From an uncultured Candidatus Saccharibacteria bacterium (GTDB lineage Bacteria > Patescibacteriota > Minisyncoccia > Phycocordibacterales > UBA9973): a stretch of DNA of 64,000 nt. The notes under the pieces were generated by a model, which saw nothing but the letters and a program-made list of their open reading frames with translations, was not told where the DNA came from and made no database searches. The position numbers and the translations under genes were made by a program. This document shows, in pieces, positions 1 through 64,000 of this stretch. How positions within the stretch are numbered: position 1 is the first letter of the stretch; every line of letters starts with the position of its first letter. The stretch lies in NCBI GenBank assembly GCA_964484005.1, contig CAZADR010000001.1, positions 43,927-107,926 of the forward strand, in the 5' to 3' direction.

Positions 1-334
1 GCAACAAACTCTGAGTACACCAGTTGTAGATTTTGAAATAATATTTAAAAAATTAGGTGAAATTGTCAAAAAGTATGAGAGCTTGAAACAAGATTTAATG
101 TTTGAAGCAGAAGTATTTTATGTAAATAATGAAAATTTAGAAAAAAGTGTAAAAGAAATGTTCTTAAACCTTGAAGAGGAAAATATCAATGAAGAATTAA
201 GCAGAAAGATGCTTCAGTTGAAACAAACCTCTGATGAAGAACAAGGGAAAAATATTTTACAAGAAATAAATGAATTAAATAAAAAGAAAGAAGATATTAA
301 AAATGGTCGTTTAAGTAATAGCGCCGCGCTTTAA
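1..334 (+). CDS. C-terminal fragment of an upstream gene running off the window edge, most likely the DNA primase DnaG C-terminal helical domain
   Basis: The frame is open from the window edge to the stop at 332-334. The product is a helical, charged low-complexity tail. Position directly upstream of rpoD matches the conserved dnaG-rpoD synteny. There is no catalytic motif in view, so the identity is an inference. Confidence 0.35.
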   Translation, partial: QQTLSTPVVDFEIIFKKLGEIVKKYESLKQDLMFEAEVFYVNNENLEKSVKEMFLNLEEENINEELSRKMLQLKQTSDEEQGKNILQEINELNKKKEDIKNGRLSNSAAL

Positions 335-358
335 TGGACGATTGCGCGGCATGATTTC

Positions 359-1603
359 GTGAAATCAAAATATATGAAAAAGAAAACAAAAAACAAAAAA
401 ATAATAAAGAAAAACAAGGCTATTAAAAAAGTTAAGAAAGTTGTTAAAAAGATTAAAAAAGTTGTAAAGAAAGTAAAAAAAGTAGAGAAGAAAGTTGTTA
501 AAAAAGAAAAAATTAAAAAGTTGACCTCTACTGAAAAGAAGGCTGAATCTTTGGCTCATTTGGCAAATATTTTGATAGAAAAAGGCAGAAAGAGAGGTTT
601 TATAACTTATGATGAGATATTAAAAACTTTTCCAGACATAGAGAATAATATTTTATTTTTAGATGAACTTTATGATAAGTTTTCTGTTGCAGGGATAGAT
701 GTGCTCGAAGGCGGGAACTTGCTCAATTTGGATCTTGATGTTAATGATAAAGATTTAAACAAGGGTAGTATGCATGATTCTATTCAGATGTATTTGAAAG
801 AAATTGGGCAGTATCCTCTTATTCACGCAGGGGATGAAAAGGATCTAGCAAAGCGCATAGAACATGGAGACCTAGAAGCCAAGAATCTATTAGCTAGAGC
901 CAATTTGCGTTTGGTGGTTTCTATCGCTAAAAAATATGTAGGAAGAAGTGCAAATCTTACCTTACTTGATTTGATTCAAGAGGGAAATCTCGGTTTATTT
1001 AAAGCAGTTGAAAAGTTTGATTGGACCAAGGGATATAAGTTTTCTACTTATGCTACATGGTGGATTCGCCAATCTATCACTCGTGCACTCGCTGACCAAT
1101 CTAGAACGATTCGTATTCCAGTGCACATGGTAGAAACTATTTCAAAATATAAACAAACTCATCGTAGATTGAGCCAGGACCTAGGCAGGGAACCACTAGC
1201 AGAAGAAATTGCCACTGAGATGGGTATTCCAGTTGAAAAGATTCATGTTATTGAAAATATCAGTCAAGAAACTATTTCCCTAGAACAACCAGTAGGGGAT
1301 GATGATGATAAGTCAACTTTAGAAAACTTTATTCCAGATGATAAAATATTGCGCCCAGACCAAGAATCCTCTAGGAGAATTCTTTCTGATCAAATTCGTG
1401 AAGTTTTGGATGAATTAAATCCAAAAGAACGAAAGATTTTAGAGATGCGCTATGGACTACTAGATGGCATACAGCACACACTAGAGAGAGTAGGGGAAGA
1501 GTTTGGTGTGACCCGAGAACGTATTCGACAAATCGAAGCTAAGGTGCACGAAAAACTTCGCCAGCATGAAAAGATTTCAAGGTTGAAAAATTACTTTGAT
1601 TAA
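359..1603 (+). CDS. rpoD: RNA polymerase sigma-70 factor RpoD/SigA with a lysine-rich (KKVVKK)n N-terminal extension
   Basis: Region 2 core [11 protein letters not shown]...[13 protein letters not shown]...[16 protein letters not shown] is present. Region 4 EMRYGL...[20 protein letters not shown] is present. The N-terminus is a K-rich repeat tail. Confidence 0.95.
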
Positions 1604-1610
1604 ACAAAAA

Positions 1611-1640
1611 ATCCTCCGATAAAACGGAGGATTTTTATTA
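1611..1640. terminator. Bidirectional rho-independent terminator between rpoD (+) and the dsbA-like gene (-)
   Basis: Hairpin atcctccg-ataaaa-cggaggat followed by ttttatt on the plus strand. An A/T run lies on the other side too. Confidence 0.6.
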
Positions 1641-1651
1641 CTGAGAATTTT

Positions 1652-2383
1652 TTATTTTAATGCGGCGTCGAGTTTTTGTTTTACAGCAGAAGCAGGTTCA
1701 GCTCCTTCAATGGTATTTACTACTTTTCCATTCTTTAGAATAAAGCCTTTTGGAGTTCCAGTGACTCCTGCAGTGTTGGCTTCGTTTTTTGAATCCAATA
1801 CAGCTTGTTCATACTTGTTTTCATCTAAACATTTATCAAAGGACACTGTGTCTAGTCCTAGTGTTTTAGCGAAAGATTTTAGATTTACATCAGAAAAACC
1901 ACCTTCGTTTTCTCCATCTTGGTGAGCGTAAAGATAATCATGGTATTCCCAAAACTTCCCTTGGTCTTCAGCACATCTTGCCCCCTCAGATGCTTGAAAA
2001 GATTCTGGCCCTAGGAATGGAAAATCTCGATAAACAAATTGGACTGTACCATTGTTTACATATTCCATAACTGTAGGCATAAATGGGTCCCAGTTAGGAT
2101 CTCTTTGTTTTAGTGCTTGGATTAAAGAAGAATCAGCTCCCAGTTGTCCTGAGACTGCTCCACAGAAAGGACATTGAAAATCTTCATATAAAACAACAGT
2201 TACTTTTGCTTTTTCACTTCCCAAGGTTCTATCTTCTTTACTTACTGGAGATAGTGCCGTAATGGCGACCTTGTCACCGTTGTTTTGAGTAGGCGCAGAG
2301 CTACCTTTTAATAAAACTGCTCCAGCTATGAGTACTCCTGCTATTATGATTGCTCCTGCTATTGATTTTTGATCGTTTTGCAT
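1652..2383 (-). CDS. DsbA-family thiol-disulfide oxidoreductase (thioredoxin fold) with an N-terminal membrane anchor
   Basis: CPFC active-site motif within YEDFQCPFCGAV. There is an N-terminal transmembrane helix, and the length fits DsbA/BdbD-like proteins. Confidence 0.75.
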   Translation of the reverse strand: MQNDQKSIAGAIIIAGVLIAGAVLLKGSSAPTQNNGDKVAITALSPVSKEDRTLGSEKAKVTVVLYEDFQCPFCGAVSGQLGADSSLIQALKQRDPNWDPFMPTVMEYVNNGTVQFVYRDFPFLGPESFQASEGARCAEDQGKFWEYHDYLYAHQDGENEGGFSDVNLKSFAKTLGLDTVSFDKCLDENKYEQAVLDSKNEANTAGVTGTPKGFILKNGKVVNTIEGAEPASAVKQKLDAALK

Positions 2384-2509
2384 ATTATTTTTATATATTT
2401 TGTAATATGCTATTGTAGCATGTTTTTGAAATATGATATAATAAAGTTATTAAACAAAAGGTCTTTTATTAATTAATTTGCTTCGACTGAGGTTGGAGCT
2501 AAAAAAAAT

Positions 2510-2788
2510 ATGTGTAATGGAAAATGGGGAGGGTGTCTTTGTCACAAGATTTGTGCAGTTCTTTTGGTGGTTGGAGGATTAAACTGGGGTTTGGTAGGGT
2601 TGGGAATGTTGATTGGCAATGATTTAAATGTCGTAAACATGCTCCTTGGAGCTTGGCCTAAGATTGAAGCAATAGTTTACTTATTGGTAGGTGTTGCTGC
2701 AATCATGAATGTATTTCACTGCAAATGCAAGAAGTGCATGGAAACATGTGGTTCTTGTGGTGTTGAAAACATGGAAAATAAGATGTAA
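2510..2788 (+). CDS. DUF378-family small membrane protein with a Cys-rich C-terminal tail
   Basis: GLNWGLVG motif and two transmembrane segments are typical of DUF378. The C-terminus HCKCKKCMETCGSCG is a metal-binding-like cluster. Confidence 0.65.
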   Translation: MCNGKWGGCLCHKICAVLLVVGGLNWGLVGLGMLIGNDLNVVNMLLGAWPKIEAIVYLLVGVAAIMNVFHCKCKKCMETCGSCGVENMENKM

Positions 2789-2806
2789 TTATGTTTTTAA
2801 AATAAA

Positions 2807-2838
2807 AAGCCCCCACCAGCTGGTGGGGGCTTTTTATT
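2807..2838 (+). terminator. Rho-independent terminator
   Basis: Hairpin gcccccaccagctggtgggggc followed by tttttattt. Confidence 0.6.
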
Positions 2839-2877
2839 TACTTTTAGGGCTTAAAATGCTATAATAAAAGGGAGTTT

Positions 2878-4122
2878 ATGACATCAACTTTTGATTTTAT
2901 ATTATATATATTACTTTTTCTGTCTGTTTACGTGCAGGTCTTTTTTTTCGTTACTTTCTTGGAAAATAGGGGAAAAATAGTTATCAGAAAAGGAAAAATC
3001 AACTTGGGGTCTTATCCAGCAGTGACTATTACTGTACCTTGCTGGAATGAAGAAAAAACAGTTTTTAAGACAGTGCAGTCTATTTTGAGTCTAAATTACC
3101 CTAAAGATAAGTTGAATATATTTCTTATAGATGACGGCTCTACTGACAACACCTGGAATGAAATAAAAAAATTTGAAGGATATTCTAATATCAAAATTTT
3201 TCAAAAGAAAAACGGGGGAAAACACACTGCTCTTAATTTTGCCCTAGAAAATACTAAAACAGATTTCTTTGGTTGCTTGGATGCAGATTCTTTTGTGGAC
3301 CAAGAGGCCCTTGTCCGTTTGATGAGTTATTTTGAAAAAGATCCTTCTGTTATGGCTGTGGCTCCTTCTGTGACAGTAGATAGTCCTAAAAACATAGTCC
3401 AGATTGCGCAAAAAGCAGAATACAATATGGGTGTTTATTTTAAGAAAATGCTTGGTTTTTTGGGTGCTATAAATGTGACTCCAGGCCCGCTCACTATTTT
3501 TAGAAAAAAAGTTTTTGATGATTTGGGACCTTATCGTCACGGACACAATACCGAAGACATGGAAATAGCCTATAGGATGCAAAAAAATAATTACAAAATA
3601 GAGCACTGTAATGATGCATATGTTTATACTAATACACCCCTAACCATAGGTAAGCTTTACAAGCAAAGAGTGCGTTGGATTTACGGTTTTATAAACAATA
3701 CTTTTGATTATAGAAATGTTTTATTTAAAAAGGAATATGGCAATTTTGCTCTTTTTACCTTACCGATGGGATTTATTTCAATTGTTTCTGTGGGGTATCT
3801 TTTTGGTAGGGTAGCTTATAATTTAGCAGATTTCATTTATTCAAAATTTGTAGTTTTTAATACCGTTGGTTTTAGCTTTAATTTTAAAAAAATAAGCTTT
3901 GATCCATTTTTTATTAATACCCAAGCTGTATTTTTTCTAGTAATCGTTATTTACGCCCTGGTTTTCTTTGCTATAATTTTTGGTAGAAAAATGACTGAAG
4001 AAAAGAAGTCTTTTTCTTTAGATATTCTTTATTTTTTCCCTGTCTTTAGCCTGGTTGCGCCCTTTTGGCTTTTAAAAGCTGTTATAAATACTGTATTATC
4101 AAAAAAACCATCTTGGAGATAA
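2878..4122 (+). CDS. Processive family-2 glycosyltransferase, membrane-integrated (PgaC/IcaA/NodC/cellulose-synthase-like)
   Basis: Motifs present: VTITVPCWNEE, DDGSTDNT, DADSF, a TED-like segment, and Q(R)VRW (QRVRWIYG). There are multiple C-terminal transmembrane helices. Confidence 0.8.
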   Translation: MTSTFDFILYILLFLSVYVQVFFFVTFLENRGKIVIRKGKINLGSYPAVTITVPCWNEEKTVFKTVQSILSLNYPKDKLNIFLIDDGSTDNTWNEIKKFEGYSNIKIFQKKNGGKHTALNFALENTKTDFFGCLDADSFVDQEALVRLMSYFEKDPSVMAVAPSVTVDSPKNIVQIAQKAEYNMGVYFKKMLGFLGAINVTPGPLTIFRKKVFDDLGPYRHGHNTEDMEIAYRMQKNNYKIEHCNDAYVYTNTPLTIGKLYKQRVRWIYGFINNTFDYRNVLFKKEYGNFALFTLPMGFISIVSVGYLFGRVAYNLADFIYSKFVVFNTVGFSFNFKKISFDPFFINTQAVFFLVIVIYALVFFAIIFGRKMTEEKKSFSLDILYFFPVFSLVAPFWLLKAVINTVLSKKPSWR

Positions 4123-4125
4123 ATT

Positions 4126-4809
4126 ATGAATAATAATATTGATTGGAAAAAATATTTAATAGTGTTTCTGATTACAGTGGGACTATTTTTTACTGCGAGT
4201 TATTTAAGTGATTATTTTGTTAATAAAAAGATTAATCAGTTAAAAAATATTCAAGATCAGATAGCTATAGATATCCTCTCTTCAGAAACTCAATTTTCTT
4301 TACTTTCAGAACTTTCCTGTAAAAATATTTCTGATTCCGTTTATTCTCCAGAACTAGAAGAGCTCGGCAACAAGCTAGAATGGAGCCAGAACAACTTGAG
4401 TGTTACTGAAGAAATATCTAACTTAAAAAAGTATTATGCCTTGTTGCAGATTAAAGATTATTTAATGGCGAAAAAAATATCTGCTCGTTGTGGAACAAAA
4501 TCAGCTTTTATTCTTTATTTTTATACTACAGCAGAGAATTGCAGTTTGTGTGAAGAAGAGGGAATAGTATTGTCTTCTCTGAAGACTAAGTATCCAGAGC
4601 TTCGAGTATATTCTTTTGACTACAGTACCGATCTCTCTGCGGTAACCTCTATGCTTCAGATATATAAAATAAAAGATACTGCTCTTCCAGCTTTGGTGAT
4701 AGACGACAGTGTATTTTCTGGGTTTCAGACCTTGGAAAATCTCGAAGTTTATATAAAAGGAGCATTTAAATTAGAGGAAACAAACCCTGAAACTGAGCCT
4801 CAAAATTAA
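4126..4809 (+). CDS. Hypothetical membrane-anchored protein translationally coupled to the GT2 synthase
   Basis: The start lies 4 nt after the GT2 stop. There is an N-terminal transmembrane helix and a CxxC pair (ENCSLCEEEG). No recognised family. Confidence 0.45.
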   Translation: MNNNIDWKKYLIVFLITVGLFFTASYLSDYFVNKKINQLKNIQDQIAIDILSSETQFSLLSELSCKNISDSVYSPELEELGNKLEWSQNNLSVTEEISNLKKYYALLQIKDYLMAKKISARCGTKSAFILYFYTTAENCSLCEEEGIVLSSLKTKYPELRVYSFDYSTDLSAVTSMLQIYKIKDTALPALVIDDSVFSGFQTLENLEVYIKGAFKLEETNPETEPQN

Positions 4810-4823
4810 ATTAGTTTTTTATC

Positions 4824-4898
4824 TGAGCCGCCTCTCGGATTCGAACCGAGGACCTTCGCTTTACAAAAGCGTTGCTCTACCAACTGAGCTAAGGCGGC
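4824..4898 (-). tRNA. tRNA-Thr (anticodon UGU)
   Basis: The reverse complement reads GCCGCCTTAGCTCAGTTGGTAGAGCAACGCTTTTGTAAAGCG...GGTTCGAATCC...GGCGGCTCA. The cloverleaf is derivable and the anticodon loop is TTTGTAA. Confidence 0.85.
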
Positions 4899-4972
4899 AT
4901 TATTTATTTATCTAAACACAATACCATCTTTATTGCATTCTACCAAAACAGCTAAGGCGGCATTATTTATTT
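4888..4972. repeat. Two perfect 22-bp direct repeats (gctaaggcggcattatttattt) 63 bp apart; the first copy includes the 5' end of tRNA-Thr
   Basis: Exact duplication at 4888-4909 and 4951-4972. Confidence 0.7.
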
Positions 4973-4981
4973 TTTCAAAAA

Positions 4982-5392
4982 CTACAAATTTTCTTCTTCC
5001 TCTTCTTTTACCATCTCTTTTATTTTTTTTACTTTACTTTTGTATTCTGAAACCATTTTTAGAAACTTACTGACTTCTCTTTTTGTTTCATTTTCAACAA
5101 CATTCTTTTTATTGTATGTGTTCTTTATTTTAAACTTCAATTCTTCGTATTTATTCTTTAAGACATTGTTTATTCTGAAGTATATCCTTATTGATCCTAC
5201 TAAACCTGCATACCCGTATTTTTTAAAGTTCTTAACAGTTGAATGTTTCCATTCGTCAAAAAAATGATGGGGGATAAAGGTGTCCTCTGTTTGGTTTAAA
5301 ATTACCCCATTTTGGATTAAGAAGAACTTTCTTCCTATCATAAATGTGATTCCAGAGAGAGATACAAAAAATAAAATTAAAAGTATGTACAT
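4982..5392 (-). CDS. Hypothetical membrane protein with a K/E-rich C-terminus
   Basis: ORF with one N-terminal transmembrane helix. No motif recognised. Confidence 0.35.
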   Translation of the reverse strand: MYILLILFFVSLSGITFMIGRKFFLIQNGVILNQTEDTFIPHHFFDEWKHSTVKNFKKYGYAGLVGSIRIYFRINNVLKNKYEELKFKIKNTYNKKNVVENETKREVSKFLKMVSEYKSKVKKIKEMVKEEEEENL

Positions 5393-5425
5393 ATTTAGTC
5401 AAACCATATTCTCTATGGTTGATTG

Positions 5426-6205
5426 TTATATTGAATAACGCTTTACTTCCTTTATCTTTGCTCCATTTTTCTCCAACAACTTACCGACTGTCAACTCTCC
5501 GTCTTTTATGAAAACTTGATCCAAAAGGGTCTTTTCTTTGAAATAAGTATTCATTTTCCCGACAAGCATTTTTTCTTTTATATCTGCGGGTTTGTCTATT
5601 TCTGCTATTTCTTTTTCAAAGATTTCCTTCATTGTTTTCTTGGCCTCTTCACTTACTTCAGCCTCTGTGATGTATTCAGGCTTCATGGCTGCTACGTGCA
5701 TAGCAATATCTTTTGCTAGTTCAGCATTGCCTCCCTCTAAACTCACAATAATCCCAATTTTATTATTGTGTACATAATTTCCTAAAACATTGCCAGAAAC
5801 CTCAAAAGATTCACCGAGCTGTATATTTTCACCGGTTTTTTGGATTACTCCGTCAATCATTTCTTTTGCTTCTGTTTTCATTTTTTCTAGGCCGTCAGCA
5901 AAAGCTTTTTCTGTTAATTTTGATAGGAGATTGGTGAAGTCTTCATTTTTGGCGACAAAGTCAGTCTCGCAAAGTAGACCCACTAATAAAGTTTTGTTGT
6001 CTCCGTTTTTTATCATTAATGCACCGCTATTTAAAGATCTATCAGCTTTTTTAAGAGCGATATCTGAGCTTGTTTTCTTTAGGATTGCCAATGCTTTTTT
6101 CATGTCTCCTTCGGCTTCTTCTAGGGCACGCTTGCATTGCATCACAGAAATGCCGGTTGAATCGCGGAGCTCTTTTATTTGCTCTGTGGTGATTTGATTA
6201 GTCAT
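5426..6205 (-). CDS. tsf: Elongation factor Ts
   Basis: The N-terminal UBA-like segment ITTEQIKELRDSTGISVMQCKRALEEAEGDMKKAL is diagnostic. The gene is downstream of rpsB as in the conserved operon. Confidence 0.9.
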   Translation of the reverse strand: MTNQITTEQIKELRDSTGISVMQCKRALEEAEGDMKKALAILKKTSSDIALKKADRSLNSGALMIKNGDNKTLLVGLLCETDFVAKNEDFTNLLSKLTEKAFADGLEKMKTEAKEMIDGVIQKTGENIQLGESFEVSGNVLGNYVHNNKIGIIVSLEGGNAELAKDIAMHVAAMKPEYITEAEVSEEAKKTMKEIFEKEIAEIDKPADIKEKMLVGKMNTYFKEKTLLDQVFIKDGELTVGKLLEKNGAKIKEVKRYSI

Positions 6206-6211
6206 ATTGTT

Positions 6212-6937
6212 TTAAGACTTCTTTTCAGGTACGGACATTTGTCCTTCCTTATAAGAGGTTCCGATAGCTGTTGTAAAAAATTTAATTGAAGGAATTGCTC
6301 CATCATTTGCGACGATAGGGTAGTCGAGGCCTTTGATATTTGAGTCTGAGTTTACAAGAGCTATTACTGGTATGCCAGACTTTCTAGCCTCAGTAGCTGC
6401 TATGTGTTCGCTCTTTGCATCAATTATAAACAAAGCATCTGGAGCTTTTTTCAAACCAAGTAAACCAGTATAGTATCTGGCAAGTTTTTCCATTTTCTTT
6501 GCCATTACTACTCGCTCCTTTTTGGTATATTTGTTTAATCCTCCACCTACGCTATCTTTTTGATAGTTTTCTAGTTCAATAATTCTTTTTTTAATTTCGG
6601 TAAAATTGGAAAGAGTTCCTCCAATCCATCTTTCTGTTACATAAGGCATATTTAGAGATTCTGCGACATCTTTGACCGCTACCTTGGCCTCAGGCTTTGT
6701 GCCAACAAAAAGAACGGTTTTGTTTTGGGCTCCCAAATTTTTGATAAAAAGGGTAGCTTCATCTAAAAGAATGCTTGTTTTTTCAAGGTTTATGATGTCT
6801 CCCTTGTTCTTGGTGGTGTATATAAATGAAAAAACAGAAGGGTGTCTTCTGGTCTTGCTGTAGCCATAATGGGCCCCAGCCTTGAACATTTTTTCTACTA
6901 TTGTGCCCGCCTCTATCTTTAATTCAGCTTTTTGCAT
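6212..6937 (-). CDS. rpsB: 30S ribosomal protein S2 (start moved to an internal Met; the longest ORF would overlap the divergent proS start)
   Basis: S2 signature segments FKAGAHYGYSKTRRHP, LFVGTKPEA, ERWIGGTLSNF and ALFIIDAKSEHIA. Confidence 0.9.
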   Translation of the reverse strand: MQKAELKIEAGTIVEKMFKAGAHYGYSKTRRHPSVFSFIYTTKNKGDIINLEKTSILLDEATLFIKNLGAQNKTVLFVGTKPEAKVAVKDVAESLNMPYVTERWIGGTLSNFTEIKKRIIELENYQKDSVGGGLNKYTKKERVVMAKKMEKLARYYTGLLGLKKAPDALFIIDAKSEHIAATEARKSGIPVIALVNSDSNIKGLDYPIVANDGAIPSIKFFTTAIGTSYKEGQMSVPEKKS

Positions 6938-7012
6938 ATGCATCAATATAGCAGAAAGGGTATAGTTTTGCAACTTTGACCAAAGGGTTTTTTTCGGGTA
7001 AGATGGCAATAT

Positions 7013-8272
7013 ATGAGACAATCAAAACTTTTTACTAAAACAAGGAAAGAGATACCAGCAGACGAGACGTCCAAGAATGCAGAGTTCCTTATTCGAGCTG
7101 GTTTTATACACAAGGAGATGGCTGGGGTATATAGCTATTTGCCGTTGGGTTTGAGGGTCATAAAGAAAATCGAAAACATAATAAGGGAAGAAATGAATGC
7201 TATCGGAGGCATAGAAATGAAAACAGCAGCTTTTCAAAGTAAAGAAGTATGGGAAAAGTCTAATCGTTGGGATGATGAAGTGGTAGATGTATGGTTTAAA
7301 ACAAAATTAAAAAATGGCGGAGAGATAGGTTTGTCGTTTACCAACGAGGAAGCATATTCAAATATTTTAAAACAATATATAAGTTCTTATAAAGATTTAC
7401 CAATTTACCCATACGATTTTAAAGATATTTTTAGAAACGAGGCAAGGAGCAAATCTGGGATAATGAGAGGAAGAGAGTTTTATTGGAAAGCCATGTACTC
7501 TTTTTCTAAAGATGAAAATGAACACAATGATTTTTACGAAAAATCAAAAATAGCTTATAGTAATATTTTTAAGCGTGCAGGAATTGGTCATATAACTTAT
7601 ATTACTTTTGCTTCTGGTGGAAGTTTTTCAAAGTTTTCTCATGAATTTCAGACCATAACTTCAGTCGGAGAAGATACTATTTATTTAGATGAAAGTACGG
7701 GCTTAGCTATAAACAAAGAAGTTTTAAACGATGAAGTTTTAGAGTCATTAAATATTAAAAGAGAAAACTTAGTTGAGCAAAAAGCTGTGGAAGTAGGAAA
7801 CATCTTTTCGCTTGGAACAAAGTTTTCTGAGCCTTTTGATTTGAAATATAAAAATGAAAATGGTGAAGAAAAATTAGTGATAATGGGTAGCTATGGTATA
7901 GGCCTTAGTCGGCTCATGGGAACAATAGTAGAAGCTTTGTCTGACGACAAAGGAATCATTTGGCCAGAAACAGTCGCTCCTTTTAAAGTACACTTATTGG
8001 CTTTAGGAGATAGTGAAAAAGTAAAAGAAGAAGCCAAAAAAATGTATCTTGAGTTTGATAAAAAAAATATAGAAGTTCTTTTTGATGATAGGGTGGAAAT
8101 GTCGGCTGGAGAAAAATTTGCCGATGCTGATTTACTTGGAATGCCGTATCGAGTAGTCGTTTCTGAAAGAAGTATGAAAGAAGGTGGATTTGAAATAAAA
8201 AAAAGAAATGAAGAAAAAGGAAAAGTTGTCTCTCAGGATGAATTATTAACGATACTAAAACCGAAAGCATAA
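7013..8272 (+). CDS. proS: Prolyl-tRNA synthetase, short form lacking an editing insertion
   Basis: N-terminus KLFTKTRKEIPADETSKNAEFLIRAGFIHKEMAGVYSYLPLGLRV matches the ProRS motif-1 region. A C-terminal anticodon-binding-like domain is present. 419 aa. Confidence 0.8.
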   Translation: MRQSKLFTKTRKEIPADETSKNAEFLIRAGFIHKEMAGVYSYLPLGLRVIKKIENIIREEMNAIGGIEMKTAAFQSKEVWEKSNRWDDEVVDVWFKTKLKNGGEIGLSFTNEEAYSNILKQYISSYKDLPIYPYDFKDIFRNEARSKSGIMRGREFYWKAMYSFSKDENEHNDFYEKSKIAYSNIFKRAGIGHITYITFASGGSFSKFSHEFQTITSVGEDTIYLDESTGLAINKEVLNDEVLESLNIKRENLVEQKAVEVGNIFSLGTKFSEPFDLKYKNENGEEKLVIMGSYGIGLSRLMGTIVEALSDDKGIIWPETVAPFKVHLLALGDSEKVKEEAKKMYLEFDKKNIEVLFDDRVEMSAGEKFADADLLGMPYRVVVSERSMKEGGFEIKKRNEEKGKVVSQDELLTILKPKA

Positions 8273-8274
8273 TT

Positions 8275-9321
8275 ATGTTTGATAAATTTTACAAATTAAT
8301 TTCAAATGATATTGGCATAGACCTCGGTACTTCCAACACCTTGGTGTATTTAAAAGGGCATGGCATCGTCATCAACGAGCCTTCTGTGGTTGCAGTAAAC
8401 ATAAAAACAAATCAAGTCTTGGCAGTAGGAACACAGGCAAAAGAAATGCTCGGACGCACTCCAGGGCACATTAGAGCTATCCGTCCTCTTGTCGATGGGG
8501 TTATTTCTGACTTTGAAGTTACCGAAGAAATGCTTTCATATTTAATAAACAAAGCAGACAGAATATCAAAAAAAATAGCTAGACCAAGAGTTTTGATTGG
8601 GGTACCCTCTGGGACGACTAACGTAGAGACTCGGGCTGTCTATGATGCGGCAAGAAATGCAGGAGCTAGGGAAGTATTTTTAATAGAAGAACCAATGGCG
8701 GCTGCAATCGGTGTCAGGCTTCCCATAAAGGACCCAGTCGGTTCTATGATTATAGATATTGGAGGAGGCACCACTGACATTGCAGTTATTTCTTTGGGTG
8801 GAATTGTAAAATCTAAAAATCTAAAAATTGCTGGAGATAAATTGAACAATGACATCATCACTTATATGCGTGATGAATTCAAAATCCTGATCGGTGAGAG
8901 GACTGCAGAGATGGTAAAAATTGCTATTGGTTCTGTGTTGCCAGGAGATTATATGGAAACCGAAGTTCATGGCCGAGATCTTTTGACAGGATTGCCGAGA
9001 GAGGTAGTGGTCACAGACTCAGATATTCGTGAAGCTTTGGCCCTTTCCATAAAAGGTTTAGTGGAAGGAATAAAAGATATGCTGGAAACTACTCCTCCAG
9101 AGATATTGTCTGATATCATGCACAGAGGAATAACTTTGTCAGGAGGAGGGGCTCTCTTGCCAGGACTAGATCAACTTTTACAAAGTGTTCTAAAAATTTC
9201 GGTTTATGTAGTAGAAGATCCTCTTTCGGCTGTAGCTAGGGGGACTGGAGTTATTTTAGATGATTTACCACTTTATAAAGATGTTTTGATTGGGAATCAA
9301 GATGAGTTACCTCCTAGATAA
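8275..9321 (+). CDS. mreB: Rod-shape-determining protein MreB (actin-like ATPase)
   Basis: IGIDLGTSNTLVY phosphate-1 motif, and DIGGGTTDIAV. Confidence 0.92.
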   Translation: MFDKFYKLISNDIGIDLGTSNTLVYLKGHGIVINEPSVVAVNIKTNQVLAVGTQAKEMLGRTPGHIRAIRPLVDGVISDFEVTEEMLSYLINKADRISKKIARPRVLIGVPSGTTNVETRAVYDAARNAGAREVFLIEEPMAAAIGVRLPIKDPVGSMIIDIGGGTTDIAVISLGGIVKSKNLKIAGDKLNNDIITYMRDEFKILIGERTAEMVKIAIGSVLPGDYMETEVHGRDLLTGLPREVVVTDSDIREALALSIKGLVEGIKDMLETTPPEILSDIMHRGITLSGGGALLPGLDQLLQSVLKISVYVVEDPLSAVARGTGVILDDLPLYKDVLIGNQDELPPR

Positions 9322-10093
9322 AAAAATACAAAGAAATAAGTTTTTAAAAATCACAATTTGTGTTATTTTTTTATTTTTCTTGTTTTATTTTAGGTCTGGA
9401 GTTTTTCAATCTTTTTCTTATGTGAGTCAGATTATCTTTCGTCCAGTTTTTTCTTTGGGAAATACTATCAGCTCTAAGTTCAGTAACATTGGCTCTTATT
9501 TTAGTTTTAAAAATTCTCTATATCTTCGAAACGAAGACCTAAAGTCAAAATTAAATGAAAATGAATTGAGAATGGCGAATTATAATATTTTATTAGCAGA
9601 AAATGAAGTTTTAAAAGAAATTTTAGGTAGGAACATAGAAAATAAAAGTTTTTTACTTTCGGCTATTTTATCTAAACCAAATAAAAGTATTTATGACACA
9701 CTGGTTATAGACATAGGAATACTGCAAGGAGTAAGGATAGGTGATTTGGTTTTTGCTTTGGGAGATATACCAATTGGGCGTATTTCAGAAACTTTTCCTA
9801 ATTCTTCAAAAGTTGTTTTGTTTTCGAGCCCTAGAGAAAAAACCCAAGTAATTATAAATGATTCTTTTCTAGAAATTATAGGGAGGGGTGGTGGTAATTT
9901 TGAAATAATTTTACCCCGAGATTTTAAATTAGAAAAAGGAACTCCAGTGTTGATGCCTGGGCTTGGTTCGTATGTGCTCGCAATTGCTGAGACTATAATT
10001 TCTGATCCACGCAATCCTTTTACAGAAGCCCTACTAGTGAGTCCTGTAAATATTCAAGAGTTGAAGTTTGTGCAGATAGAAAATCAGAAGTAA
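9302..10093 (+). CDS. mreC: Rod-shape-determining protein MreC
   Basis: Immediately follows mreB. N-terminal transmembrane helix, a coiled-coil NEDLKSKLNENELRMANYNILLAENEVLKE, and a C-terminal beta domain. Confidence 0.75.
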   Translation: MSYLLDKKIQRNKFLKITICVIFLFFLFYFRSGVFQSFSYVSQIIFRPVFSLGNTISSKFSNIGSYFSFKNSLYLRNEDLKSKLNENELRMANYNILLAENEVLKEILGRNIENKSFLLSAILSKPNKSIYDTLVIDIGILQGVRIGDLVFALGDIPIGRISETFPNSSKVVLFSSPREKTQVIINDSFLEIIGRGGGNFEIILPRDFKLEKGTPVLMPGLGSYVLAIAETIISDPRNPFTEALLVSPVNIQELKFVQIENQK

Positions 10094-10101
10094 GTTTTAA
10101 A

Positions 10102-11376
10102 ATGCACTTCAAAATAGAAAAAAAATTAAAGAATAGCTTGGGTCGTGTTGGAGTGCTCACTACTCCTCATGGGGAAATTCATACTCCAGCTTTTGTGGCG
10201 GTGGGCACCAAGGCCACAGTAAAATCTTTGAACCCTGAGCAGGTAAAAGACGCGGGCACAGAAGTGGTGCTCGGAAATACTTATCATTTATATTTACAAC
10301 CTGGAGATGAGATAGTGCGAGACGCAGGGGGAATAGGTAAATTTATGAATTGGAAAGGTCCGACGATGACAGACTCTGGCGGTTTTCAGGTTTTCTCTCT
10401 CGGTGCGGCTTATGGAAAAGATATTTCAAAAGTCACAAAAATTACTGATCCTTCCCTCATGATTCCAGAGAGGTTTGATGACAGTGACGCTCCGAGATTG
10501 GCAAAGATAGGGCAAGACGGGGTTTCTTTTAAATCTCATCTTGATGGTTCTATACATTACATTACTCCAGAGAAATCAATTCAGATACAGCACAACCTCG
10601 GAGCAGATATAATCTTTGCTTTTGATGAATGCACTAGCCCAGCAGAAGACTTGCGGTATCAAGAAGAAGCCCTTGAGCGTACACATCGTTGGGCAGAGAG
10701 AAGTTTAGAAGAACACAAGAAACTAGCGCAGGCGAATGCTCTACGTCGTTCGCACTCTATCCTGAACACGCAAGAGCTTTTTGGTAGCAGCGAAGACTCC
10801 TACGAGCATTCGCCTGCGCTTTTTGGCATCGTGCAGGGAGGTAGGGAAGAGTCACTACGAAAAGAATCAGCAAATTTTTTGAAAAATTTGGATTTTGATG
10901 GTTTTGGCATTGGTGGAAGTTTTGCCAAAGAAGATATGTCCACAGCAGTAAAGTGGGTAAATGAAATTTTGCCAGAAGAAAAACCTCGGCACTTGCTCGG
11001 TATTGGTGAGCCCGAAGATTTGTTTATGGGCATAGAAAATGGTGTTGATTTATTTGATTGTGTTTTACCTACACGGCTCGGGAGAAACGGTACTCTCTAT
11101 ACCAAGAATGGAAAAATAATAATCATGAATACAAAATTCAGAACAGATTATTCTCCAATAGAAAAAGATTGTGAATGTTATACTTGTAAAAATTATACTC
11201 GTAGCTATGTGGCGCATCTTTTTCACGGCAAAGAAATGCTCGCAGGTACACTGTCTTCAATACATAACCTATATTTTATTGTTAATTTGGTAAAAAAAAT
11301 CAGACAGTCAATTTTAGACGACAATTTTTTCGAGTTTAAAGAAGAGTTTCTGAAGGGGTATTTATTAAAAAAATAA
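10102..11376 (+). CDS. tgt: Queuine tRNA-ribosyltransferase
   Basis: TPHGEIHTPAFVAVGTKA and VLGNTYHLYLQPG motifs. The zinc site CECYTCKNYTRSYVAHL is present. Confidence 0.9.
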   Translation: MHFKIEKKLKNSLGRVGVLTTPHGEIHTPAFVAVGTKATVKSLNPEQVKDAGTEVVLGNTYHLYLQPGDEIVRDAGGIGKFMNWKGPTMTDSGGFQVFSLGAAYGKDISKVTKITDPSLMIPERFDDSDAPRLAKIGQDGVSFKSHLDGSIHYITPEKSIQIQHNLGADIIFAFDECTSPAEDLRYQEEALERTHRWAERSLEEHKKLAQANALRRSHSILNTQELFGSSEDSYEHSPALFGIVQGGREESLRKESANFLKNLDFDGFGIGGSFAKEDMSTAVKWVNEILPEEKPRHLLGIGEPEDLFMGIENGVDLFDCVLPTRLGRNGTLYTKNGKIIIMNTKFRTDYSPIEKDCECYTCKNYTRSYVAHLFHGKEMLAGTLSSIHNLYFIVNLVKKIRQSILDDNFFEFKEEFLKGYLLKK

Positions 11377-11382
11377 TTCTTT

Positions 11383-11631
11383 TTATTTTAATTTAGATTC
11401 TAACTCGTCAACTCTTACTTTTAGTTTATTATGATCTTCATATTTGACTCGAGTTACAACAAAATCATCTATTCTTTTATTTGTACCTTCGAGTTGGTTT
11501 TTAACACCTTTTATTTCTTCTTTAACTTCATTAATTCTTGTATCAATTTTTTCTTCTACCTTAGAAAAACTTCTATTTATTGATTCAAGTAATTCTTTGT
11601 TTGTTATTTCCTTTTCTTTTTTATTAGTCAT
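11383..11631 (-). CDS. Small coiled-coil hypothetical protein
   Basis: ORF only, with charged heptad-like sequence. Confidence 0.3.
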   Translation of the reverse strand: MTNKKEKEITNKELLESINRSFSKVEEKIDTRINEVKEEIKGVKNQLEGTNKRIDDFVVTRVKYEDHNKLKVRVDELESKLK

Positions 11632-11858
11632 TTTATTTATTTTCTTGATTTAATAATTTATGTTTCTTTAAAAAATCCAGAATCGGTTTTCCGCATTTTG
11701 AACAAAAATCTTTATCCGCAAAAAGACCCATGCCAGCCTTTACGGGATCGCCTTCTAATTTCTTTTTGCAAATATCACATTTCCTAACATTAATCCCTAA
11801 AGTATATCACACTCTAAAAGTCTAGTTATCCCCACTTTTTCTCTACATTTCCCTTTGC

Positions 11859-11867
11859 GGGGGGGGG
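11859..11867. repeat. G9 homopolymer tract in the promoter region of the giant surface-fibre gene
   Basis: Nine consecutive G in a roughly 33% GC genome. It lies between a TTGCGG -35-like hexamer (11855-11860) and a TAAAAT -10-like hexamer (11876-11881), 38 nt before the ATG at 11905. Confidence 0.9.
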
Positions 11868-11904
11868 TTATATGTTAAAATATATAGGTTAGCGAAATAT
11901 TAAT

Positions 11905-14900
11905 ATGCTCAAGAAACCATTTATAAAAAGATTACTTTTTTCAAGCTTTTTTGGTTTGTCGTTTTTCTTTGTGTTTTTCTTTTCTGCCGTTAATCCTGTT
12001 TCTGCTTTTGATTTTAATTTTGATCTAAACTCTACTACAATCAAAGCTTCCACTTTGTCTGCCAATTTATCAGAAAATGCTTGGGATTTTTATGTTGTTA
12101 ATGTGGTAGAGCCAACTAATAATGTTTTACAAGAAGTAATTAATTTTTTTCTAGATTCAAATACTTACCAAGTTGTTTTGCCAGAAACTCCACTCCAAAC
12201 AGTTACTTCTTTTTTAAACAATACTTATAACTCTTATAACAATTACATCTTAAGACCAGGCGTAGCAGCTATTGAAAAATCAAATGTAACTTTTACAAAA
12301 ATAACTGACAATATTACAGTACCCAAAATTAGTGTTCCCAAGGTGGGCATGGTAGCAAATGTATCAAGTATTATTGATGGTGTAAACAATTTCAGTAACA
12401 CTCTCTTTTCTCTCTACGACGAATATGTCATTGATCCTTTGGCACAATTGTGGGGAGGGATATTTTTTAATATTTCAAATAATTTAAACAAAGTACCGCC
12501 AACATCGGTAGTAAAAATAGAAACTCCTCCAGCCAAAACAGAGATAGAGCCTAAGCCTCTATCTGGGTCTCCAATAGTTTACCTAAACAATAATCCTTCA
12601 ACCAATCGAGGTCTACAGGGTCCTCAAGGAATACAAGGACCAATGGGGCCACAAGGACCCACTGGCGAGAGAGGTTCATCTGGGAGTGACGGTAATACGA
12701 TAGACACCTCTTCCTTCGTCTCTGAAACTGATTTTGATAATCAAGTAAATGCCCTCTTAAATTCTATTGAAAATGGTCTGTCAGGTTTGTCTGAATCTAT
12801 CTCTGAAGAAGTCAATACAGATTTACTGACAGTAGCAGGCAATGCCACTATCGGTGGAGATTTGATGGTCAATGGGCAAGGAATATTTACCCGAGTTCCC
12901 ACTCTGGCTCATGCCTTCGCTCCTTCATGGCCACTCGGTGTTTCTAATGTTGCCGATGCCACTCTCTACATTAATCCTGCTTCTTCAGTAGCAAGTGGCA
13001 ACTTGATTGGCGCTGCCATAAACGGCACAGTAAAATTCATCGTTGATGCTGACGGAAATGTTTATGCCAATAATATGATCCTAAATGGGAGCGTCACTAG
13101 TGGCGCGACGACTGTTTCCAGTTTGTCGGTGTTGGACAATACTATCCTAGGAGATGCTGGCGTAGATACGATTACGGTAAATGGCAGAATTAATTCTGAT
13201 TTAACCTTTACGACTGACAACACCAATGATATCGGAGCAAGCGGTGTTAACAGAGCTAGGACTGGATATTTTGGTACTTCCATAATTTCTCCTGTAGTCA
13301 ATGCCACCACCGGCGTGCAAATTGCAGGTGCCGCCACGACCGGCACAATCCTGCGTGGCAACGGTACAAATTATGTGCCTACCACCGCCACTTTTGCTGA
13401 TACATACACAGCCAGCAATTTGCTCTATTCCAACGGCGCGAATACTGTTGCCGGTTTAGCGACGGCTAATAGCGGAGTCTTGGTTACTAATTCAACCGGA
13501 GTGCCATCTATTTTAGGTTCTATGACCAACGGTCAATTAGTGGTCGGCTCAACCGGCGCGACTCCTGTTTTGGCAACAATTACCGGTACCACCGATCAAA
13601 TCGTCGTTACTAATGGCGCGGGCACAATTACTCTTTCTATTCCGCAAAGCATTAATACCACTTCTACTCCACAATTTGCCAGATTGGGGGTCGGAGTCGC
13701 GGCGGACGCTACCAATATTCTGACCGCCACCTCCGCTTCCGCCACCGACCTTTCTAAAACTTTAAATATAACTCACACCGGAGCAATTACTGGTACAGGT
13801 TATGCCGGATACTTTACAAAAACTGGAGTATCTACAACAAATGTCGGCCTTTATGCTACTGCAACGGGAGCTACAAATAATTATGCGGCGATATTTGAGA
13901 ACGGCAACGTCGGCATCGGGACGACGAATCCGGGGGCGAAGTTGTCAATCAACACTGATTATTGGAATAACGCATATTTTCCCGCTGGTACGGTTATCGG
14001 TGCATATTTAGGTGCAGCGTATGCAGGATTTTTTGCTAGTGGTGCGGGCGATACTTCTAGAATAACATTAGGAAATGGAGGAACTGGGTATCAGAGTTAT
14101 ATAGAAAATTTAGCGGGAGGAGCTGGTAGTCTTAGTATTGTCAATAACAATGGCCCTGTTTTGTTTAGTGGAACCGGCAACGTCGGCATCGGGACGACGG
14201 CACCAGTTCAAAAACTTGATATGGTGGTTGGGGCGGGAGATGGTACTCAAAATGAAGCTGTTGGTATCCGCTTACGAAATACTTCTGTTGTTGGTAATAC
14301 AAACACTTTACAAATAGGTCTTAATTCTACATTTAATGCTGGTGCAGCACAGCCAGGCTATGGTTACCTTCAATCAGTTTATTGGGGAGGAAGTGTCAAT
14401 GCCCTGATTTTGAATCCTCAAGGTGGTCCAGTTACAGTTGGAACTGCTACTGATTTTAATCCAGGAGGATTTTTAGTAAAGGGAATTACTTTAGTTTCTT
14501 CTCCTACTCGTGCTGGAAATACTTTAATGGGAGGACTAGGTTTTACACATGGAGCAGGATATACACCTATTTCCGCTTCCATTTATGGAATCTATGATAA
14601 ATCTGTATGGTCTCAAGGTGCGGGTTTAGTATTTAATACAGTTTCAGGGGCAGATATTTCAGGTTCATCTGGTGTCGAGAGAATGAGAATTAGCTCAGAC
14701 GGCAACGTCGGCATCGGGACGACGGGGCCAGGGTCTCATCTTCAGATTGACGGTAATATTTCAGCAGCATCTTGGACTACCGATGGTATAGCTTTTGATT
14801 CTAACGCCGCCACTTTCACAGACACCAGTACAGCCGGAGCAGGAACTGTAGCCGTAAGAACCGCTAACAGTTTCGGAGCACCAACTTTCGCATCTACAAA

Positions 14901-15906
14901 CGCAATCACAGTAACTGACGCCTTCACTTTATATGTTCCCAAACCAATCGCTGGAACAAACACCACTATTACCAGAGCCAACTCTGCTTACTTTGAGGGG
15001 AATGTCGGGATTGGTCAAGTAGCACCAGCTTACGCCCTAGACGTCCTAGCCACCGGTACCGGAGTCATTGCTAGATTCAATAGTACCAATGCTACCGGTT
15101 GTACATTAGCTGATGGAGGAACCATCACCTGTACTTCAGATGTCAGAATGAAGAAAAACATAGAAGATATTACTTATGGTCTAGAAACCATCAAAGGTTT
15201 AAGACCCGTCTTATTCAATTGGAAATATGAAGATGATACTACTTCAAAAAACCTCGGTTTCATCGCTCAAGAAGTGGAAGCCCTAGTACCCAAACTCATC
15301 GCTACTGACGAAAACGGCATGAAGTCTTTAAATACCACCGCTATGATTCCTATTTTAACCAAAGCCATACAAGAAATGAATCTAAATCTTGAAGGAGTTG
15401 CAGGTACGATTACTCCGCTCGAAGCCTCTCCTAATGAATCTTTTGTCACTACTTTTTTTGATAATTTATTTAGCAAAGTTACCGTTTGGCTCGCTGATGC
15501 GGGGAATGGAATTGGTAAGATATTTACAACCGAAGTGGAAACCAAAAATCTCTGCGTCTCGGATGATAGCGGAGAAAAAACATGTATTACAAAATCACAG
15601 CTCGATGCCTTACTTTTAAATGCAACCGTCAGCCCTGCACCTGTGCCAGTACCCGAACCAATACCGGACCCTGTTCCAACTCCAACTCCAACTCCAACTC
15701 CTGATCCAACACCATTACCAGATCCTGTACCTGTAGTACCTCCGACATGTACTCTGCCTCAAGTCTTAGATACAACCACGAATACTTGCGTAGATCCCGC
15801 GCCAGTAATTCCGACTTGCACCCTGCCTCAAATTTTAGAAAATAATGTTTGTGTAGATCCTGTACCAACTCCACCTGCTGACACCACACCGCCAGTAACG
15901 CCATAA
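11905..15906 (+). CDS. Giant secreted tail-fibre-like surface protein with a collagen-like Gly-X-Y segment, repeated GNVGIGTT beta-structure units, a C-terminal peptidase_S74 intramolecular-chaperone autoprocessing domain, and a Pro/Thr-rich Cys-containing tail
   Basis: Signal peptide present. GLQGPQGIQGPMGPQGPTGERGSSGSDG is collagen-like. NVGIGTT(N/A/G)P recurs four times. SDVRMKKNIEDITYGLETIKGLRPVLFNW...GFIAQEVEALVP matches the endosialidase/tail-spike chaperone domain (S74). The C-terminus is PAPVPVPEPIPDPVPTPTPTPTPDP plus a TCTLPQ(V/I)L...C(V)DP motif twice. Confidence 0.85.
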   Translation: MLKKPFIKRLLFSSFFGLSFFFVFFFSAVNPVSAFDFNFDLNSTTIKASTLSANLSENAWDFYVVNVVEPTNNVLQEVINFFLDSNTYQVVLPETPLQTVTSFLNNTYNSYNNYILRPGVAAIEKSNVTFTKITDNITVPKISVPKVGMVANVSSIIDGVNNFSNTLFSLYDEYVIDPLAQLWGGIFFNISNNLNKVPPTSVVKIETPPAKTEIEPKPLSGSPIVYLNNNPSTNRGLQGPQGIQGPMGPQGPTGERGSSGSDGNTIDTSSFVSETDFDNQVNALLNSIENGLSGLSESISEEVNTDLLTVAGNATIGGDLMVNGQGIFTRVPTLAHAFAPSWPLGVSNVADATLYINPASSVASGNLIGAAINGTVKFIVDADGNVYANNMILNGSVTSGATTVSSLSVLDNTILGDAGVDTITVNGRINSDLTFTTDNTNDIGASGVNRARTGYFGTSIISPVVNATTGVQIAGAATTGTILRGNGTNYVPTTATFADTYTASNLLYSNGANTVAGLATANSGVLVTNSTGVPSILGSMTNGQLVVGSTGATPVLATITGTTDQIVVTNGAGTITLSIPQSINTTSTPQFARLGVGVAADATNILTATSASATDLSKTLNITHTGAITGTGYAGYFTKTGVSTTNVGLYATATGATNNYAAIFENGNVGIGTTNPGAKLSINTDYWNNAYFPAGTVIGAYLGAAYAGFFASGAGDTSRITLGNGGTGYQSYIENLAGGAGSLSIVNNNGPVLFSGTGNVGIGTTAPVQKLDMVVGAGDGTQNEAVGIRLRNTSVVGNTNTLQIGLNSTFNAGAAQPGYGYLQSVYWGGSVNALILNPQGGPVTVGTATDFNPGGFLVKGITLVSSPTRAGNTLMGGLGFTHGAGYTPISASIYGIYDKSVWSQGAGLVFNTVSGADISGSSGVERMRISSDGNVGIGTTGPGSHLQIDGNISAASWTTDGIAFDSNAATFTDTSTAGAGTVAVRTANSFGAPTFASTNAITVTDAFTLYVPKPIAGTNTTITRANSAYFEGNVGIGQVAPAYALDVLATGTGVIARFNSTNATGCTLADGGTITCTSDVRMKKNIEDITYGLETIKGLRPVLFNWKYEDDTTSKNLGFIAQEVEALVPKLIATDENGMKSLNTTAMIPILTKAIQEMNLNLEGVAGTITPLEASPNESFVTTFFDNLFSKVTVWLADAGNGIGKIFTTEVETKNLCVSDDSGEKTCITKSQLDALLLNATVSPAPVPVPEPIPDPVPTPTPTPTPDPTPLPDPVPVVPPTCTLPQVLDTTTNTCVDPAPVIPTCTLPQILENNVCVDPVPTPPADTTPPVTP

Positions 15907-16020
15907 AAAACATATTTTTGTATCACGAATAGCAGGTTGAACGTCCAAAAACACGGAAAGTAATGATATTTTAACCCCCGTGGGTCGTGATATGGTGCAA
16001 AACTGTGGTATAATATAAAA

Positions 16021-16380
16021 ATGGAAAAAGATGACGAAGTTGAATTACCTACGATTAATTGGCTTCCTCCTGATACCCCTCTGCAACAAACGATCGGAGA
16101 AAGTCGCATAGCGGACGCTTGTCAATATTGTAACTCTAAAAATTTCGTCAAGCGGGGCACTCGCCAGAATCAATATCAAAGTGTCCAGCTTTATTTGTGC
16201 AAAAATGAAGAATGTGGTCGCACTTTTACCGCACAAGACGTGAAAGGCAAACATTTTCCGTTGAATGTGGTGATTGAGGCTATGAGTTATTATAATCTTG
16301 GATTTTCATTAGAAGAAACTTGTAGGATTATAAAAAAGAAATTCAACGTAGCTCCGGATGCTGCGACTCTTGGAAGCTGA
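16021..16380 (+). CDS. Zinc-ribbon plus HTH protein with IS1 InsA-like architecture
   Basis: CQYC-x16-LYLCKNEEC zinc ribbon followed by a helix-turn-helix (VIEAMSYYNLGFSLEETCRII). GC content is about 45% against about 30% in the flanks. It ends at a TGA that is in frame with the next ORF. Confidence 0.55.
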   Translation: MEKDDEVELPTINWLPPDTPLQQTIGESRIADACQYCNSKNFVKRGTRQNQYQSVQLYLCKNEECGRTFTAQDVKGKHFPLNVVIEAMSYYNLGFSLEETCRIIKKKFNVAPDAATLGS

Positions 16381-16416
16381 GTAGACGAATACAAAGAACT
16401 TTGTCGCTATGAACGT

Positions 16417-17283
16417 TTGCGTCCATATGCAATAAAAATGTGCCAGCCAAAAGATACGATTGAAGTCGTCTCTATGGCGCATCGGCAACTTTACCGTTTT
16501 CGTTATCATCGTCCGAAAACCGCCCTAATGTTGACGGAATTTAAAAATCGCAACCTTCGTCGTTTGCAAGAATATTTGAACGCGGTTTCGAGTGAGACAC
16601 CGCACCAATATTTTCAGGACGGTGAGCGCATGAGCGATGTGCGGAGTAAGTTTAGCACCGCAGATATGATTGTAAAATCAAAAAATAATTATGCGAATCG
16701 ATTGGCAAAATTCGTCTTGCAGACGGTTTCTGAAAATAAGGCTCGCCATGAGGCGCTCCAGCGGTTTTTTATTGCGAATGATTCCTGTACGGTGGCGACG
16801 GAAGTGCCGGTGTATATCAGGAGAGAAGATGTGGAACATATGGAAAACGTGCTGAAGTTTAAGGTTGTCGGAGAGAGTGGACTTGAGTTTAAAGGGAAAA
16901 AAGAGGGACAGCTGCCAAAAGGCAATTCAACATCGGCAGCTCTACGCAGCCTACCTCGGCTGCTAACTGGACACATTGATCTTGTGCAGATAAGGAATGG
17001 TCAAGTTCACATTATGGATTACAAGCCGAATGCGGCTAAAGAGCGCCCCATCGAACAGCTCACATGGTATGCGTTAGCGCTTTCACGCCTCACCGGTCTG
17101 CGGCTTTTTGAATTCACTTGCGCCTGGTTTGATGAAAAAGATTATTACCAATTTTTTCCGTTGCATGTGGTAAAAAAATTGCAAACTAAAGCAATAAAAC
17201 CACGGAAGCGTATAATAAACTTTAAAGATGGCACTAAAGTCGAGGTACCGAGGGAAAATCCGGGGAAAGTCATAATTGTTTAA
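16417..17283 (+). CDS. RecB/Cas4-like PD-(D/E)xK nuclease-domain protein
   Basis: The C-terminal half carries GHIDLV (D), MDYK (D-x-K) and QLTWYALAL (QxxxY), in the order typical of RecB-family nuclease domains. It shares a frame with 16021-16380, separated by a single TGA. GC is elevated. Confidence 0.5.
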   Translation: MRPYAIKMCQPKDTIEVVSMAHRQLYRFRYHRPKTALMLTEFKNRNLRRLQEYLNAVSSETPHQYFQDGERMSDVRSKFSTADMIVKSKNNYANRLAKFVLQTVSENKARHEALQRFFIANDSCTVATEVPVYIRREDVEHMENVLKFKVVGESGLEFKGKKEGQLPKGNSTSAALRSLPRLLTGHIDLVQIRNGQVHIMDYKPNAAKERPIEQLTWYALALSRLTGLRLFEFTCAWFDEKDYYQFFPLHVVKKLQTKAIKPRKRIINFKDGTKVEVPRENPGKVIIV

Positions 17284-17818
17284 TTTTATGGATAAAAAAT
17301 GGGATAAAACAAAAAATGAATATGTAGGAGGGTATAAACCATCGGGTAGTTTTGGTAGCGGGAGTTACAAAAAATCGTTTACGCCAAAACGTCCAGTCAA
17401 AACTTTTCGCGATTTGGATGTCTACCAAGGAACCGTGGAATGTTCAGTTTTGATTACAAAAAATATTGCCCCCGCTCTCATCAAGTTGAAATATGCTTAC
17501 GGAGAGCGCTTGAGTGATTGTGCACTCGCCGTTCCGCTTTTCATTGCCGAATCGCACTCGCTCCGTTTTGCAGATTTTGCGCTCGGTGTCGGTTATTTGG
17601 AAAAAGCAATGTCGGCATCGAATAAAATGGTCGTGTATTTGGAACATGCCAAAGGAATTTACGGCGCCAAACTCGACCAAAACCTGATTGAAGATATTAT
17701 CGGGAGGTATGTGAGCTGTCGCATAAAAATGTTTCATTTGGAAAAATCTTGGAAGCGTTTTCGGACAGAATACGGCGACGAGAAAAAGGAAAAAGGAGCA
17801 GGCGGATTTAAATACTAG
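17276..17818 (+). CDS. Four-helix-bundle protein (23S rRNA intervening-sequence protein / Avd-like family) with a G/S/K-rich N-terminal extension
   Basis: FRDLDVYQ...AESHSLRFADFALGVGYLEKAM...YLEHAKGIYG fits the TIGR02436 pattern (FRDL-V-WQ). Confidence 0.55.
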   Translation: MFNFMDKKWDKTKNEYVGGYKPSGSFGSGSYKKSFTPKRPVKTFRDLDVYQGTVECSVLITKNIAPALIKLKYAYGERLSDCALAVPLFIAESHSLRFADFALGVGYLEKAMSASNKMVVYLEHAKGIYGAKLDQNLIEDIIGRYVSCRIKMFHLEKSWKRFRTEYGDEKKEKGAGGFKY

Positions 17819-17829
17819 TTGATTTATTT

Positions 17830-19305
17830 ATGAAGCAAAAATCAATTGTTTTTACCCCAACTTTGTTTTACGAATATGCGATTTGTCCACACTGGATTTG
17901 GCACGATCGTTTCAGCGATCCGAAAGAAAAAGGCGAAATGCCCGAGCTATCTTTGCGGTTGTTTGAACAAGGTGTACTGCACGAAAAAGATTATATAAAA
18001 GACCTGATATTTACTCAAGTTAAAGCAGTTAATTTGAAGGTGGCGTTTACACAGACTATGAGCTTAATGCAAGCAGGTGCAGAGCTCATATATCAAGGAG
18101 TTATCCAATTTGAACAAGATGGCATTTTATATCAAGGCCGTCCCGATTTACTTAAAAAAGTATCGGGAAAATCTAAATTTGGAGATTACTATTACCAACC
18201 GATAGATATTAAATCAACAAAAGAGATAAAAACTGAACATGAATATCAGTTAATTTTTTACGGATTAGTTTTAAAACATGTTCAAGGAATATTCCCCAAT
18301 GAAGCAGCTATTATTAATAAAGATAAAAAAACTGTTTTGTTTTCAATGAGTGAGGAAGAACAACGAAAAACAATAGGGCATATGAAAGAAATTATAGCTG
18401 TTTTAGAGGGTAATAAACCACTCTTGAAATTGGTTTCCAGTTGCAAAGACAGCCCTTGGTATAAAAAATGCGTGTCTGAAGCGGAAGCCAAGAATGACAT
18501 TGCTTTACTATATCATTTGGACTCTCGAGCTTATCCAACCTTACGCGCTTATGGCATTAACACGGTAGCGGAAGCAGCTAATATGGATATTGCCACGCTC
18601 CCTAAAATTCCGTATGCTAGTCGGGAAACCTTGGAGAGAGTCAAGTTGCAAGCAGAGAGCCTTTTGGAAAACAAACTTAAGTGGATAGCCAAACCAGTAT
18701 TATCTAACGCCAAGTTGAAAATCTTTTTTGATATTGAAGGCGATCCACTATTGCAGACTCAATATATGTTTGGTTTTTGGATTTCTGGCGATCCAGAGTT
18801 TAAATATGCTCAAATTGGTCACGTTCGGAAACATAAAGACGAAGGTAAATACTTTCTATACTTTTTAGCCGAAGACCCAAGCGAAGAAGAAATGATGTGG
18901 AAACAATTTTTACAATGGCTGGATATTTTACCTAATGATGATTACGCAATATTTCACTATGCCAAATATGAAAAAATATGGACCCAAAAACTGAAGGAAA
19001 AATATGGCGGGTCCAAAAAGTTCACAGAGTTTCATTCAAAACTATTTGACCTAGAAGATGCACGCAAAGAATCAGTTATCTTTCCTCTTTATTTTTATTC
19101 CATTAAAGACATCGCTAAGTCAAAATTTGTCAATTTTAAGTGGCGACATGAGAAAGCAGGTGGCGCTCAGAGCATCTTTTGGTATGAAAAGTGGTTGGAA
19201 GAAGTGAATTGTGATGTTCTTAATGATATAATTGATTACAATGAAGATGACGTCAGAGCGACCGAGTTTTTCTATCTTTGGTTAAAAAACTATTGCATTT
19301 TTTGA
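17830..19305 (+). CDS. RecB-family nuclease of the TM0106 type with a C-terminal RNase-H-like (YprB-like) domain
   Basis: N-terminal Cys motif YEYAICPHWIWHD. GRPDLL (D), IDIKS (D-x-K) and QLIFYGLVL (QxxxY). The C-terminal FFDIEGDP segment resembles an RNase-H-fold exonuclease motif. Confidence 0.6.
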   Translation: MKQKSIVFTPTLFYEYAICPHWIWHDRFSDPKEKGEMPELSLRLFEQGVLHEKDYIKDLIFTQVKAVNLKVAFTQTMSLMQAGAELIYQGVIQFEQDGILYQGRPDLLKKVSGKSKFGDYYYQPIDIKSTKEIKTEHEYQLIFYGLVLKHVQGIFPNEAAIINKDKKTVLFSMSEEEQRKTIGHMKEIIAVLEGNKPLLKLVSSCKDSPWYKKCVSEAEAKNDIALLYHLDSRAYPTLRAYGINTVAEAANMDIATLPKIPYASRETLERVKLQAESLLENKLKWIAKPVLSNAKLKIFFDIEGDPLLQTQYMFGFWISGDPEFKYAQIGHVRKHKDEGKYFLYFLAEDPSEEEMMWKQFLQWLDILPNDDYAIFHYAKYEKIWTQKLKEKYGGSKKFTEFHSKLFDLEDARKESVIFPLYFYSIKDIAKSKFVNFKWRHEKAGGAQSIFWYEKWLEEVNCDVLNDIIDYNEDDVRATEFFYLWLKNYCIF

Positions 19306-19356
19306 CTTTTAATAAGTGTGGGGGTATACTAAATCCTGTTTTTAATTTTTAACCCA

Positions 19357-20766
19357 ATGCCGAATAAAAAAATAAAAAACTCAAAGAGACCACAGAAGAA
19401 TTGGAAAAAGTTTTGGAAGCTAGGAGCTGATGAATTTAACACTCAGTATTTTGGAGTGAATAAAGACGGCGAGCTCACTGCGACTGAAGGTCATCACATT
19501 TATAATTTAAATGACATAGCTCATAAATTTGGTACACCTCTCCAAGTTATTTTTCCTTTTATTATAGAAGACAGACTCAAGGACTTGATTGGATATTTCC
19601 AAGCCTATATGAAGATTTATGGCTATAAAGGAAAGTTCTTTTATCACTATCCAATGAAGGTAAACCAAAATAAAGAATTTATCCTTCCGCTTCTTTCTGA
19701 AGGCGCAAACTTGGAAGTAACTTCTGCTAACGAGCTTTGGTTGGTAAAAAAGCTTTGGGAAGGAGAAAAATTTAATAGTAAGATTCGAGTACTATGTAAC
19801 GGTCCAAAGACACATCAATATTTAGATTTGATAGAAGAATTACGAGGGAAGGGAATGAACATTGTGCCTATTATAGAATCCAACGAAGAGATAGAGAGAA
19901 TATTAAAACATAAAGGAGATGTAGGGGTGCGAATAGATATGGACATCAAGGCGGACACACACTGGGACAAGAAATTTGACCGTTTTGGTCTTTCAGAAAA
20001 AGATGTTTTGGGTTTGGGTAAAATAAAAAATTTAAAAATACTTCATTATCACCTTGGTTCACAAATAAAAACACAAAAAAGTATTTTAGATGGAATCAAG
20101 CATGCTTTTAGTATTTATACACAACTTCAAAAGACTCATCCTACTTTAGACACTTTGGATATTGGTGGGGGATTTGGTATTCCTTATGAAAAGAAAAAGT
20201 TTTATACCGCTAAGGGTGTTTCTAGTAAAATAATTAAAGTATTAAAAAATTTGTCAGATAAGGCTGGTATTAGACATCCAAACCTAGCAGTAGAATGGGG
20301 ACAATATATAGTGGCTCCTGCACAGATAACGATCTACAAAGTTATTTCTAAAAAAATAATTCCAAAAGCCAACGCCAGAGCTTGGTACATTGTAGATGGA
20401 AGTTTCATGAATGATCTCAAGGATACTTGGGCGATACACCAGAAATGGCACATTATACCTGCAAACAATATGCATGGTGCACTGAAGACCGTGTGGCTCG
20501 CTGGGAGTACTTGTGACTCGGATGATAAATATACAGCTGGAGGAAATTATATTTTAATGCCAAAGCTTCATAATGAAAAAGAAGATCAGCTAGTGGCTAT
20601 CTTTGATACAGGCGCATACCAAGACGGACTCGCTTCTCATCACTGCCTACTCGCAGCACCTCTTAAGATAATAGCTCAGGACGGAATGATAAAAATTGCT
20701 CGTAAGCGTGAAAATGCTGAATCTATTGGTAAACTTTTTGGTTGGACTAATGGAGATCATAAATAA
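19357..20766 (+). CDS. speA: PLP-dependent Orn/DAP/Arg decarboxylase-family enzyme, most like a short biosynthetic arginine decarboxylase
   Basis: FGTPLQVIF, HYPMKVNQN, EVTSANEL, HYHLGSQI...LDIGGGFGIPY and GSTCDSDD motifs match the fold-III decarboxylase / SpeA pattern. Confidence 0.6.
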   Translation: MPNKKIKNSKRPQKNWKKFWKLGADEFNTQYFGVNKDGELTATEGHHIYNLNDIAHKFGTPLQVIFPFIIEDRLKDLIGYFQAYMKIYGYKGKFFYHYPMKVNQNKEFILPLLSEGANLEVTSANELWLVKKLWEGEKFNSKIRVLCNGPKTHQYLDLIEELRGKGMNIVPIIESNEEIERILKHKGDVGVRIDMDIKADTHWDKKFDRFGLSEKDVLGLGKIKNLKILHYHLGSQIKTQKSILDGIKHAFSIYTQLQKTHPTLDTLDIGGGFGIPYEKKKFYTAKGVSSKIIKVLKNLSDKAGIRHPNLAVEWGQYIVAPAQITIYKVISKKIIPKANARAWYIVDGSFMNDLKDTWAIHQKWHIIPANNMHGALKTVWLAGSTCDSDDKYTAGGNYILMPKLHNEKEDQLVAIFDTGAYQDGLASHHCLLAAPLKIIAQDGMIKIARKRENAESIGKLFGWTNGDHK

Positions 20767-20769
20767 AAT

Positions 20770-21243
20770 ATGAAAAATTTTAAACAGCTATTTTCTCACG
20801 ATTCGCGTTCTATCTTTTTTAAGATTTCCTTTTTTTTAGTTATTTTTTTATTTTTTATTTTTTATTTTTCTCAAAAATCTGGAGAGATTAAAATAGTAAA
20901 AATTGCAGGGCAGGAAATAAGGGTAGAATTAGCAAGAACACCAGAAGCTCAACAGCAAGGGTTGAGTGGCAGAGAAAGCTTAGAGGATAATACTGGAATG
21001 TTGTTTGTTTTTGAAAACCCAGGTATATATTATTTTTGGATGAAAGACATGAAATTTCCCATTGACATGATTTGGATTAATGAAGAACAAAAAGTGGTTC
21101 ATATAAAAAAGAATGCAAAACCAGAATCATTTCCTGAAAGTTTTGGAAATGATGAAAATGCAAAATATGTTTTAGAAATTCCTGCCGGTTTTTCTGATAC
21201 GAATAATCTAAAAGAAGGGGACAGTGTTATTTTTACATATTAG
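20770..21243 (+). CDS. DUF192 (COG1430) domain protein with an N-terminal membrane anchor
   Basis: ELARTPEAQQQGLSGRESLEDNTGMLFVF...FWMKDMKFPIDMIW matches the DUF192 signature. Confidence 0.7.
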   Translation: MKNFKQLFSHDSRSIFFKISFFLVIFLFFIFYFSQKSGEIKIVKIAGQEIRVELARTPEAQQQGLSGRESLEDNTGMLFVFENPGIYYFWMKDMKFPIDMIWINEEQKVVHIKKNAKPESFPESFGNDENAKYVLEIPAGFSDTNNLKEGDSVIFTY

Positions 21244-21257
21244 AAATTTAGCAAAAG

Positions 21258-21295
21258 AAAATCCCCCACTTTTGGTAGGGGATTTTCGTTTTTTA
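21258..21295 (+). terminator. Rho-independent terminator
   Basis: aatccccc-acttttggta-ggggatt followed by ttcgtttttt. Confidence 0.5.
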
Positions 21296-21297
21296 CA

Positions 21298-21709
21298 GGT
21301 ATCTATAAGCCGAATTTTGTATTTAATGCCAAAGCATTATAGATAGCAATTTATCTAGGCCTGAAATTGCTCTCAGGCTCAAGCGATTCTCCCCCACACC
21401 TTTCGGAATGATGCGCATTTGCGCGTTGCTTTTAGCAACTTCATTCTGAAAGGTGTGGGGGCACGATCTTGCACAGAGGTAAGGGTTTAGCCGTTTCACC
21501 CTTCGACTTCGCTCAGGGCAAGCCCTAAGTTTATATGAAGATTTATCCATTTCTGGATACCCTAACCCTTTCGAGTTAAGACGTCTCTGCTCGCACCTAT
21601 GTATCACTACATACGGGGGTTACCCGCTACCATTCCCATCTCTTTCGAGACTCGCTGTGTTCGGACTTTCCTCTATATAGCTTGCGCCATATAGTAGCTA
21701 TCCGATACC
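21298..21709 (-). ncRNA. rnpB: RNase P RNA, bacterial type A, with an extended perfect hairpin insertion
   Basis: The minus strand carries AGGAAAGTCCGAAC (P4 5' strand), AGCGGGTAACCCCCG, AAGGGTGAAACGGC, GCTTGAG and GCAATTTCAGGCCTAGATAAATTGC (the CCUAGAUGAAUG region), and ACAAAATTCGGCTTA (P4 3' strand). A P1 pairing ggtatc/gatacc joins the ends. Confidence 0.8.
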
Positions 21710-21816
21710 TGCAAGGGTATTATACAACGCTTGCTTTATTTATTCAAGTATGATATACTATGTTTGTGAGTGTGAGGTTGTTCTCACATTTTTAAATAGA
21801 CAACATAAGTGCCGCA

Positions 21817-21848
21817 AAAGACGCCCCTCGGGGCGTCTTTTGTTTTGT
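21817..21848. terminator. GC-rich hairpin with a U-tract between the rnpB 5' side and the next plus-strand gene
   Basis: aaagacgcccc-tcg-gggcgtcttt followed by tgttttg. Confidence 0.4.
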
Positions 21849-21893
21849 ATGGGCTTAACTTGCAGAACAGGGTGAGGGTGTTATAATTTAAGT

Positions 21894-22106
21894 ATGAAAA
21901 TAGAATCATCGAATTTAAACGAGAATATTAATTGGACCAAGACTTACAGGAAGCTAATAGAGGATTTGCGAACTAGAGCTAAACAGGAAGGAAGAAACCC
22001 AGATCAAGTGGTGAGAGAGCTTAGCGAAGAAGCTCAAAAAGACTTAGTTTCAAAGCAAGCACTCGAAGAAACATCTCTTAGTGTAGCGAAAGGGCTAAAT
22101 CATTAA
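21894..22106 (+). CDS. Small hypothetical protein (70 aa)
   Basis: ORF only, charged and helical. Confidence 0.3.
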   Translation: MKIESSNLNENINWTKTYRKLIEDLRTRAKQEGRNPDQVVRELSEEAQKDLVSKQALEETSLSVAKGLNH

Positions 22107-22134
22107 TATTTAAAAAATAAAGAATAAATACATC

Positions 22135-23727
22135 ATGTTGAAAAAAATAAATTTCTCTAGCACAGGTAAACTTCTTCTTTTTTTATTTATAATTTTACCT
22201 TTTCTTTTTCAAGGAAATACTCAAACTTTCGGACAAACTGTTTCGGGTTGTACTTCTTCTGGACCATATAACACGATTACAGGCGAACTTTGTAATACTG
22301 GAACTGCGAGTGGGTGTCTCCCTGGTTATTTATTTAGCTCAACGACAGGTAAGCTTTGTCCAGTTGTAACTTCTACCACTCCACCATCAACTCCTTCTGT
22401 GGGTTCTTTGGCAACCTTGAACTATGTAAAAGATTTATTGAGAATTAGATCTACATATCAATATCCTCAATTTATATATGGAGCTACTGTGGCAAATAAC
22501 AAATTTATATTTAGAGGGAAAGGTTGTTTGCAAAATATGGCAAATACGGGTACTGGTGGAGGTGTGTGGATTGCATCAGAAGATGGTTCCACTATTACTG
22601 AAAGAGATACTTGCATGGATGCTGGTGCGCCACAAAGAAATAGAGGTGCTTCTTTTCACGGACAGACTACTTCTGGTAATATCTTTTTAAACTGGAGTGG
22701 AGATGGATTTGTTAAGGAAAATATTTCTGCCGGTCCCGAAGAGGCAAATCACGCTGTGTATTATAGTAAAGCTGGAATTCCTAGATCATCTTCTCCTTTG
22801 CACCTTTATAATAATGATTTAATTGTTTTAAAAAATAGAATACTTGCACCCAATTCTCGTAGGGATTATTCTTCCCGTGATTTAATAAGCTTGCCCGACT
22901 GGAAACTTATTGGGACTGCCGCTGTTCCTTCCGGATTTGAAGGAAGAAGTTTTTCTGGTTTTGGTTTTGGTGATTTTATGGTTTATCCTGTTGATGGATC
23001 TCTTTTCTCAGTTTCCAAAACTGGTGAAATTAAAAAAATCAAAAATCTTCCAAGTGCTGAACATATTTATCGTATTGGAAATTCCTTAAGTTATGGTTTT
23101 GACTATTCCACGACACCAGCAAAGCTTGCTGTTATGGAGGTCAATAGATCATATGTTGTGGGTCAACAATTTGCTAATAATCGTAAAATATCCGTTTACA
23201 AGCTTTCTTTGGGTGGTGTAACTTTAGACAAAGTAATTAATCTTCCAGATGATGATGCTTTTCCATCAGTGAGAGGAGATTATGCTTTGAACAGTTTTGG
23301 AATTTGGGGTGATTATGTTGTAGTAGGAGCTCAGGATAGAAGTTATAAGTTCCACGAACTTCAACTTTGGAAGGGGGGTCAAAAAATACACACTCTTACA
23401 ATAAACAACGAAGCTGCTCCAGACCACATATTAATTTCTAAAAATGGATATGTGGCAACTTCAATGTGGTCAAGTACATTTAAAGTTCTTGGAGAATTAA
23501 ATGATGATGGACAACCTAAAACTGAAGGAGGAACAGCAGCCATTCTTTATAAAATTAAAGTACCTACCTCAAATACAATTCCAATTCCAGGGCCAGGAGG
23601 CATTCCGGTGGATGTAAATTGTGACAATGCTTCAGGTAGCTTGGCTGATCTTTGTAAGCAGTATAAAGAGATATTAAGAAAAACCTGTCTTGTGGCTCCA
23701 AATATTGCTATTTGTCAGAATCAGTAA
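22135..23727 (+). CDS. Secreted hypothetical protein (530 aa) with an N-terminal Cys-spaced repeat
   Basis: Signal peptide. Repeats CTSSGPYNTITGELC / CLPGYLFSSTTGKLC. No enzymatic motif recognised. Confidence 0.55.
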   Translation: MLKKINFSSTGKLLLFLFIILPFLFQGNTQTFGQTVSGCTSSGPYNTITGELCNTGTASGCLPGYLFSSTTGKLCPVVTSTTPPSTPSVGSLATLNYVKDLLRIRSTYQYPQFIYGATVANNKFIFRGKGCLQNMANTGTGGGVWIASEDGSTITERDTCMDAGAPQRNRGASFHGQTTSGNIFLNWSGDGFVKENISAGPEEANHAVYYSKAGIPRSSSPLHLYNNDLIVLKNRILAPNSRRDYSSRDLISLPDWKLIGTAAVPSGFEGRSFSGFGFGDFMVYPVDGSLFSVSKTGEIKKIKNLPSAEHIYRIGNSLSYGFDYSTTPAKLAVMEVNRSYVVGQQFANNRKISVYKLSLGGVTLDKVINLPDDDAFPSVRGDYALNSFGIWGDYVVVGAQDRSYKFHELQLWKGGQKIHTLTINNEAAPDHILISKNGYVATSMWSSTFKVLGELNDDGQPKTEGGTAAILYKIKVPTSNTIPIPGPGGIPVDVNCDNASGSLADLCKQYKEILRKTCLVAPNIAICQNQ

Positions 23728-23742
23728 AAGTTAACATAATTA

Positions 23743-23774
23743 AAAACACCCTGTTTAAACAGGGTGTTTTTAAT
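23743..23774. terminator. Bidirectional terminator between the 530-aa gene (+) and tRNA-Ala (-)
   Basis: aacaccctg-tttaaa-cagggtgtt flanked by T/A runs on both sides. Confidence 0.55.
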
Positions 23775-23776
23775 TA

Positions 23777-23852
23777 TGGTGGACCTGAGGAGACTCGAAC
23801 TCCTTACCCCCTCATTGCAAATGAGGTGCTCTACCAGATGAGCTACAGGCCC
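23777..23852 (-). tRNA. tRNA-Ala (anticodon UGC), CCA encoded
   Basis: The reverse complement reads GGGCCTGTAGCTCATCTGGTAGAGCACCTCATTTGCAATGAGG...GGAGTTCGAGTCTCCTCAGGTCCACCA. Confidence 0.9.
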
Positions 23853-23934
23853 TTAAGAACACAAAGATATTCTAACTTATTTTACCAATAATGCAAATCT
23901 TTTGGATATCTTTTTTATAGTGTACAATTGCGAA

Positions 23935-24969
23935 ATGCGTTATAAATTCTTTACTAATTCTGAAAAGGCCTGGCGAGCTATGTTTGATGTTATAAAAGAC
24001 GCAAAAAAGTCTGTCTATCTCGAGATGTATATTTTTGAAAATAACATGGTGCAATACGACTTTTTGATGTTATTAAAGAAAAAAGCTGAAAGTGGAACTC
24101 GGGTGAGGATAGTGTTAGATTCTTTTGGAAGTGCTGGATTAAATAAAATAGATATAGCTTCTTTGAAGGAAAGTGGTGCAGAGATTTTTTTCTTTAGTCA
24201 TTTTTTACACAGAATACACCGAAAGATTTTGGTGATTGATGAAAAGATTGCTTTTATAGGCGGAGTAAATTTTCACCAAATTTCTAGACGTTGGAATGAT
24301 TTGACGGTACAAGTAAAAGAGGGGAAACTCGTATTGTCTATTATTGGGTCTTTTGCGAAGGTGTACAGAGAGTGCGGAGGAAGGGATCCAATAATTCTTG
24401 CTCAAAACAAAAGTTTGGTTTTAGATAAGACACACACTTGGCTGATAGAACATTTTCCAATAAGAAACAAAGCAAGTTTGAAAAGGATTTATAAGAAAAA
24501 TATAAGAAAAGCGCAGATGAATATAATTTTAGCGACTCCTTATTTTATGCCTAGGCATTGGATGATAGCAGTTCTTCACCAAGCAGTCTTGCGAGGTGTA
24601 AGGGTGGAGGTTTTGGTACCCAGAATTACAAATCATTACTGGGTAAATCGTGTTAATTATTTTTTTATGTTTAAACTTTCGAAACTTGGAATTAATTTCT
24701 ATTTAGAACCAAAAATGAATCATGCCAAAGTTATGGTTGTTGATAATAAAGAAGGGATTATGGGTTCTCATAATTTAGATTTTCTTTCTTTTGAAATAAA
24801 CTCTGAAGTCGGGATATTTTTAAAAGATAAAGATGCAGTACAAAAGCTCGTGCAAATCATGACAGATTGGAAAAAAGATGCAGTTCTTTTTGATGCCCCA
24901 AATTATAAGCCTAAAATTATAGATTATATTTTGTCTCCAATAATTAGTCTTTTCTTGAAGATTTTCTAA
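23935..24969 (+). CDS. Phospholipase-D-family protein with two HKD motifs (cardiolipin-synthase / Nuc-like)
   Basis: HRKILVIDEKIAFIGGVNF and HAKVMVVDNKEGIMGSHNLD, i.e. two HxK(x)4D(x)6G motifs. Start moved to an internal Met. Confidence 0.75.
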   Translation: MRYKFFTNSEKAWRAMFDVIKDAKKSVYLEMYIFENNMVQYDFLMLLKKKAESGTRVRIVLDSFGSAGLNKIDIASLKESGAEIFFFSHFLHRIHRKILVIDEKIAFIGGVNFHQISRRWNDLTVQVKEGKLVLSIIGSFAKVYRECGGRDPIILAQNKSLVLDKTHTWLIEHFPIRNKASLKRIYKKNIRKAQMNIILATPYFMPRHWMIAVLHQAVLRGVRVEVLVPRITNHYWVNRVNYFFMFKLSKLGINFYLEPKMNHAKVMVVDNKEGIMGSHNLDFLSFEINSEVGIFLKDKDAVQKLVQIMTDWKKDAVLFDAPNYKPKIIDYILSPIISLFLKIF

Positions 24970-25022
24970 GACAATAATAATTGTTTGTTTTTTGTTAGAT
25001 TTCTGTTAATATGACTATATAT

Positions 25023-25096
25023 TCCGGGGTAGCTCAGCGGTAGAGCGGTCGCCTGTTAAGCGATTGGTCGTAGGTTCGATCCCTACCCCCGGAGCA
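25023..25096 (+). tRNA. tRNA-Asn (anticodon GUU); serves as an integration site
   Basis: TCCGGGGTAGCTCAGCGGTAGAGCGGTCGCCTGTTAAGCGAT...GTAGGTTCGATCCCTACCCCCGGAGCA. The last 14 nt overlap the 3' end of the serine recombinase ORF on the opposite strand. Confidence 0.9.
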
Positions 25097-26642
25097 ATGT
25101 TTTGTATTTAGTGCTATTTTCACTTTTTACCTTACTGGTATTAGGTTTTTTGAGTTCGAATTTATTTTGAGCGTCAATTCTCTCTTGAATCCTCTTTGAA
25201 ATCTTTTTTACTGAACTCTTTAAAACAGTATCAGCTTTCTTGTCTTTCAAGATTAGGTTCGCGAAAATGTGAGATAAGAGCAACCGGCGTTCTTCTGGGC
25301 TTCTCTTTTCGTATATTTCTCTGGCCCGGCGTGCGAGATCCAAGATGTTTATATACAACTCAAAATATTTTGTTTCCTCGTTCTTCAACTTGGTTATTTG
25401 ATTTTGGATTTCAGCTTGCTCGGTGTTTATCTCTTTCTGCTTCGCTTCCCACCTTTCTTGGGTTATTTTTTCGGACAATCTGTCATTGTAGAGTATATCC
25501 AGTTGCCTCTGTAAAGCGTTATAGCGAAGATCTAGGGCTTTAAGAGTATTTTCCTTGTATTCGGATTCTAGCTTATGATCTGCCTTAATTTTGTCCCTTA
25601 TGAGGTCTGCCTCTTTTTCAGTTATATTCTCAAAGAAACGGAATGCTCCTATCAAGGAAACATCCAGATCAGTTTCTTTAGTCATTCCTTTTTGGGAACA
25701 GGGCCGGTTGTGTTTGCAAGAATAATAAACAATTCCTTTTTGTATCTCACCACTTATTGAACCTCCACATTCTCCACACTCAATCATTTTACTGAACTGA
25801 AAGGTATGTCTTTTGTAATGCGGTGATTTACCTCGTGTAAGTGTAAATTGCACCTTATCAAAAAGCTCCTTCGATACCAACGGTTCGTGCTTTCCGTTAT
25901 GCACAAAATCGTTCCATCTTAATAATCCCATATAAAATGGGTCGCGTAGTATATCTTCCAATCTACTCTTTGAGAGCTTACTACCATTTCTAGTTCTTAA
26001 TCCATCCTCATATAATTTTTCCCGCAAACCAGTTAGAGAGTAATTTCTGGTTGCGTAATACTCAAATGCTTTCTTGATAAAGCGACTTTTATCTTCATCT
26101 ATGATATGAATTTTGTGTCCCTTTTCACCGATCGTTTTATATCCTATTGGAGGTTTTGCCGGTAGCCATCCCTGTGCAATTTTTTCTTTCTGACCCTTTT
26201 TAACTTCTTCCGAAAGATTAGAAATATACTTCTTCGCAAGGACTATTTCAATATCCCAACGAAACTTCTCGTCTGATTTGGCGTATCTGTGTATTACTAG
26301 ATTTTGTTTCACGAAATGTATCTGGTGTTTTTCGTCTGCCTCTATCCAATCATTCGCAGTTATTGCGTCCACAAAATTTCTTGTAAGACGATCCACCTTT
26401 TCACAAAGTAAAATAGGAACATCTTTCTTTTTTAGATATTCCATCATTTCCCCGAATATCTTTCTTTGCTTTGCGCCACTAGCAGATTCTGCCGGAGCGA
26501 ATGACCTAACTACCTCAAAACCTTTCCTGTTTGCATATTCTACAAGCAACTTCTCTTGGGAGGGCAAAGAATAACCAGTTTCTTCTTGTTCCTTTGAGGA
26601 TACTCTGCAATAAATTACGCATTTGATTCTAGTTAGATTCAT
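25083..26642 (-). CDS. Large serine recombinase (integrase), copy 1; C-terminus encoded within the tRNA-Asn 3' end
   Basis: VIYCRVSSKEQEETGYSLPSQ catalytic Ser region. DRLTRN. C-terminal zinc-ribbon and coiled-coil typical of large serine recombinases. The stop codon TAG lies at 25083-25085 inside the tRNA. Confidence 0.85.
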   Translation of the reverse strand: MNLTRIKCVIYCRVSSKEQEETGYSLPSQEKLLVEYANRKGFEVVRSFAPAESASGAKQRKIFGEMMEYLKKKDVPILLCEKVDRLTRNFVDAITANDWIEADEKHQIHFVKQNLVIHRYAKSDEKFRWDIEIVLAKKYISNLSEEVKKGQKEKIAQGWLPAKPPIGYKTIGEKGHKIHIIDEDKSRFIKKAFEYYATRNYSLTGLREKLYEDGLRTRNGSKLSKSRLEDILRDPFYMGLLRWNDFVHNGKHEPLVSKELFDKVQFTLTRGKSPHYKRHTFQFSKMIECGECGGSISGEIQKGIVYYSCKHNRPCSQKGMTKETDLDVSLIGAFRFFENITEKEADLIRDKIKADHKLESEYKENTLKALDLRYNALQRQLDILYNDRLSEKITQERWEAKQKEINTEQAEIQNQITKLKNEETKYFELYINILDLARRAREIYEKRSPEERRLLLSHIFANLILKDKKADTVLKSSVKKISKRIQERIDAQNKFELKKPNTSKVKSENSTKYKTLLRG

Positions 26643-26687
26643 ACATTTTTATTATACAATTAAAGTTGATAATCTCAAAAATAGTTT

Positions 26688-27245
26688 TTAACCACCAGCT
26701 AAAAATGTCATTTTATCTCTTATTTCTTTTTTTCTTTTATTTATCTCTTCTTGCTCTTCCAAATTGCTTCCAAAGCATATATCTCTGTTTGTTTTCTCTG
26801 GGGTATTCTCTGTATAGATAGTTTGCTTAAATTTACTAGCCAGTTTGCAGGATTCAGCAAACTGGTTTGCGGACACTGGCATATTTATAAAAGATTTTAG
26901 TATAGCGACAAGTTTATTTTTGTTTATGTGGAAGTACCTCTTTCTAGGAATACCACGAAGTTCTACTTCAAGCACATCGAGTTTCTTCCAAATTTTTATC
27001 GCCTTTTCTTGTTGGCTTCTAGTTAAACAGCTTTCTTGGTAAATTTCCCTTATTGTTTTATAAGTCCAATCTGGGTCTGAACCTTTGTTATCCCAATAGA
27101 GTAACTGTGATAGAAAAAGCCCAGCAGTTGCACTTTTAGCTAATCTGCCGAGTATTGGATTAAATGCGATAGGTTTTGCACCCAATATTTCAATAATAAG
27201 AGAGTTGTAGTTTGTATTAGCCCTGCCTTGATTTTTGTTTTTCAT
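26688..27245 (-). CDS. Winged-HTH protein resembling the replication-initiator RepA_N / DnaD-like N-terminal domain
   Basis: ATAGLFLSQLLYWDNKG...WTYKTIREIYQESCLTRSQQEKAIKIWKKLDVLEV resembles the RepA_N pattern. Low-confidence family call. Confidence 0.4.
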   Translation of the reverse strand: MKNKNQGRANTNYNSLIIEILGAKPIAFNPILGRLAKSATAGLFLSQLLYWDNKGSDPDWTYKTIREIYQESCLTRSQQEKAIKIWKKLDVLEVELRGIPRKRYFHINKNKLVAILKSFINMPVSANQFAESCKLASKFKQTIYTENTPEKTNRDICFGSNLEEQEEINKRKKEIRDKMTFLAGG

Positions 27246-27262
27246 ATCAGCTCTTTTATTTT

Positions 27263-27451
27263 TTAATGATCAGAACCTAAAACTGACCCACTAGGAGCTG
27301 ATACTAATGGGTCTGTTTTAAGCACCGATTTTTCTTTTTGTTTATCCTCGTAATCAAAACGTGCGAGCAAATCAAAAAAGGAAGACAGCTCGTCCAGCTC
27401 TTCTTTGTCTAAATGTTCTATTGAGGTGAGATTGTTATCTTCGCTATACAC
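27263..27451 (-). CDS. Small acidic hypothetical protein (62 aa)
   Basis: ORF only. Confidence 0.2.
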   Translation of the reverse strand: MYSEDNNLTSIEHLDKEELDELSSFFDLLARFDYEDKQKEKSVLKTDPLVSAPSGSVLGSDH

Positions 27452-27623
27452 TTGGGTCTTTTTTTGACCCCGTTTGTTTATTGCGACAAATAAAAAACGG
27501 ATTGTCCCGTAGCAGAATCCGTAGCAAGAGGTTTTGGATCTCTATCTCAAGAGATCGCCAATGTATTGAGTTACTCAGATTATAGCACTTCTTATAATAC
27601 CGGCAAATATGTTATCCACACTA

Positions 27624-30041
27624 TTATTTATCGTTATCTTTCTTCTTCTTTTCAGCTTTAGGTTTTTTAGATTTTTCGCGAGCTATTTTTTCTTCCATTT
27701 CCTTGCCAAATTTACTATCCACAATAAAAGAACCCCACACTTCAAAAATAAATTTATCTATATCATATTGTTCAACAACTTGATACATCATTGCTTCTGC
27801 ATCATCGCGGATGCTCAATGATCCGTTAATACTTTCTCTTTCGTAATCATCGCGCCACCTCCATAATTCTCGTTTTAATTGATCCTTATGAGGTAATCCC
27901 AAAACATTGTGGTCTTCAGGATCAACTCCGGCAGGCAAATTAGTAAGGTGTTTTGCAAAATACTTTGCTTCAAATTCTGTGATTTTTATTTTCAGATCAG
28001 CAAATATATCCATCCATCCCTTTTTTAGAGCAATAATGCCTAAATAACAGGCCTTTTCTAAAACTCTTGGTTCGTTGTATCCATATCCTCTTGTAGTTTT
28101 TTGCAAAGTATCTTTTGTTATTGAATAAAGACAATTTATACAATCTTGAACGAGCGCTTTGTCTTCCAATTTTTCTGCTACAATTATGCCTGTTTTTGCA
28201 ACACTATCTGTAAGGGTGTTGAAAGGATTTGAGCCACCATCAAACTTCTCGGCGTGGCTTACAAAAAAACTTGGCAGGTGGATGTTCCAAGCTAGACGGC
28301 TTTTTAATTCAGTCACATCTTTTTTAAAATCATCATCTTGTATTAGATCAACTATAAGATTATTTATATTGAACAGAAGACGACCTATACTATCAGTAAG
28401 AGTTGTGTCACAGCTTTTTACTGTTTCCGATAAAATCCGCAAACTCATATTTAATTCACGAAAGAACTCTATTAGATTTCTTTTATACCTATCCTTTTCT
28501 CTTGTATCTGTAATTTTAGAATAATGTTCCATTATTACCGCAAGGGTGGTGTAAAACTCATCATAACCCTTACTTAAACTGAAACGAGTTTGTATATCGT
28601 CAGGAAGCAAACCAGCTTTAATAAAATTATTGATGTGATTTGCGATGGTAGCAATGTTTTTTAAAGCGCCCTTGATATGTATCTGTCTATCAATATCAGG
28701 ACTAGTAAATACTGCGCTAATGATACGAAGAAATGTCGTGGAACAGAGATCCACAATAATGGTTTGTTTTTGAGATAGACCATAAATGGCTACACTCATT
28801 ATTTTATCTAGTAGTCCGTGAAGTGTTAAAGAAAGTCCTTTCTGTGAAGCTATAACTGCGATATCACGAAGCACTTGCAAACCTTTATAAACGACCTCTA
28901 TATTTTTTGCTCGTTGTCCGCTTTCAATGTAAAAGTTTAAATTTCCCAGTATTAGATCTAATATGGGGTTTTCGTTTCTCTGGCTTATGAAAGTGATTTC
29001 TTGTGCCTTGCCTGCCAATCCGCGATAAATATCAATTATATAGGTAGCAAGTTCGTCCTTGCCATCTTTGATAAACTTTTCTCCCGCCTTATTTAATCTT
29101 TCAAGATTTTTATTAACGAAAGTTTGGCTATCACTTTCTACTGCAAGAAATACTGTGCCAGATGGTAGTATGAGGGATGAGGTTTTTCGTGCTTCAAAAA
29201 ATCTAATCAGTATTCTATAAACTGCTGTGAACCCTCGCTTGGTAGTGCCTACCTCTTGCTTGTCGCTTAATTTTAATGAAATCTCTACAAGATTTTCTAT
29301 TTGCCTATCAAGGTTTATCATAAACGGCTGTAAAAATTGATTATATGCTTGGGCAAGTCCCATATCGTTAGTGATAGAGGGATTTCTGGTGTGAAGCAAA
29401 TCAGCTAACCGTTCTGCATCGGATTGCAATTTATTTAAAAATCTCACTCCCTCTTTTTCTAAAAAAGAAATTGCTTCTGACGGGTTTAGTTTTTGCCGGA
29501 CATTTTTATATTGCCAATCTATCAAAGCAAAAACGGCTCCAACTAATACAAGAGATAACAATACTATTCCCGAACTGATGTTATGTAAAATTGTTGTTAA
29601 ACTTCCAACATAAAGCCCACCGCCTAAAAATAAGAGTGTGATAATTATCACTACAAAATAAACAAACTTTTCTTTCCAGTCGTGTATAAAAACCTCAAAA
29701 TACTGGGATGAGTAAAGCTCTGCCGCACTCTGAATAAGGAAAATTGAAATAGTGAATACTATCGCAATAGTGCCTCCGGTCATTGCTCCGAGAGCGACTA
29801 GATAATTGCTTAAAATATCTTGCGTAAAGTTTAGTCCGCCAAAATAATTTACTATTAAGCCAATACCAAGACCGATTACTAAAAAAGATAGTCGTCTCAT
29901 CCAGCCAAAATGTTTTCCCAGAGATGATAAAAATCTTTTCCATCTTCCCAGATATAACCACATTGTCAGCTTGTAGCTATATTTTAGGTATTGAAGCCAT
30001 CCCTGTTTCCACTCTTTTATTTCTGCTAATAAAAGTTTCAT
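27624..30041 (-). CDS. 805-aa polytopic membrane protein of unknown function with a large helical cytoplasmic domain and a K-rich C-terminal tail (element cargo)
   Basis: About 5 N-terminal transmembrane helices, a long alpha-helical region and a KSKKPKAEKKKKDNDK tail. No recognised catalytic motif. Confidence 0.6.
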   Translation of the reverse strand: MKLLLAEIKEWKQGWLQYLKYSYKLTMWLYLGRWKRFLSSLGKHFGWMRRLSFLVIGLGIGLIVNYFGGLNFTQDILSNYLVALGAMTGGTIAIVFTISIFLIQSAAELYSSQYFEVFIHDWKEKFVYFVVIIITLLFLGGGLYVGSLTTILHNISSGIVLLSLVLVGAVFALIDWQYKNVRQKLNPSEAISFLEKEGVRFLNKLQSDAERLADLLHTRNPSITNDMGLAQAYNQFLQPFMINLDRQIENLVEISLKLSDKQEVGTTKRGFTAVYRILIRFFEARKTSSLILPSGTVFLAVESDSQTFVNKNLERLNKAGEKFIKDGKDELATYIIDIYRGLAGKAQEITFISQRNENPILDLILGNLNFYIESGQRAKNIEVVYKGLQVLRDIAVIASQKGLSLTLHGLLDKIMSVAIYGLSQKQTIIVDLCSTTFLRIISAVFTSPDIDRQIHIKGALKNIATIANHINNFIKAGLLPDDIQTRFSLSKGYDEFYTTLAVIMEHYSKITDTREKDRYKRNLIEFFRELNMSLRILSETVKSCDTTLTDSIGRLLFNINNLIVDLIQDDDFKKDVTELKSRLAWNIHLPSFFVSHAEKFDGGSNPFNTLTDSVAKTGIIVAEKLEDKALVQDCINCLYSITKDTLQKTTRGYGYNEPRVLEKACYLGIIALKKGWMDIFADLKIKITEFEAKYFAKHLTNLPAGVDPEDHNVLGLPHKDQLKRELWRWRDDYERESINGSLSIRDDAEAMMYQVVEQYDIDKFIFEVWGSFIVDSKFGKEMEEKIAREKSKKPKAEKKKKDNDK

Positions 30042-30201
30042 AATAAGCTGTATCTTAACATTTTGGGCTTAAAAAATATACTGAAATTGGGTTTCTGGCA
30101 AAATCTCAAAAAATTGCAATAAGACAAGAGTAATTATATAATTATTGGATAACTTAATAAGAAAGACCTAAACCCTGTGGATGGCCTTAAAACTATAGGA
30201 T

Positions 30202-30316
30202 ATGGTCGCAAAGTCGGATCACGCATAAAGAACCCATCGCAGGGTTGCGTGATCCGCCATATCGGGAAACCGGTATGAGAGGTTTCGGCCTCTACCTGTG
30301 GTGGGCTTTTTGTTTT
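30202..30316 (+). ncRNA. Candidate structured RNA element A (unknown family), ending in a U-tract 12 nt before the ATG at 30328
   Basis: Nested hairpins ggatcacgc/gcgtgatcc and aaccc/gggtt, a GAAA-tetraloop hairpin cgg-gaaa-ccg, and agagg/cctct, followed by gggctttttgtttt. It is homologous to element B at 37884-37999, with compensatory substitutions in each stem. Confidence 0.35.
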
Positions 30317-30327
30317 AGTAAAATTAT

Positions 30328-31344
30328 ATGAAAAAATTCTGGCAAATATCGAAAATAGCAATAGCAAGTATAGCAATATTTTCATTTCTCGTTCTTGTAT
30401 TTTTAGTTATTATTGTTTGGGATGATACTGACACAGAAACATCACAAAATGCGGATTTTTTAGCTAAACAACAAGAAGCACTTAATAAAGCAATAGATGA
30501 GATCGAAACAAAATCAAATCTAGAAACAGATGAATTAAAGAAAGAGATTGAAAATTTAAAAAGTAAAACCACCAAACAAACTCAAAACCAACAACAAGCT
30601 AATAATAACATTGCTGAATTAAAGAATGAGTTAAAATCCACTGATGCTTTAGTTAATGAAAATTATGACGAACAATCTGATGTTGTCTTAGATTCCATTG
30701 CTAAAGTTGCTTGTTTTTTAACTAAAAATAAGACCATTTTTGGTTCGGGTTCAGTATGGGGCGTAGGTGATGATTATTATTTAGTTACCAATAAACACGT
30801 TTTAGAAGAAGCAGATAGAGAAGATGAAAGTTGCGCTATATCGATTGCTAGAGATTGGAATGCAGTGGCTAATGATGTTGAAAAGGCCTATCAAGATGAT
30901 AACTTACTTATATATAGTTTAGACCTGAATTATACCTATTGGGAGATAGATGGGTTTGATTTTGCAATCACTAAAATAATTGAAGATAAGCAACCACTCT
31001 CTTTTCTCGATGATATTGCGATGGAAACAAATGAGACTGAGTGTAATGAGAATTTAGGGGTTGGAGAAAAAATAAAAATTATAGGATTTCCTTATACTAG
31101 TTCTGTTGCTCTACCCACTATTACAGAAGGAATTATTTCAAGTTTTGAGTATATTGGTGATAGTAGTTACTATATAACATCTGCAAAAATTGAACACGGA
31201 AATTCTGGCGGAATGGCGGTAACTAATAACTATCATTGTCTGATAGGTATACCCTCTGCTGTTGTTGTCGGTGATTCAGAGAGTTTAGGAAGGATTCTTG
31301 TTTTAACAGAGAAAGATTTAAAAACTCTTTTTGATCAGATTTAG
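30328..31344 (+). CDS. Membrane-anchored trypsin-like (S1 family) serine protease with an N-terminal transmembrane helix and coiled-coil
   Basis: LVTNKHV (His), a conserved Asp, and the GNSGG (HGNSGGMAV) Ser motif. Confidence 0.65.
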   Translation: MKKFWQISKIAIASIAIFSFLVLVFLVIIVWDDTDTETSQNADFLAKQQEALNKAIDEIETKSNLETDELKKEIENLKSKTTKQTQNQQQANNNIAELKNELKSTDALVNENYDEQSDVVLDSIAKVACFLTKNKTIFGSGSVWGVGDDYYLVTNKHVLEEADREDESCAISIARDWNAVANDVEKAYQDDNLLIYSLDLNYTYWEIDGFDFAITKIIEDKQPLSFLDDIAMETNETECNENLGVGEKIKIIGFPYTSSVALPTITEGIISSFEYIGDSSYYITSAKIEHGNSGGMAVTNNYHCLIGIPSAVVVGDSESLGRILVLTEKDLKTLFDQI

Positions 31345-31354
31345 TAGATAATTT

Positions 31355-31849
31355 ATGGAAAAAGAAAAACCTAGATCATTTAGATTAAGTCGAGAAACAA
31401 TGTTTGATAATACCATTTATGGAGATATGTCTAAAAAAGATTGGTGGAAGTTTAAAAAGGTAAGTTACAAAGTAAATTATAGAAATCTTGCTTTATTATT
31501 TATCTTTTTCTTATTTCTAATACCAACGTTATTCCCTGTTGGTAGCATTGCTCTCATTATTTGGATTATTTTATGGATAAAACATAAACTATCTCAACCA
31601 AGAGAGGTTGTTATTGCTTCAAAAACGCTTACTCCGGAAGATATTAAAAAATTTCTTGGAAATGGAGCAGATAACCTAACCAACGAAGAAGCCCAAAAAC
31701 TTTTTATGGAATTACCTGTAGAAAAACAAATGGAAGCTGTTTTTAGCAATTCTCCAAAGGAGTTAAAAAGAGAAAGAAACGTAAAAATAATTGTGAGCAT
31801 TATTGTTCTAGTTGGCCTAGCGGTATTGCCTTTTTTATTACTAAATTAA
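31355..31849 (+). CDS. Hypothetical membrane protein
   Basis: ORF with transmembrane helices. Confidence 0.4.
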   Translation: MEKEKPRSFRLSRETMFDNTIYGDMSKKDWWKFKKVSYKVNYRNLALLFIFFLFLIPTLFPVGSIALIIWIILWIKHKLSQPREVVIASKTLTPEDIKKFLGNGADNLTNEEAQKLFMELPVEKQMEAVFSNSPKELKRERNVKIIVSIIVLVGLAVLPFLLLN

Positions 31850-31894
31850 GCAGATAATAATTTATGAAAAAATTAAAAGTTAATAAAAAACAAA

Positions 31895-32188
31895 ATGAAT
31901 AATAGCTGGGGTGTTGGACTTCTGATTGGTGGAATTATTGGAATATCTATAGGCGCAACTTTTGGGCCTTCTAAAAAAGACTATGAACGAGCAAAAGGGC
32001 AATGTTATATCGTCCGAGATGATTATAGTTCTGCTCTTGAAGATGCCACTTCAAGTATTGAGGAAGCAAATAGCCAAATAGCTGATGGGCAAGGTTATGC
32101 TTGGTCTTCTTATAATGAAATGGGAGAGGCTTTAGAGAATTTATACGAAGTTGATGATGCTGACAATCCCGGAACTACTTGTTATTAG
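31895..32188 (+). CDS. Hypothetical small protein with an N-terminal transmembrane helix
   Basis: ORF only. Confidence 0.35.
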   Translation: MNNSWGVGLLIGGIIGISIGATFGPSKKDYERAKGQCYIVRDDYSSALEDATSSIEEANSQIADGQGYAWSSYNEMGEALENLYEVDDADNPGTTCY

Positions 32189-32357
32189 AAATTAGCTAAT
32201 GCAATGAAATACTACTTTAAAAAATTTCTATACTTTACCATAATGATCGCATTTTTCTATATGACTTTTTATATTCTCGGTGGATGGGCGTTATTTTTTT
32301 GGGTGCCTTTTATATTTTATCAATTAGAGTAATTAAGTATCTAGTTCTAAAAATTAT

Positions 32358-32711
32358 ATGGAAAACAATGATAAAAAAATGTGGGGTCTTGAATCAGATA
32401 CATATGATAAATTGGCAAGTAGTCATTCTAGGGCAAATATATTTTTATGGATTGTTGGGGGCTTAATATACAATTTTTTTAATGGCGATTTAATAAGTTT
32501 GTCATCTGTCTTAGTTGTTTTCCCCGGCATATTTATTGCTTCTTTTGCTTCAATTCCAACCTTCTGGGTTAATGTTAAAAAAATGCAGATACTCCAAAAA
32601 ACAAATAATATACTAGTGCTAATAGGATTCACTATTTGGTATGCGGTTGATCTTATTTTTCCAATTCTAATGAGTATTCTATTTATCAAGTTTATTAGTT
32701 TGTTTAATTAA
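32358..32711 (+). CDS. Hypothetical membrane protein
   Basis: ORF with multiple transmembrane segments. Confidence 0.35.
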   Translation: MENNDKKMWGLESDTYDKLASSHSRANIFLWIVGGLIYNFFNGDLISLSSVLVVFPGIFIASFASIPTFWVNVKKMQILQKTNNILVLIGFTIWYAVDLIFPILMSILFIKFISLFN

Positions 32712-33101
32712 ATTTTATAGAAGATTATATGGAAAAATTAAAACAATACAAATATATAATTTTAATAGTATTGCTAACTTTTGGGTTTGTTTTTTATTGG
32801 TATGAATGGAGACCACACGGAATATAACAAATCACGCAAGAAGAAGTAATTATTATTTAATGTTATAATATAACTATGAAAAACAAAACCCCAACAACAC
32901 GAGAATTAGTAGATAATACATATATTGATTCTGCGTTGCGTGGACTTAAACGTCTTTTAGATGACGACTTTAGGGATGGTAAAATTAGTGAAACTGAATA
33001 TAAAAAACGATCAGATAAATTTACAGAAGCTATAAACGCCCCAGAATAACCCTAGAAATAGGTTTTTTTGATGGGCTAGAATCTGTTGGAATTAAATATA
33101 A

Positions 33102-33653
33102 TTACTTCACCCATTTCTTCCCAGTTAATTTTTCCAGAAGCATCTCTCTCAACTGTTGATCAGAATATCCAGCAAACTTATTAATATGATGTTTGTCCGG
33201 AGAGTATAGACCCTTTAACTTATAAGCCATATCTAGTCCATCTATTATCGCCCTATTATTATCGACAGAATAGAAAGCTATTTTACCTTTTGCTGATTCT
33301 TGTATTACAACGACTTTTAATCTAGCATCCTCTAAACATTCTTTTATTTCTTTGTCTTTCATTTTTTTAGGAAAGCTAAAGTGTTTTATTTCTTTTGCTT
33401 CTAAAAGTTCTAAATGTTTATTCACTAAAAACTCATCATCTATAAAAGATTTCATTAAAACATCCCAGCTTTTAGTTTGTCTTAACTGTTGAGGATTGTC
33501 TGCATAGTTTTGAGAATATCCGGCTTCTTTAATTGAAGCTCCCAATGTCTTACCTTTTCCAAGATTTTCCAAGATTTTTCTATGTCGCTCTAATGGCTTT
33601 TTTTCTCTATTTACTTTTTTATTCATCACTTCTTTATTAAAATTACTTACCAA
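33102..33653 (-). CDS. HTH protein resembling a phage terminase small subunit (Terminase_2-like)
   Basis: ILENLGKGKTLGASIKEAGYSQNYADNPQQL resembles the ...AGYS...A... HTH of small terminase subunits. It sits immediately downstream of recombinase 2. Confidence 0.4.
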   Translation of the reverse strand: MVSNFNKEVMNKKVNREKKPLERHRKILENLGKGKTLGASIKEAGYSQNYADNPQQLRQTKSWDVLMKSFIDDEFLVNKHLELLEAKEIKHFSFPKKMKDKEIKECLEDARLKVVVIQESAKGKIAFYSVDNNRAIIDGLDMAYKLKGLYSPDKHHINKFAGYSDQQLREMLLEKLTGKKWVK

Positions 33654-33680
33654 ACTTTATTAAAATGATTCTCTGATAGT

Positions 33681-35345
33681 TTAATACGCTAAAAGTGACT
33701 TTATTTCAGCCAATGCTATACTAGGAAAAGGATATTCTTCGAGCCAATTTATAGTTCGAAAGTCGTCCACAATACCGAGCAATGTTTTGTATTTATAGTC
33801 AAAATCAGACTTTTGTATTGGAGATACAAGGCTTTTTTGTAGTTCGTAGACTTCATTTAGCTTAGGAATCCATTCAAGCAGATATTTGCATGCTAAATTG
33901 TAATTTGGCTTTATTTCATTTACGTTTTGTGCGAAGTTCGTAAATAATTGAGCAAACAATAACCTCTTTTCATCTGTAAGTGCTTGCTCGTAAATTTCTT
34001 TAGCCTTGAAAGCTAATTCGTGGATTATTAAACGCAACTCTTGGTAATCATCGCTTTGGCTAACAACTTTTTCAAGCGTAGATTCAAGGGCATCTTCTTC
34101 AGTTTTACATTCAGCAATCTTTCTTTCGCAATATTCAAGTGGTACTTCTTTGTTTATTGTTGCCTCAAAATATTTATCTTTCTGTTTTCTTATGCTTGTG
34201 AGTAGCCCATTCAGTCTTTGAATTTCAGTTTCCCTTAACTTCACATTCTCAGCATTTTCTTCCAAGATAATTCCTTCAATCCATTTTAGTACCGCTTCAT
34301 TCTTAGGGGCTATTTTAAAGAATACGGGGTCTACCTGCTTTTCTACTTCTTCCTCCTTGATATAGGTCTTTTTGGTGCAATGACGAGATTTTAAGTGGTT
34401 ATTACAATGTCCATAAAGAATACCTTTTTGTGTTTCCCAGCTCAATACTCCGCCACAACCATCACAAAAGATTTTTCCTTGAAATAAATAATTGTGCTTG
34501 GTGGTAATAACATTTTTACCTCTTCTTTTAAGAACACTTTGTGCTTTCTCAAATAAGTCTTTGGTAATTAAAGGCTTGTGTTTTGCTGGGTATATTTCAC
34601 CTTTCCATTTCATTTTGCCATAGTAGAATGGGTCTTGAAGTAATTCATAGATTCTACTTTGTAAAACTTTATTTCCATTTGTTGAACGAAGCCCCGTTTT
34701 ATACATTTCATCCTCAAGACTTTGTATAGAATAGTTTCCCGTAGCATATAGCTCAAACATTTTTCTAATATGCGGAGCAACCCCATCATCAATCACATGT
34801 ATTTTGTGTCCTTTGTCCCCAATAGTTTTATATCCAGTTGGTGGTTTGGTTGGCAACCATCCTTGTGCTATTTTTTCTTTCTGCCCCTTTTTCACTTCTT
34901 CGGAAAGGTTAGCTATATATTTCTTTGCAAGAACAATCTCAATATCCCAACGAAATTTTTCGTCCGATTTGGCATACTTGTGTATTACAAGGTTCTGCTT
35001 AACAAAGTGAAGCTGTCTTTCTTCATTAGCCTCAATCCAATCATTTGCTACGACTGCTTCCTTGAGGTTTCTGGTGAGTCGGTCAACTTTTTCACACAAA
35101 AGAATTTGAATATTATTTTTTCCCATATAGCCCATCATTTCAGCAAAGATTTTTCTTTGTTTTGTTCCACTTGCAGATTCTGCAACAGAAAAAGGTTTTG
35201 CCACTTCAAAACCTTTTCTATTTGCATATTCAATTAGTAATTTTTCTTGCGAGGGAAGCGAGTACCCCGTATCCTCTTGTTCTTTTGATGATACACGGCA
35301 ATAAATAACGGCTTTATTCTTTGTGTTTTTTATTTGAGTTTTCAT
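33681..35345 (-). CDS. Large serine recombinase (integrase), copy 2, full length
   Basis: VIYCRVSSKEQEDTGYSLPSQ...DRLTRN, roughly 60-70% identical to copy 1 over the catalytic domain. An internal site at 33777-33795 repeats the copy-1/tRNA junction sequence. Confidence 0.85.
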   Translation of the reverse strand: MKTQIKNTKNKAVIYCRVSSKEQEDTGYSLPSQEKLLIEYANRKGFEVAKPFSVAESASGTKQRKIFAEMMGYMGKNNIQILLCEKVDRLTRNLKEAVVANDWIEANEERQLHFVKQNLVIHKYAKSDEKFRWDIEIVLAKKYIANLSEEVKKGQKEKIAQGWLPTKPPTGYKTIGDKGHKIHVIDDGVAPHIRKMFELYATGNYSIQSLEDEMYKTGLRSTNGNKVLQSRIYELLQDPFYYGKMKWKGEIYPAKHKPLITKDLFEKAQSVLKRRGKNVITTKHNYLFQGKIFCDGCGGVLSWETQKGILYGHCNNHLKSRHCTKKTYIKEEEVEKQVDPVFFKIAPKNEAVLKWIEGIILEENAENVKLRETEIQRLNGLLTSIRKQKDKYFEATINKEVPLEYCERKIAECKTEEDALESTLEKVVSQSDDYQELRLIIHELAFKAKEIYEQALTDEKRLLFAQLFTNFAQNVNEIKPNYNLACKYLLEWIPKLNEVYELQKSLVSPIQKSDFDYKYKTLLGIVDDFRTINWLEEYPFPSIALAEIKSLLAY

Positions 35346-35521
35346 TTAGTTAGATTCTTGCCTACAAAGTTTTTAAAGGTTTTCTTGTCTATTCTGTATT
35401 CCTTGCCAAATTTATATGCTTTAAGTTTCCTTGCCCTTATATATCGGTAAATAGTTATTATATTTAGCTTCAGTATTTCCGCTAATTCTTCGGCTGTATA
35501 GAATTGCTCTTTTTTTCTCAT
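35342..35521 (-). CDS. Excisionase-family HTH protein (59 aa) overlapping the start of recombinase 2 by 4 nt (ATGA); not in the supplied ORF track
   Basis: Minus-strand translation MRKKEQFYTAEELAEILKLNIITIYRYIRARKLKAYKFGKEYRIDKKTFKNFVGKNLTK shows the Xis/MerR-like HTH_17 pattern (TxxEAAExLGVSxxTIYRxIxxGKLPAxRxGRxxRI). Confidence 0.5.
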   Translation of the reverse strand: MRKKEQFYTAEELAEILKLNIITIYRYIRARKLKAYKFGKEYRIDKKTFKNFVGKNLTK

Positions 35522-35580
35522 GTTCCAATTTTATCATACTGGACTTTTCTATACAACCAAAGTTATCCACATTTACCTTA

Positions 35581-35763
35581 TCACGCAGGCAAAGTATTTT
35601 TCTCCTCCTTCTTAAGGCGTTGATAGATACCAAACAGAGTTAAATAATAATTAGCCACTCCATTGGCAATTTCAGCCACTTCCTGTTCAGAATAATTCTC
35701 AAAATCAACATGGTCTTTGTGAATCTCCTTGAATTTATTTATTTGTTCCTGTCGCAGTTCCAT
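35581..35763 (-). CDS. Small hypothetical protein (60 aa)
   Basis: ORF only. Confidence 0.25.
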   Translation of the reverse strand: MELRQEQINKFKEIHKDHVDFENYSEQEVAEIANGVANYYLTLFGIYQRLKKEEKNTLPA

Positions 35764-35961
35764 GTTTAGTTTCTAATTTACTTTTGACGCCCCATTGGGG
35801 GAAACTGACCAGATAGTTTTATCTTTACATCACCACATAATATTATTTGGCTGAACAAGGGGATATATTCTCTGTCCAGAATATAAAATCTTTACAGGTT
35901 CATCTGTCCGAAGGATAGATGAATAATATCAATTATTATATGTGTATATTATTTGTGTATA

Positions 35962-36207
35962 CTATCTGGTATTGGTTGGCTGTTCTTCACTTAACGAGTT
36001 AATGGTTTCAACAAAGTCTTTGTCATTCTCTACAACGCTGAAAGCTTTTTCAGTAACGGTGTACCATTTTGTTTTGTCATATCCGTGTTTATTGAACCTT
36101 CCAGTGTCTATGTATGATTTCTTTTTGAGATTGTCTAAAATTCGTCTAATTGTTGCTATTGTCCAAAAAGAATATTGCTCTTTAAACTTAAGTACAGAAT
36201 TAAACAT
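35962..36207 (-). CDS. Small winged-HTH-like hypothetical protein (possibly RepA_N/DnaD-like)
   Basis: SFWTIATIRRILDNLKKKSYIDTGRFNKHGYDKTKWYTV. Weak resemblance only. Confidence 0.3.
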   Translation of the reverse strand: MFNSVLKFKEQYSFWTIATIRRILDNLKKKSYIDTGRFNKHGYDKTKWYTVTEKAFSVVENDKDFVETINSLSEEQPTNTR

Positions 36208-36478
36208 CCAATATTTACCTTGATAATAGTGATATTCACTCTTTTTTCTTTTGTTGAGATTAACCTAAAAATATATGTTGCTGAACATAATGGCTTCCTC
36301 AACGCCAACATCTTTTGCCACACTTTCACTAAAATAATATTTTTTTATATCATTGTTTTCCATATGTAATTAATGCTTTATGATGTAAACTATGCTTTTC
36401 TTTTTTCGTTTCTACATACACATCATTTAAGCTCATTTTTATTGCTTATAATAAAGAGGAGCTTCAAAAACAGGTACG

Positions 36479-36694
36479 CTACAACATGTCTTTTGTTAGG
36501 TCGTACAAATATTTTAATATTTGCCCCTTTTCGTCTTTTGCATACTCTTCCTTATCAACTAATTTGTTAAAATATCTTCTAATTCTATCTCTACTGAACT
36601 TTTTTCCACGTACTGTGTTGGCAAAACAAGTAAATGACGACCAGAAAGGGTTTTTCCTCTGAATATATTCAAATCTTCTTTTTATACTTCTCAT
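36479..36694 (-). CDS. Small basic hypothetical protein
   Basis: ORF only. Confidence 0.25.
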   Translation of the reverse strand: MRSIKRRFEYIQRKNPFWSSFTCFANTVRGKKFSRDRIRRYFNKLVDKEEYAKDEKGQILKYLYDLTKDML

Positions 36695-36843
36695 TATTTT
36701 ATTAGTTATTAATATTTCTCTTAACTAGACTGGGAAATCAGTCCAAGCAGTAGTTTTTGTTACGACATAATAAAATCACCACTTCTATGATTATAGAAAG
36801 TGGTATATATACAATTTACAATATTGTAAAAATAGGATGTGGA

Positions 36844-37578
36844 TTAATGCACATTAAACCTCCAACTTGAGCTTTTATAACTTCCATCAAGTTCTTCTCT
36901 CATAAAAACTTTATCAGAGTAAAGAGGCTTTTTTAGTTCTTTGTTTAAATCGGATATATATTGACGAAGCGTTTTCTCTCTTTGCTTTGATTGCATTCCT
37001 AATATATCGTAAATCTCTTCCTCTCCCACTGTTTCGTATTCTGCTTCAATGAAAATTTTACATAATTTCTTTAATCTTTTTGGTAAGGTAATGATTTCAT
37101 CATGAATTCTTATCGTATCATCATTATAAAGCTCCAAATCCCCAACACTTTTTTCCCTCATAGGTATTCGTAAAGATAAATCAATGCCACTCTTATATAA
37201 GATTTCATCTGTCTGTTTTAATGTTAAAACACTTTTAAAAGACTGTTTGTATTTTCTTAATTTCTTTAAATTTACATTTATATAGGTAATAACAAAATCA
37301 TCAGTTTCAATACGGCTTCCGTCTTCATTATATATTGACCCCTTAGAATAATCGGACATGGCTGGAATAGGTGTTCTTGAAGTCATTTTTAAGATTTTTT
37401 GTTCTTCTAAATTCAATAAAAATGAAATGCATTCTGAACTCGGTAATTTGAATTCCCAAGTCATTAATTCATAGCCCCCTCTAGGATTATTTTTTCTACT
37501 TTCTTTTGGATAAAGAAGAACTTGCTCCTCAATAAAAGATAAAATTCTTAAACACTCTACGAATTTCTTCTGCTCCAT
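36844..37578 (-). CDS. Hypothetical protein (244 aa), element cargo
   Basis: ORF only. No motif recognised. Confidence 0.4.
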   Translation of the reverse strand: MEQKKFVECLRILSFIEEQVLLYPKESRKNNPRGGYELMTWEFKLPSSECISFLLNLEEQKILKMTSRTPIPAMSDYSKGSIYNEDGSRIETDDFVITYINVNLKKLRKYKQSFKSVLTLKQTDEILYKSGIDLSLRIPMREKSVGDLELYNDDTIRIHDEIITLPKRLKKLCKIFIEAEYETVGEEEIYDILGMQSKQREKTLRQYISDLNKELKKPLYSDKVFMREELDGSYKSSSWRFNVH

Positions 37579-37883
37579 TTCTAGATTGTATTACAAAAAG
37601 TTCTAAAATCCCACCATTTTTCAGATGAGTATATTCGGTGTATCCTCTTTCATTTGGGTGTCCTCCCCCCGTACCCCTTATCAAATAAGAATATTACTAA
37701 TAGTAAATATTAAAATATAGATGTCGTAATGTAAGCTGTATTTGCTTATAGAAAGGCTATAACAACCTCTTTAATGGTCTATAAACACGCTATAAACCCT
37801 TATTGATGGTAAATTTATAGAAAGGTGCTATTATTGTTTTATAACTTAATATAAGAGTAGCCTAAACTTTTGTAGACAAAAGC

Positions 37884-37999
37884 ATGGTGAACGAAGTCAG
37901 GTAATGCATAAAAAACCCTTCATGGGGTCGCATTACCTGCCGTACAGGGAAACTTGTATGAGAGACTTAGGTCTCTACCCGTGAGGGGCTTTTTGTTTG
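37884..37999 (+). ncRNA. Candidate structured RNA element B, homolog of element A
   Basis: Same architecture as A with covarying stems: aggtaatgc/gcattacct, cagg-gaaa-cttg, agagac/gtctct, then gggctttttgtttg. Confidence 0.35.
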
Positions 38000-38040
38000 C
38001 CAATTACGGAAATTATTAATGATAAACAAAATACAAATAT

Positions 38041-38232
38041 ATGGAAAAGGAAACTTTTGGTCAATTCTTGGGTCGTAACTGGTGGCTGTTGCTTATTAGT
38101 TTTATTCACATGCTGAGGAATGGTGAAGATTTTACAGGAGGCGAGAAATTATTACTTTTTATCATTACTGGTGGAATAATAATATTTCTAATGTTTCTTT
38201 ATTGGTCTTATCAAAATAAGAAAAATAATTAA
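38041..38232 (+). CDS. Small membrane protein
   Basis: ORF with 2 transmembrane helices. Confidence 0.3.
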   Translation: MEKETFGQFLGRNWWLLLISFIHMLRNGEDFTGGEKLLLFIITGGIIIFLMFLYWSYQNKKNN

Positions 38233-38237
38233 TAATT

Positions 38238-38666
38238 ATGAAAAGAACACAAAGTATATTTTTAATTTTAATTGGAGTTGCTGTTTTAATTTTTACAATC
38301 TTTTATATCTCAAAAGAAGATACGAAAGATTTATTGGCAAAACAAGAGAGTTGCGTTAAGGCTTACGAAAAAATGAGTGCTGAAGCTCCAAAATCAAGTT
38401 TAGACAACGAAGGAATGATGACTGTTTCAAACCATGCCTTGTATAGTCAAACACAAAAAAGCTGTGTTGAAACTTTATATGTAAGCACTCTTTCTTTTAA
38501 AGACAAAAAACCTGAAGCAAAAGGTTATTTTTCAATAAAAGATATTTATACGGGAGAAGTTTATTTCGTTAAATTATTTACAAATGATACTGAAAGTAAA
38601 GATGTGGAAGCTTGGTATAAGTCAAAACTGAACGAATTAAAAACGTTTGGTAGTGATGAAAAATAA
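38238..38666 (+). CDS. Small secreted / lipoprotein-like hypothetical protein
   Basis: Signal peptide. ORF only. Confidence 0.4.
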   Translation: MKRTQSIFLILIGVAVLIFTIFYISKEDTKDLLAKQESCVKAYEKMSAEAPKSSLDNEGMMTVSNHALYSQTQKSCVETLYVSTLSFKDKKPEAKGYFSIKDIYTGEVYFVKLFTNDTESKDVEAWYKSKLNELKTFGSDEK

Positions 38667-38706
38667 GAAACTTATTAGATTTATATTATTAGTTAAAAAA
38701 ATAATT

Positions 38707-39066
38707 ATGAATAAATATATATTAAGCATGTTTGTATTAGTCGGTTTATTGGTTAGCGTAAACAACATCTACGCAAAAACTGTGCCTAGTAATCAAGTAA
38801 ATGCAATTGTAAAGATATTAAAAACTCTAGGTATAGAAAGTGGAAAAATAAGCGAGATAAAAAAGATATTGGAGGACGACAACATTACTACCCCCGTTAA
38901 AAACTACAGTCCAAACACAGGAAAAGAAATTATTCCTGAACCCAAAATAGAGGCTACTGGTTGTGAAAATAACTACAAGTTTAATATAAAAACTGGTCAA
39001 CCATGTTCAAGTTATAAAGCACCAACACCTCAGAAATGTTCTGGTTGGTGTCCCGCAAGTGCATAA
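38707..39066 (+). CDS. Small secreted Cys-containing hypothetical protein
   Basis: Signal peptide MNKYILSMFVLVGLLVSVNNIYA. C-terminal Cys pairs. Confidence 0.4.
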   Translation: MNKYILSMFVLVGLLVSVNNIYAKTVPSNQVNAIVKILKTLGIESGKISEIKKILEDDNITTPVKNYSPNTGKEIIPEPKIEATGCENNYKFNIKTGQPCSSYKAPTPQKCSGWCPASA

Positions 39067-39131
39067 ATAAAGATTGATTTTCCTAGTAAAAGTTGTAATA
39101 TCAAAATATTAGTAATAATCTCTAATATTAC

Positions 39132-39626
39132 ATGGAAAATACACCAAAGGATGACTGGTTTAAAAAGGCAATAGCTATAGCAATTCTACTCATAGGAGCC
39201 TCTGTGTTTTATTATTTTATTATTTTTCTTCCCTCAGAAAAAAGGGCTGAAAAAGATAAAGAAGCACAAAAAGAACAAGCTCTTGAAGCAAAAATAGCAG
39301 AAGAAAATTTAAAAGAAGAAGAGAGAAAACAAAATCTCCAAATATGTTTAGAAGAAAGCGAATACCAAACAACCTCTTCTCATTTATGGCTTTGTTCAAG
39401 CATAGGGAGAACTGAAAAATCTTGTGGGGAAGTTTTTGCTTCATCAAAAAATGTTTTTGATTCCTTAGCAAACTATAGGAGAATTTTCGGGGTTGAAAAA
39501 ACTGTTGATGACTTTGATGGGTTTTCAGAAAAATGTAATTGCGGGTTAGAAAAATACAGGAGAGATGAGTTTGCAGTAGAAAAAAAAGAAAGAGACGATA
39601 TTTGTTTTAAAACTTACGGAAATTAG
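39132..39626 (+). CDS. Membrane-anchored coiled-coil protein with a Cys-rich C-terminal domain
   Basis: Transmembrane helix, a K/E coiled-coil, and 6 Cys in the C-terminal half. Confidence 0.4.
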   Translation: MENTPKDDWFKKAIAIAILLIGASVFYYFIIFLPSEKRAEKDKEAQKEQALEAKIAEENLKEEERKQNLQICLEESEYQTTSSHLWLCSSIGRTEKSCGEVFASSKNVFDSLANYRRIFGVEKTVDDFDGFSEKCNCGLEKYRRDEFAVEKKERDDICFKTYGN

Positions 39627-39627
39627 T

Positions 39628-39858
39628 ATGAAAAAAATAAAAGAAATTTTAATAAAACTAAACGATTGGAAGTTTATTATTCTGATAATATTTATCCTTG
39701 GTAGTGCTTTTTATTGGTATGAGTTGAGACCAATACAAGAAAAAAAGGATTGTTTTGAAATGGCGAAAGAGTACGTTGTGGAAACAAAGGATTCTGGTAA
39801 TATAGAAGCCAGATTTAATAATGTTTTTGATTTATGTTTAAAGAAGAAAGGGTTATAG
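39628..39858 (+). CDS. Small membrane protein
   Basis: ORF with one transmembrane helix. Confidence 0.3.
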   Translation: MKKIKEILIKLNDWKFIILIIFILGSAFYWYELRPIQEKKDCFEMAKEYVVETKDSGNIEARFNNVFDLCLKKKGL

Positions 39859-39866
39859 TAAAATAT

Positions 39867-40220
39867 ATGAAAAAGATAATCCTCACGTTAATAATCCTAG
39901 CTCTAACTATCCCTGTTATTTCTTTTGCTCATTCTGGTAGGACTGATTCTTCGGGCTGTCATACTTGCCGTACAAATTGCCCTAATTGGGGTCTAGATTA
40001 TGGAGAATATCATTGTCATAGGTCAAAAGGCGTTGCTCAGCCTCTAGAGCCAGTTAGAAGCATTAGAAATGAAGGTGGTGTGGGACAAACTGTTCCAGCC
40101 CCTGAATATAAAATTCCAGCCAATACTGTAAATACGCCAGCAATAAATACAACTCCAACGCCCTCAACCCAAACAGAAAAAAAGAGCTGGATTGTAAGAT
40201 TTTTTAGCTGGTTGTTTTAA
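39867..40220 (+). CDS. Small secreted His/Cys-rich protein
   Basis: Signal peptide. HSGRTDSSGCHTCRTNCPNWGLDYGEYHCH is a metal-binding-like motif. Confidence 0.4.
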   Translation: MKKIILTLIILALTIPVISFAHSGRTDSSGCHTCRTNCPNWGLDYGEYHCHRSKGVAQPLEPVRSIRNEGGVGQTVPAPEYKIPANTVNTPAINTTPTPSTQTEKKSWIVRFFSWLF

Positions 40221-40230
40221 GTAAAATTTT

Positions 40231-40638
40231 ATGAAAAAAATTTTAAAATATTTTGGATTCATTATTTTGGTTCTTATTGGATTGTTTTTATTTGTTGCTA
40301 ATTTTTCTTCTATCAAATCAAATTTTCAATGCTCTGGTAAAATAACCTATCAAGAGACAACAGAATCAAAAACTATTTATATTATATTAGAAGAATATAG
40401 ATGGTGGGTAGGTCTTTGGGGTGATTCAGATGGTAATATGAAACTAGAAATTCCTAATGAGGATTTTGATTATTTTGATTCCATATTAGAAAATGGTAAT
40501 CTGCTTTCTATCTTTAAAACTTCTTATAATCCAAACCCAGAAAAAAAACTAGTTGGAAATTTTTCAACACTAAGTAAAACGTTAGATTTAGATACATCCT
40601 TTGGTGTTTTTAGTGGTTCTTGTAATATTATTAATTAG
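40231..40638 (+). CDS. Small secreted / membrane-anchored hypothetical protein
   Basis: N-terminal transmembrane helix or signal peptide. Confidence 0.4.
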   Translation: MKKILKYFGFIILVLIGLFLFVANFSSIKSNFQCSGKITYQETTESKTIYIILEEYRWWVGLWGDSDGNMKLEIPNEDFDYFDSILENGNLLSIFKTSYNPNPEKKLVGNFSTLSKTLDLDTSFGVFSGSCNIIN

Positions 40639-40646
40639 ATAAATTT

Positions 40647-40895
40647 ATGAAAAATAAAAAATTAATTATTATAATTCTGATTCTTTTAGTAGTAGGCGGA
40701 ACATTTTTTTATCTGACCAAGACATGCAATCCGCCATTTATTAAAGGGAATATTAATAGTGAGGGTGAAAAAATTTATCACATACCAAGCGGACAATTCT
40801 ATGACAAAACCATAATAGATAGAAGTGCGGGCGAAAGGTGTTTTATCTCAGAAAAAAGAGCTATCTATTCTGGCTGGAGGGCTTCATCAAAATAG
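40647..40895 (+). CDS. Small secreted hypothetical protein
   Basis: N-terminal transmembrane helix or signal peptide. Confidence 0.35.
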   Translation: MKNKKLIIIILILLVVGGTFFYLTKTCNPPFIKGNINSEGEKIYHIPSGQFYDKTIIDRSAGERCFISEKRAIYSGWRASSK

Positions 40896-40942
40896 AGATA
40901 ATTATATTTAACATACATAGGACAATGTGATAAAGTTCGTAG

Positions 40943-42502
40943 ATGCCACCGAATAAAGACCAAAAGGTAAAACTAACTTTTTCAGACTATTTTAATATCC
41001 CAAAAGAAACTTTAAAACAAGAGGGCTATTTTGATATTTCCCTCGCATCAGATTTACCAGTTTTTATTGACCCTTTTCACCTTTTTTATAGCAAAAAATT
41101 GGCTTATAAAAAACTTCACGAAGATATAATTAAATATCTAATTTTTCTCAAAGAAACTTCAAAAAATAATGGAAATAAACTATCAAACGGAATGATTGAG
41201 GAATACTATAGTTTTCATGAAGTAGAACAGACATGGTTAGGTTTTAGTGTTAAAGACAATAAGGGGCATGGGCTAGGAAAAAAGTTTGCTAAAGCACTTA
41301 ACGCAAATTTTAATGCCATGTTTGATGATTTTGGTGTTGGCATTAGTTCCCATCATCTTGAAAAGCTTACTCTTGTTTCAGATAATGTTGGCAAGGATAC
41401 TATCAGTGATTTTACTACGAATTTAATTTTAGGATACCTTGCTAAAGAAACAGAAAAATTTACCTTAAAACATATTGAAGAAAAACAAAGACAAAAATTT
41501 GCAGTTGAAAAAGCCGAATTTGACTACGAAGATAAAACTTGGACATCAAAAGTATTTACTTTACCAATATTCAATCAAGATTTTGTTTTGTTAACACCAA
41601 TAGATTTATTAACTAAAGATGAAACATGGATAAATAAAAATGAACTGCTTGATAAGTTTTCAGAAATCCCTTACTCTATTTCTAACCAAGCCCTAAGAGA
41701 AAAACTTTCTAGGTATTTTCAATCAAGAATTATTACTAATTCACCAAGCAAGATAGATAAAAAAACTGGCAAGGAGGTTATAAACATAACTCAAAAATCA
41801 AAGAGAATTTCAGCAAAAGAAACCATAACAGAATTCCCAGAGGCTATAGATTACTATATTAAAAAGAAAGAAGAAAATGGAGAACAAGCAATTAAGGGTG
41901 GGCTTGAAAAAGTTGCAGAAACCCGACAATTTGTTGAAGAGCAGTTTAGAGATTTTGCCACACTAGTTGAAAGCCATGGTGGTTTAAGCACAAAAAGACC
42001 CTCTTCTTTTGAAGAATCTCTAAAAGCAAGTCTTTACTTTAAGGAATGTGTTGAACTGCACGATGGATATAAAAATTTATATTACAAAGATTCTGTTTCG
42101 GGTCTAATTCCTCATGATGAACCCTCAATACAAAGATTGTATTGGTTTGTTTGGAACGGAAATTCAAGTGATTTAAACAAAGAAGTTTCAAATGGCTTGG
42201 GAACTGTTGACTACACAGCCTCTAATGGCAAAAAGGATAAAACACTTATTGAATTTAAGCTTGCTAGTAGTGGCTCTCTGAAAGATAATTTAAAAAATCA
42301 GCTAGAAAAGTATAAAGAAGTAAACAAAACAAAAAAAGGAATATGGATAATAATATTTTTTACTGCTGACGAAGAATTTAAATTAAAAACAATTCTTAGG
42401 GAACTTGAAATGGATAAAGTGGAAGGTATTATTCTTGTGGACGCAAGGTTAGATAACAAAATTACTGCGTCAAAAATCAAATCTTTAAAATCCAATGAGT
42501 AA
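40943..42502 (+). CDS. Hypothetical 519-aa protein, first gene of a two-gene operon with an Mrr-cat-like nuclease
   Basis: No recognised domain. The C-terminal segment GTVDYTASNGKKDKTLIEFKLA could be a PD-(D/E)xK-like motif. It overlaps the next gene by 8 nt. Confidence 0.45.
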   Translation: MPPNKDQKVKLTFSDYFNIPKETLKQEGYFDISLASDLPVFIDPFHLFYSKKLAYKKLHEDIIKYLIFLKETSKNNGNKLSNGMIEEYYSFHEVEQTWLGFSVKDNKGHGLGKKFAKALNANFNAMFDDFGVGISSHHLEKLTLVSDNVGKDTISDFTTNLILGYLAKETEKFTLKHIEEKQRQKFAVEKAEFDYEDKTWTSKVFTLPIFNQDFVLLTPIDLLTKDETWINKNELLDKFSEIPYSISNQALREKLSRYFQSRIITNSPSKIDKKTGKEVINITQKSKRISAKETITEFPEAIDYYIKKKEENGEQAIKGGLEKVAETRQFVEEQFRDFATLVESHGGLSTKRPSSFEESLKASLYFKECVELHDGYKNLYYKDSVSGLIPHDEPSIQRLYWFVWNGNSSDLNKEVSNGLGTVDYTASNGKKDKTLIEFKLASSGSLKDNLKNQLEKYKEVNKTKKGIWIIIFFTADEEFKLKTILRELEMDKVEGIILVDARLDNKITASKIKSLKSNE

Positions 42503-43337
42503 AAAAACAAAAGAAGAAGAGGTAGATGAAATAAAACAAAAAAGTGGGCATGGGCTTCATCTTAAAGTTGCCAACTATCTTGAATCTAAGGGTTGGGAAG
42601 TTGTTATTGGTCAATATTATATTGATATTGCAACTGGTTTATCTCGTGATTTAGATATACTTGCGACAAAGTATTTTCCAATAGCTGATAGCGGTACAAA
42701 CCTAAGAATTCGCTTTTTTATTGAATGCAAATATGTAGAAAATATAAATGTTGTTTGGTTCACACCAAAAGATTTAAAAAAGTCGCAGGCTCTTATTGCG
42801 GATACTGGTTTAATGAGAGGAAGTGAAGAACATGAAATGCGTATTGCAAATCCAGCAAGTTATATGCCTCTTTATCATCATTATATGGAAAATTCTCCTG
42901 TGGCTAAATTAACTGATAAAAAAGGTCAACAAGACATATTCTATCAAGGTGTTAATAGCTCTGTTCATGGAATGATTGCATTAAGAAACACTAACTACGA
43001 AAGGTTCAGTTTTGATTATCCAGTAATAGTTTTTGATTCTTTTGAGAAAATATTCCGTGCGACTGAAGACAATAAAAATATAGAAATTACTGAAAATTTT
43101 CAACGAGCCATTGATTACTCATATAAGCAAGAAGACCAGCTCAAAAGTAAGTATTTTATAATTGACATTGTGTCTTTTGAGTTAATAGACTCATTTTTAG
43201 AAAACATAGAAAAAGCGGATGTAGAGATTATGAAAAGTAAGGCATTCTCTCAGATTAAGGAAGAAAGATTTCAAGAAAGAATGCATAATATAAATAGGTA
43301 TTCTAATGATGACCCCTTTAATGATTACGGTATTTAA
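42495..43337 (+). CDS. Restriction-endonuclease-fold (Mrr catalytic-domain-like PD-(D/E)xK) protein
   Basis: GHGLHLKVANYLESKGWEV ... RDLDILA ... FIECKY matches the Mrr_cat pattern (G.G..E..L...G..V ... D.DI.A ... (Q/E)CK). Confidence 0.5.
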   Translation: MSKKTKEEEVDEIKQKSGHGLHLKVANYLESKGWEVVIGQYYIDIATGLSRDLDILATKYFPIADSGTNLRIRFFIECKYVENINVVWFTPKDLKKSQALIADTGLMRGSEEHEMRIANPASYMPLYHHYMENSPVAKLTDKKGQQDIFYQGVNSSVHGMIALRNTNYERFSFDYPVIVFDSFEKIFRATEDNKNIEITENFQRAIDYSYKQEDQLKSKYFIIDIVSFELIDSFLENIEKADVEIMKSKAFSQIKEERFQERMHNINRYSNDDPFNDYGI

Positions 43338-43436
43338 CTTTTTGTGGATTAAGTAATATATTATTAATGGGTGTGGGGTAATACTATTTAACAATAGAAA
43401 GTAATTTGTGTATTTGTTGTAAAGAAACAGAGGGGA

Positions 43437-44045
43437 ATGGGAAAACCTCTTCCCATTTTATCGTTCGTAAGCTATACTTCCAAGCGAGCAGAGAGAAAAT
43501 ATCTAAATAAATACTTAATTTTACAAAAGTGGTATAATTTTTCTATGGCAATAGAAAATAAAGCTTTTCTTTTATATGTTCGGAATTTTATTTTTGGGGC
43601 AGAAGATAGTCTGGTATCTACTGTTGGTCTGTTGGCTGGGGTGGTTTCGGCTGGGATGGCTCAAAGTGAAATATTGATTTCAGGTATAGTTTTAATTTGC
43701 GTAGAAGCATTTTCTATGTCGGTGGGAAGTTTTTTATCTGAGAGGACGACCGAAGAGTCTTGTATTGGGTACGAGGAGAAAAATAGTAATTCTTTACTAG
43801 CCTCTATAATTATGTTTTTTTCTTATTTTGTATGCGGGATGATTCCTTTATTTCCTTACTTTTTTATTTCAATTAATCTTGCTTTTTGGTGGTCTATATC
43901 TTTGAGTCTTGTTTCTTTGTTTGTTTTAGGTTTTATAAGTGCAAAGATTTTAAAAACTAAAATACTAAAAAGTGCTATCAGGATGATGCTTATTGGTGGA
44001 CTAGCGATAGGGCTGGGAGTCTTGGTGGGTATGATTATGAAATAA
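43437..44045 (+). CDS. VIT1/CCC1-family (DUF125) membrane protein; true start possibly the internal Met near 43542
   Basis: GAEDSLVSTVGLLAGV...EAFSMSVGSFLSE and a C-terminal transmembrane bundle, typical of VIT-family iron/manganese transporters. Confidence 0.55.
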   Translation: MGKPLPILSFVSYTSKRAERKYLNKYLILQKWYNFSMAIENKAFLLYVRNFIFGAEDSLVSTVGLLAGVVSAGMAQSEILISGIVLICVEAFSMSVGSFLSERTTEESCIGYEEKNSNSLLASIIMFFSYFVCGMIPLFPYFFISINLAFWWSISLSLVSLFVLGFISAKILKTKILKSAIRMMLIGGLAIGLGVLVGMIMK

Positions 44046-44097
44046 AATTGTATTTATTAATTTGCATGTACTTCTAATTTTTTGATATAATAAACTT

Positions 44098-44634
44098 ATG
44101 GAGAATTTTAAATTTATTCTTGGATCAATGATAGTTTTAGCTGTGATTGGATTGGGGGGCTATTGGGCTATAACCTCAATGCAGACTGGTAATGAATATG
44201 TAAGTACTCAAAAGATAGAAGATTTAGAAGACAAAAATGAAGAGCTAGAAAAAGAAGTTCGAAGACTTAAAAATGAGCTTAGTGCTTTGCAGCCAGAAGT
44301 GGTAGCAGAAGAAGAGAAAGAGCCACAAAAAGAAGAACCAACTCCAAAACCAGTGGAGACAGCTTACAAGCATCAGGTATTAATTGGTGAGTTGCAAGAG
44401 TTGATAGATGACAATATATTTCTAAAATTAAAATCAGCTGGTACCAGAGTCGGAACTGTGCAGAATTTTCTAAATATATATAATAAGACTTCAAATAGGG
44501 TAGATAATGATTACGGCGCAAGTACCAAGACTGCAGTAGCCGCTTTTCAAAAAGCACAGGGCTTGACCGCGGACGGGGAAGCAGGACCTGGGACATTTAA
44601 AAAGATGATTGAGTGGCTTAAAAAACAAGGCTAA
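44098..44634 (+). CDS. Membrane-anchored coiled-coil protein with a C-terminal peptidoglycan-binding domain (PG_binding_1)
   Basis: TVQNFLNIYNK...DNDYGASTKTAVAAFQKAQGLTADGEAGPGT. Confidence 0.65.
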   Translation: MENFKFILGSMIVLAVIGLGGYWAITSMQTGNEYVSTQKIEDLEDKNEELEKEVRRLKNELSALQPEVVAEEEKEPQKEEPTPKPVETAYKHQVLIGELQELIDDNIFLKLKSAGTRVGTVQNFLNIYNKTSNRVDNDYGASTKTAVAAFQKAQGLTADGEAGPGTFKKMIEWLKKQG

Positions 44635-44638
44635 ATTT

Positions 44639-45040
44639 ATGTTAAAAGATTTTAAGCAATTTTTACTTAGAGGAAATGTGGTTGATCTGGCTGTCGGTGT
44701 GGTCATCGGTGCTGCTTTTGGTACTGTGGTCTCTGCTTTGGTTTCCGACCTACTTACTCCTTTAATATCAGCTATTGCAAAAGTACCTGACTTTTCAGGA
44801 TTTTTTGTGACTATTAATGATAGTAAGTTTATGATTGGGCATTTTATTAATGCTTTGATTTCTTTTGTATTAGTTGCAGCGGCTGTATTCTTCTTTGTAG
44901 TAAAGCCGATGAATCTATTAGTTGAACATTCTCGCAAAGGACCACCAGCTGATCCAACTACTAAAAAATGTAAAGAATGTCTAAGTGAGATTCCGATTGA
45001 AGCCAAGAGATGTTCACATTGCACTCAATTAGTTTCTTAA
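44639..45040 (+). CDS. mscL: Large-conductance mechanosensitive channel MscL with a C-terminal CxxC...CxxC zinc-ribbon extension
   Basis: MLKDFKQFLLRGNVVDLAVGVVIGAAFG is the MscL N-terminal signature. The C-terminus is KKCKECLSEIPIEAKRCSHC. Confidence 0.85.
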   Translation: MLKDFKQFLLRGNVVDLAVGVVIGAAFGTVVSALVSDLLTPLISAIAKVPDFSGFFVTINDSKFMIGHFINALISFVLVAAAVFFFVVKPMNLLVEHSRKGPPADPTTKKCKECLSEIPIEAKRCSHCTQLVS

Positions 45041-45078
45041 TTTTATAAACAAAAACAGGGATGAGGTGGACAAAAGTC

Positions 45079-45837
45079 CTACCTCATCCCTGTGCATTGA
45101 TTTGGAAAATAAACTTCTTTTGGTGCTTGTATCTCCCAGAAAAGAGGAGGTTGTTCGCATATTTCTATGCGGTAAACTGATACTGTCCGTCCGTCTTTGT
45201 TCTCCTCATATTTGTGATGGAAAACAGACAAACCTTTTGGTTTTTTTACACGAATACAGTTTTGTTTCTGTTTCTGAAGTTTTGGTAATTTCTCCAGCCA
45301 GCTTTGCAAGAGCTCTTGCTGTTCTTCGTTTGGCGGAGGGCCCAGCTTGCTCTTGAATCTAGAATTGGGACCTTGCAGGGTAAAGCTCACTGATTCCGCA
45401 AAATCGCCAGCTCCGGTGCTGAAATCGGTGTGCCTAGATTCTGGGTACCAGGGTGTGTACGGAGACAGGTTCCTAACAGAGAGCCACTTTGCTCTTAGTT
45501 CTGGAGTCAGGTACGTGTAGTCGAAGGCATGCGCCAATTCATGCACCATAGTGGCTGCGACCTGAGAAGGAGAGTGTTCTGGACGAATCCAAATTGTAAT
45601 ACTCTTTGCTTCTCCGGGGTTAGTCATCCCCAGGTAACCCTTCCTACCAGGAGCAAAAATTACTTCCTTCCATCCTTCCGGGCGCCAAACGAGACGTACC
45701 TCTTTTGTGGCCAGGTTTCCAAGTTCCTGGTGAGCATGTGTCTTTCCTTTTGAATCTTTCCAGGGTTCAGCCGGAGAGGAAGATAGAGCAAACAGCAATA
45801 GAATAGTTGTCAAAGTACCAAGGATTGCTCGTCGCAT
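45079..45837 (-). CDS. Secreted HExxH zinc-metallopeptidase-like protein, GC-elevated (about 48%)
   Basis: Signal peptide. MVHELAHAFDY is the HExxH motif. Confidence 0.5.
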   Translation of the reverse strand: MRRAILGTLTTILLLFALSSSPAEPWKDSKGKTHAHQELGNLATKEVRLVWRPEGWKEVIFAPGRKGYLGMTNPGEAKSITIWIRPEHSPSQVAATMVHELAHAFDYTYLTPELRAKWLSVRNLSPYTPWYPESRHTDFSTGAGDFAESVSFTLQGPNSRFKSKLGPPPNEEQQELLQSWLEKLPKLQKQKQNCIRVKKPKGLSVFHHKYEENKDGRTVSVYRIEICEQPPLFWEIQAPKEVYFPNQCTGMR

Positions 45838-45930
45838 TTGCTTCCTCCTTTTTTGTTAGTCTATTCCAAATATCACAAGAGCACAATAGCTTAAAAAAGA
45901 AGAAAAAAGTGTTATAATTTTATCTATAAT

Positions 45931-46317
45931 ATGAAAAAAGTAATCTTTATCTTTTTTATTGCGTTTATTTTAAATTTAATTTGGGAAAATTTACATTCAG
46001 TTTTGTATGTTAATTATAAAGGAGGAGAAATAACTCAGTTTATACTTCTTCGCGCCACTCTATCCGATGCTATTTATATTGTCTTTATGGTTTTTCCTTT
46101 TATTGTTTTTCCAACTCTAAAAAATAAAGATTGGTTGGTAGTTATTTTGGGATTTATTATTTCCATCAGCATAGAATATTATGCACTTTCTACTGGAAGA
46201 TGGGCTTATAATTCTATGATGCCGATCATTCCATTTCTGGGGGTGGGCCTGACACCGACTATCCAACTCGGTATTCTCGGGTATATTTCGATTAGATTGG
46301 AAGAAAAATTCTCCTAA
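45931..46317 (+). CDS. Hypothetical polytopic membrane protein
   Basis: ORF with 3-4 transmembrane helices. Confidence 0.4.
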   Translation: MKKVIFIFFIAFILNLIWENLHSVLYVNYKGGEITQFILLRATLSDAIYIVFMVFPFIVFPTLKNKDWLVVILGFIISISIEYYALSTGRWAYNSMMPIIPFLGVGLTPTIQLGILGYISIRLEEKFS

Positions 46318-46349
46318 CGAGGACGGTTCTCACTACTTTTATCCATAAA

Positions 46350-46380
46350 AAAAGAGGCATTCTTTCGAATGCCTCTTTTG
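46350..46380. terminator. Bidirectional terminator
   Basis: aaagaggcattc-tttc-gaatgcctcttt. Confidence 0.5.
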
Positions 46381-46400
46381 CCGTAGGATACCGCTACAGT

Positions 46401-47012
46401 TCAGTAAGAGCCGAATCCCGGACGAGACGGGCTCTTGTAGAGGACGCCGTGGTCGCCGGTGCCGGAGTCGTTGTAGACTTCCAGCAATACGACGAACTCA
46501 CCCCAGATGGCGGGACCGATGACGACGCCGTCGGCACCGACCCAGTTGCCGCTGATCAGAGTTGCGTCGGCCGGGGCTGCGACGATCTTGACGAAGTAGT
46601 TCCACTTCGCCGTCTTGCCGTCGGTATCTTCGTACTCGCCTTTCGTGTGGTTCGTGAGCCAGGCGCCGGAGCCGATGTACGAAGGATAACCGTAATGCCG
46701 GTCTAGCTTGTTGTCGCTGTCACAGTCCTTGTTGGACAGCCACGCGCTATTCCACTTCATCACCAGGTTGTCGTTCGCGTATGCTTGGCACCAGGCGGCG
46801 TTGCGATAGGCGTCACAGTAAGTGCCGTTGAACATCATGGCCTGGTAGTTGTATCCCCACTGGTCGTAACCAGTGGTGATGACGTTACCGGCGCCGTCGA
46901 GGATGATGTCATCCTGGATGGTGGCACATGTCTGTGCCGACGCCGTGGTCGCAGTGTTGAACACCAACAACACGAATAACGATAAGACAAAGAACTTCAA
47001 GAACTTTTTCAT
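46401..47012 (-). CDS. Secreted protein of unknown function encoded by a strongly GC-rich gene (about 60% GC) with an AT-rich signal-peptide segment; uses a TGA stop
   Basis: Signal peptide MKKFLKFFVLSLFVLLVFNTATTASA. The mature part is rich in G/Y/W/N/D. No family recognised. Composition is sharply different from the host. Confidence 0.55.
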   Translation of the reverse strand: MKKFLKFFVLSLFVLLVFNTATTASAQTCATIQDDIILDGAGNVITTGYDQWGYNYQAMMFNGTYCDAYRNAAWCQAYANDNLVMKWNSAWLSNKDCDSDNKLDRHYGYPSYIGSGAWLTNHTKGEYEDTDGKTAKWNYFVKIVAAPADATLISGNWVGADGVVIGPAIWGEFVVLLEVYNDSGTGDHGVLYKSPSRPGFGSY

Positions 47013-47175
47013 TTATAATCTCCTATGACTAAGTAATCTCTTAAGTTCAGAGACACTTGACACATTGAAGCATTATATCTATTAATATTAAATAGTCAAG
47101 AATAGGAAAGGGAATAGGAAATTTAAATAAATTATAGTATAATACAATTTATATTATTAAATAACATATCAATTT

Positions 47176-47301
47176 ATGGCAAAAAGAGGAACCACACTTA
47201 GCCCAAAAAAGAAATCAAGACGATCTCACAAAACCAAGAAGAGACTCGAGATAAAGAGAACGATGCTCGCTAAAAAGTCTAAAAACAAGAAACGCGGATA
47301 A
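47176..47301 (+). CDS. 41-aa highly basic small protein (ribosomal-protein-like); not in the supplied ORF track
   Basis: MAKRGTTLSPKKKSRRSHKTKKRLEIKRTMLAKKSKNKKRG, followed by a clean terminator at 47331-47362. Identity uncertain. Confidence 0.3.
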   Translation: MAKRGTTLSPKKKSRRSHKTKKRLEIKRTMLAKKSKNKKRG

Positions 47302-47330
47302 AATTAAGAAAAAACCTTGATATTGTCTAG

Positions 47331-47362
47331 CAAAATACCCCTATTTTAGGGGTATTTTTTGT
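47331..47362 (+). terminator. Rho-independent terminator
   Basis: aaatacccct-atttt-aggggtattt followed by tttt. Confidence 0.55.
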
Positions 47363-47425
47363 GCACCTCTTATGCACCCATTGTGCACTATTTAGCTTGA
47401 CGCTAGGTGTATCAGGGAGTAGATT
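47361..47425 (+). promoter_or_regulatory. Three (G/A)TGCAC direct repeats at 11-bp phasing upstream of a TTGACG-N17-TAGATT promoter-like element for the beta-helix protein gene
   Basis: GTGCAC at 47361, ATGCAC at 47372 and GTGCAC at 47383. TTGACG at 47397-47402 and TAGATT at 47420-47425. Confidence 0.3.
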
Positions 47426-47493
47426 TAGAAAAATGTTCAAATTCTATTAGGTTTTGTTTTTAAAGGTTTAATTATTAGTTTAATAAAAAATAT

Positions 47494-49788
47494 ATGAAAA
47501 AATATTTCTTATCTAGTTTAGGTTTTATGGTTTTAGGTTCTCTCTTGGTCGGACAAAGTGCATTAGCAGCGACAAATCCTGTCACGGGAAGCGTTGGTAG
47601 TATTACGCAAACTGATGCTATTTTGAATGGTACAAATGGAGACACTGATGCTATTGGGCATTCTTTCTGGGTATCTGATTCAACTTTTGCAACAGATTCT
47701 CCAACAATACCTCCAGGAGTTTATTCCACAGTTGATATGGGTGCGATAGCAGCTGGAGCTTCTTTTTCTGCTTCACTAACAAGTGACTTTACTGGATTTC
47801 CAGGAGCTACTGCAAATACTCCCTATTACTTTGCTGCATGGTCAAATGTAAGCGGTACTTGGTATCCAGGTGAAGTTTTAAGTTTTACGACACTTCCTGG
47901 CCCTGTTTTTATTGACACAAACTCAAATTCAGTATTTGATGAAGGAGAATTAGATTTTGACACCATAGAAGCCGCGGTAAGTGCCTCTGTTCCTGGTGAT
48001 ATTATTATTGTAACTGAAGGCCCTTTTGTATTAAATAGCACAATAAATTTAAACAAAGATATTACCTTAAAAGGGATGGGGAATCCACTTATTCAAGTAT
48101 CTGGTTCTAATATTCTTTTTAACGTTTCGGCAACAGGGGTTACAATTCAAGGATTTCAAATTCAGAAGACAGATAAATTGAGTCAAACCTTAATTCACAT
48201 AGCTTCTAGTGATACCACAATAGAAAGTAATGAAATTTTTGGTGATTATGTAGTTGGAGAGGGTGATGTAGCTCGAGCAATGGTTTTACAGGGAGGTCTT
48301 ACTGGTATAAATATTGCAAATAATACTATTCACGATTTACGCCAACCTGCATATGTTAGTGGAGTTACCACAGGAACTGTTTCTAATAATTATGTGTATA
48401 AGACTAAGGGGTGGGTTATAGAACAAGGAGATCTAACTTTTACAGATAACACTTGGGGGGAAGGGGCGAATGCAAACGTATACGACATTGCTATTCTTGC
48501 GACGGTTGGGGCTTCTTATTATACAAATATTCCAGCAATGTCTGCCGCAAACAATGATGCTTCTATAGAAGATCAACGTGGAGTTTCTGCCACTCTTTCT
48601 CTGGTATATGTTGATGGATCAGTGGAGGTGAGTGGAACCGGGACACAAAATAGCCCAAAGAAAACTCTTACAGAAGGGGTGATGCGTGTTGTGGAAGGCG
48701 GAAAGATTGTTCTTCTCTCTAATCTTTCTACTGCTTCAACCGTAGAAATAAATAAATCTTTAACACTCGAAGGTGGAGACAGTACTCTTACTGCTTCTGC
48801 GGGTTTGACGGGTACTGTTCTACTAATTACTTCAAATGATGTGACAGTAAAAAATCTTACTGTGGATGGAGGGGGGCTACCAGTACAAGGGATTCAGGCT
48901 TACAAAGTTACCGGTATCCTTTTGGATAATATAACTGCTCAAAATACTGGAAAGTCTGGCATTATGGTAAACGGCTCTACTTTGACTGTAAATAATGTAG
49001 AAACTCTTAACAATAACTGGCACGGAATAAACGTAGATCAAGGTTCAGGAGTTACTACTCTTGCAGAACTTACAGTAAATGGCACAAGTGTCCATACTGA
49101 AGTAGGCCCAGATATATTCGTAGATAACAATACAAAAGGATCTGTTGTGGATAATAATGACCAATATAGTACTGTTCCGGTGGGTCTTGGGACGGCTTAC
49201 TACCTTTTTACTAAATTTACTCTTACCTATATTGCAGGTGCTAATGGCTCAATAACAGGAAACTTGTCTCAAGACGTGATTGAAGGACAAGACGGAACAA
49301 CCGTTACTGCGGTTGCTAATGACGGATATCATTTTGATAGTTGGAGTGACGGACTTACTACAGCTGCTAGAACTGATACGAATGTAACTGGAGCACTTTC
49401 ATTTACTGCGAATTTTGCAATAGATCAATCTTCTGGTGGTAATAGTGGAAGCAGGAGAGCCACTCCTGCTACTCCTGCAACCCCAGCTGTTCCTGGAGTA
49501 AGTCCCGCAACACCAGCAACACCTGCTACCCCCGGTCAGGTTCTCGGTGCGGAGAAGTTTATCTTTACACTTTTCTTGAAAAAAGGTCCACCCTATAATG
49601 TAGGTACACAGGGGAATGAAGTCATGGAACTTCAGAAATTCTTGAATGCAGCAGGTTTTGGTATATTGGCAGTTGATGGGAAATTTGGACCATTAACCGA
49701 AGCGGCTGTTATCAAATTCCAATTAGCAAATGGACTCGTAGGAGATGGAATAGTAGGACCTCTCACTAGAGCAGTGTTGAATAAATAA
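47494..49788 (+). CDS. Secreted right-handed beta-helix (pectate-lyase-fold-like) protein with a PT-rich linker and a C-terminal peptidoglycan-binding domain
   Basis: Signal peptide. Repeated NNTIHD / SNNYVY / TDNTWG beta-helix rungs. ATPATPATPAVPGVSPATPATPATPG linker. C-terminal GNEVMELQKFLNAAGF...DGKFGPLTEAAVIKFQ (PG_binding_1). Confidence 0.7.
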   Translation: MKKYFLSSLGFMVLGSLLVGQSALAATNPVTGSVGSITQTDAILNGTNGDTDAIGHSFWVSDSTFATDSPTIPPGVYSTVDMGAIAAGASFSASLTSDFTGFPGATANTPYYFAAWSNVSGTWYPGEVLSFTTLPGPVFIDTNSNSVFDEGELDFDTIEAAVSASVPGDIIIVTEGPFVLNSTINLNKDITLKGMGNPLIQVSGSNILFNVSATGVTIQGFQIQKTDKLSQTLIHIASSDTTIESNEIFGDYVVGEGDVARAMVLQGGLTGINIANNTIHDLRQPAYVSGVTTGTVSNNYVYKTKGWVIEQGDLTFTDNTWGEGANANVYDIAILATVGASYYTNIPAMSAANNDASIEDQRGVSATLSLVYVDGSVEVSGTGTQNSPKKTLTEGVMRVVEGGKIVLLSNLSTASTVEINKSLTLEGGDSTLTASAGLTGTVLLITSNDVTVKNLTVDGGGLPVQGIQAYKVTGILLDNITAQNTGKSGIMVNGSTLTVNNVETLNNNWHGINVDQGSGVTTLAELTVNGTSVHTEVGPDIFVDNNTKGSVVDNNDQYSTVPVGLGTAYYLFTKFTLTYIAGANGSITGNLSQDVIEGQDGTTVTAVANDGYHFDSWSDGLTTAARTDTNVTGALSFTANFAIDQSSGGNSGSRRATPATPATPAVPGVSPATPATPATPGQVLGAEKFIFTLFLKKGPPYNVGTQGNEVMELQKFLNAAGFGILAVDGKFGPLTEAAVIKFQLANGLVGDGIVGPLTRAVLNK

Positions 49789-49804
49789 AAAAGAAATTCT
49801 TTTT

Positions 49805-49840
49805 CAAAACCCCATCTTTACAGATGGGGTTTTGTTTGTT
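49805..49840 (+). terminator. Rho-independent terminator
   Basis: aaaaccccatct-ttaca-gatggggtttt followed by gtttgtt. Confidence 0.55.
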
Positions 49841-49851
49841 ATAATAGTCCA

Positions 49852-50820
49852 ATGTTTCATTGGTTTAAAAAGCATTTTATACCGCACGAAGACAATAACC
49901 ATCGTCCGCATCTGTTGCGAGAGTCCAGTATTAAAAATATTATTGTGATTGTTCTTTTTTTGGAAATAATTACTTTTTTAATACCAACTCTGTCTCACAT
50001 AAACATCACCGGAGGAATGGCGGCAGTGTTGCCAGCGATATTGTCTGACCTTACAAATAGTGAAAGACAAACACAAAATTTAAAAACTCTTACAGTAAGT
50101 CCAGTTTTAAATAAAGCGGCAGAAATGAAAGCTTTGGATATGGCTACAAATAGTTACTTTGCTCATACTAGCCCTGAAGGAAAAACTCCATGGTATTGGC
50201 TTGAAAAAGTTGGATATAAATATCAGTATGCCGGAGAAAACCTGGCTGTTAATTTTAGTGATTCCAAGGATGTGACAAATGCTTGGATGAAAAGTCCTAC
50301 TCATAAAGCAAATATTATAAAAGGGAATTATACAGAAGTCGGTACCGGGATTGCAAATGGTTTATACCAAGGAGTGGAGACGGTGTTTGTCGTGCAAGTG
50401 TATGCAAACCCTCTTTTGAGTGTAAAAATAATAGAACCAACAAATACAGAAGCTAAAACAATTAAAGAAGTATCAAAAATTGAACCTCCTAAAGAAGAGA
50501 TAAATATTCTCGGGGCAGAAGTTGTGGCTGATACAGAAAATATCACAAGTACACAAATTCAAAATTCAACATTTTGGCAAAAAATACTTGCTTCACCTCG
50601 CAACACCATGAATATAATTTTATTTGCCGTTTTGATGATTATTGCTTTTGCCTTGGCTCTATATATGTTTATAAAAATTAAACATTATCATTTTGATTTG
50701 ATTACTAATGGATTAATTGTTCTCGCTATTTTGGGAGTTATTTTTGTTGGAAATTATTACTGGAGCAATAGTCAAATGGTTGTTTCAAAAAGTTTCGATT
50801 ATTCGGTTGAAAACAAATAA
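49852..50820 (+). CDS. CAP / SCP (cysteine-rich secretory protein) domain protein flanked by N- and C-terminal transmembrane helices
   Basis: NSYFAHTSPEGKTPWYWL...YAGENLAV...AWMKSPTHKANII matches the CAP-domain signatures. Confidence 0.7.
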   Translation: MFHWFKKHFIPHEDNNHRPHLLRESSIKNIIVIVLFLEIITFLIPTLSHINITGGMAAVLPAILSDLTNSERQTQNLKTLTVSPVLNKAAEMKALDMATNSYFAHTSPEGKTPWYWLEKVGYKYQYAGENLAVNFSDSKDVTNAWMKSPTHKANIIKGNYTEVGTGIANGLYQGVETVFVVQVYANPLLSVKIIEPTNTEAKTIKEVSKIEPPKEEINILGAEVVADTENITSTQIQNSTFWQKILASPRNTMNIILFAVLMIIAFALALYMFIKIKHYHFDLITNGLIVLAILGVIFVGNYYWSNSQMVVSKSFDYSVENK

Positions 50821-50844
50821 TTCTTTTTTAATTTTTAATTTCTA

Positions 50845-52014
50845 ATGCAAAATAAATCGTTTAAAATTCATCCTGATGTTCTCAAGTTGGGTACGGTGAG
50901 TTTTTTGACTGACATTAGTTCAGAGGCTATATTTTCAGTATTTTCTGTGTTTTTCACAGTTATTGTGGGTGCTCCTGCTTCTTTGCTTGGATTAATAGAA
51001 GGTATCGCAGATTTTTCTGCCTCATCTCTGGATTATTTTGCGGGCTGGCTTTCTGATAAATCAGGAAAAAGAAAACAGCTCACTTTGTTTGGCTATGGTT
51101 TTTCAACCATAGCGAAATTGATGCTTTTGGTGGGTACTTCAGTCACTGCCCTTGCTTCATTTAGAATAATAGAACGTATTGGTAAAAGTTTTCGTGGTCC
51201 ACCTAGGGATGCTTGGCTCTCTGCTGTGGCCGAAGAATCCACTAGGGGATACACTTTTGCTGTTCACAAAGCTATGGATAAAGCAGGAGCGGTGTTGGGA
51301 CCACTGGTAGCTTATTTTCTTCTTTTGTATTTGGGGCAGAGTTTGAATACTTTTCGTATTATTTTTATTGTTTCTCTTTTTACTGCAGTCGCTGCGGTAG
51401 TAGTCCTCGCTTTGATGAAAGATAGGCCAGGGATTCCACACGAAAGAGAAAATATTTTCAAAGCTTGGGGAACATTGAGTCCGAAGTTTAAAAGTTACCT
51501 TATACCGGCAGGGATTTTTTCTTTGGCTTATTTTAGTTTTGGGTTTTTATTATTGAGAGCCTATGATATTGGTTTTGCTATCAAAGATGTAGTGCTTTTA
51601 TATGCTCTTTTTAATGTTTCTTTTGTATTTATTTCTATACCGATAGGCAAACTGGGTGATTATATTGGGCGTCGATATATCATCGTTCTCGGATATCTAA
51701 TTTATATAATTATGAATTTAGGTTTTATCTTTGCGACAAAAAAATGGGAAGTTGTCGTTTTGTTTTTGTTGTTTGGTATTTTTTATAGTATAGATGAAGC
51801 CCAAGGTAAGGCATTTATAACAGATATAGAAAAAGACAGGAGGGCTACTGCGATAGGGGCTTACAACTTTGTCGTTGGTCTCATATACCTACTCGCTTCT
51901 GTAATCGCAGGCTTACTTTGGGTCATAAACCCTATTTTTGCCTTTATTTTTGCTGTAATAATAACCGTTATCGCAATGTTTGTCTTTATGTCTATTTTTT
52001 GGCGAAAAGTTTAA
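50845..52014 (+). CDS. Major-facilitator-superfamily transporter
   Basis: 12 predicted transmembrane helices. MFS-like GxxxDKxGKR (LSDKSGKRK) loop motif. Confidence 0.7.
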   Translation: MQNKSFKIHPDVLKLGTVSFLTDISSEAIFSVFSVFFTVIVGAPASLLGLIEGIADFSASSLDYFAGWLSDKSGKRKQLTLFGYGFSTIAKLMLLVGTSVTALASFRIIERIGKSFRGPPRDAWLSAVAEESTRGYTFAVHKAMDKAGAVLGPLVAYFLLLYLGQSLNTFRIIFIVSLFTAVAAVVVLALMKDRPGIPHERENIFKAWGTLSPKFKSYLIPAGIFSLAYFSFGFLLLRAYDIGFAIKDVVLLYALFNVSFVFISIPIGKLGDYIGRRYIIVLGYLIYIIMNLGFIFATKKWEVVVLFLLFGIFYSIDEAQGKAFITDIEKDRRATAIGAYNFVVGLIYLLASVIAGLLWVINPIFAFIFAVIITVIAMFVFMSIFWRKV

Positions 52015-52050
52015 CTTTTTTTAAAGAAGTTTTTGTGATAAAATAGGGTT

Positions 52051-52725
52051 ATGGAAAACTTAAAAAATAACAGTGTTTGGATTATTAGCTCGGTGTTGTT
52101 GGTTTTTTCTATAATTTTCTTTTTCTCTGCTCAAGCTTTTTCTGATCAAGGCTCATTTGTCGAGGTAAAAGGATTGTCTGAAAGGATAGTCAAAGCAGAT
52201 GTCGCAATTTGGTCAATCAATTTTGAAGTAAAATCAAACAACATAGATACTCTTTATGCAGATATTGAAAAAAATATAAATAGTATAAAAGAATTTCTTT
52301 TAGAAAAAGACTTTGAAGATTCAGAGATAAGTATTGCCCCAGTAAATATTTATCAAGACACATATAAAGAAGCTTTGTTTAGATACAATTCCACTACCCA
52401 GCTTTCTGTTTACACTAAAAAAGTTGATAAAGTTAGGTCTGCCTCCAAAGACACACTGCTTTTGGTAAAGAAGGGAGTGACCCTAAATCAAAATTATATA
52501 ACTTTTGAATTTTCAGACATCAACAGCATTAAGCCAGAGATGCTCGCTGAGGCAATCAAAAATGCCAGAGCTTCCGCGGAACAATTTGCCACTGAATCAG
52601 GCTCTCGCCTTGGCTCTATTTCTCGTGGAAATCAGGGAGTATTTGATATTTCTGATAAAGATCCAGGTTCTCCTGAGTACAAGAAAATTCGAGTGGTTTC
52701 TAGTTTGAGATTTTTACTTAAATAA
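52051..52725 (+). CDS. SIMPL-domain (DUF541) protein
   Basis: N-terminal transmembrane helix. VKGLSERIVKADVAIWSINFEVKS... is typical of SIMPL/BP26-like proteins. Confidence 0.6.
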   Translation: MENLKNNSVWIISSVLLVFSIIFFFSAQAFSDQGSFVEVKGLSERIVKADVAIWSINFEVKSNNIDTLYADIEKNINSIKEFLLEKDFEDSEISIAPVNIYQDTYKEALFRYNSTTQLSVYTKKVDKVRSASKDTLLLVKKGVTLNQNYITFEFSDINSIKPEMLAEAIKNARASAEQFATESGSRLGSISRGNQGVFDISDKDPGSPEYKKIRVVSSLRFLLK

Positions 52726-52743
52726 AAATATTTTACTATAGTT

Positions 52744-53247
52744 ATGAAAAAGAAGACTCCTATAAAAAAATCTAAGAAAGTCATAATGGTAAGCGGGGGG
52801 TTTGATCCAGTACATGTTGGTCATTTAGACATGTTTAAAGAAGCAAAAGAGCTCGGAGATGAACTCGTTGTGGTTGTAAATAACGATAATTGGAAAAAAG
52901 CAAAAAGGCGTTATGTTTTTATGCCGGACCAAGATCGCAGGGAAATAATAGAAGCCCTAAAGTTTGTTGATAGGGTAGTACTTACCGAACACGAAGATCC
53001 TAAAACCCCGAAAGACATGAGTGTAATAAATGAATTAAAAAAAATTAGGCCACACATTTTTGCCAATGGCGGGGATAGAAACGAAGAAGATGCAAAAGAT
53101 CCCGAATCCTCATTGTTTTACGAAGTAGAGCTTTGTAAAAACTTGGGGATTGAAATGGTTTTTGGTATAGGGAAGAAAGGAAAAATAAGAAGTTCATCAG
53201 ATTTGGTGAAAGAAGCTGCAAAAAAACATAAAAATAAGAAAAAATAA
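52744..53247 (+). CDS. Cytidylyltransferase-family nucleotidyltransferase (TagD / RfaE-domain-II-like)
   Basis: VSGGFDPVHVGHLDMF is the H-x-G-H nucleotidyltransferase motif. Short, about 167 aa. Confidence 0.65.
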   Translation: MKKKTPIKKSKKVIMVSGGFDPVHVGHLDMFKEAKELGDELVVVVNNDNWKKAKRRYVFMPDQDRREIIEALKFVDRVVLTEHEDPKTPKDMSVINELKKIRPHIFANGGDRNEEDAKDPESSLFYEVELCKNLGIEMVFGIGKKGKIRSSSDLVKEAAKKHKNKKK

Positions 53248-53248
53248 A

Positions 53249-54016
53249 ATGCTACCAGATAAAAAAATTTTTGCTTTTGACGTGGATGGAACACTTACCG
53301 TGAGTAAAACTTTGATTACAGAGAGTATGGCGCACTTGATAAAAGAGTTGGTAAAACAAAGAATGGTTCTCGCCATTGCGGGAGGCAGTTTTCATCAGCT
53401 TGAGACGCAGTTTCTCCCTCCATTTTTAAATGATGATTCCATGATGCCCTATATTCGCAACTTTACACTTTTGCCGACAAGTGGAAGTCAAAGATATGAA
53501 TATGATGAGGTAAAAAAAGAATGGCTGATGACCGACAAAGAGCCACTTGATGCAAGGGTAAAAGAGAGAGCTATGAAGCTTTTGCAAGAAGTAATAGATA
53601 ATCCTATTTATGAAATACCCTCAAATCCGATAGGAAATATTATAGAGGACAGAGATACCCAGATTACCTTTACTCCAAATGGACAACAAGCTCCGGTAGA
53701 AATAAAGATGAAGTTTGATCCAGATAAAAAGAAAAGAGAACGCATAAAAGCCATGCTCGAGCCAGAGTTACCAGAAGTTAGTATTTTAATTAATGGAACT
53801 TCTAGTATTGATATACTTCCAAAGGGATTTAATAAGGCGGTAGGGTTAAATAGATATCTGAAAAAAGCAGGTCTTGATAAGTCAGATGTGCTCTTTATAG
53901 GTGATGGTATTTTCCCTGGAGGCAATGATTATTCTGTAATGGAGGCTGGTTTTGACACAATAGCCGTTAAAAACCCTCTTGAGACTGAGGCGATTATAAA
54001 AGGTTGGATTAGCTAA
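53249..54016 (+). CDS. HAD-IIB hydrolase, eukaryotic-type phosphomannomutase-like
   Basis: FAFDVDGTLT is the DxDGT motif. IAGGSFHQLETQF parallels the PMM VGGSD..K..EQLG region. FIGDG near the C-terminus. Confidence 0.6.
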   Translation: MLPDKKIFAFDVDGTLTVSKTLITESMAHLIKELVKQRMVLAIAGGSFHQLETQFLPPFLNDDSMMPYIRNFTLLPTSGSQRYEYDEVKKEWLMTDKEPLDARVKERAMKLLQEVIDNPIYEIPSNPIGNIIEDRDTQITFTPNGQQAPVEIKMKFDPDKKKRERIKAMLEPELPEVSILINGTSSIDILPKGFNKAVGLNRYLKKAGLDKSDVLFIGDGIFPGGNDYSVMEAGFDTIAVKNPLETEAIIKGWIS

Positions 54017-54047
54017 AAAATTATTTAGTTATATAATATAAACATAT

Positions 54048-54398
54048 ATGGCAGAATTTGATATTTATCAAGAAGAAAGGCCCTGGGGAAACTTTCGACA
54101 ATTTACCCACAACTCTCCCTCAACTGTAAAAATCCTTTCTATAAAACCGAATACTTCTTTAAGTTTACAATACCACAACAATAGGGAAGAGTTTTGGAAG
54201 GTGCTTTCTGGGCAACCCGTTGTGACTATTGGTGAGCAAAAAATCAAAGCAAAAGCTGGAGATGAATTTAAAATAGAAAAACTTCAACCACATAGGCTCG
54301 AAGCAGGAGAGGAGGACGTTCAGGTCTTGGAAATAGCTTATGGAAATTTTGAGGAAAGTGATATTATAAGGCTAGAAGATAAATATGGCCGTATCTAA
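54048..54398 (+). CDS. Cupin-domain protein (mannose-6-phosphate-isomerase type-II C-terminal cupin-like)
   Basis: EERPWGNF...LSLQYHNNREEFWKVLSG is a cupin motif. Confidence 0.6.
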   Translation: MAEFDIYQEERPWGNFRQFTHNSPSTVKILSIKPNTSLSLQYHNNREEFWKVLSGQPVVTIGEQKIKAKAGDEFKIEKLQPHRLEAGEEDVQVLEIAYGNFEESDIIRLEDKYGRI

Positions 54399-55635
54399 AA
54401 AGAAAAAAATAAAAAAAGTTTTAACAAAAAAGAAAGTAAAGAAAGTAGTTAAAAAAAATATTAAGAAAACTGTTAAGAAAAAAGCAGCTAAGGTTGTTCG
54501 TCGTGTTAAAAAAGTAGTTAAAAAAACTACTAAAAAAGTTTCAGTAAAAAAGAAAATTCTGAAGAAAAAAATAACAAAAATAATAAAAAAAAGTGTAAAG
54601 AAAGTTGTAAAAAAGAAAATACCAGCACTTCACCTAGAAAGATCCAACAGGAATCCAATCATTATTCCAGAAGAAAATCTATATTGGGAGTCTAAGGCTT
54701 CTTTTAATCCGAGTGCTTTGTACCACGACGGAAAAGTGCACATCATTTACAGAGCGATTGGGGATAGTGACATTTCTGTTTTAGGATATGCGGAAAGTAA
54801 AGATGGTTTGTTTTTTAATAAAGATTTAAAAAAATTAGCTTATTTTAGTAAGAGTAGGCAAGCAGAGAAAAGAGATCCTGCCGATAAGCTAGTAAACTAT
54901 AGCTCTGGTGGAGGGTGGGGCGGAGGATGTGAGGATCCACGCCTTACTTTGATTGGTGATAGAGTATATATGATATATACATTGTTTGACGGTTGGGGTT
55001 CTCTTCGATTGGCGCTCACTTCTATAAGTCTAGATGATTTCTTGGCCAAGCGTTTTTATTGGAAAGAGCCAGTTTTAATTTCTCCACCTAACGAAATAAA
55101 TAAAAACTGGGTTTTGTTTCCTGAAAAAATAAAAGGCAAGTATGCCATTTTACATAGTTTTGCACCCAAAATATTGATTGAATATTTTGATGATTTAAAA
55201 GAATTAAACGGTAGAAGATTTATAAAGAGTAATAACACCAGGCCCGTAGACAAAACTCGAACTTGGGACAGCTGGTTTCGGGGAGTAGGACCATCTCCAA
55301 TAAAAACAAAATATGGCTGGCTTATTATTTACCACGCCATGGATCACAAAAATCCAGATAGATATAGGATAGGAGCGATGATATTGGATACTAAAGATCC
55401 TACAAAAGTTCTTTATCGCTCCAAAGATCCAATTTTGGAACCTGAAGAGTGGTATGAGAATGAGGGCTATAAAAGAGGAGTTATTTATTCCTGTGGCGCT
55501 ATCGTAAAAGATAAAAAACTTTTTATCTACTATGGGGGTGCAGACAAGGTGTCGTGTGTCGCTACAGCTGATTTGGAAAAGTTCTTGAACGAACTCACTC
55601 ATTTTAAAGTACCAAAATTAAAAACTAAAAAATAA
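54385..55635 (+). CDS. GH130-family (DUF377, beta-mannoside phosphorylase-like) glycosidase with a lysine-rich (KKVxKK)n N-terminal extension
   Basis: NPIIIPEENLYWESKASFNPSALYHDGKVHIIYRAIGDSDISVLGYAESKDGLFF is the GH130 N-terminal signature. The first 75 aa are K-rich repeats resembling the rpoD N-terminus. Confidence 0.75.
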   Translation: MAVSKKKKIKKVLTKKKVKKVVKKNIKKTVKKKAAKVVRRVKKVVKKTTKKVSVKKKILKKKITKIIKKSVKKVVKKKIPALHLERSNRNPIIIPEENLYWESKASFNPSALYHDGKVHIIYRAIGDSDISVLGYAESKDGLFFNKDLKKLAYFSKSRQAEKRDPADKLVNYSSGGGWGGGCEDPRLTLIGDRVYMIYTLFDGWGSLRLALTSISLDDFLAKRFYWKEPVLISPPNEINKNWVLFPEKIKGKYAILHSFAPKILIEYFDDLKELNGRRFIKSNNTRPVDKTRTWDSWFRGVGPSPIKTKYGWLIIYHAMDHKNPDRYRIGAMILDTKDPTKVLYRSKDPILEPEEWYENEGYKRGVIYSCGAIVKDKKLFIYYGGADKVSCVATADLEKFLNELTHFKVPKLKTKK

Positions 55636-55649
55636 AAGTTAATTTATTT

Positions 55650-57578
55650 ATGTATGTAGTAAAAAGATCTCACCATAACCCAATTTTGAAACCCAATAAA
55701 GATAATTATTGGGAAGCATTTGCTTCTTTCAACATGAGTGTCATAAAAAAAGGTAAATCTTTTTATGGTGTTTATCGTGCTATTTCTGCTGAAGATAAAT
55801 TTATTACTCCACACCAGATCTCTGTGATAGGCATTGGTAAGTCCAAAGATGGGAGACATTTTGAGGAACGCAAGCCCTTTATCACTCCACAGGAAGAATG
55901 GGAAAAGTATGGATGTGAAGACCCCCGTATCACTTTTTTTGAAGGGAAATATTATACTTTTTATACTGCTCTTTCCAAGTATCCATTTGAGGCCAGTGGT
56001 ATAAAAGTCGCAGTTGCTATATCTAAAGATTTAAAAAAAGTTGATGAACGGCATTTGGTGACTCCATTTAACGCCAAAGCGATGACACTTTTTCCAGAAC
56101 GAGTTAATGGGAAGATTACAGTGATAGTAACCGTAAATACAGATATGCCACCTTCTAAGATTGCTATAGCTCAGGTTAAAAAAATGGAAGATCTGTGGGA
56201 CCAAAATTTTTGGAATAAATGGTATGAAAAAATAGATGAACACACTATTGATTTAAGAAGGGTAGAGACAGACCATACAGAGGTGGGTGCTACTCCTATC
56301 AAGACTTCTCGTGGTTGGCTTCTTTTGTATTCTCACATTCAACATTATTTTGGAGGTGGGGACCGTGTTTTTGGAATAGAGGGTGCTTTACTTGATTTGG
56401 ATAATCCGCTCAAGATTATTGGGCATACTCGTGGGCCGCTTTTGGTTCCAAGAGAGCCCTATGAGCTCTTGGGGCATGTCTCAGATATTGTATTTCCCAG
56501 CGGGGCAGTCTTGGAAAAAGATATGCTTTATATATATTATGGAGCAGCAGACACGACCGCCTGTATGGCACATGTAAATATAATTGACCTTGTGTCTACC
56601 ATGAGAAAAGAGACAGCCTCCAATTGGCATTTTCTTCGCTCTTTAAACAATCCTATTATTACTCCAGATAGAAATCATCCATGGGAATCTAAGGCAACTT
56701 TTAACCCAGCAACTTTGCGTATACGAAACACAACTCATATTTTGTATCGTGCTTTGTCCGATGATAATACTTCTTCTATTGGTTATGCATCAACTAAAGA
56801 TGGTTTTTTTATAGATAAAAGAGAGGAGACCCCTGCTTATGTCCCTAGAGAGGATTTTGAATTAAAAAAAGTGGCAGGAGGCAATTCTGGCTGTGAAGAT
56901 CCTCGTTTAACTAAAATTGGAAAGACTATCTATATGTGTTATACCGCTTTTGATGGCATAGGCCCACCTAGGGTGGCTGTCACTTCTATCTCAGAGAAAA
57001 ATTTTTTAGAGAAAAATTGGAAATGGGAAAAACCAGTCCTTGTTACTCCGGCTGGTTTTGACGATAAGGATACCTGTATTTTTCCTGAAAAAACTAATGG
57101 TAAATATTTTATTTTACACAGAGTTGGAGATGAGATGTGTGGTGATTATTTAAAATCACTTAGTTTTAAAACAGAAACAGTCAAGAAATGTATCAGAATC
57201 ATGGGACCAAGAGCAAACTCTTGGGATAGCGCAAAAGTCGGAATTTCGGCTCCACCAATAAAAACAAAACATGGTTGGTTGCTCTTATATCATGGAGTTT
57301 CCAAAACTAGTTCTACTTATCGTATTGGAGCAGTGCTTCTAGATATAAATGATCCAGCAATTGTGTTGGCTCGAACCACTGACCCTATATTTGAACCAGA
57401 AGAACCATACGAAAAGAATGGCATAGTAAATAATGTCGTATTTCCATGTGGAATGATTGAAAAAAATGGCTTTTTATATATATATTATGGGGGTGCAGAT
57501 ACTGTTGTCGGAGTTGCCACTATTGATATGGATATCGTGATAAGAGCGTTGACCAGAAATCTAAAAAACAAGAAGTAA
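55650..57578 (+). CDS. Protein with two tandem GH130-family domains
   Basis: NPILKPNKDNYWEAFASFN...YRAI...IGIGKSKDGRHF, and again NPIITPDRNHPWESKATFNPATL...YRALSDDNTSSIGYASTKDGFF. Confidence 0.75.
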   Translation: MYVVKRSHHNPILKPNKDNYWEAFASFNMSVIKKGKSFYGVYRAISAEDKFITPHQISVIGIGKSKDGRHFEERKPFITPQEEWEKYGCEDPRITFFEGKYYTFYTALSKYPFEASGIKVAVAISKDLKKVDERHLVTPFNAKAMTLFPERVNGKITVIVTVNTDMPPSKIAIAQVKKMEDLWDQNFWNKWYEKIDEHTIDLRRVETDHTEVGATPIKTSRGWLLLYSHIQHYFGGGDRVFGIEGALLDLDNPLKIIGHTRGPLLVPREPYELLGHVSDIVFPSGAVLEKDMLYIYYGAADTTACMAHVNIIDLVSTMRKETASNWHFLRSLNNPIITPDRNHPWESKATFNPATLRIRNTTHILYRALSDDNTSSIGYASTKDGFFIDKREETPAYVPREDFELKKVAGGNSGCEDPRLTKIGKTIYMCYTAFDGIGPPRVAVTSISEKNFLEKNWKWEKPVLVTPAGFDDKDTCIFPEKTNGKYFILHRVGDEMCGDYLKSLSFKTETVKKCIRIMGPRANSWDSAKVGISAPPIKTKHGWLLLYHGVSKTSSTYRIGAVLLDINDPAIVLARTTDPIFEPEEPYEKNGIVNNVVFPCGMIEKNGFLYIYYGGADTVVGVATIDMDIVIRALTRNLKNKK

Positions 57579-57591
57579 TTATCTTTGTTTT

Positions 57592-58866
57592 TTAGATTTG
57601 AGAAATATCTCTGGGTGAAAAAAGATTGATGGTCCAATCTAGGGCTACTCTTATTTTCTTTCTCCACGAAAGAAGCTTGAAAAGATAAATAGTTCTCCAG
57701 AGCCACCAGGTAATGTGTCCAGAAAAAGTGAAATTTGATATTTCTCCGATAGCCATCCAGCGTCCAATAGATAAAAGATTCCCTGAATTTTTATAAATAA
57801 ATCTTTCTGGTCTTTGGTTTTTTATTAAGAGCTCAATATTTTTGACTACAGCCTTGGCTTCTTTTTCAGCTACTTGGGCGAGGGCGGGTAGGGGTCTTTT
57901 GTTTTGTTCAAAAAAAGCCACATCTCCAATAGCAAAGACTTCTTTTTGGTCTTCTAATTGTAAATATTCATTTACTATAAGTCTGCCGTCTGGAGATTTT
58001 AAGACTTCCTGATTAAATTTTAATTCTCTTGGTTTTACACCAGCTACCCAAATAACAGTATTGGTAAATATTTTTTTACCTGCCCCGTAGGGAGTAATCT
58101 TTCCTTTGGGGTTTTCTCCTACCATAATATAAGAATCTGCTACTTCTATGACTTCGTTATTTAGCATCACCTCAATCCCTTTTTTCTGAAGTACTTCTAG
58201 GCTTTTCTTTTGTGCCTTTTCTCCAAAAGAGGGAATTAGTTCTCCTGTTTTTTGTATTAAGACAATTGAGATATCTTCCATAACTTCTTTTGTGTAATAA
58301 TGAGAAAAACTTTCTTTAATTAGTTCTTCCAGCTCGGCCGCTAGCTCTACTCCCGTAGGCCCACCTCCGACAATCACAAACTTTAACATTCTTTTTCTTT
58401 CTTCTCTGTCTTTAATCTGTGAAGCTTTTTCAACTTGTTTGATGCAGTGGTGTTTTATTTTTATTGCATCTTCTATATTTTTTAGCGTAAAAGAATATTC
58501 TTCTGCGCCTTTTGTGTCGTAAAAATTGGTTTCGGCTCCGGGTGCCAAGATTAGGTAATCATAATTTACTGTCGTATCGTTTACTTTGACTGTATGGTTT
58601 TCAAAGTTTATAAACTCCGCCTTACCTAAATAAAAATTCTTTAGACAACAGCCTAAAACTTTTCGAATAGGTTCTATTATATTTACGGGGTTTATCCCGC
58701 CAGTAGCTACCTCGTGTAAAAGCGGAGTAAACAGAAAATGGTCTTTTTCTCCTACCATTGAGAGTTCTATTTGTTTATTTTTGTCGAATAGTTTATGTAG
58801 ATTTCTAAGGGTATATACACCACCAAAACCATTACCGATTATGAGTATTTTTATGGGTTTTACCAT
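57592..58866 (-). CDS. ndh: Type II NADH dehydrogenase (NDH-2), FAD-dependent pyridine-nucleotide-disulfide oxidoreductase
   Basis: ILIIGNGFGGVY (GxGxxG), a second VIVGGGPTGVE Rossmann motif, and a C-terminal membrane-anchoring region. Confidence 0.8.
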   Translation of the reverse strand: MVKPIKILIIGNGFGGVYTLRNLHKLFDKNKQIELSMVGEKDHFLFTPLLHEVATGGINPVNIIEPIRKVLGCCLKNFYLGKAEFINFENHTVKVNDTTVNYDYLILAPGAETNFYDTKGAEEYSFTLKNIEDAIKIKHHCIKQVEKASQIKDREERKRMLKFVIVGGGPTGVELAAELEELIKESFSHYYTKEVMEDISIVLIQKTGELIPSFGEKAQKKSLEVLQKKGIEVMLNNEVIEVADSYIMVGENPKGKITPYGAGKKIFTNTVIWVAGVKPRELKFNQEVLKSPDGRLIVNEYLQLEDQKEVFAIGDVAFFEQNKRPLPALAQVAEKEAKAVVKNIELLIKNQRPERFIYKNSGNLLSIGRWMAIGEISNFTFSGHITWWLWRTIYLFKLLSWRKKIRVALDWTINLFSPRDISQI

Positions 58867-58925
58867 GGGTTTATTATATCAAAAAATGGGTTTTTGTTGC
58901 TAAAAAAACATGTTATAATGTAGGT

Positions 58926-59321
58926 ATGCAAATAAATTTACAGGGTAAGAATTTTGAATTAACAGATGCTATCAAGGATTATGTTTTAAAAAGAGTAACC
59001 AATCTAGAAAAATTACTTTCAAGCATAGAGGAAAAAGGCGGAGAAGTGTTGGTAAACTTTGAGGTTGGTAAAAGCACCAATCACCATAAATCAGGAGATG
59101 TTTTTCATGCAGATTGTTTGATTAATATAAATGGTGAGAAGTTTTATTCTAGTTCAGACCAAGAAGATATTTATCCAGCTATCGATGAGATTAAAGAGAC
59201 TCTCTTTAATGAAATTAGAAAAAACAAAGATCGCAAACAAACTTTGTTTAAGCGCGGAGCAGCGAGTGTAAAGAAAATGTTAAAAGGTCTTTCTGGTAGA
59301 AACCCTTTTACTTCTAAATAG
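58926..59321 (+). CDS. hpf: Ribosome hibernation promoting factor / RaiA family
   Basis: MQINLQGKNFELTDAIKDYVLKRV is the HPF N-terminal signature. Confidence 0.85.
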   Translation: MQINLQGKNFELTDAIKDYVLKRVTNLEKLLSSIEEKGGEVLVNFEVGKSTNHHKSGDVFHADCLININGEKFYSSSDQEDIYPAIDEIKETLFNEIRKNKDRKQTLFKRGAASVKKMLKGLSGRNPFTSK

Positions 59322-60195
59322 TATTCTTTAGAAAATCTTCGTATTTTTTTTCTTTTTTACCCTCAGGGAGAACTTTTTTGATTATAAATTGCTCGTTTTT
59401 CAATACTGCATCAGTAATGATTATTCTTTTGTCATTTACAAAAAAGAATGTTCGGGGCCAGGTGGAGTAAGCTCTGAACTTATTATAGTTTAATTTTGCA
59501 TCAGCGTTTAAGTCTATCAAGCCGTCTTCTTTTTTTATTTTTTTACAAAAAGTAGCCCGTGTCTCGTCTTGGGCAACAGGTACAATTTTTCCATTTATAA
59601 AGTCTGGTAAAATCCTTAGCAACAATTCTCCGCCAATCTTTATCAATCTTTCGCGGAACTCGGAAGCTTTTTCTTCTGGGAAAATATCTACTTCTTCTGT
59701 TCCAATAATTGGCCCAGAGTCCATCTTATATTCCATCTTTTGGATAGTGATTCCTGTCTCTGTGTCGCCGTTTAGAATTGCAGACTCTACTGGGGATGCT
59801 CCGCGGTATCTAGGGAGAAGGGAATAGTGGATGTTTATAGAGCCGAGCTTGGGCATATTTATTATTTCTTCAGGTATTATTTTTCCGTAAGCGACGACCA
59901 AGAAGAAATCTATGTTTCCCCCAAAGAAGGACTTCGGGGAGTTTCCCCGAAGTCCTTCTTTGGGGATGTGATCTTTTAATGTTTCTGGCTGAATGTAGGG
60001 AATGTTGTTTTCTTGTGCCCAGACTTTGACAGGAGGGGGAGTTAGGAGCATCTTACGGCCCTGGGGCTTGTCTGGTGAAGTAATAATGAGTGATGGCATA
60101 TATCCATTTTCTTTTAGAATATCTAGGGTTTTAGAGGCCACATCTGGAGTACCCCAAAACACAAAATTTAATTTTTTAGTTGTTTTATCCATCAT
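59314..60195 (-). CDS. fmt: Methionyl-tRNA formyltransferase
   Basis: FVFWGTPDVASKTLDIL, a SLLPRYRGASP-like motif, and position downstream of def. Confidence 0.9.
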   Translation of the reverse strand: MMDKTTKKLNFVFWGTPDVASKTLDILKENGYMPSLIITSPDKPQGRKMLLTPPPVKVWAQENNIPYIQPETLKDHIPKEGLRGNSPKSFFGGNIDFFLVVAYGKIIPEEIINMPKLGSINIHYSLLPRYRGASPVESAILNGDTETGITIQKMEYKMDSGPIIGTEEVDIFPEEKASEFRERLIKIGGELLLRILPDFINGKIVPVAQDETRATFCKKIKKEDGLIDLNADAKLNYNKFRAYSTWPRTFFFVNDKRIIITDAVLKNEQFIIKKVLPEGKKEKKYEDFLKNTI

Positions 60196-60198
60196 AAA

Positions 60199-60759
60199 TT
60201 ATTTTACTTGAGGTAATTCTTCCCGTATATCTTTTGCGTGGTCTGTAAATAAGACACCGTCCAGGTGATCAGTTTCGTGTTGAAAGATTTGTGCTAAAAG
60301 CCCAGAAGCTCCTCTGGTAAACTTTTTACCAGTTTCATCATAAGCAGACACTGTGGCTTTTTTTGATCTATGTGTTTTACCATAGAGCCACCTTACAGAG
60401 AGACAGCCCTCTGGCACCCATTCTTTGTCTCTGGAGAGTTTGGAAATCTTCGGATTGATAAAAACCATATCTTTTATTTCCTCTTTCTTTTCTTTTTCAG
60501 TTATATTATTTTCATTCAACGATATTTCTTCTCTATTTTTACCAAAGTTTTTATCAAATATTTTTCCTGAGACAACAAAAATACGAAGGGCATAGCCTAT
60601 CTGTGGAGCTGCGATAGCTACTCCATCATCTTGGCTTTTTAAAGCATCTGACATTTCTTTTAAAATTGTTTTTATTTTTTTTGTTTTAATATCAGAAACA
60701 AGCACCTCTTCCGCTATTTGGTGTAATACTTTTTCTTTTTGTTGAAGAATTTTCTTCAT
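60199..60759 (-). CDS. def: Peptide deformylase (with an internal K/E-rich insertion)
   Basis: GIAAPQIG, EGCLSV and HETDHLDG motifs. Confidence 0.9.
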   Translation of the reverse strand: MKKILQQKEKVLHQIAEEVLVSDIKTKKIKTILKEMSDALKSQDDGVAIAAPQIGYALRIFVVSGKIFDKNFGKNREEISLNENNITEKEKKEEIKDMVFINPKISKLSRDKEWVPEGCLSVRWLYGKTHRSKKATVSAYDETGKKFTRGASGLLAQIFQHETDHLDGVLFTDHAKDIREELPQVK

Positions 60760-60765
60760 TGTTTT

Positions 60766-62079
60766 TTATTTAAGCTCTTTTAAATATTCCAAAAGCTTGT
60801 TTAGTTTTACTGTGTCTTGAGATCTATTGGACATATCTCTCACTATTACTGCATTATCAATTGCTTCTTTTACTCCAAAGATAATAGCATAGGGGATAGC
60901 GAGCTTTTCTGCAATGGCTAATTGTGAGCCGAGGCTGTCTTTAGAAAGAGATTGGGCTATGGGGATATGTGCCTTGCGTAATATTTCTATTATATTTAAG
61001 CTTTTTAGTTTAGCTTCGGAGCCAAGTTGAATAAAATATATTTTAGGTTTCTTTAATATGCGTGGTGAAAGTTTTTTATACCAGTTTGATTCTACTATTC
61101 TATCTACTCCCATGGAAAAGCCAACAGCAGGTACATCTTTTTTACCTCCTACTTGTTTGGCTAGGTAGTCGTATCTTCCACCAGAGGCGATCTGAGTAGG
61201 CAAGCCTCCATCTTCTCCGCTTCCGTTGTCTGTGTAAACTTCAAAAACAGTACGAGTGTAATAAGAGAGTCCTCTCACTAAGTTTTTATTGATGTTGTAA
61301 TTTATACCCATTTCTTCTAAATATTCCAATACTTCCTTGAAATGTTTTTTACAAGAAGCACACAAGAAAGAAATTGCATCTGGTGCATTTTCGTTTATTT
61401 CTTTTGTCTTTTCTTCTTTGGAGTCTAGGATGCGAAGGGGATTGGTCTTGAGCCTTTCTCGGTCTATGGCTGGTAAGCTGCTAAGGTGTTTTCTGTAGTA
61501 ACCAGTAAGTTCTTTTATGTATCCACCTCTGCATTCTTTGTCTCCTATTGAGTTTATGTCTATGGTGAGGTTAGTAGCTCCTGCTTCCTCTAAGATACTC
61601 ATACCTGCTTTTATAACCAACGCATCCATTATACTTTTGTCGTTTCCGAGAACATCTAAATCAAATTGCCAAAACTGTCGGTATCGTCCTCGTTGAGGCT
61701 TGTCATGTCTAAAAACAGGACCGTATTGGTAAAACATTACAGGTTGCGGCATAGTTTGCATGCCGTGTTCAATATAGGCACGCATAAGAGGTGCGGTGTG
61801 TTCTGGTCTGAGAGCTAGGTGATCTCCACCCTTAGTTTTTAGAGTGTACATTTCTTTATCTACAATATCTGTTCCTGCACCAATACTTCCCGTTAGGATT
61901 TCTTCATTTTCTAATATAGGAGTTTCGATGGGTTTAAATCCATAGTAAACGGCTACTTCTTGCGCTTTTTCAAAAAATCCTTGGAAAGCATAGTATTGTT
62001 CGTTCATTAAGTCCCTCATCCCTTTTGGTGATGCTACTTCTGCTCCCTTATTTTTATTTGAATGCGTTGTTTTTTTCAT
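60766..62079 (-). CDS. hisS: Histidyl-tRNA synthetase
   Basis: PKGMRDL, KEMYTLKTKGGDHLALRPEHTAP, GGRYD and GFSMGVDR motifs. Confidence 0.9.
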   Translation of the reverse strand: MKKTTHSNKNKGAEVASPKGMRDLMNEQYYAFQGFFEKAQEVAVYYGFKPIETPILENEEILTGSIGAGTDIVDKEMYTLKTKGGDHLALRPEHTAPLMRAYIEHGMQTMPQPVMFYQYGPVFRHDKPQRGRYRQFWQFDLDVLGNDKSIMDALVIKAGMSILEEAGATNLTIDINSIGDKECRGGYIKELTGYYRKHLSSLPAIDRERLKTNPLRILDSKEEKTKEINENAPDAISFLCASCKKHFKEVLEYLEEMGINYNINKNLVRGLSYYTRTVFEVYTDNGSGEDGGLPTQIASGGRYDYLAKQVGGKKDVPAVGFSMGVDRIVESNWYKKLSPRILKKPKIYFIQLGSEAKLKSLNIIEILRKAHIPIAQSLSKDSLGSQLAIAEKLAIPYAIIFGVKEAIDNAVIVRDMSNRSQDTVKLNKLLEYLKELK

Positions 62080-62087
62080 TTTTTATT

Positions 62088-62636
62088 TTATTGTTTATAA
62101 TCTCCAGGCAAAACATCTATATTACTGATAGGCAATAAACGTAAGAATGCTTTTCCTGAAATAAGGTTCATTTTTACTGCTCCCCAATATCTGGAATCTG
62201 AGCTGGCACTTCGGTTGTCTCCCATTACAAAAAATTCATCTTCTTTTAAAACAAAATGTGTATCGTTGTTGCCTATATTTTTAACATAAGGTTCTGTGAG
62301 AACAAAACCTTCTTTTTGATCGGCATTAGTGATGGTCACCATGTTGCCCTTGATATCTATGGTTTCATTTGGTAAGCCGATTATTCTTTTTATAAAGAAT
62401 TTGGTTGTGTCACCAGGATACCTAAATACCACAACATCATCTCTTTTTGGATCAGTTAATTTGTAAGATATTTTATCTACTATCAAATAATCACCGTTTT
62501 CAAACGTTGGTACCATTGAAGAACCTGAGACCACAAATGGCTCAGCTACCAAAACACGAATAGGTATGACGATAATAAGCGCGATTATAGCAAAACGCAC
62601 GAGTTCCCAAAACGATTGTCCTTTTGTTTGTTCCAT
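62088..62636 (-). CDS. lepB: Signal peptidase I
   Basis: SGSSMVPT (Ser box), KRIIGLPNE (Lys box) and GDNRSASSDSRYWG. Confidence 0.85.
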   Translation of the reverse strand: MEQTKGQSFWELVRFAIIALIIVIPIRVLVAEPFVVSGSSMVPTFENGDYLIVDKISYKLTDPKRDDVVVFRYPGDTTKFFIKRIIGLPNETIDIKGNMVTITNADQKEGFVLTEPYVKNIGNNDTHFVLKEDEFFVMGDNRSASSDSRYWGAVKMNLISGKAFLRLLPISNIDVLPGDYKQ

Positions 62637-62698
62637 GCTTATAATATAACATAAAAAACTCTTGACAGCATGTCACAGATTGTTTTGTAATAAATAAC

Positions 62699-62744
62699 CC
62701 CCCGCACCAGGTGAAGGGGAATTCCCCTTCACCTGGTGCGGGGG
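62699..62744. repeat. Perfect 46-bp GC-rich palindrome (23-bp arms) centred on GAATTC, in the divergent lepB/pth intergenic region
   Basis: cccccgcaccaggtgaaggggaa | ttccccttcacctggtgcggggg. No mismatches across the arms. Confidence 0.9.
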
Positions 62745-62770
62745 AGCGTCTGTGTGTTATTATTCATTCT

Positions 62771-63310
62771 ATGAAATTAGTTGTTGGATTAGGAAATCCT
62801 GGAGAAGAATATGAAAACACAAGGCACAATACGGGGCGTATTTTAGTTGATTTAGTGGAGAAAAAAATAGAACAAAACAACAGTAAGCTTAAAATAAAAT
62901 TTCTAAAACCAGATACTTTTATGAATCATTCTGGTAAAGCTGTGGCTCCTTTTATAAAAACAAAAAAAGATTTAGAAAATCTGGTTGTGATTTATGATGA
63001 CATAGATTTACCACTTGGAAAAATAAAGATTTCCTTCAATCGTTCTTCGGGTGGACACAACGGACTTGGCTCTATAATCAAGGCTTTGAAAAGCGAAGAA
63101 TTTTTGCGTATTAGAGTCGGTATTGCACCTGCGACTCCGTCTGGAAAACTAAAAAAGCCATCAGGTGAGAAAGCTGTATTAAATTTCTTATTGGGTGAAT
63201 TCAAAAAACCAGAATTAGAAACAATTAAGAAACTTTCCAAAACAGTTGCTCTTGCTGTAGAAACTATTTTTTCTGAGAGCAAAGAGAAAGCGATGTCACT
63301 TTATAATTAG
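62771..63310 (+). CDS. pth: Peptidyl-tRNA hydrolase (start moved to MKLVVGLGNPG; the longer ORF reads through the palindrome)
   Basis: MKLVVGLGNPGEEYENTRHNTG and FMNHSGKAV are Pth signatures. Confidence 0.9.
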   Translation: MKLVVGLGNPGEEYENTRHNTGRILVDLVEKKIEQNNSKLKIKFLKPDTFMNHSGKAVAPFIKTKKDLENLVVIYDDIDLPLGKIKISFNRSSGGHNGLGSIIKALKSEEFLRIRVGIAPATPSGKLKKPSGEKAVLNFLLGEFKKPELETIKKLSKTVALAVETIFSESKEKAMSLYN

Positions 63311-63315
63311 ATTTC

Positions 63316-63789
63316 ATGAAAGATCCCCAAAAGACACTTAATTGGATTGTTGATATTTTTAAGAAAAATAATATACCTTTTGTTATTACTGGTGGTCTCG
63401 CGGCAAAAAGCTATGGATCACCAAGAGAATTAAATGATATTGATATAGATATTCATGATAAAGATTTGTATTTAATTTCTGAACAGGTTAAACCTTATAT
63501 TGTTTTTGGTCCAAAAAAATACAAAGATGAACGATGGGACTTATTGCTTTTGATGTTAAATCATGAAGGACAAGATATAGATATTAGTGGTGGAGATACT
63601 TTAAAAATATGTGATGCGAGATCTGGGGAATGGGAAGTTGATACAACTGATTTTTCTGATGTTGAAAAAAGAGACATTTTTGGAATTCAAGTTCCAGTAA
63701 TATCCAAAAAAAGACTTATTGATTACAAATCTATGTTAGTTGGAGAACACCAAAAAATAGATATTAAAGCGATAGGTGAATGTAAATAA
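63316..63789 (+). CDS. Nucleotidyltransferase-fold protein (ANT(2'')-like / MJ1651-like), uncharacterised
   Basis: ITGGLAAKSYGSPRELNDIDIDI resembles the GG.A....G..R...D.D nucleotidyltransferase motif. Confidence 0.45.
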   Translation: MKDPQKTLNWIVDIFKKNNIPFVITGGLAAKSYGSPRELNDIDIDIHDKDLYLISEQVKPYIVFGPKKYKDERWDLLLLMLNHEGQDIDISGGDTLKICDARSGEWEVDTTDFSDVEKRDIFGIQVPVISKKRLIDYKSMLVGEHQKIDIKAIGECK

Positions 63790-64000
63790 TTAGATTTCCT
63801 TGATGGCTTCGATGATGATGCTTTTTTCGCCGTTTTTGTTGGAGATTTTTCCTGAAAAAGCGATGCACTTTTCAGGTACCAATATGTCTATGCTTTCTTT
63901 GAAGATGGAAGGGAAGGCGACAGCTTCGATGGAGTCGGTGAGGTCGGCTATTTTAAGAAATGCCATGCGTTCGTTGTTTTTGGTGACTACTTGCCTAGAG
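63790..64000 (-). CDS. dnaE: 3' fragment of the DNA polymerase III alpha subunit (C-terminal OB-fold region); the gene continues beyond the window
   Basis: The minus-strand frame open to the window edge translates ...VVTKNNERMAFLKIADLTDSIEAVAFPSIFKESIDILVPEKCIAFSGKISNKNGEKSIIIEAIKEI*. This matches the DnaE C-terminal RMAF..LED..G.iE.vvFP pattern. Confidence 0.55.
   Translation of the reverse strand, partial: SRQVVTKNNERMAFLKIADLTDSIEAVAFPSIFKESIDILVPEKCIAFSGKISNKNGEKSIIIEAIKEI

Follow-up and report, generated by a model that had tools for sequence, protein, structure and literature searches.

Two stretches of the window (the whole 64,000-nt piece of DNA analysed here) are genes for the LOOT RNA (RF03000), a catalogued small RNA family; as an RNA class, the structured element noticed at 30202–30316 is already known and not new. 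When the 64-kb window was compared with Rfam 15, the LOOT model matched one copy (A) at 30165–30293 with 74.3 bits and a second (B) at 37859–37976 with 76.4 bits, in both cases over its full length (model positions 1–121 of 121, E about 1e-12) and about 30 bits over the gathering score of 46.4 bits. The initial annotation, made from the sequence alone, had held that the element matches no known family and had proposed an Rfam search; that search has now been run and overturns the claim. Much else in that description stands: the nested hairpins and the GAAA tetraloop placed at 30202–30316 are all present there, the U-tract does end 12 nt ahead of a gene start (30316 to the ATG at 30328), and the element does sit where a leftward integrase module meets rightward cargo genes. 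Its extent needs revision at one end only; the hairpins lie where they had been placed, but the 5′ boundary was about 37 nt short and missed P1, a helix that is part of the RNA.

LOOT originates from the survey of Weinberg et al. 2017 (PMC5737381), and Rfam classes it as a metagenome-based RNA (PMC7779021). It is not discussed in the main text of the discovery paper (PMC5737381), and the searchable literature, a body of text that does not take in the supplement of that paper, yielded no account of its function, host or genomic context. The loci described here offer a lead on this orphan family, to which we add host and context as well as a longer structure. The Rfam model and the copies in the window have in common a P1 with CCUAAA...AUGG, an A-rich linker, a long P2 with an apical hairpin, a P3 with GAAA, and P4. 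The model ends at P4, whereas the copies extend further in both directions, with a conserved 11-mer on the 5′ side and, on the 3′ side, a strand that is paired to the P2 apex and leads into the U-tract, and the curated RF03000 model could be lengthened at both ends. The P4 loop also differs, being GNRA in the RF03000 consensus but UUCG in copy A and UUAG in copy B. All nine of nine sampled homologs exceed Rfam's own LOOT cut-off.

Tandem integrase islands and the parts of each LOOT gene

Because the window carries an RNase P RNA and three tRNAs, it is chromosomal. Two tandem integrase islands adjoin its tRNA-Asn gene (25023–25095), and each LOOT copy heads the rightward genes of one island. 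Island 1 has a recombinase, a replication protein and a large ORF to the left of LOOT A, and a secreted trypsin-like protease followed by small membrane proteins to its right. Island 2 runs in the order unannotated 183-aa ORF, serine recombinase, HTH_17 excisionase-like protein, replication-protein fragment, 244-aa ORF and LOOT B, after which come small ORFs encoding secreted or membrane proteins, and a candidate defence gene. The proteins divergent from LOOT A and from LOOT B are unrelated to each other. As side observations, neighbour-cluster relatives of the 183-aa ORF of island 2 sit beside integrases in other loci, and the contig recurs in several metagenome assemblies. The features of the two islands that bear on LOOT are as follows.

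25083–26642, minus strand: large serine recombinase of island 1, partner of LOOT A, with its 3′ end overlapping tRNA-Asn
26688–27245, minus strand: DnaD/O-like replication protein of island 1
27624–30041, minus strand: 805-aa ORF of island 1, the next before LOOT A
30114–30142, plus strand: predicted sigma-70-like promoter of copy A, TTGCAA, 17 nt, TATAAT (10 of 12 matches)
30149–30159, plus strand: 11-mer ATAACTTAATA of copy A, conserved among homologs (family consensus ACAAYTKAATA)
30165–30293, plus strand: LOOT RNA copy A, P1 to P4, as far as the Rfam model reaches (RF03000 match)
30165–30207, plus strand: P1 of copy A, with the internal loop CCUAAA (30167–30172) / UAUGG (30201–30205), from the Rfam alignment
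30215–30256, plus strand: P2 of copy A, from folding and covariation; a 10-bp outer helix (GGATCACGC at 30215–30224 with GCGTGATCC at 30247–30256), an A-rich internal loop (AUAAAGA, 30225–30231) and the apical hairpin P2b, or inner stem (AACCC-ATCGCA-GGGTT, 30231–30246)
30258–30277, plus strand: P3 hairpin of copy A, CGG-GAAA-CCG, tetraloop at 30266–30269, from the Rfam alignment
30278–30293, plus strand: P4 hairpin of copy A, AGAGGT-TTCG-GCCTCT, from the Rfam alignment and covariation
30295–30316, plus strand: 3′ tail of copy A, GGGCTTTTTGTTTT, delimited by its pairing in helix S2; the S2 strand CCUGUGGUGGG (30295–30305), which pairs with the P2 apex CCCAUCGCAGG (30233–30243), then one C and the U-tract UUUUUGUUUU (30307–30316)
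30328–31344, plus strand: secreted trypsin-like protease, the first gene of the cargo that follows LOOT A (its distance of 12 nt from the U-tract read directly)
33681–35345, minus strand: large serine recombinase of island 2, partner of LOOT B, 50% identical to that of island 1
37829–37851, plus strand: −10-like TATTAT (37829–37834) and 11-mer ATAACTTAATA (37841–37851) of copy B, a repeat aligned with 30137–30159
37859–37976, plus strand: LOOT RNA copy B, P1 (37859–37888) to P4, with the P3 GAAA loop at 37949–37952 (RF03000 match)
37978–37998, plus strand: tail of copy B, from its S2 pairing; the S2 strand CCCGUGAGGGG (37978–37988), which pairs with the P2 apex CCCUUCAUGGG (37916–37926), then the U-tract

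The conserved 11-mer at 30149–30159 probably belongs to the RNA too, and the U-tract at 30307–30316 is the likely end of the transcript.

Core fold and the long-range helix S2

The core of LOOT consists of P1 with its receptor-like internal loop, a long P2, P3 with its GAAA loop, and P4. The order of long P2, P3 and P4 is present in both copies, and a pairwise alignment of A with B contains compensatory double changes in each helix (four in P2, one in P3, one in P4), in agreement with the earlier proposal that the homolog at 37884–37999 keeps every helix. Both copies fold more stably than dinucleotide shuffles of themselves (z = −4.0 for A and −4.8 for B), with none of 200 shuffles equally stable. 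As had also been suggested, a covariance model was built from the two copies, and it found further homologs with covariation; rebuilt from its 26 hits, it served as our search model. Across 26 homologs, 97.4% of the cells in the core alignment are paired and 36 of 38 pairs have changed on both sides, figures that lean towards structure given that this alignment was fitted to the model; none of 500 shuffles reaches the observed level, and slid controls reach 30–45%. In the same homologs nine of the ten pairs of the P2 outer helix covary, as does the P2b hairpin. The view that this is a functional structured RNA with real covariation is thereby supported. Each of the 37 sequences inspected has GAAA as its P3 loop, and a strict automatic test finds it in at least 135 of 146; the P4 loop varies across the family (UUCG, UUAG, GAAA, GCAA, GUAA).

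The internal loop of P1 reads CCUAA[A/C]...[C/U]AUGG in all homologs (CCUAAA / AUAUGG in copy A, CCUAAA / GCAUGG in copy B). The sequence CCUAAG...UAUGG is the 11-nt GAAA tetraloop receptor, as found in the P4-P6 domain of the Tetrahymena group I intron, and we take the P1 loop to resemble this classical receptor, with 9–10 of 11 positions matching. CCUAA and AUGG are invariant in LOOT and form an asymmetric internal loop 2 bp from the helix end, and GAAA is the only hairpin loop that is universally conserved in the family. The closing G-U of the receptor is replaced in LOOT by A-C (22 sequences) or C-U (11 sequences), and the two variant positions are correlated, A6 occurring with C7 in the former and C6 with U7 in the latter, with three exceptions. 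This resemblance in sequence suggests that the P3 GAAA loop may dock into the P1 receptor, within or between molecules, and a tertiary contact between P1 and P3 appears likely.

Conservation continues in the 3′ flank beyond P4, first over about 13 nt that are complementary to the P2 apex and then in GCUUUUUG. Pairing of this complementary strand with the apex of P2 creates a new helix outside the Rfam model, which we refer to as S2. This long-range helix has 11 bp, is rich in G+C and ends 1 nt before the U-tract. Between copies A and B, 5 of its 11 positions differ and all are compensated; its energy is −20.0 kcal/mol in A and −20.2 kcal/mol in B, whereas cross pairing of the apex of one copy with the tail of the other yields only −11.5 and −12.6 kcal/mol. 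Among 146 sequences, the mean energy of core/tail duplexes is −21.0 kcal/mol when the partners are cognate and −14.3 kcal/mol when they are not, the cognate tail ranks within the top 10% for 128 of the 146 (0 of 2000 permutations do as well), and the pairing site always falls 55–61% along the length of the core. RNAalifold recovered S2 unprompted from a plain MAFFT alignment of 50 extended sequences. In a MAFFT alignment that was not fitted to it, S2 alone is 96% paired and has double changes in 9 of 11 pairs, and its covariation score of 0.67 compares with 0.25 for shuffles and 0.04–0.16 for slid controls. G-U pairs are frequent, one pair of S2 being U-G in 43 of 50 sequences, which points to action at the RNA level and on this strand. 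A separate candidate from single-sequence MFE folds, in which the A-rich linker pairs with the U-tract, was rejected, as it had no cognate preference (−2.7 vs −2.9 kcal/mol, permutation p = 0.76).

Of 146 sequences, 140 have a U-tract after S2. The hairpin that can form locally ahead of this tract, which we had considered as a terminator, has an energy of only −1.6 kcal/mol in A and −4.9 kcal/mol in B, is 75% paired in homologs, and is superseded by S2. On the basis of the modelled pairing, S2 is probably the true terminator stem of LOOT, and the RNA would then make its own 3′ end. Like intrinsic terminators with an upstream A-tract, LOOT combines an A-rich stretch, a G+C-rich stem and a U-tract 1 nt after the stem. 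It differs from them in that the strands of the stem are about 60 nt apart, the intervening "loop" holds the 3′ strand of P2 together with P3 and P4, and the 5′ strand of the stem is first locked in a hairpin. This assignment calls for caution, as such a spacing is unusual in a terminator and the helix may fold too slowly to stop the polymerase; alternatively, the mature RNA could contain S2 as a pseudoknot with a structural role only.

S2 and P2 together form an H-type pseudoknot. S2 and P2b are mutually exclusive and both covary, and either may be the native state. RNAalifold also drew a full 19-bp helix in which the A-tract is paired with the U-tract. We rejected this helix as part of the same fold on geometric grounds, as it cannot coexist with the P2 outer helix when the strands are linked by 2–3 nt. 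Its energy comes close to that of the P2 fold (−58.1 vs −59.8 kcal/mol), and it may represent an alternative or post-release state.

LOOT loci and serine recombinases in CPR bacteria

We assembled loci in two directions, starting from the integrase in one and from LOOT in the other. With an alignment of both integrases of the window we collected 80 loci; the genomes are species representatives, almost exclusively metagenome-assembled genomes of Patescibacteria/CPR. In this sample, which is biased by design, 35 of the 80 loci contain one LOOT. In these 35 loci LOOT always lies 0.9–5.7 kb upstream of the integrase 5′ end, divergent in 31 and co-directional in 4, and none was found elsewhere in the integrase-selected loci of about 21 kb. 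In sampled homologous loci tRNA genes abut the integrase 3′ end, as they do in the window. In a common layout one strand holds the integrase, replication or HTH genes, several small ORFs and one variable ORF; LOOT comes next, followed by variable cargo on the other strand.

The second sample was drawn by the LOOT motif pattern alone from viral and metagenome contigs and comprises 135 loci, of which 113 are true LOOT by the model; among 15 IMG/VR viral contigs, 7 carry a true LOOT. Of the family, this sample covers the CCTAAAC/GCATGG/GCTTTTTG subtype only. (A short exact pattern, GGGAAACNNGTATGAGAG, was also tried on viral contigs and discarded, as its 11 loci were all chance matches lacking LOOT.) Where at least 7 kb of a LOOT-selected locus was available, a serine recombinase is present in 32 of 46; in the other 14 it was not seen, and 6 of those 14 have less than 4 kb of upstream flank. 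Of the 19 loci whose upstream flank reaches 6 kb or more, 14 have one by tblastn. Its geometry in this sample is always upstream and divergent or downstream and co-directional, and 11 loci are compact, with a divergent integrase that starts only 144–220 nt from LOOT.

Genes for both terminase subunits, of which the large one matches PHROG 38 (E = 2e-81), are among the neighbouring cargo, as are genes for DNA methylases, type III restriction helicases and a reverse transcriptase. The genes directly downstream are unrelated to one another (protease, MltG-like protein, methylase, reverse transcriptase, small membrane proteins), and, the integrase excepted, the proteins next to LOOT are not conserved. 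Given the recombinase linkage and the phage genes nearby, LOOT appears to be a marker of serine-integrase temperate-phage-like or satellite-like elements of CPR bacteria, and we infer that it is carried by prophage- or satellite-like serine-integrase islands of these bacteria. The hosts are Patescibacteria, and the islands, at tRNA genes, carry secreted enzymes, restriction-modification systems, reverse transcriptases and terminases. As the mobile elements and gene regulation of CPR bacteria are poorly known, a conserved RNA that marks one element family should help their annotation.

Proposed working and competing explanations

Of 109 LOOT-selected loci, 72 contain the 11-mer, which is present in 3.3% of random 40-nt windows; it lies a median of 7 nt before P1. 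In most homologs a −10 hexamer precedes it by 5–8 nt, such that the transcript probably starts at the 11-mer, and two homologs carry an additional GNRA hairpin between the 11-mer and P1, which supports the 11-mer being transcribed. It is thus probably the single-stranded 5′ start of the transcript. Downstream relationships were assessed in the 128 loci whose downstream flank spans at least 600 nt. Of these, 78 have a co-directional gene whose start is no more than 120 nt away, 20 have a convergent next gene, and 5 have no downstream gene. In Microgenomates-type loci a promoter (TTGACA, 17/18 nt, TAACAT) directly follows the U-tract; together with the 20 convergent arrangements, this suggests that LOOT is a separate gene. 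The 12-nt gap after copy A, on the other hand, leaves no room for a promoter of its own, and the protease gene is predicted to depend on read-through. More generally, the frequency of closely spaced co-directional genes, with 12 nt in copy A as the example at hand, predicts that read-through must feed the cargo genes.

One explanation that would accommodate these observations is that LOOT is a small structured RNA of CPR serine-integrase islands, with S2 as a self-made terminator and read-through gated by the competition of P2b with S2; taken as a whole, we hold this to be slightly better than an even bet. Each copy would have a promoter of its own that drives rightward transcription and stands back to back with the leftward module of integrase, replication and regulator genes, and the transcript would start at the conserved ACAAYUKAAUA. 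The P3 GAAA loop would dock in the P1 receptor, and S2, rather than the weak local hairpin, would stop transcription, such that an RNA of roughly 165 nt accumulates. The P2b hairpin would compete with S2, and whenever P2b wins, the polymerase would read through into the variable cargo genes, which are promoterless in this window. The fixed partnership with the integrase module would point to a role in lysogeny control, element maintenance or protein binding.

The partnership with the integrase invites a reading in which a protein takes the leading part, either as the factor that gates an attenuator or with LOOT as an RNA partner of the integrase, excisionase or regulator; the protein would bind the P2b apex or the body of the RNA and control read-through or recombination. 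LOOT is constantly linked to the serine integrase module, and in the compact architecture the integrase is immediately divergent. The apex and tail differ between the two islands of one genome and are compensated within each, and a divergent neighbour resembles a winged-helix DNA-binding regulator by sequence, although it has no family match. Against this reading, the proteins beside LOOT are not conserved, with the exception of the integrase, and large serine recombinases are not known to use an RNA cofactor; we regard it as unlikely. A more specific version, in which LOOT is a dedicated riboregulator of a large, undescribed group of CPR serine-integrase phages and satellites and its tetraloop-receptor body gates the pseudoknot terminator, set by an element protein (perhaps the integrase or a directionality factor), or in which LOOT is an integrase cofactor, is speculative and is given a similarly small chance. 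If either version were true, the folding of the RNA would be tied to the choice between lysogeny and excision or to the expression of prophage cargo.

A recombinase-linked RNA also brings to mind the IS110 bridge RNA, a guide RNA encoded beside its recombinase gene. Both are structured non-coding RNAs beside the recombinase gene of a mobile element, but the recombinase of LOOT belongs to a different family (large serine recombinases), and LOOT has no free programmable loops, its only variable loop being taken by its own tail. A guide role found no support in a light test, in which the tail and apex had no further match in the window, the attachment region included.

The mutually exclusive P2b and S2 beside a U-tract would also suit a cis-acting riboswitch or leader, in which a ligand would select P2b (read-through) or S2 (termination) for the downstream secreted or membrane genes. 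The co-directional genes within 120 nt in 78 of 128 loci and the gene after copy A that has no room for its own promoter fit such a device, and tetraloop-receptor folds occur in several riboswitch aptamers. Universal conservation, however, is limited to CCUAA/AUGG, GAAA and the tail; the junctions between helices measure 0–2 nt and are not conserved, and no ligand pocket is visible. The downstream genes come from unrelated families, and the convergent loci, those with no downstream gene and the separate promoter of Microgenomates-type loci fit poorly as well. Varied downstream genes and the want of a conserved junction pocket make a metabolite riboswitch unlikely, and we consider the reading as a whole improbable. 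The initial annotation had offered "riboswitch/leader or sRNA", and of these the sRNA and the leader are compatible with the data, whereas the riboswitch is weak.

Temperate elements also encode RNAs that act on transcription termination, among them the P4 CI RNA, the P1/P7 c4 RNA and the HK022 put RNA, and LOOT resembles these as a promoter-proximal structured RNA of a temperate element. One may postulate that, like P4 CI RNA or P1 c4 RNA, it is a base-pairing antisense or immunity RNA acting through the 5′ 11-mer or the P2 apex. It lies in the lysogeny region of temperate elements, has a conserved single-stranded 5′ 11-mer, and has an apex that pairs with a downstream site on its own transcript, much as P4 seqB pairs with seqC downstream on the same transcript. 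Yet the Rfam c4 families have no match in the window and LOOT has no sequence or model similarity to them, repeated antisense target sites were not found within 9 kb, and put RNA suppresses terminators whereas LOOT would form one. In 20 loci the 11-mer had no consistent complementary site at gene starts (−3 to −10 kcal/mol, with different genes each time), and within 9 kb neither the 11-mer nor the P2 apex had an enriched trans target on element transcripts, apex sites beyond LOOT's own tail numbering 182 against 197 expected from non-cognate controls. On this evidence from element transcripts, an antisense role is quite improbable.

Lastly, a DNA-level element (an attachment site, an origin or operator palindromes) might be expected here, as LOOT lies in intergenic regulatory sequence and the mobile element has a gene for a replication initiator, but we consider this very improbable, given that the tail sequence and its complement have no other match in the window, including the tRNA-Asn region, that the attachment site lies at the other end, beside the tRNA, that the many G-U pairs become A-C mismatches on the other strand, and that the GNRA and UUCG loops, the promoter before them and the U-tract after them all lie on one strand.

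Probable attachment site and cargo of the tandem islands

The two tandem serine-integrase islands adjoin tRNA-Asn (25023-25095, plus strand), whose 3′ end is overlapped by the final codons of the island-1 serine recombinase (25083-26642, minus strand), and this overlap is likely to represent the attachment site of both islands. tRNA genes also adjoin the integrase 3′ end in three loci from other genomes (L055, L029 and L019). In L019, a group I intron (11594-11903, minus strand, 85.9 bits) lies directly downstream of the integrase and near a tRNA at 12749-12821; it is possible that here the target is a tRNA with the intron inside. Intron-containing tRNAs have been reported for Patescibacteria (PMC13011429).

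Further genes of the islands that carry the two LOOT RNA copies (LOOT A in island 1, LOOT B in island 2), together with another structured RNA of the window, are as follows:

21290-21713, minus strand: class A bacterial RNase P RNA, scoring 116.8 bits, only a modest margin over the family cut-off of 100
27624-30041, minus strand: 805-aa ORF with hydrophobic N-terminal segments, divergent from LOOT A
40943-42502, plus strand: gene for a 519-aa protein with a hit to PDC-M36A, a candidate defence family in PADLOC (E = 8e-18)
42495-43337, plus strand: 280-aa ORF overlapping the end of the 519-aa gene

The 519-aa protein and the overlapping 280-aa ORF are probably defence cargo of island 2, although the 280-aa ORF itself gave no hits. 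The 805-aa ORF was without a match in Pfam, PHROG or PADLOC; its positional counterpart in island 2 is a 244-aa ORF to which it is unrelated.

Sequence motifs around LOOT and at island gene starts

An 11-mer, ACAAYTKAATA, is conserved between the -10 box and P1, the 5′ stem of LOOT, in the window (30149-30159 and 37841-37851) as well as in homologs, with an enrichment of approximately 20-fold versus background. A search for complementary sites at gene starts in 20 loci identified no consistent target for this motif, nor did a binding partner emerge from the analysis. In copy A, the P1b 5′ strand (30174-30185, CCTGTGGATGGC) resembles the tail that follows P4 (30295-30306, CCTGTGGTGGGC) with two mismatches; this likeness is within chance expectation, as 28 of 100 shuffles gave at least two matches.

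Sequences resembling TTTGTTTTAGTAAAATTATATGAAAAAA are common to island gene starts (30309-30337, 40212-40240 and 47475-47503; repeat family D6), and a Shine-Dalgarno motif is absent at these three starts. This pattern suggests either Shine-Dalgarno-independent initiation or a common start context.

LOOT-integrase elements in other genomes

Several contigs with CPR-type integrases (L053, L056, L039 and others) bear MAG titles of Gammaproteobacteria, Bathyarchaeia, Caldisericia or Bacteroidetes, and some contigs with such non-CPR labels in the integrase-selected set also carry LOOT; these are probably mobile-element contigs that were mis-binned. In several compact integrase-LOOT elements, including L105, L101 and L202 (cluster c29), a convergent reverse transcriptase lies directly downstream of LOOT (in L105 at 8093-9145, minus strand; RVT_1, E = 4e-26).

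Follow-up and report, generated by a model that had tools for sequence, protein, structure and literature searches.

The window, as the whole stretch of 64,000 nucleotides analysed here is called, is chromosomal DNA that contains the genes for ProRS, Tgt and HisRS together with the RNase P RNA, and its HisRS is 86–90% identical to proteins named Nomurabacteria or Paceibacterota; judging from these sequences, the host is a Nomurabacteria-like member of the Patescibacteria (CPR). The 3' end of a tRNA-Asn gene (25023–25095) and the stop codon of LSR1 (25083–26642), a gene for a large serine recombinase, overlap, and two copies of a structured RNA of the LOOT family, LOOT-A and LOOT-B, lie farther to the right. 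A relative that lacks the island and has the same tRNA-Asn (L205) diverges from the window directly past the 3' end of this tRNA (25095), that is, 5 kb to the left of LOOT-A; its cardiolipin synthase is 67% identical, and synteny with the window is back only around 49.5 kb. Therefore, the DNA from 25.1 kb to beyond 45 kb is variable. It comprises a first module with LSR1 and genes of 185, 62 and 805 aa on the minus strand, LOOT-A, and then a trypsin-like gene and small genes on the plus strand, up to ~33.05 kb, and a second module with a 183-aa gene, LSR2 (33681–35345, minus strand; Pfam Resolvase, Recombinase and Zn_ribbon_recom), an HTH_17 gene beside it (35342–35521; Pfam HTH_17), small genes and a 244-aa gene on the minus strand, LOOT-B, and small genes on the plus strand. 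LSR1 and LSR2 are 49% identical, and a 19-nt match is common to the 3' ends of both genes. The window thus contains, at tRNA-Asn, an island with two recombinase-plus-LOOT modules in tandem, and each LOOT is internal to its module. The original prediction had described the two copies as bracketing the second recombinase block; they do flank the LSR2 block, but each of them belongs to a module of its own.

A scan with Rfam 15 gives full-length matches to RF03000 (LOOT RNA) at 37859–37976 (LOOT-B) and 30165–30293 (LOOT-A), both on the plus strand, with 76.4 bits (E = 1.3e-12) and 74.3 bits, respectively, against a gathering score of 46.4. In both cases positions 1–121 of the 121 positions of the model are aligned, and neither match is truncated. 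Moreover, the fold z-scores are −5.1 for LOOT-B and −4.4 for LOOT-A, with none of 200 shuffles equally good. The structured RNA that had been proposed at 37884–37999 is therefore confirmed by its RF03000 match and its fold, although its earlier start omits the P1 hairpin, because the Rfam match begins at 37859; the right-hand limit at 37999 stands as the end of the U-tract, beyond which a further, optional helix arm reaches 38009. The proposed distances to the neighbours also hold, since the minus-strand gene with its start at 37578 is ~280 nt away and the ATG at 38041 follows after 41 nt. Homology between the two copies is borne out by their common Rfam family and by a direct repeat of 105 nt found in a repeat search of the window (30211–30315 and 37894–37998), which shows a gap-free identity of 75%, while the column identity over the full elements in a MAFFT alignment is 80%; the earlier estimate of ~65% was consequently too low. 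As had also been predicted, the copies covary, since their alignment contains compensatory double changes (four in P3, one in P4 and one in P5) and no broken pair, the P3 arms being CGGAUCACGC/GCGUGAUCCG in one copy and CAGGUAAUGC/GCAUUACCUG in the other. Rfam identity, covarying helices and fold scores likewise speak, as in the earlier view, against simple att repeats. Element B, the second copy in the window, is a genuine member of the LOOT family and forms a self-contained cassette within an integrated, prophage-like mobile element.

LOOT-B begins with the P1 hairpin (37859–37889, plus strand, as all its parts; Rfam alignment positions 1–33), whose internal loop, CCUAAAC (37861–37867) opposite GCAUGG (37882–37887), is in upper case, that is, conserved, in the Rfam consensus, and which we take to resemble the 11-nt receptor of GAAA tetraloops (CCUAAG/UAUGG motif). 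P3 (37898–37939) has, according to folding and the Rfam alignment, a stem of 10 bp (37898–37907 with 37930–37939) that encloses an A-rich segment, L1 (37908–37915), and, in the apical loop, the 5' strand of a pseudoknot helix, S2a (37916–37926; CCCUUCAUGGG). It is followed by the P4 hairpin (37941–37960), with 8 bp and a GAAA tetraloop at 37949–37952, and by the P5 hairpin (37961–37976; AGAGAC UUAG GUCUCU), at which the Rfam model ends; both are supported by the Rfam alignment, folding and covariation. The 3' strand of the pseudoknot, S2b (37978–37988; CCCGUGAGGGG), which is also a putative terminator stem, pairs with S2a over 11 bp, two of them G-U, and leads to the U-tract (37990–37998; UUUUUGUUU), which was called as terminator-like and is an in-register complement of L1. 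Past it, GCCAAUUACGG (37999–38009) is the 3' arm of an optional helix, P6, which could pair with S2b in a read-through RNA. Upstream of the core lie an extended −10 element, TGCTATTAT (37826–37834; TG plus TATTAT), from which a promoter is deduced by alignment of TGnTAnnAT boxes, and a 5' motif, ATAACTTAATA (37841–37851; family consensus ACAAYTKAATA), at which transcription, and with it the RNA, probably begins. The first co-oriented gene past LOOT-B (38041–38232, plus strand) encodes 63 aa, belongs to no Pfam family and starts an operon of small proteins. LOOT-A with its terminator (30165–30316, plus strand; Rfam, folding and helix search) has the same parts on the same strand, with a −10 box at 30137–30142, the 5' motif at 30149–30159, P3 at 30215–30225 with 30246–30256, S2a at 30233–30243, S2b at 30295–30305 and a U-tract at 30307–30316, and the ATG of the next gene lies at 30328. 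Promoter, 5' motif, pseudoknot S2, U-tract and P6 are all outside the 121-position Rfam model. A small open reading frame that starts from an AUG in the P3 loop was considered and dropped, the AUG being absent in LOOT-A.

Relatives were searched with a pattern derived from LOOT-A and LOOT-B. In one-genome-per-species contigs this pattern found at least 118 loci, ~111 of which were confirmed by a covariance model built from both copies, and Rfam itself confirmed 17 of 18 loci that were spot-checked; a narrower pattern, spanning the P4/P5 junction, found 63 further loci in metagenomes, and IMG/VR contributed five loci with the window-derived pattern. At least ~175 related loci, mostly of Patescibacteria, are thus at hand; since the pattern derives from the window and the loci are the matches listed, the proportions of loci given here are indicative only, and the collected loci may cover just one branch of the LOOT family. 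Among the matches listed, Patescibacteria overwhelm (Saccharibacteria, Paceibacterota/Parcubacteria and Microgenomates groups), and a few come from Dependentiae, Chlamydiae, Melainabacteria and others. Most of the relatives lie in MAGs of Patescibacteria, from sites that include groundwater and lakes, and Hainich groundwater sets are among the sources of the metagenome loci.

The secondary structure is strongly maintained in the family. Over 94 sequences, the 31 pairs of the core helices are paired in 98.3% of cells, 25 of these pairs show double changes, and the covariation score is 0.71 versus 0.20 in shuffles. Past P5, LOOT loci share the conserved sequence ACCYGUGGYGGGCUUUUUG, which is explained by its pairing with the P3 apical loop. 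The resulting helix S2, which averages 10.6 bp between cognate loop and tail, has a mean score of 9.5 for cognate partners, in comparison with 5.6 for non-cognate and 4.5 for shuffled ones, and in 88 distinct sequences its seven outer pairs are paired in 98.5% of cells, all seven with double changes, with a covariation of 0.62 that compares with 0.21 after shuffling and no more than 0.15 with a slid partner. S2 crosses P3 and is therefore a pseudoknot. In the window copies, the distal part of P3 (P3b) could form only 3–4 bp, as against ~8 bp in the Rfam consensus, and cmscan marks several non-canonical positions in it; the bases of P3b pair with the 3' tail as S2 instead. The P3b hairpin and S2 cannot form at the same time.

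The distance from the end of S2b to the T-run is 0–1 nt in 93 of 100 loci, and 1 nt in LOOT-B; S2, which ends at the T-run, is therefore placed as the stem of an intrinsic terminator. In LOOT-B, S2 is a G+C-rich stem directly before a U-tract, as expected of such terminators, and termination activity is predicted on this basis. The local hairpin immediately 5' of the LOOT-B U-tract is weak and, therefore, termination would need the long-range helix to form co-transcriptionally. A U-tract follows the core in 113 of the 116 loci examined. In related loci, L1 and the U-tract pair in register at 83–97% of positions, with G-C covariation in some lineages (e.g., ACAGAAAA with CUUUCUGU), and thus the U-tract may have a structural part besides signalling termination. 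P3 and a complete L1/U-tract helix seem to exclude each other on steric grounds, which implies that alternative conformations exist. In P6, the tail could pair instead with the segment just past the U-tract; a P6-type helix is significant in 34 of 113 loci (~30%), and in LOOT-B it has 6 contiguous bp (p = 0.06). By an eye count, many of the loci in which the first gene's leader repeats the P3 5' arm (see below) also have a P6 arm, and both together permit a nested alternative fold.

The 5' side is equally regular. In the alignment of the loci listed, TGnTAnnAT boxes occur at a constant distance 5' of LOOT in ~110 loci, i.e., in nearly all of them. A scan with the sigma-70 consensus was uninformative (44 sites versus 39 expected). 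The motif ACAAYTKAATA is found in 77 loci, 5–6 nt past the −10 box and, in all of them but two, 0–11 nt from the Rfam core. In the loci with the motif, no base-pairing partner for it was found, as the best helices were scattered and had no consistent position. Judged by these elements, the LOOT-B RNA probably starts near 37841.

The genetic context of LOOT is also recurrent and consists of a tRNA gene, a large serine recombinase gene on the minus strand whose stop codon is overlapped by the 3' end of the tRNA, LOOT on the plus strand and a co-oriented gene. Large serine recombinases lie within 4 kb upstream in 38 of the 66 loci with enough sequence and downstream in 4 of 41, and 56 of 57 upstream recombinases are on the strand opposite to LOOT; tRNA genes are found upstream in 48 cases and downstream in three. 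In at least 13 loci, the 3' end of the tRNA and the stop codon of the recombinase overlap, by 10–40 nt and most commonly by 12 nt. LOOT is usually single per locus, 0.06–4.8 kb downstream of the divergent recombinase and directly before a co-oriented gene. Among the loci listed, the first gene past LOOT is co-oriented in 92 of 103, usually starting 30–90 nt past the Rfam core. Families of neighbouring genes include DNA methylase, terminase-like, AAA_25 and HTH proteins. LOOT thus sits in a family of tRNA-integrating, prophage-like elements and, given the co-oriented cargo, the divergent recombinase and the tRNA layout, is the first feature of a rightward unit. Antisense overlap of LOOT with the recombinase mRNA was considered and rejected, since the usual spacers of 150–190 nt fit a separate leftward promoter. 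Guidance by the RNA to the tRNA, as in bridge RNAs, was also rejected, because the longest matches of LOOT or its P3 arms average 6.9 nt with cognate and 7.0 nt with non-cognate tRNAs.

On these grounds, LOOT-B could be a leader or attenuator that controls the cargo operon in cis and, at the same time, gives rise to a stable RNA of ~155 nt, a reading that we favour and to which we give an even chance of being correct. Transcription would start near 37841 from the extended −10 promoter at 37826–37834, and the nascent RNA would fold P1, P3, P4 and P5, with the GAAA tetraloop of P4 docking on the receptor-like loop of P1 and probably compacting the fold. The apical loop of P3 and the 11 nt after P5 would then form S2, the stem of an intrinsic terminator that runs into the U-tract. 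With the full fold in place, the polymerase would stop at ~37995–37998 and release the compact ~155-nt RNA, whereas late formation of S2 would let transcription proceed into the cargo operon from 38041. LOOT would thus be the leader, or gate, of the rightward, lysogeny-type cargo genes of the element. An element-encoded protein, a second RNA or a ligand might modulate the fold, or it might not be modulated at all. Nevertheless, a gene for a constitutive small RNA with a leaky terminator would look alike.

It is also conceivable, with a clearly lower probability, that LOOT is a free-standing, trans-acting small RNA with its own promoter and terminator and with targets elsewhere, so that its position before a gene would be incidental. 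The promoter and the terminator themselves are consistent with such an RNA, as are the Rfam class ("Gene; sRNA"), the occurrence of near-identical LOOT cassettes in unrelated flanks and the mutually unrelated genes downstream. The proteins encoded directly past LOOT form many clusters that are unrelated to one another; most are small membrane or secreted proteins, and no functional class is common to them. However, a free-standing RNA would not be expected to share its orientation with the next gene in 92 of 103 loci or to lie so close to the start codon. Moreover, the gap between LOOT and the gene is too short for a separate promoter in ~18 loci, including LOOT-A (30316 to the ATG at 30328), and, with no room for a second promoter, the downstream gene there must be reached by read-through. 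A conserved single-stranded seed with an identifiable target was not found in the family either, the 5' motif being partnerless.

Alternatively, the RNA might sense a ligand, as a riboswitch does, or act as a processive antitermination element at the start of the operon, like HK022 put; both options together seem improbable. The leaders of the fluoride, ZTP and preQ1 riboswitches are well-known cases in which a pseudoknot decides on terminator formation, and LOOT resembles them in having a promoter-proximal pseudoknotted fold, a U-tract and a gene in succession and a competition between local and long-range pairing. The compact fold with a tetraloop and a receptor-like loop, its location right behind a promoter and ahead of both a terminator and an operon, and the mutual exclusion of the P3b hairpin and S2 would all suit this kind of RNA. 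In contrast to those riboswitches, the pseudoknot helix of LOOT is itself the predicted terminator stem, and there is neither a consistent downstream function nor a candidate ligand. The genes downstream of LOOT loci do not share one pathway or function, which is atypical for a metabolite riboswitch, and first genes without a common functional class suggest no signal. In addition, no conserved unpaired core suitable as a binding pocket is conspicuous in the alignments inspected, apart from the A-rich L1, the GAAA tetraloop and the receptor-like loop, and, in a put-like action, the terminator to be overcome is not expected to be built from the RNA itself.

P3 behaves differently from the other helices. 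In the 94 sequences it is hypervariable and yet paired in 99.5% of cells, with double changes in all 10 pairs, and only ~5 of ~930 cells are G-U, whereas P1, P4, P5 and S2 are rich in G-U pairs. Two near-identical elements (L156 and L160) are 55% identical in the P3 arms and 97–100% identical elsewhere, and identical P3-arm alleles recur in different lineages. Furthermore, in 12 of 73 loci (~16%; p ≤ 0.01), the leader of the first gene contains a direct copy of the stretch that runs from the junction through the P3 5' arm into the beginning of L1; the same search in the inverted control orientation gave 0 of 73. This copy is placed just 5' of the start codon, and its sequence is locus-specific and matches the P3 of its own locus. 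In the window it is borderline for LOOT-B (p = 0.07) and not found for LOOT-A, and P3-arm copies elsewhere in the loci occur at chance level only and inside coding regions.

Immunity RNAs of prophages, namely c4 of P1 and P7 and CI of P4 (Rfam C4 family), derive from the leader of the operon that they precede, and direct repeats of one of their arms lie upstream, in the precursor, and by the start of the first gene. LOOT resembles them as an operon-leader RNA in a prophage-like context, with a variable region that might carry specificity and, in a minority of loci, an arm repeat near the first-gene start. By analogy, LOOT might be an immunity or specificity RNA whose P3 3' arm pairs with the leader copy of the P3 5' arm and blocks translation, either in cis or in an incoming related element, but we consider this reading doubtful. 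The leader copies, with their orientation and their match to their own P3, argue for it, and so do the hypervariable and nearly G-U-free P3, the difference between L156 and L160 that lies mainly in P3, the P3 alleles shared across lineages, the P6 arms seen by eye in many leader-copy loci and the apparent exchange of LOOT cassettes among unrelated elements. Nevertheless, LOOT has no similarity in sequence or structure to c4 or CI, and the target copy is missing in most loci, LOOT-A among them, and borderline in LOOT-B. The putative antisense strand would be locked in a perfect hairpin of 10–11 bp, that is, in a stable helix. The duplicated stretch exceeds the helix and would suit a duplication or a shared binding site equally well, and target copies elsewhere in the loci are not above chance.

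Exchange of LOOT between elements is suggested by the pairs of LOOT sequences that are at least 93% identical, since nine of the 12 have unrelated flanks on both sides, with identity collapsing right past the U-tract. Together with a contig from the source samples (L002), these pairs leave a residual hint of a connection with recombination. In exact-protein look-ups of the flanking genes, the contigs of the source samples were 100% identical to the window, except for this one, in which a tRNA-Asp is fused directly to a LOOT that differs from LOOT-A in P1–P4 and is identical to it from P5 onward, a mosaic that switches at the P4/P5 boundary; a metagenome scan for a 5' part of this type gave no match. 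LOOT or its edges might be an att-like or cassette-exchange site for the serine recombinase, with the two copies delimiting a mobile segment, which had been put forward as a possibility in the original prediction. The tight linkage to large serine recombinases, the mosaic of L002, the sharp edge past the U-tract of near-identical cassettes and the fact that P3 is a perfect inverted repeat in DNA are in keeping with it. We regard it nevertheless as very improbable, because recombinase attachment would take place kilobases away, at the tRNA 3' end and the recombinase stop codon, the region marked by the 19-nt match. The boundary between host and element, where attL and attR would be expected, lies at the 3' end of tRNA-Asn (25095) and not at LOOT, and LOOT shares no sequence with the target tRNA. 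In the window, neither a second tRNA-Asn 3' end nor an inverted P' arm nor the empty-site flank of L205 was found.

Moreover, nearly every locus has LOOT as a single, undamaged element in an internal position, and the left end of the island is the tRNA and recombinase stop, so that the idea of the two copies as att-associated ends of one island is not supported. Hybrid attL and attR sites would not be expected to have perfect P3 stems, as both copies in the window do. A recombinant of the window copies, with the P4 side of one and the P5 side of the other, was not recognised in the source-sample contigs, and none was noted among the 63 metagenome loci found with the P4/P5-junction pattern. The G-U pairs outside P3 lie on the plus strand only and, together with the GAAA tetraloop, are features at the level of RNA; the pseudoknot is another RNA feature that argues against a recombination site. 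LOOT-B is an RNA element and very probably no attachment site. A looser parallel exists with integrons, whose platform consists of a divergent integrase, a promoter, a recombination site and variable cassettes. LOOT loci share with it the divergent recombinase, a sharp-edged conserved element with a promoter and the variable cargo, but in LOOT loci the complete element is inserted at a tRNA by a large serine recombinase, what is conserved is an RNA, and the repeat search of the window showed no attC-like repeats between the cargo genes.

The behaviour of P3 and the near-identical LOOT elements in unrelated flanks hint at a role in specificity or immunity. Thus, we tentatively suggest, as an idea that is considerably more likely to be wrong than right, that LOOT could be an exchangeable specificity module, for immunity or incompatibility, of widespread serine-recombinase elements of Patescibacteria. 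P3 would set recognition through a matching site at the cargo or first-gene start or through a cognate factor, and the cassettes would be swapped at their sharp edges, possibly in a site-specific manner.

To our knowledge, neither a host nor a function of LOOT was known before; the family was reportedly seen only in marine metagenomes, from unassigned organisms, and was presumed to be a small RNA. The window copies have the features of RF03000, namely P1 with CCUAAAC/GCAUGG, a long P3, P4 with its GAAA loop and P5, and they differ in lying on a Patescibacteria chromosome within a serine-recombinase element and in their short P3b. The LOOT motif was introduced by Weinberg et al. 2017 (PMC5737381), whose main text carries no discussion of it, and a later work lists LOOT with about 43 bp, six helices and many cross-covariations (PMC7657543). 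In the searchable literature, a scope that leaves aside the supplement of the original description, we found no mention of a CPR host for LOOT, of its place in recombinase elements, of its cis arrangement or of a terminator formed by the pseudoknot.

LOOT, which belongs to the numerous orphan structured RNAs, is a known but uncharacterised family, to which are added here a host group, the Patescibacteria or CPR, and a home in tRNA-integrating large serine recombinase elements with phage-like genes. Its fixed position in the element, as the first feature of the rightward cargo, and a fuller structure, with promoter, 5' motif and a pseudoknot that doubles as predicted terminator stem, are added as well, and LOOT thereby becomes a testable regulatory element of mobile DNA. 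We know of almost nothing on gene regulation or phage biology in CPR bacteria. If RNA-based immunity were true, the behaviour of P3 and the exchange of LOOT cassettes would be of wider interest.

The structured RNA LOOT (Rfam RF03000), which is present in the window as the two plus-strand copies LOOT-A and LOOT-B, recurs among its relatives as near-identical cassettes that share 93–98% identity from the CCUAAAC half of the P1 internal loop to the U-tract, and in 9 of 12 such pairs both flanks are completely unrelated. The set includes L218, L237, L262, L171, L255, L228, and L250, among other loci, and within the pairs the break occurs directly past GGGCTTTTTG. L218 and L252, each with a LOOT match, belong to one metagenome contig (C687J50192_1000169, 35.7 kb); their stretches may overlap or represent a second two-copy contig.

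A mosaic arrangement is found in contig L002, whose positions 1–260 (ENA ERZ27247817 k141_866511) were compared with window positions 30130–30340. In this contig, a LOOT variant that has neither the promoter nor the CCUAAAC half of P1 begins 4 nt past a tRNA-Asp; its P1–P4 region is unlike that of LOOT-A, and from P5 onward the sequence is that of the window, through the trypsin-like gene downstream of LOOT-A and up to LOOT-B. The end of contig L202, which comes from that sample too, is placed by extrapolation close to where the trypsin-like gene begins, a short way downstream of LOOT-A; beside L002, this suggests that two variants coexist in the sample. The P3 helix (30215–30225/30246–30256 in LOOT-A and 37898–37907/37930–37939 in LOOT-B) is hypervariable, yet only about 5 of 930 cells are G–U across the window copies and 94 relatives, and every other LOOT helix differs in this respect.

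Elsewhere in the window, a class A RNase P RNA on the minus strand (21290–21713) reaches only 116.8 bits, where the gathering score is 100, and contains large insertions; the low score and the insertions fit a divergent RNase P of Patescibacteria. A 1333-aa ORF (11905–15906, plus strand), for which no NCBIfam match was obtained, lies within a stretch with a G+C content of 0.43–0.47 (13000–17000), compared with about 0.33 in the rest of the window.

Around the large serine recombinase LSR2, a 24-nt inverted repeat with 96% complementarity (32356–32379 and 36342–36365) flanks the recombinase block on both sides. One arm constitutes the start of a 117-aa gene (32358); the second, that of a minus-strand ORF of 32 aa, which looks like a truncated paralogue. 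In the recombinase–LOOT spacers of L034, L035, L101, L118, L143, L147, and L155, a conserved ATTAATGAC(A/G) is placed directly 5' of the recombinase start codon, followed in several of these loci by TGCATAG(T)CTATGCAGA, and may serve the recombinase gene as an operator or as a structured 5' UTR.

The 3' coding ends of LSR2 (33780–33798) and LSR1 (25092–25110), the recombinases of the two tandem modules, share the 19-nt stretch GAGCAATGTTTTGTATTTA, whose region encodes ...KYKTLL in both proteins. The LSR1 stop codon falls within a tRNA-Asn gene (25023–25095), and the LSR2 frame runs 31 codons further, into non-tRNA sequence. GAGCAATGTTTTGTATTTA is a candidate for the core or an arm of the attachment sites of LSR1 and LSR2.

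What the first reader, a model, noticed from the sequence alone, without database searches (positions are those of the whole stretch)
40943..43337. Two-gene operon: unknown 519-aa protein coupled to an Mrr-cat-like PD-(D/E)xK nuclease, a candidate defence module
Gene 2 (280 aa) has the Mrr catalytic-domain pattern GHGLHLKVANYLESKGWEV ... RDLDILA ... IECKY. It overlaps gene 1 (519 aa, no recognisable domain) by 8 nt. The C-terminus of gene 1 may carry a PD-(D/E)xK-like VDY...IEFK motif. The pair sits at the end of an accessory array of small secreted proteins next to the mobile island. This is typical defence-island placement. The sensor or partner protein is uncharacterised.
Basis: partly seen in the sequence, partly recalled or inferred. 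Interest (0 to 1): 0.55.

Follow-up and report, generated by a model that had tools for sequence, protein, structure and literature searches.

The report
Two stacked solo nuclease genes
The two overlapping genes are real and both look like DNA-cutting enzymes, but they are two unrelated stand-alone genes of uncharacterised, widespread families that ended up side by side at the cargo end of a mobile element, not a conserved sensor-plus-nuclease system.

Summary

The pair is not conserved. No gene 2 relative occurs in 85 gene 1 loci, and no gene 1 relative occurs in 82 gene 2 loci. An element with an 83%-identical gene 1 carries a Schlafen/AlbA_2 gene in the downstream slot, with homology ending at gene 1's stop. 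Neighbours of both families are highly variable and include many R-M, integrase and other defence genes. The pair lies inside a serine-recombinase integrative element, not beside it. The most likely reading is two independent single-gene defence or exclusion nucleases. Function is untested.

The parts
40943..42502 (+). Gene 1, 519 aa: DUF8370 (N-terminal ~350-400 aa, unknown fold) fused to DUF8371 (C-terminal PD-(D/E)xK nuclease). A solo-gene family found in many phyla.
   Evidence: ORF. Precomputed PF28123 and PF28130. AF2 model pLDDT 83.5, pTM 0.80. At least 491 genome loci.
40943..42004 (+). DUF8370 region (res 1-354): mostly helical with one long beta-hairpin (183-210). It has a dense set of invariant polar residues (D37, D43, H59, E93, N106, H138, E140, K141, D152, S155, D156) and a Gly-rich loop (res 97-112). 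Proposed sensor or regulatory domain.
42005..42499 (+). DUF8371 region (res ~355-519): PD-(D/E)xK nuclease domain. Catalytic candidates are E393, D423 (nt 42209-42211), E437 (42251-42253), K439 (42257-42259) and Q453.
42495..43337 (+). Gene 2, 280 aa: member of an unannotated (no Pfam) family of ~260-aa proteins. It has an N-terminal Hjc/XisH-like PD-(D/E)xK core and a C-terminal ~150-aa conserved region of unknown function.
   Evidence: ORF. 1344 representatives at E<=1e-3, matched full-length. No Pfam for any of 120 relatives. Weak XisH and UPF0102 hits.
42546..42764 (+). Gene 2 nuclease core (res ~18-90): helix with H22, then strands carrying D44, D52-x-D54 (family consensus E-x-D) and E77-C-K79, followed by W88.
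42495..42502 (+). 8-nt overlap (ATGAGTAA) between gene 1's stop and gene 2's start. It is a junction artefact: gene 1 reads past the end of shared homology into the neighbouring cassette, giving a C-terminal tail (...SLKSNE) that the L005 relative lacks.
   Evidence: Sequence comparison of window 42440-42560 with L005 5270-5390. blastn homology ends at 42491.
33681..35345 (-). Large serine recombinase of the integrative element ('element B') that carries the pair.
   Evidence: Resolvase + Recombinase + Zn_ribbon_recom. The same architecture flanks the 76%-identical gene 1 relative P0008.
37859..37976 (+). LOOT RNA (RF03000) at the head of the plus-strand cargo array that ends with genes 1 and 2.
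   Evidence: 76.4 bits vs gathering 46.4. Also in element A at 30165-30293 and in L005 at 2013-2136.
38041..40895 (+). Array of eight small ORFs with N-terminal hydrophobic segments (secreted or membrane proteins), upstream of gene 1 on the same strand.
   Evidence: Translations. No Pfam hits for the four that were scanned.

Best explanation
The locus holds two independent, single-gene PD-(D/E)xK nuclease cassettes stacked at the distal cargo end of a large-serine-recombinase integrative element in a low-GC bacterium. The host is probably from the candidate phyla radiation, an inference from the names of the closest homologues.

Gene 1 is a self-contained sensor-nuclease fusion. Its N-terminal DUF8370 region is inferred to recognise an invader-associated signal or to hold the enzyme inactive. 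Its C-terminal DUF8371 nuclease is inferred to cut DNA once released. This is the logic of Shedu-type single-protein immune nucleases.

Gene 2 is a separate small nuclease with an Hjc/XisH-like N-terminal catalytic core and an uncharacterised C-terminal region that presumably gives it specificity or regulation.

The two genes are probably co-transcribed with the upstream array, but they act separately. The 8-nt overlap is a by-product of cassette juxtaposition.

Shown: the gene models, the nuclease folds and motifs, the non-conservation of the pair, the variable neighbourhoods rich in defence and MGE genes, and the element architecture. Inferred: the defence or exclusion role, the sensor role of DUF8370, DNA as the substrate, and co-transcription.

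For: Gene 2 has a nuclease core: D54 and K79 invariant, E77 conserved in at least 90%; Hjc, XisH, VRR-NUC and Can2 fold hits; weak XisH and UPF0102 HMM hits.

The two families are independent. No gene 2 relative occurs in 85 gene 1 loci and no gene 1 relative in 82 gene 2 loci. hhalign finds no relationship between them. L005 carries an 83%-nt-identical gene 1 with homology ending at 42491, followed by a Schlafen/AlbA_2 gene. P0008, P0015 and P0095 have no coupled downstream gene.

Gene 1 has no conserved partner. 484 neighbours from 81 loci fall into 432 clusters, and the largest (10 loci, members mostly 700-1100 aa) sits at variable offsets.

Contexts are of the defence or MGE type. Across the neighbours include ResIII in 9, N6_N4_Mtase in 5, Methylase_S in 4, HsdR domains, integrases, GmrSD, SMODS, Schlafen and HerA. 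Specific examples are SEFIR protein - homologue - unknown 435 aa - HsdR in L073, a methyltransferase-helicase-GIY-YIG-homologue operon and Tn3 cargo on plasmids, and SIR2, GIY-YIG and AAA neighbours of a distant homologue. Gene 2 relatives sit next to ResIII+RE_endonuc, DEAD, AAA_15/21 and PIN genes.

The N-terminal half of gene 1 matches PADLOC PDC-M36A, one of 145 untested candidates found by 'guilt-by-embedding' in R-M/BREX/DISARM loci (10.1101/2024.01.29.577857).

Both families are rare on viral contigs: 10 loci and 1 locus in IMG/VR, none in INPHARED.

Shedu precedent for an N-terminal regulatory domain plus a C-terminal PD-(D/E)xK core: PMC10441436.
Against: No member of either family has been tested, and I found no literature on them. 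The defence enrichment is an impression from Pfam counts among +/-2 neighbours, without a computed genomic background. Many neighbours are ordinary metabolic genes.

Gene 1's N-terminal region has many invariant acidic and histidine residues, so it could be a second enzyme rather than a sensor.

The gene 2 model is poor (pLDDT 47), so its fold assignment rests on motif conservation and on consistent but weak hits.

The overlap and shared strand leave room for a lineage-specific functional link that comparative data cannot exclude. The right-hand element boundary is inferred from gene content only, because no att repeats were found.
Confidence: 0.6

Rival explanations
1. A lineage-specific functional two-gene system. 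Gene 1 senses and gene 2 acts as a second effector or regulator, translationally coupled through the 8-nt overlap.
For: Same strand, 8-nt overlap, and no terminator-like site between them. All contigs carrying this exact gene 1 also carry gene 2, but they are the same strain-level locus.
Against: Co-occurrence is zero in 85 and 82 loci of the two families. The closest related element has a different downstream gene, with the break exactly at gene 1's stop. Gene 1 already carries a complete nuclease domain. Both families are typically solo.
Confidence: 0.1
2. One or both proteins are modification-dependent (Type IV-like) restriction enzymes. Gene 1's DUF8370 would read modified bases and its nuclease would cut modified foreign DNA. 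Gene 2 would be an Mrr-like Type IV enzyme.
For: Both are solo nucleases without a cognate methyltransferase nearby. Both have PD-(D/E)xK cores. GmrSD and R-M genes are frequent neighbours of gene 1 relatives.
Against: No hit to Mrr_cat, or to any other characterised domain family, for either protein or its relatives. No PADLOC hit to any Type IV model. Gene 2's nuclease is N-terminal, the reverse of Mrr. DUF8370 resembles no solved reader domain.
Confidence: 0.15
3. Element-maintenance functions rather than immunity. Gene 2 would be an Hjc-like junction resolvase or an XisH-like excision/directionality factor working with the element's serine recombinase, and gene 1 would be an addiction or inter-element competition nuclease.
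For: Gene 2's best fold hits include Hjc resolvases and XisH, with weak XisH HMM hits in 5 of 63 members. XisH is known, from my own knowledge, to assist excision of the fdxN element by the serine recombinase XisF. Both genes sit in a serine-recombinase element.
Against: Serine recombinases lie within about 5 kb of only 2 of 85 gene 2 loci and 4 of 97 gene 1 loci. Element A and the related elements L005 and P0008 lack gene 2. Gene 2 is about twice the size of XisH or Hjc, and no XisI-like partner is evident. Neighbours are otherwise variable.
Confidence: 0.07

Closest known systems
Pfam DUF8370 (PF28123) + DUF8371 (PF28130) proteins
   Same: Gene 1 carries both domains in the precomputed annotation, as do essentially all of its 120 best homologues. 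Length (~490-520 aa) and all conserved motifs are shared.
   Different: Nothing structural. This copy has a slightly longer C-terminal tail created by the junction with gene 2. The family itself has no known function.
Shedu (SduA, DUF4263) single-protein immune nucleases
   Different: No DUF4263 or PADLOC Shedu HMM hit for gene 1 at E<=1, or for 41 relatives at E<=0.05. DUF8370 was not compared with the 79 N-terminal domain families catalogued for Shedu. Oligomeric state is unknown.
PADLOC candidate PDC-M36 (CAS_00134: FAM_01399>>FAM_00303>>FAM_00303)
   Same: Gene 1 residues 12-240 match the PDC-M36A model positions 7-226 at E=8e-18. Like the PDC candidates, gene 1 relatives are found embedded in R-M loci (10.1101/2024.01.29.577857).
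   Different: Only the N-terminal half of the 457-position model matches. The partner genes are absent, and gene 2 hits no PADLOC model. PDC-M36 is itself untested.
Mrr / Mrr_cat (PF04471) Type IV restriction endonucleases
   Same: Gene 2 has a D...ExK core preceded by a helix, and it is a solo gene without a methyltransferase. The fold class is the same PD-(D/E)xK superfamily.
   Different: No Mrr_cat HMM hit for gene 2 or for 63 relatives. The nuclease is N-terminal, followed by an unknown ~150-aa region, whereas Mrr has an N-terminal DNA-binding domain and a C-terminal nuclease (my own knowledge).
Archaeal Hjc resolvases and XisH (PF08814)
   Different: Hits are far below Pfam thresholds, the model is low confidence, gene 2 is about twice as long, and there is no association with recombinases.

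Membership tests
Conserved two-gene operon (gene 1 + gene 2) | Relatives of the two genes co-occur as neighbours in other genomes | tested here: not met
   No gene 2 relative in 85 gene 1 loci by tblastn at E<=10. No gene 1 relative in 82 gene 2 loci at E<=1e-3. The downstream gene is swapped in the closest related element.
DUF8370/DUF8371 family (gene 1) | Match to PF28123 and PF28130 | tested here: met
   Precomputed Pfam for this exact protein (P0005) and its homologues. The local Pfam copy lacks these models.
PD-(D/E)xK nuclease superfamily (gene 1 C-terminus) | Conserved acidic/lysine motif D...(D/E)xK on adjacent strands | tested here: met
   D423 and E437-F-K439 invariant in 41 sequences, plus E393 and Q453. 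They lie on strands 424-427 and 433-440 of the model.
PD-(D/E)xK nuclease superfamily (gene 1 C-terminus) | Alpha-beta-beta-beta-alpha-beta restriction-endonuclease-like fold | tested here: met
PD-(D/E)xK nuclease superfamily (gene 1 and gene 2) | Metal-dependent nuclease activity | not testable with these tools
   Requires biochemistry.
PD-(D/E)xK nuclease superfamily (gene 2 N-terminus) | Conserved D...(D/E)xK motif | tested here: met
   D54 and K79 invariant and E77 conserved in at least 90% of 63 diverse members. All are present in the window protein.
PD-(D/E)xK nuclease superfamily (gene 2 N-terminus) | Restriction-endonuclease-like fold | tested here: inconclusive
Mrr_cat / Mrr Type IV restriction enzyme (gene 2) | Match to Pfam Mrr_cat (PF04471) | tested here: not met
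   No hit at E<=1 for gene 2 and none among 63 relatives at E<=0.01.
Mrr_cat / Mrr Type IV restriction enzyme (gene 2) | N-terminal DNA-binding domain followed by a C-terminal nuclease domain | tested here: not met
   The catalytic motif lies at residues 22-79 of 280, and the unknown region is C-terminal.
Mrr_cat / Mrr Type IV restriction enzyme (gene 2) | Cleavage dependent on DNA modification | not testable with these tools
   Requires experiments.
PADLOC PDC-M36 | Full-length match to PDC-M36A | tested here: not met
   Only model positions 7-226 of 457 match (E=8e-18).
PADLOC PDC-M36 | Presence of the partner genes (FAM_00303 x2) in the cassette | tested here: not met
   Gene 2 and 63 relatives hit no PDC model. 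The upstream genes were not scanned with PADLOC.
Shedu (DUF4263) | Match to DUF4263 or the PADLOC SduA model | tested here: not met
   No hit in Pfam or PADLOC for gene 1 at E<=1, or in Pfam for 41 relatives at E<=0.05.
Shedu (DUF4263) | Single polypeptide with an N-terminal regulatory domain and a C-terminal PD-(D/E)xK core | tested here: met
   Domain layout.
Classical R-M system (Type I/II/III) | Adjacent cognate methyltransferase or specificity subunit, or homology of gene 1 to one | tested here: not met
   Gene 1 has no methyltransferase or specificity-subunit hits. The scanned flanking genes gave no Pfam hit upstream, and downstream are VIT1, a PG-binding protein and MscL.

The most novel reading that the evidence does not exclude
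DUF8370-DUF8371 is a widespread, still unrecognised single-gene anti-invader system found in at least 491 species across most bacterial phyla. Its ~350-residue N-terminal domain would be a new kind of sensor, or a second enzymatic module, controlling a restriction-like nuclease. Gene 2 would represent a second, Pfam-dark immune nuclease family. Mobile elements of candidate-phyla bacteria would stack such cassettes in a swap-able slot at the end of a LOOT-RNA-led cargo operon.
Probability: 0.4. Interest if true: 0.6.

Novelty: new member of a known kind. Interest (0 to 1): 0.38.

Why it matters
The specific claim of a new two-gene defence module does not hold, so the locus itself is a fairly ordinary example of defence-type cargo on an integrative element. 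The follow-up did pin down two large families without known function. DUF8370-DUF8371 proteins are shown here to be sensor-like domain plus PD-(D/E)xK nuclease fusions that behave as solo genes and are often embedded among R-M and other immune genes. A separate ~260-aa Hjc/XisH-like nuclease family has no Pfam model at all. Both are cheap to test, because homologues exist in culturable Bacillus, Paenibacillus and Sinorhizobium (gene 1) and in Nostoc (gene 2). If either is active, it would add one or two single-gene systems to the defence catalogue. The exact cassette swap downstream of gene 1 (Schlafen/AlbA_2 versus gene 2) also marks a cargo hotspot in serine-recombinase elements of low-GC uncultured bacteria.

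Tried and rejected
- Pfam, NCBIfam and PADLOC scans of gene 2 gave nothing.
- PDB sequence searches with single sequences and with profiles found nothing for either family.
- The first, word-indexed homology search made gene 2 look nearly orphan, with only 3 relatives. The exhaustive profile search corrected this to 1344 representatives.
- The AF2 model of gene 2, built from 4 sequences, was poor.
- Foldseek against afdb50 was unavailable.
- The BFVD search gave no significant full-length match.
- The literature search for PDC-M36, DUF8370 and DUF8371 found nothing. The supplements of the PDC paper give only the cassette composition, not family annotations.
- The att-site search between tRNA-Asn, the ~33 kb junction and the region after gene 2 found no convincing repeats.
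- Promoter and terminator scans were not above shuffled background.
- hhalign of the two families shows no relationship, so the short shared 'K.GHGL' DNA repeat (D19) is a chance match.
- I rejected the XisH-like excision-factor idea because serine recombinases are rarely nearby.
- I guessed that L073's 508-aa upstream gene was hsdM. That was wrong: it is a SEFIR-domain protein.
Full report
**Observation**

The ORF list confirms gene 1 at 40943..42502 (+, 519 aa) and gene 2 at 42495..43337 (+, 280 aa). The junction reads ...CCAATGAGTAA..., so gene 2's ATG lies 8 nt before the end of gene 1's TAA. The eight small upstream ORFs (38041-40895, +) all begin with hydrophobic signal or TM-like segments. 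Local GC is about 0.31, slightly below most of the window. Both ORFs are real genes. Gene 1 has more than 1848 database homologues. Gene 2's family has 1344 cluster representatives at E<=1e-3 and 245 at E<=1e-30.

**Gene 1**

The local Pfam copy, NCBIfam and PDB sequence searches gave nothing meaningful. The precomputed annotation of this exact protein and of essentially all its best homologues lists PF28123 (DUF8370) and PF28130 (DUF8371). A truncated relative that stops aligning after residue ~412 keeps only PF28123, so DUF8370 is the N-terminal part and DUF8371 the C-terminal part.

PADLOC gives one hit, PDC-M36A at E=8e-18, but only for residues 12-240 against model positions 7-226 of 457. 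PHROGs gives a full-length hit to phrog_30194 and an N-terminal hit to phrog_27295, both of unknown function.

An alignment of 41 homologues at 43-86% identity has these invariant residues in the C-terminal part: E393, D423, E437, K439 and Q453. The N-terminal part has a striking set of invariant polar residues: D37, D43, H59, E93, N106, H138, E140, K141, D152, S155 and D156.

Gene 1 is a fusion of an unknown ~350-residue region with its own nuclease. The N-terminal region has no structural match in the PDB. The AFDB library was not available.

**Gene 2**

The word-indexed search found only three relatives at 30-32% identity. The exhaustive profile search showed a sizeable family of proteins of about 250-290 aa, matched end to end. 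In 63 diverse members D44, D54, K79, W88, Y208 and D224 are invariant. H22, E52, E77, C78, H129, Y130 and Q155 are conserved in at least 90%. The window protein has all of them, with D at position 52.

No member hits Mrr_cat. The only recurring Pfam hints are XisH (5 of 63, best E 0.0017) and UPF0102 (1 of 63), both in the PD-(D/E)xK clan. PADLOC and PDB sequence searches are empty. None of 120 relatives has any precomputed Pfam domain. The only informative source name is one JGI 'Holliday junction resolvase-like predicted endonuclease'.

Gene 2 is best described as an Hjc/XisH-like PD-(D/E)xK nuclease core at the N-terminus, followed by a conserved ~150-residue region of unknown function. 'Mrr-cat-like' holds only at the superfamily level. 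As a family assignment it fails, and the domain order is the reverse of Mrr's.

**Is the pair a system?**

No, on four lines of evidence.

1. Gene 2 relatives sit after a DUF5685 gene, after a ResIII+RE_endonuc protein, or on their own. None of 82 loci carrying a gene 2 relative contains a gene 1 relative.
2. None of the 85 gene 1 loci (80 genome loci plus L005-L009) contains a gene 2 relative, even at E<=10.
3. L005 encodes an 86%-identical gene 1. It shares the element backbone with the window (LOOT region and HTH_17 region). Nucleotide homology runs from 40966 to 42491 at 83% and stops at the end of gene 1. The next gene there is a 395-aa Schlafen/AlbA_2 protein starting 9 nt after the stop. 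Beyond that point gene 1's reading frame in the window continues into the neighbouring cassette, giving a tail (...SLKSNE) that the L005 protein lacks. That extension is what creates the overlap.
4. The 76% relative P0008 and the more distant P0015 and P0095 have no coupled downstream gene.

Clustering 484 neighbours (+/-4 genes) from 81 loci gives 432 clusters. The largest, with members mostly 700-1100 aa, occurs in 10 loci at eight different offset/strand positions. Profile-profile comparison finds no relationship between the two families.

**Genomic setting**

The window contains two related large serine recombinases, at 25083-26642 (-) next to tRNA-Asn and at 33681-35345 (-). They share 77% identity over 300 nt. 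Each is followed by small minus-strand genes, a LOOT RNA (30165-30293 and 37859-37976, +) and a plus-strand array of small secreted proteins.

The same layout surrounds the closest gene 1 relatives: a recombinase and HTH_17 gene on one strand, small genes and then gene 1 on the other. L005 also has a LOOT RNA at the head of its plus-strand array. So genes 1 and 2 are the last cargo genes of the second element, not neighbours of it. Directly downstream are VIT1, a peptidoglycan-binding protein and MscL. I found no att-type repeats, so the right boundary is inferred from gene content.

**Contexts elsewhere**

Gene 1 relatives occur in at least 491 loci of the species-representative genome set. 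They span Bacillota, Acidobacteriota, Pseudomonadota, Actinomycetota, Bacteroidota, Verrucomicrobiota, Nitrospirota and several candidate phyla, at a steady 40-45% identity.

Their +/-2 neighbours hit more than 110 different Pfam families on each side. The most frequent are ResIII, N6_N4_Mtase, Methylase_S, HsdR domains, N6_Mtase, integrases, IrrE/HTH pairs, GmrSD, SMODS, Schlafen and HerA.

Specific examples:
- SEFIR-domain protein, homologue, unknown 435-aa protein, then HsdR in L073.
- A methyltransferase, DEAD helicase, GIY-YIG and homologue operon on a Paenarthrobacter plasmid.
- Tn3 cargo on S. meliloti pSmeSM11a.
- A distant homologue beside a SIR2 protein.

This fits the origin of the PADLOC PDC models: 145 untested candidates picked because they are embedded in R-M/BREX/DISARM loci (10.1101/2024.01.29.577857). 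PDC-M36 is a three-gene cassette, and the window lacks its other members.

Gene 2 relatives have equally variable neighbours, including DEAD, ResIII, RE_endonuc, AAA_15/21, PIN and integrase genes. Both families are rare on viral contigs and absent from the phage collection. Gene 1 relatives are on 17 plasmids and gene 2 relatives on none.

**Mechanism**

The best-supported reading is two independent single-protein nucleases stacked in a cargo slot.

For gene 1 the closest working analogy is Shedu. There a variable N-terminal domain keeps a C-terminal PD-(D/E)xK core inactive until an infection-related signal is sensed (PMC10441436). Membership fails, because there is no DUF4263 or SduA HMM hit, so this is an analogy only. 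A Type IV-like, modification-reading role for DUF8370 is a live alternative. Its many invariant acidic and histidine residues also allow a second enzymatic activity.

For gene 2 I tested the Hjc/XisH resemblance as an element-excision hypothesis and found it unlikely. Serine recombinases lie near only 2 of 85 gene 2 loci and 4 of 97 gene 1 loci.

**Verdict**

The sequence observation is largely right. The interpretation as a coupled sensor-nuclease module is not. The locus is a new instance of known, though functionally uncharacterised, families in a typical mobile-element cargo position. The families themselves are reasonable candidates for single-gene defence systems and are easy to test. 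That is where the remaining interest lies.

Noticed in passing
window 30165-30293 (+), 37859-37976 (+); L005 2013-2136 (+): LOOT RNA (RF03000, 73-76 bits vs gathering 46.4) sits in the divergent intergenic region between the recombinase/HTH module and the plus-strand cargo array. This holds in all three serine-recombinase elements examined. A terminator-like hairpin lies at its 3' end (37969-37991). It looks like a conserved leader or regulatory RNA of this element type.
   Followed up: partly
window 25023-33100 and 33100-43400: Two related integrative elements appear to lie in tandem next to tRNA-Asn. Their large serine recombinases (25083-26642 and 33681-35345, both minus strand) share 77% identity over 300 nt, and their LOOT regions share 75% over 105 nt. 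Their cargo differs. No att repeats were found.
   Followed up: partly
window 27624-30041 (-): An 805-aa ORF in the first element has no Pfam hit at E<=0.01. It is the largest unannotated gene in the island.
   Followed up: no
window 46001-47000; ORF 46401-47012 (-): A local GC spike (0.49 against ~0.33 elsewhere) coincides with a 203-aa secreted-looking protein that has no Pfam hit. It may be a recent acquisition.
   Followed up: no
L073 4424-11977: A gene 1 relative is sandwiched between a SEFIR-domain protein (PDB 5y8e-like, E=2.5e-28) and an unknown 435-aa gene followed by a Type I HsdR (E~4e-31). All are tightly packed on one strand.
   Followed up: partly
L176 (Rhodobacter sp. CZR27 plasmid NZ_CP023549.1) 3659-5035: A distant gene 1 homologue (458 aa, 25% identity over residues 142-512) lies downstream of a large SIR2-family protein, near GIY-YIG and AAA ATPase genes. 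At about the length of the PDC-M36A model, it may represent that candidate system.
   Followed up: no
L175 (Bradyrhizobium plasmids) 3962-4678: A 238-aa annotated protein corresponds only to the C-terminal half of gene 1 (residues ~277-511, 35% identity). It occurs on several Bradyrhizobium plasmids and is either a stand-alone nuclease module or a remnant.
   Followed up: no
window 21290-21713 (-): A bacterial class A RNase P RNA (116.8 bits) is present, with tRNA-Thr, tRNA-Ala and tRNA-Asn genes elsewhere in the window. The window is chromosomal host DNA with inserted elements.
   Followed up: no

Follow-up and report, generated by a model that had tools for sequence, protein, structure and literature searches.

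The window analysed here, a stretch of DNA of 64,000 nucleotides, contains one gene whose composition differs sharply from that of its surroundings, which raises the question of whether this gene is native to the genome in which it lies and, if it is not, how much DNA arrived with it and by what route. Our reading, which we consider very probable, is that a whole unit extending from promoter to terminator was acquired horizontally by a Nomurabacteria-like CPR bacterium. The features on which the argument is built are the following.

46345..47116, minus strand: the putative imported module as a whole, about 772 bp with 51.8% GC, comprising promoter, leader, ORF, 3' hairpin and terminator, delimited by blastn/MAFFT similarity edges.
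47072..47099, minus strand: predicted sigma-70-type promoter, TTGACT-16 nt-TATAAT, matching the consensus at 11 of 12 positions; the best promoter-like site in 45800-47500.
47013..47071, minus strand: 5' leader with a 15-bp hairpin (~47024-47066) followed by an AGGAG Shine-Dalgarno sequence (47020-47024), from the RNAalifold consensus.
46401..47012, minus strand: ORF with ATG start, 203 aa, TGA stop.
46935..47012, minus strand: signal peptide, codons 1-26, MKKFLKFFVLSLFVLLVFNTATTASA then QTC, from the translation; of the Sec/SPase I type by inspection.
46404..46934, minus strand: mature protein of 177 aa, beta-rich, with four conserved Cys, from family alignments A2 and A3 and an AlphaFold2 model.
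46401..46403, minus strand: TGA stop codon, read from the sequence.
46381..46399, minus strand: 3' hairpin 1, CTGTAG-CGGTATC-CTACGG, in the gap between stop codon and terminator; present in the window and in the relatives L006, L088, L097 and L098.
46345..46379, minus strand: predicted intrinsic terminator with a 9-10 bp stem, GAGGCATTC-GAAA-GAATGCCTC, followed by a T run; it includes a perfect 13-nt inverted repeat (46350-46362 / 46367-46379).

The HisRS encoded at 60766-62079 is 86-97% identical to proteins of Candidatus Nomurabacteria, Paceibacterota, Minisyncoccia or Patescibacteria, and the host is, as judged from its sequences, a Nomurabacteria-like CPR bacterium. The 203-aa ORF is the strongest compositional outlier of the window, whose most GC-rich 612-nt stretch begins at 46360. 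Its GC content is 0.569 (56.9%), compared with 0.356 for the window; the latter value replaces the 33% that a first-pass annotation of this DNA had given for the genome. At codon positions 1, 2 and 3 of the ORF, the GC content is 0.48, 0.43 and 0.80, respectively. Host GC3 is 0.289 +/- 0.049 (38 clear host ORFs), which places the ORF about 10 SD off, and in a survey of the window that yielded 63 crude non-overlapping ORFs, the other 62 have GC3 values of 0.15-0.45. The description of the gene as compositionally alien in its genome is therefore borne out. The mature part (46401-46934) has a GC content of 0.588, and the stretch at 46441-46500, for which about 61% had been stated, is indeed GC-rich, with a measured value of 0.60. 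A TGA stop occurs in 4/63 of the crude ORFs, two of these four being short and doubtful; the first-pass annotation had counted three in the window. TGA is also used by the relatives L006, L088 and L098, and its presence here is consistent with a stop codon that could have come along with the gene. Recoding of TGA is known from some CPR; it was rejected for this host, whose stops are TAA, TAG and TGA, and the end of the ORF matches the ends of its homologues.

The first-pass annotation had proposed that a foreign domain was fused to a native, AT-rich secretion signal. The codons of the signal peptide do have a lower GC content (0.436), but the AT excess is confined to the first two codon positions, where Lys, Phe and Leu require A or T, and 76-77% of their third positions are G or C (GC3 0.77). 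Among codons 2-26, 19/25 end in G or C, where 6.7 would be expected under host usage for the same amino acids (simulated P ~5e-7), and Phe is encoded four times by TTC and once by TTT, the codon that the host uses in 85% of cases. In addition, the alignment pairs the signal peptide with homologous N-termini in P0002, P0007 and other foreign relatives. These G/C-ending codons and the homology to foreign N-termini leave the idea of a fusion to a native signal unsupported: the codons do not look native, and the promoter, leader and terminator, too, are common to relatives residing in hosts of 63-72% GC.

How much DNA would have been transferred can be read from the similarity between the window and these relatives. 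With L006, the closest non-identical homologue (79% aa), it spans the -10 box, the 58-nt leader, the Shine-Dalgarno sequence, the ORF, the hairpin and the T run of the terminator. In window coordinates, the matches extend over 47077-46345 for L006, 47067-46345 for L089 and 47115-46409 for L099, and the sequence that flanks the module edges is unrelated. The -10 box is common to the window, L006, L098 and L099, the last of which also has the -35 region and ~12 nt upstream of it (to ~47116). The leader and the 3' elements are common to L098 and L089, L097 has just the 3' hairpin and the terminator, and L088 carries a diverged version of the module. The promoter and the terminator are signals predicted from sequence.

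The leader bears several marks of selection. An upstream alignment of 58 nt, covering the -10 box and the leader, is 93% identical to L006 (best blastn match), compared with 51% identity at synonymous sites (dS 0.79), which argues that the leader is under selection. Its hairpin contains three pairs with compensatory changes (RNAalifold, seven sequences), and the covariance model R1 built for it matches, in ~0.8 Mb of loci, only directly upstream of family genes, at eight sites: the window, L006, L048 (Zambryskibacteria, a further CPR genome), L088, L089, L097, L098 and L099. Folding of the leader as a single sequence gave a non-significant result (z = -0.75), an Rfam search of 46200-47300, leader included, produced no significant match, and a metagenome scan with the leader pattern TTAAGAGATTNCTTAGTCAT returned five chance matches only. 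On the 3' side, both sides of the stem of hairpin 1 have changed in 4/6 pairs, with a covariation score of 0.231 that was reached in 8/500 shuffles, and the terminator is kept with compensatory changes in L006, L089, L097 and L099; it was absent from the list of a simple terminator scan. The regulatory parts of the module are AT-rich (28% GC upstream) and the ORF is GC-rich. In hosts of 63-72% GC, the module flanks form AT-rich shoulders, and the non-coding parts are conserved there too. This combination of AT-rich regulatory parts and a GC-rich ORF is not predicted by a simple piece of a high-GC genome.

The module lies between two genes, one for a small membrane protein and one for a 41-aa basic protein, and it is in this intergenic gap that a stand-alone transcription unit of ~0.77 kb would have landed. 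The surrounding syntenic region encodes MscL, an HExxH protein, a 128-aa membrane protein, the 41-aa protein and a 764-aa beta-helix protein. Because it brings its own sigma-70 promoter, leader and terminator, such a unit should be expressible wherever it lands, in the manner of a phage 'moron'. We infer the insertion event itself: exact-protein look-ups with three neighbouring genes all returned contigs of the same strain that already bear the insert, and no empty-site relative was present among the contigs with identical neighbouring genes. Regarding the route, the insertion would most likely have occurred by illegitimate recombination of a fragment of donor DNA and not through a dedicated transposase or integrase, although we give this step about an even chance. 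It is favoured because the ends of the module vary and because of the target deletion seen at L006/L007, where the unit interrupts an oppositely oriented DsrE gene from which Pfam profile positions 43-71 (~87 bp) are missing.

The alternative that survives best, although we regard it as unlikely, is that we are dealing with a mobile cassette, defined but non-autonomous, which would move through a circular or tandem intermediate or as a reverse-transcribed mRNA copy and be inserted by an enzyme acting in trans, instead of being a random donor fragment. The sequence shared with L089 runs from the predicted transcription start to the end of the terminator T run and is flanked by a 37-bp direct repeat, and direct repeats also flank the inserts in L024 (41 bp, where the end of the upstream gene is duplicated), L046 (~100 bp) and L028 (12 bp), as might be expected of such a cassette. 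These repeats, however, differ in sequence and length locus by locus, and the window has neither terminal inverted repeats nor direct or inverted repeats flanking the insert. Nevertheless, the long direct repeats at L024, L046 and L089 are a hint of a more specific insertion mechanism. In L006, the sequence following the terminator repeats the -35 region of the window (18/19 nt), and L099 has a related promoter copy after its own terminator, which would suit a tandem or circular form; yet the second promoter runs into different sequence in both, and a donor locus with two similar promoters fits equally well. Two further observations favour the cassette: short contigs with the identical gene end at window positions 47103 and 47071, the 5' edges of the module, and a MAG of the Gemmatimonadota contains a pair of copies with 89% identity over 869 nt. 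Against a defined element stand its inconstant ends: the window and L099 keep both the -35 and the -10 box, L006 and L098 begin ~10 nt before the -10 box, L097 retains the 3' part only, and L098 is without half of the terminator. Moreover, no recombinase is encoded within 10 kb of the gene, and the loss of ~87 bp of DsrE at insertion is atypical of transposition.

Some more specific forms of transfer were rejected. Retrotransposed mRNA is not a general explanation, as transcript-like ends are found in L089 only and other instances include promoter DNA. A circular intermediate was discarded since in L006 and L099 what follows the second promoter copy is not leader sequence, and an IS element or MITE-like transposon was discarded on account of the lack of flanking or terminal repeats in the window and the variation of the ends among instances. 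The most far-reaching version of the cassette idea is that the leader-bearing clade represents a new promiscuous, non-autonomous 'plug-and-play' cassette, composed of a promoter, a stabilising or regulatory leader RNA, a secreted-protein ORF and a double 3' hairpin, which would pass in one piece from phylum to phylum among bacteria, CPR included, and possibly across domains, by way of an intermediate (circular, tandem or cDNA) that leaves long target duplications, and whose cargo would have a fold unseen in solved structures. We consider this improbable, and illegitimate recombination of a donor fragment carrying the complete transcription unit remains our preferred route.

A further alternative is that the gene is a phage moron, which sits in a prophage or came with one. 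Morons are independent transcription units added to prophage genomes, with their own promoter, their own terminator and a deviant GC content (Cumby et al. 2012, PMC3594210), and the anatomy of the module fits this definition: it is a single, horizontally spread gene with a predicted promoter and factor-independent terminator of its own, a GC content unlike that of its neighbours, and predicted independent expression. The window also contains two large serine recombinases (25083-26642 and 33681-35345), which lie in host-like DNA, a run of small ORFs without annotation at 36-43 kb, and a 1333-aa protein with Peptidase_S74. Despite this, we hold a phage origin to be very unlikely. The module lies outside any recognisable prophage, and its direct neighbours are cellular genes with host-like GC (MscL, VIT1, CAP, MFS and peptidoglycan-binding proteins). 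Searches for homologues among 2.9 million IMG/VR contigs, 50,697 phage records and BFVD found none, the scans of IMG/VR with the leader pattern and the protein and the tblastn search of the phage records all being negative, and the sole PHROG match was non-significant (E 0.021). The 80 other loci of the family that we inspected have no common phage neighbours, nor indeed any recurrent neighbour gene. Unlike morons, the family is found in the chromosomes of many phyla and in archaea, and the module has a conserved structured leader. By analogy, the module would work like a moron but is not one.

The module can be compared with two other kinds of single-gene unit. It resembles integron gene cassettes, which are small single-ORF units of ~0.5-1 kb found in many unrelated genomes, but differs from them in having its own promoter and variable ends, and there is no attC-like site with R''/R' core boxes, nearby IntI or cassette array. 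An integron gene cassette was rejected since the 3' hairpins are without inverse-core/core boxes and no tyrosine recombinase is encoded within +/-10 kb. Ordinary single-gene genomic islets, or compositionally atypical ORFans, belong to the amelioration framework of Lawrence and Ochman. The likeness to these islets lies in the atypical GC3 and codon usage, the patchy distribution, the lack of conserved neighbours and an uncharacterised product; the difference is that here regulatory flanks were evidently co-transferred and are conserved above synonymous sites between hosts that are >30% GC apart.

The family to which the gene belongs is large and dispersed. At the 90% cluster level, 3,079 matches were retrieved from 5.8 billion clustered proteins, and the best 120 of them are all ~200 aa long, 59-79% identical to the query, devoid of a Pfam domain and, where named, 'hypothetical'; an exhaustive HMMER scan of 50%-identity representatives recovered 462 clusters. 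With one genome taken for each of 185,579 species, 281 matches were obtained, of which the best 80 are all MAGs. The carriers of these best 80 include Acidobacteriota, Chloroflexota, Bacteroidota, several proteobacterial classes, Brocadiaceae, Gemmatimonadota, Nitrospinota, Atribacterota, sixteen CPR lineages, Methanomicrobia and DPANN archaea, and altogether the family has a patchy spread over >20 bacterial phyla and several archaeal lineages. The only cultured carrier seen is Halanaeroarchaeum sulfurireducens HSR2, with a copy on plasmid pHSR2-01 (WP_050049473.1, 38% identity); an integrase and a transposase are encoded a few kb from this copy. In longer family members (374-531 aa), inserted domains that lack annotation separate the two halves of the fold, and a scan for fused domains in these proteins found none. 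All relatives found are on bacterial or archaeal contigs, which speaks against the eukaryotic source that the first-pass annotation had entertained, and the nearest ones (69-79% aa) lie on unrelated contigs of 44-72% GC.

This breadth makes it possible to ask whether the gene could be a native CPR gene whose high GC is held by selection, acting for instance on the structure of the mRNA or on how strongly the gene is expressed. Across the best 80 of the 281 loci, the GC3 of the gene follows the GC of the flanking host DNA (r=0.78), from 0.18 in Iainarchaeum (34% GC) to 0.92 in a member of the Thermodesulfobacteriota (66% GC), and high GC is therefore not intrinsic to the family; the gene of the window lies 3.8 residual SD above the regression line. 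The CPR copies are not uniform. On the one hand, 7-8 of the 16 others are markedly richer in GC than their hosts (L017, L020, L031, L035, L048, L063 and L073), which would speak for such a native gene. On the other hand, further CPR copies (L021, GC3 0.27; L046, 0.29; L067, 0.32; L026, L057 and L083) and DPANN copies are fully host-like (GC3 0.18-0.37). In an NJ tree, which is distance-based and without support values, the 16 CPR copies are scattered and polyphyletic, and the window copy clusters with L006, L097 and L088 (contigs of 66, 72 and 49% GC; GC3 0.78-0.87), so that its nearest relatives, non-coding flanks included, are in hosts of 49-72% GC. The first-pass annotation had named CPR homologues of similar GC as the sign of a selection-driven composition; the CPR homologues show the reverse of this outcome, and we regard a native origin as extremely improbable. 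The mean excess is +0.08 in CPR compared with -0.02 in other bacteria (Mann-Whitney P=2e-5). As read from these comparisons, the GC pattern is one of recurrent import into CPR genomes, in independent events of which some are recent.

The remaining possibility, a chimeric contig in which assembly or binning joined CPR DNA to a fragment of a GC-rich organism, would account for the abrupt composition switch at the ORF edges and for several 1-kb contigs that bear this gene alone, but it is hardly credible, given that three independent assemblies (ENA ERZ27247837, 161 kb; Logan ERR3094293, 11.7 kb; and Logan ERR3094294, 10 kb) match the window at 100% identity across either junction, that the 1-kb contigs, too, extend into the CPR flank on the 3' side, and that the contig has CPR genes to both sides of the gene. 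The assembly chimerism that the first-pass annotation had named as a refuting outcome is thus not seen. With a gene that is an extreme codon-usage outlier on a non-chimeric contig, and with CPR homologues that have no common high GC, the horizontal acquisition proposed there is upheld. Its qualification as 'recent' can be kept only in the sense of not ameliorated, as the nearest sampled relative is at dS ~0.8; the donor is therefore unsampled. The composition of the ORF points to a donor genome of ~55-65% GC.

The dN/dS ratios of 0.11-0.32 relative to eight relatives argue for a functional coding sequence; by this measure the ORF is a genuine gene that purifying selection maintains, and the confident AlphaFold2 model described below likewise speaks for a real protein. 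The mature protein is, as had been noted, rich in G (11%), D (9%), Y (8%), N (7%) and W (4.5%), and contains four Cys (29, 66, 75 and 97) instead of the six counted earlier. In the alignment, these Cys are lost pairwise, C66 together with C75 in P0007 and P0013, and C29 together with C97 in P0017 and P0107, which suggests two disulfides and hence an extracytoplasmic location, in agreement with an AxA signal peptidase site. The gene product is thus predicted to be a Sec-secreted, disulfide-bonded, beta-rich protein of ~177 residues. An AlphaFold2 model of these 177 residues, based on a 128-sequence alignment, has a pLDDT of 94.2 and a pTM of 0.86, and shows a long antiparallel sheet on which an N-terminal part, rich in loops and with two short helices, is packed.

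Searches of the protein with Pfam, NCBIfam and PADLOC profiles gave no match, and a PDB sequence profile search gave 0 matches at E<=10; proposals on its function have no backing from any homology or fold match. The mature protein contains a DCDSDNKLD loop, for which the family consensus is a nearly invariant DCDGDGLLD that we take to be a DxDxDGxxD calcium-loop-like motif. The fit of D-C-D-G-D-G-L-L-D to DxDxDGxxD gives the family a likeness, confined to the sequence motif, to the calcium loops of the thrombospondin-type-3/DxDxDG kind; here, however, the loop occurs only once, in a fold that is unmatched elsewhere, and no match was obtained with the Pfam TSP_3 model. Trp, Tyr, Asn and Asp are invariant at many positions, a weak hint of glycan binding, since proteins with this function look similar in that respect. 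Because of these residues and the DxDxDG loop, we offer the tentative, low-confidence guess that the protein works extracellularly and, stabilised by calcium, would bind, or act as an enzyme on, a polymer of a surface or of the environment.

In summary, the event is a textbook import of a single, compositionally atypical gene, a clear and fairly ordinary case of horizontal transfer that leaves current concepts of this process unchanged. Less ordinary are the co-transfer of regulatory RNA parts and their conservation across hosts >30% GC apart, the wide spread of the family and a fold without a match. Gene gain is much harder to document than gene loss in CPR, and the locus provides a clean instance of import into a reduced genome, in the form of promoter-to-terminator DNA that is ready to be expressed. 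Since its conservation exceeds that of synonymous sites, the co-transferred leader may be an uncharacterised cis-regulatory RNA. The protein itself has a structure predicted with high confidence and without a solved relative, and the cultured carrier Halanaeroarchaeum sulfurireducens, with its plasmid pHSR2-01, offers an experimental handle. The gene belongs to an unnamed and very widespread family of secreted proteins that is worth curating. This family has crossed the borders between phyla and domains many times, and CPR genomes, in which 7-8 of the 16 other copies are still GC-rich, have apparently been frequent recent recipients.

At locus L006 (6291-7329), one of the loci carrying the target-family gene, and likewise at L007, the module lies antisense within a DsrE-family gene, and this arrangement was found in two separate JGI metagenomes. 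The L006 host has a GC content of ~66% and carries heavy-metal and sulfur genes. The DsrE fragments at both loci correspond to Pfam positions 1-42 (N-terminal) and 72-116 (C-terminal), and therefore ~87 bp of the DsrE target have been lost.

Direct repeats were observed to bracket the insert with the family gene at the following loci:

L089, 840-1635: flanking direct repeat of 37 bp
L024, 4740-5700: flanking direct repeat of 41 bp, corresponding to the 3' terminus of the gene upstream
L046, 140-1300: flanking direct repeat of ~100 bp
L028, 470-1420: flanking direct repeat of 12 bp

The repeat sequence differs at each of these loci, and the upstream gene at L024, as read by eye, is gatB-like. 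The Gemmatimonadota MAG M8-62_Bin_109 harbors two copies of the family gene, L028 and L064, on different contigs; these share 869 nt at 89% identity, a stretch that includes 238 nt of upstream and 79 nt of downstream flank. Second copies are also present at L071, where they are arranged in tandem, and at L070, where the additional copy is partial.

A gene identical to the target also occurs on three short contigs (L003-L005), which come from other assemblies belonging to the same study. Two of the three end exactly at the boundary between the leader and the -10 box (47071), and the third ends at the edge of the -35 box (47103). These end points could mark a branch in the assembly graph, that is, a second context of the module in those samples; alternatively, they could reflect mere strain variation upstream.

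The sole cultured carrier that we found is Halanaeroarchaeum sulfurireducens HSR2, in which the gene (L104; NZ_CP008875.1, 103219-103947) is located on plasmid pHSR2-01 and encodes WP_050049473.1 (38% identical), with a site-specific integrase and a transposase ~2-5 kb away. The family also includes members of 312-531 aa (P0124, P0127, P0133, P0147, P0180 and P0188), which contain unannotated domains without a Pfam match, inserted either between the GSGAWLTNH and YFVKIVAAP halves or in the disulfide loop; the family fold therefore tolerates large insertions.

Several other features of the window were noted:

11905-15906, plus strand: 1333-aa protein with a Peptidase_S74 domain (endosialidase chaperone, tail-fibre-like)
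25083-26642: first large serine recombinase
33681-35345: second large serine recombinase
45079-45837, minus strand: 252-aa secreted-looking HExxH protein (motif MVHELAHAF)
47176-47301, plus strand: very basic 41-aa ORF (MAKRGTTLSPKKKSRRSHKTKKRLEIKRTMLAKKSKNKKRG), directly upstream of the module
47332-47358: hairpin terminator of the 41-aa ORF's own, after that ORF

A weak, sub-threshold L31-leader-like match in Rfam (E 0.14) overlaps the start of the 41-aa ORF. The HExxH protein gene is a second compositional outlier of the window (GC 0.47, core ~0.51, GC3 0.43) and lies close to the target gene, with a host-like gene for a 128-aa membrane protein standing between them. Its product has only weak, sub-threshold metallopeptidase matches (Peptidase_M76, DUF6782, WLM and phrog_87), and the gene could have been imported earlier or separately. 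The window's other local GC maximum is the Peptidase_S74 protein gene (GC 0.43), whose GC2 of 0.49 is unusually high. Within 22000-43400, both serine recombinases adjoin a DUF8370/DUF8371 protein and a series of small ORFs that lack Pfam matches (36-43 kb). This region, which has a host-like composition, may represent one or two integrated elements; no link between it and the target gene was found.

Finally, the 5' leader hairpin (47013-47071, minus strand) is conserved with compensatory changes, having homologous sites at L006, L048, L088, L089, L097, L098 and L099, and it has no Rfam family. Its conservation, far above that of synonymous sites, makes the leader, which travels with the gene, a candidate for a cis-regulatory or mRNA-stabilising role.
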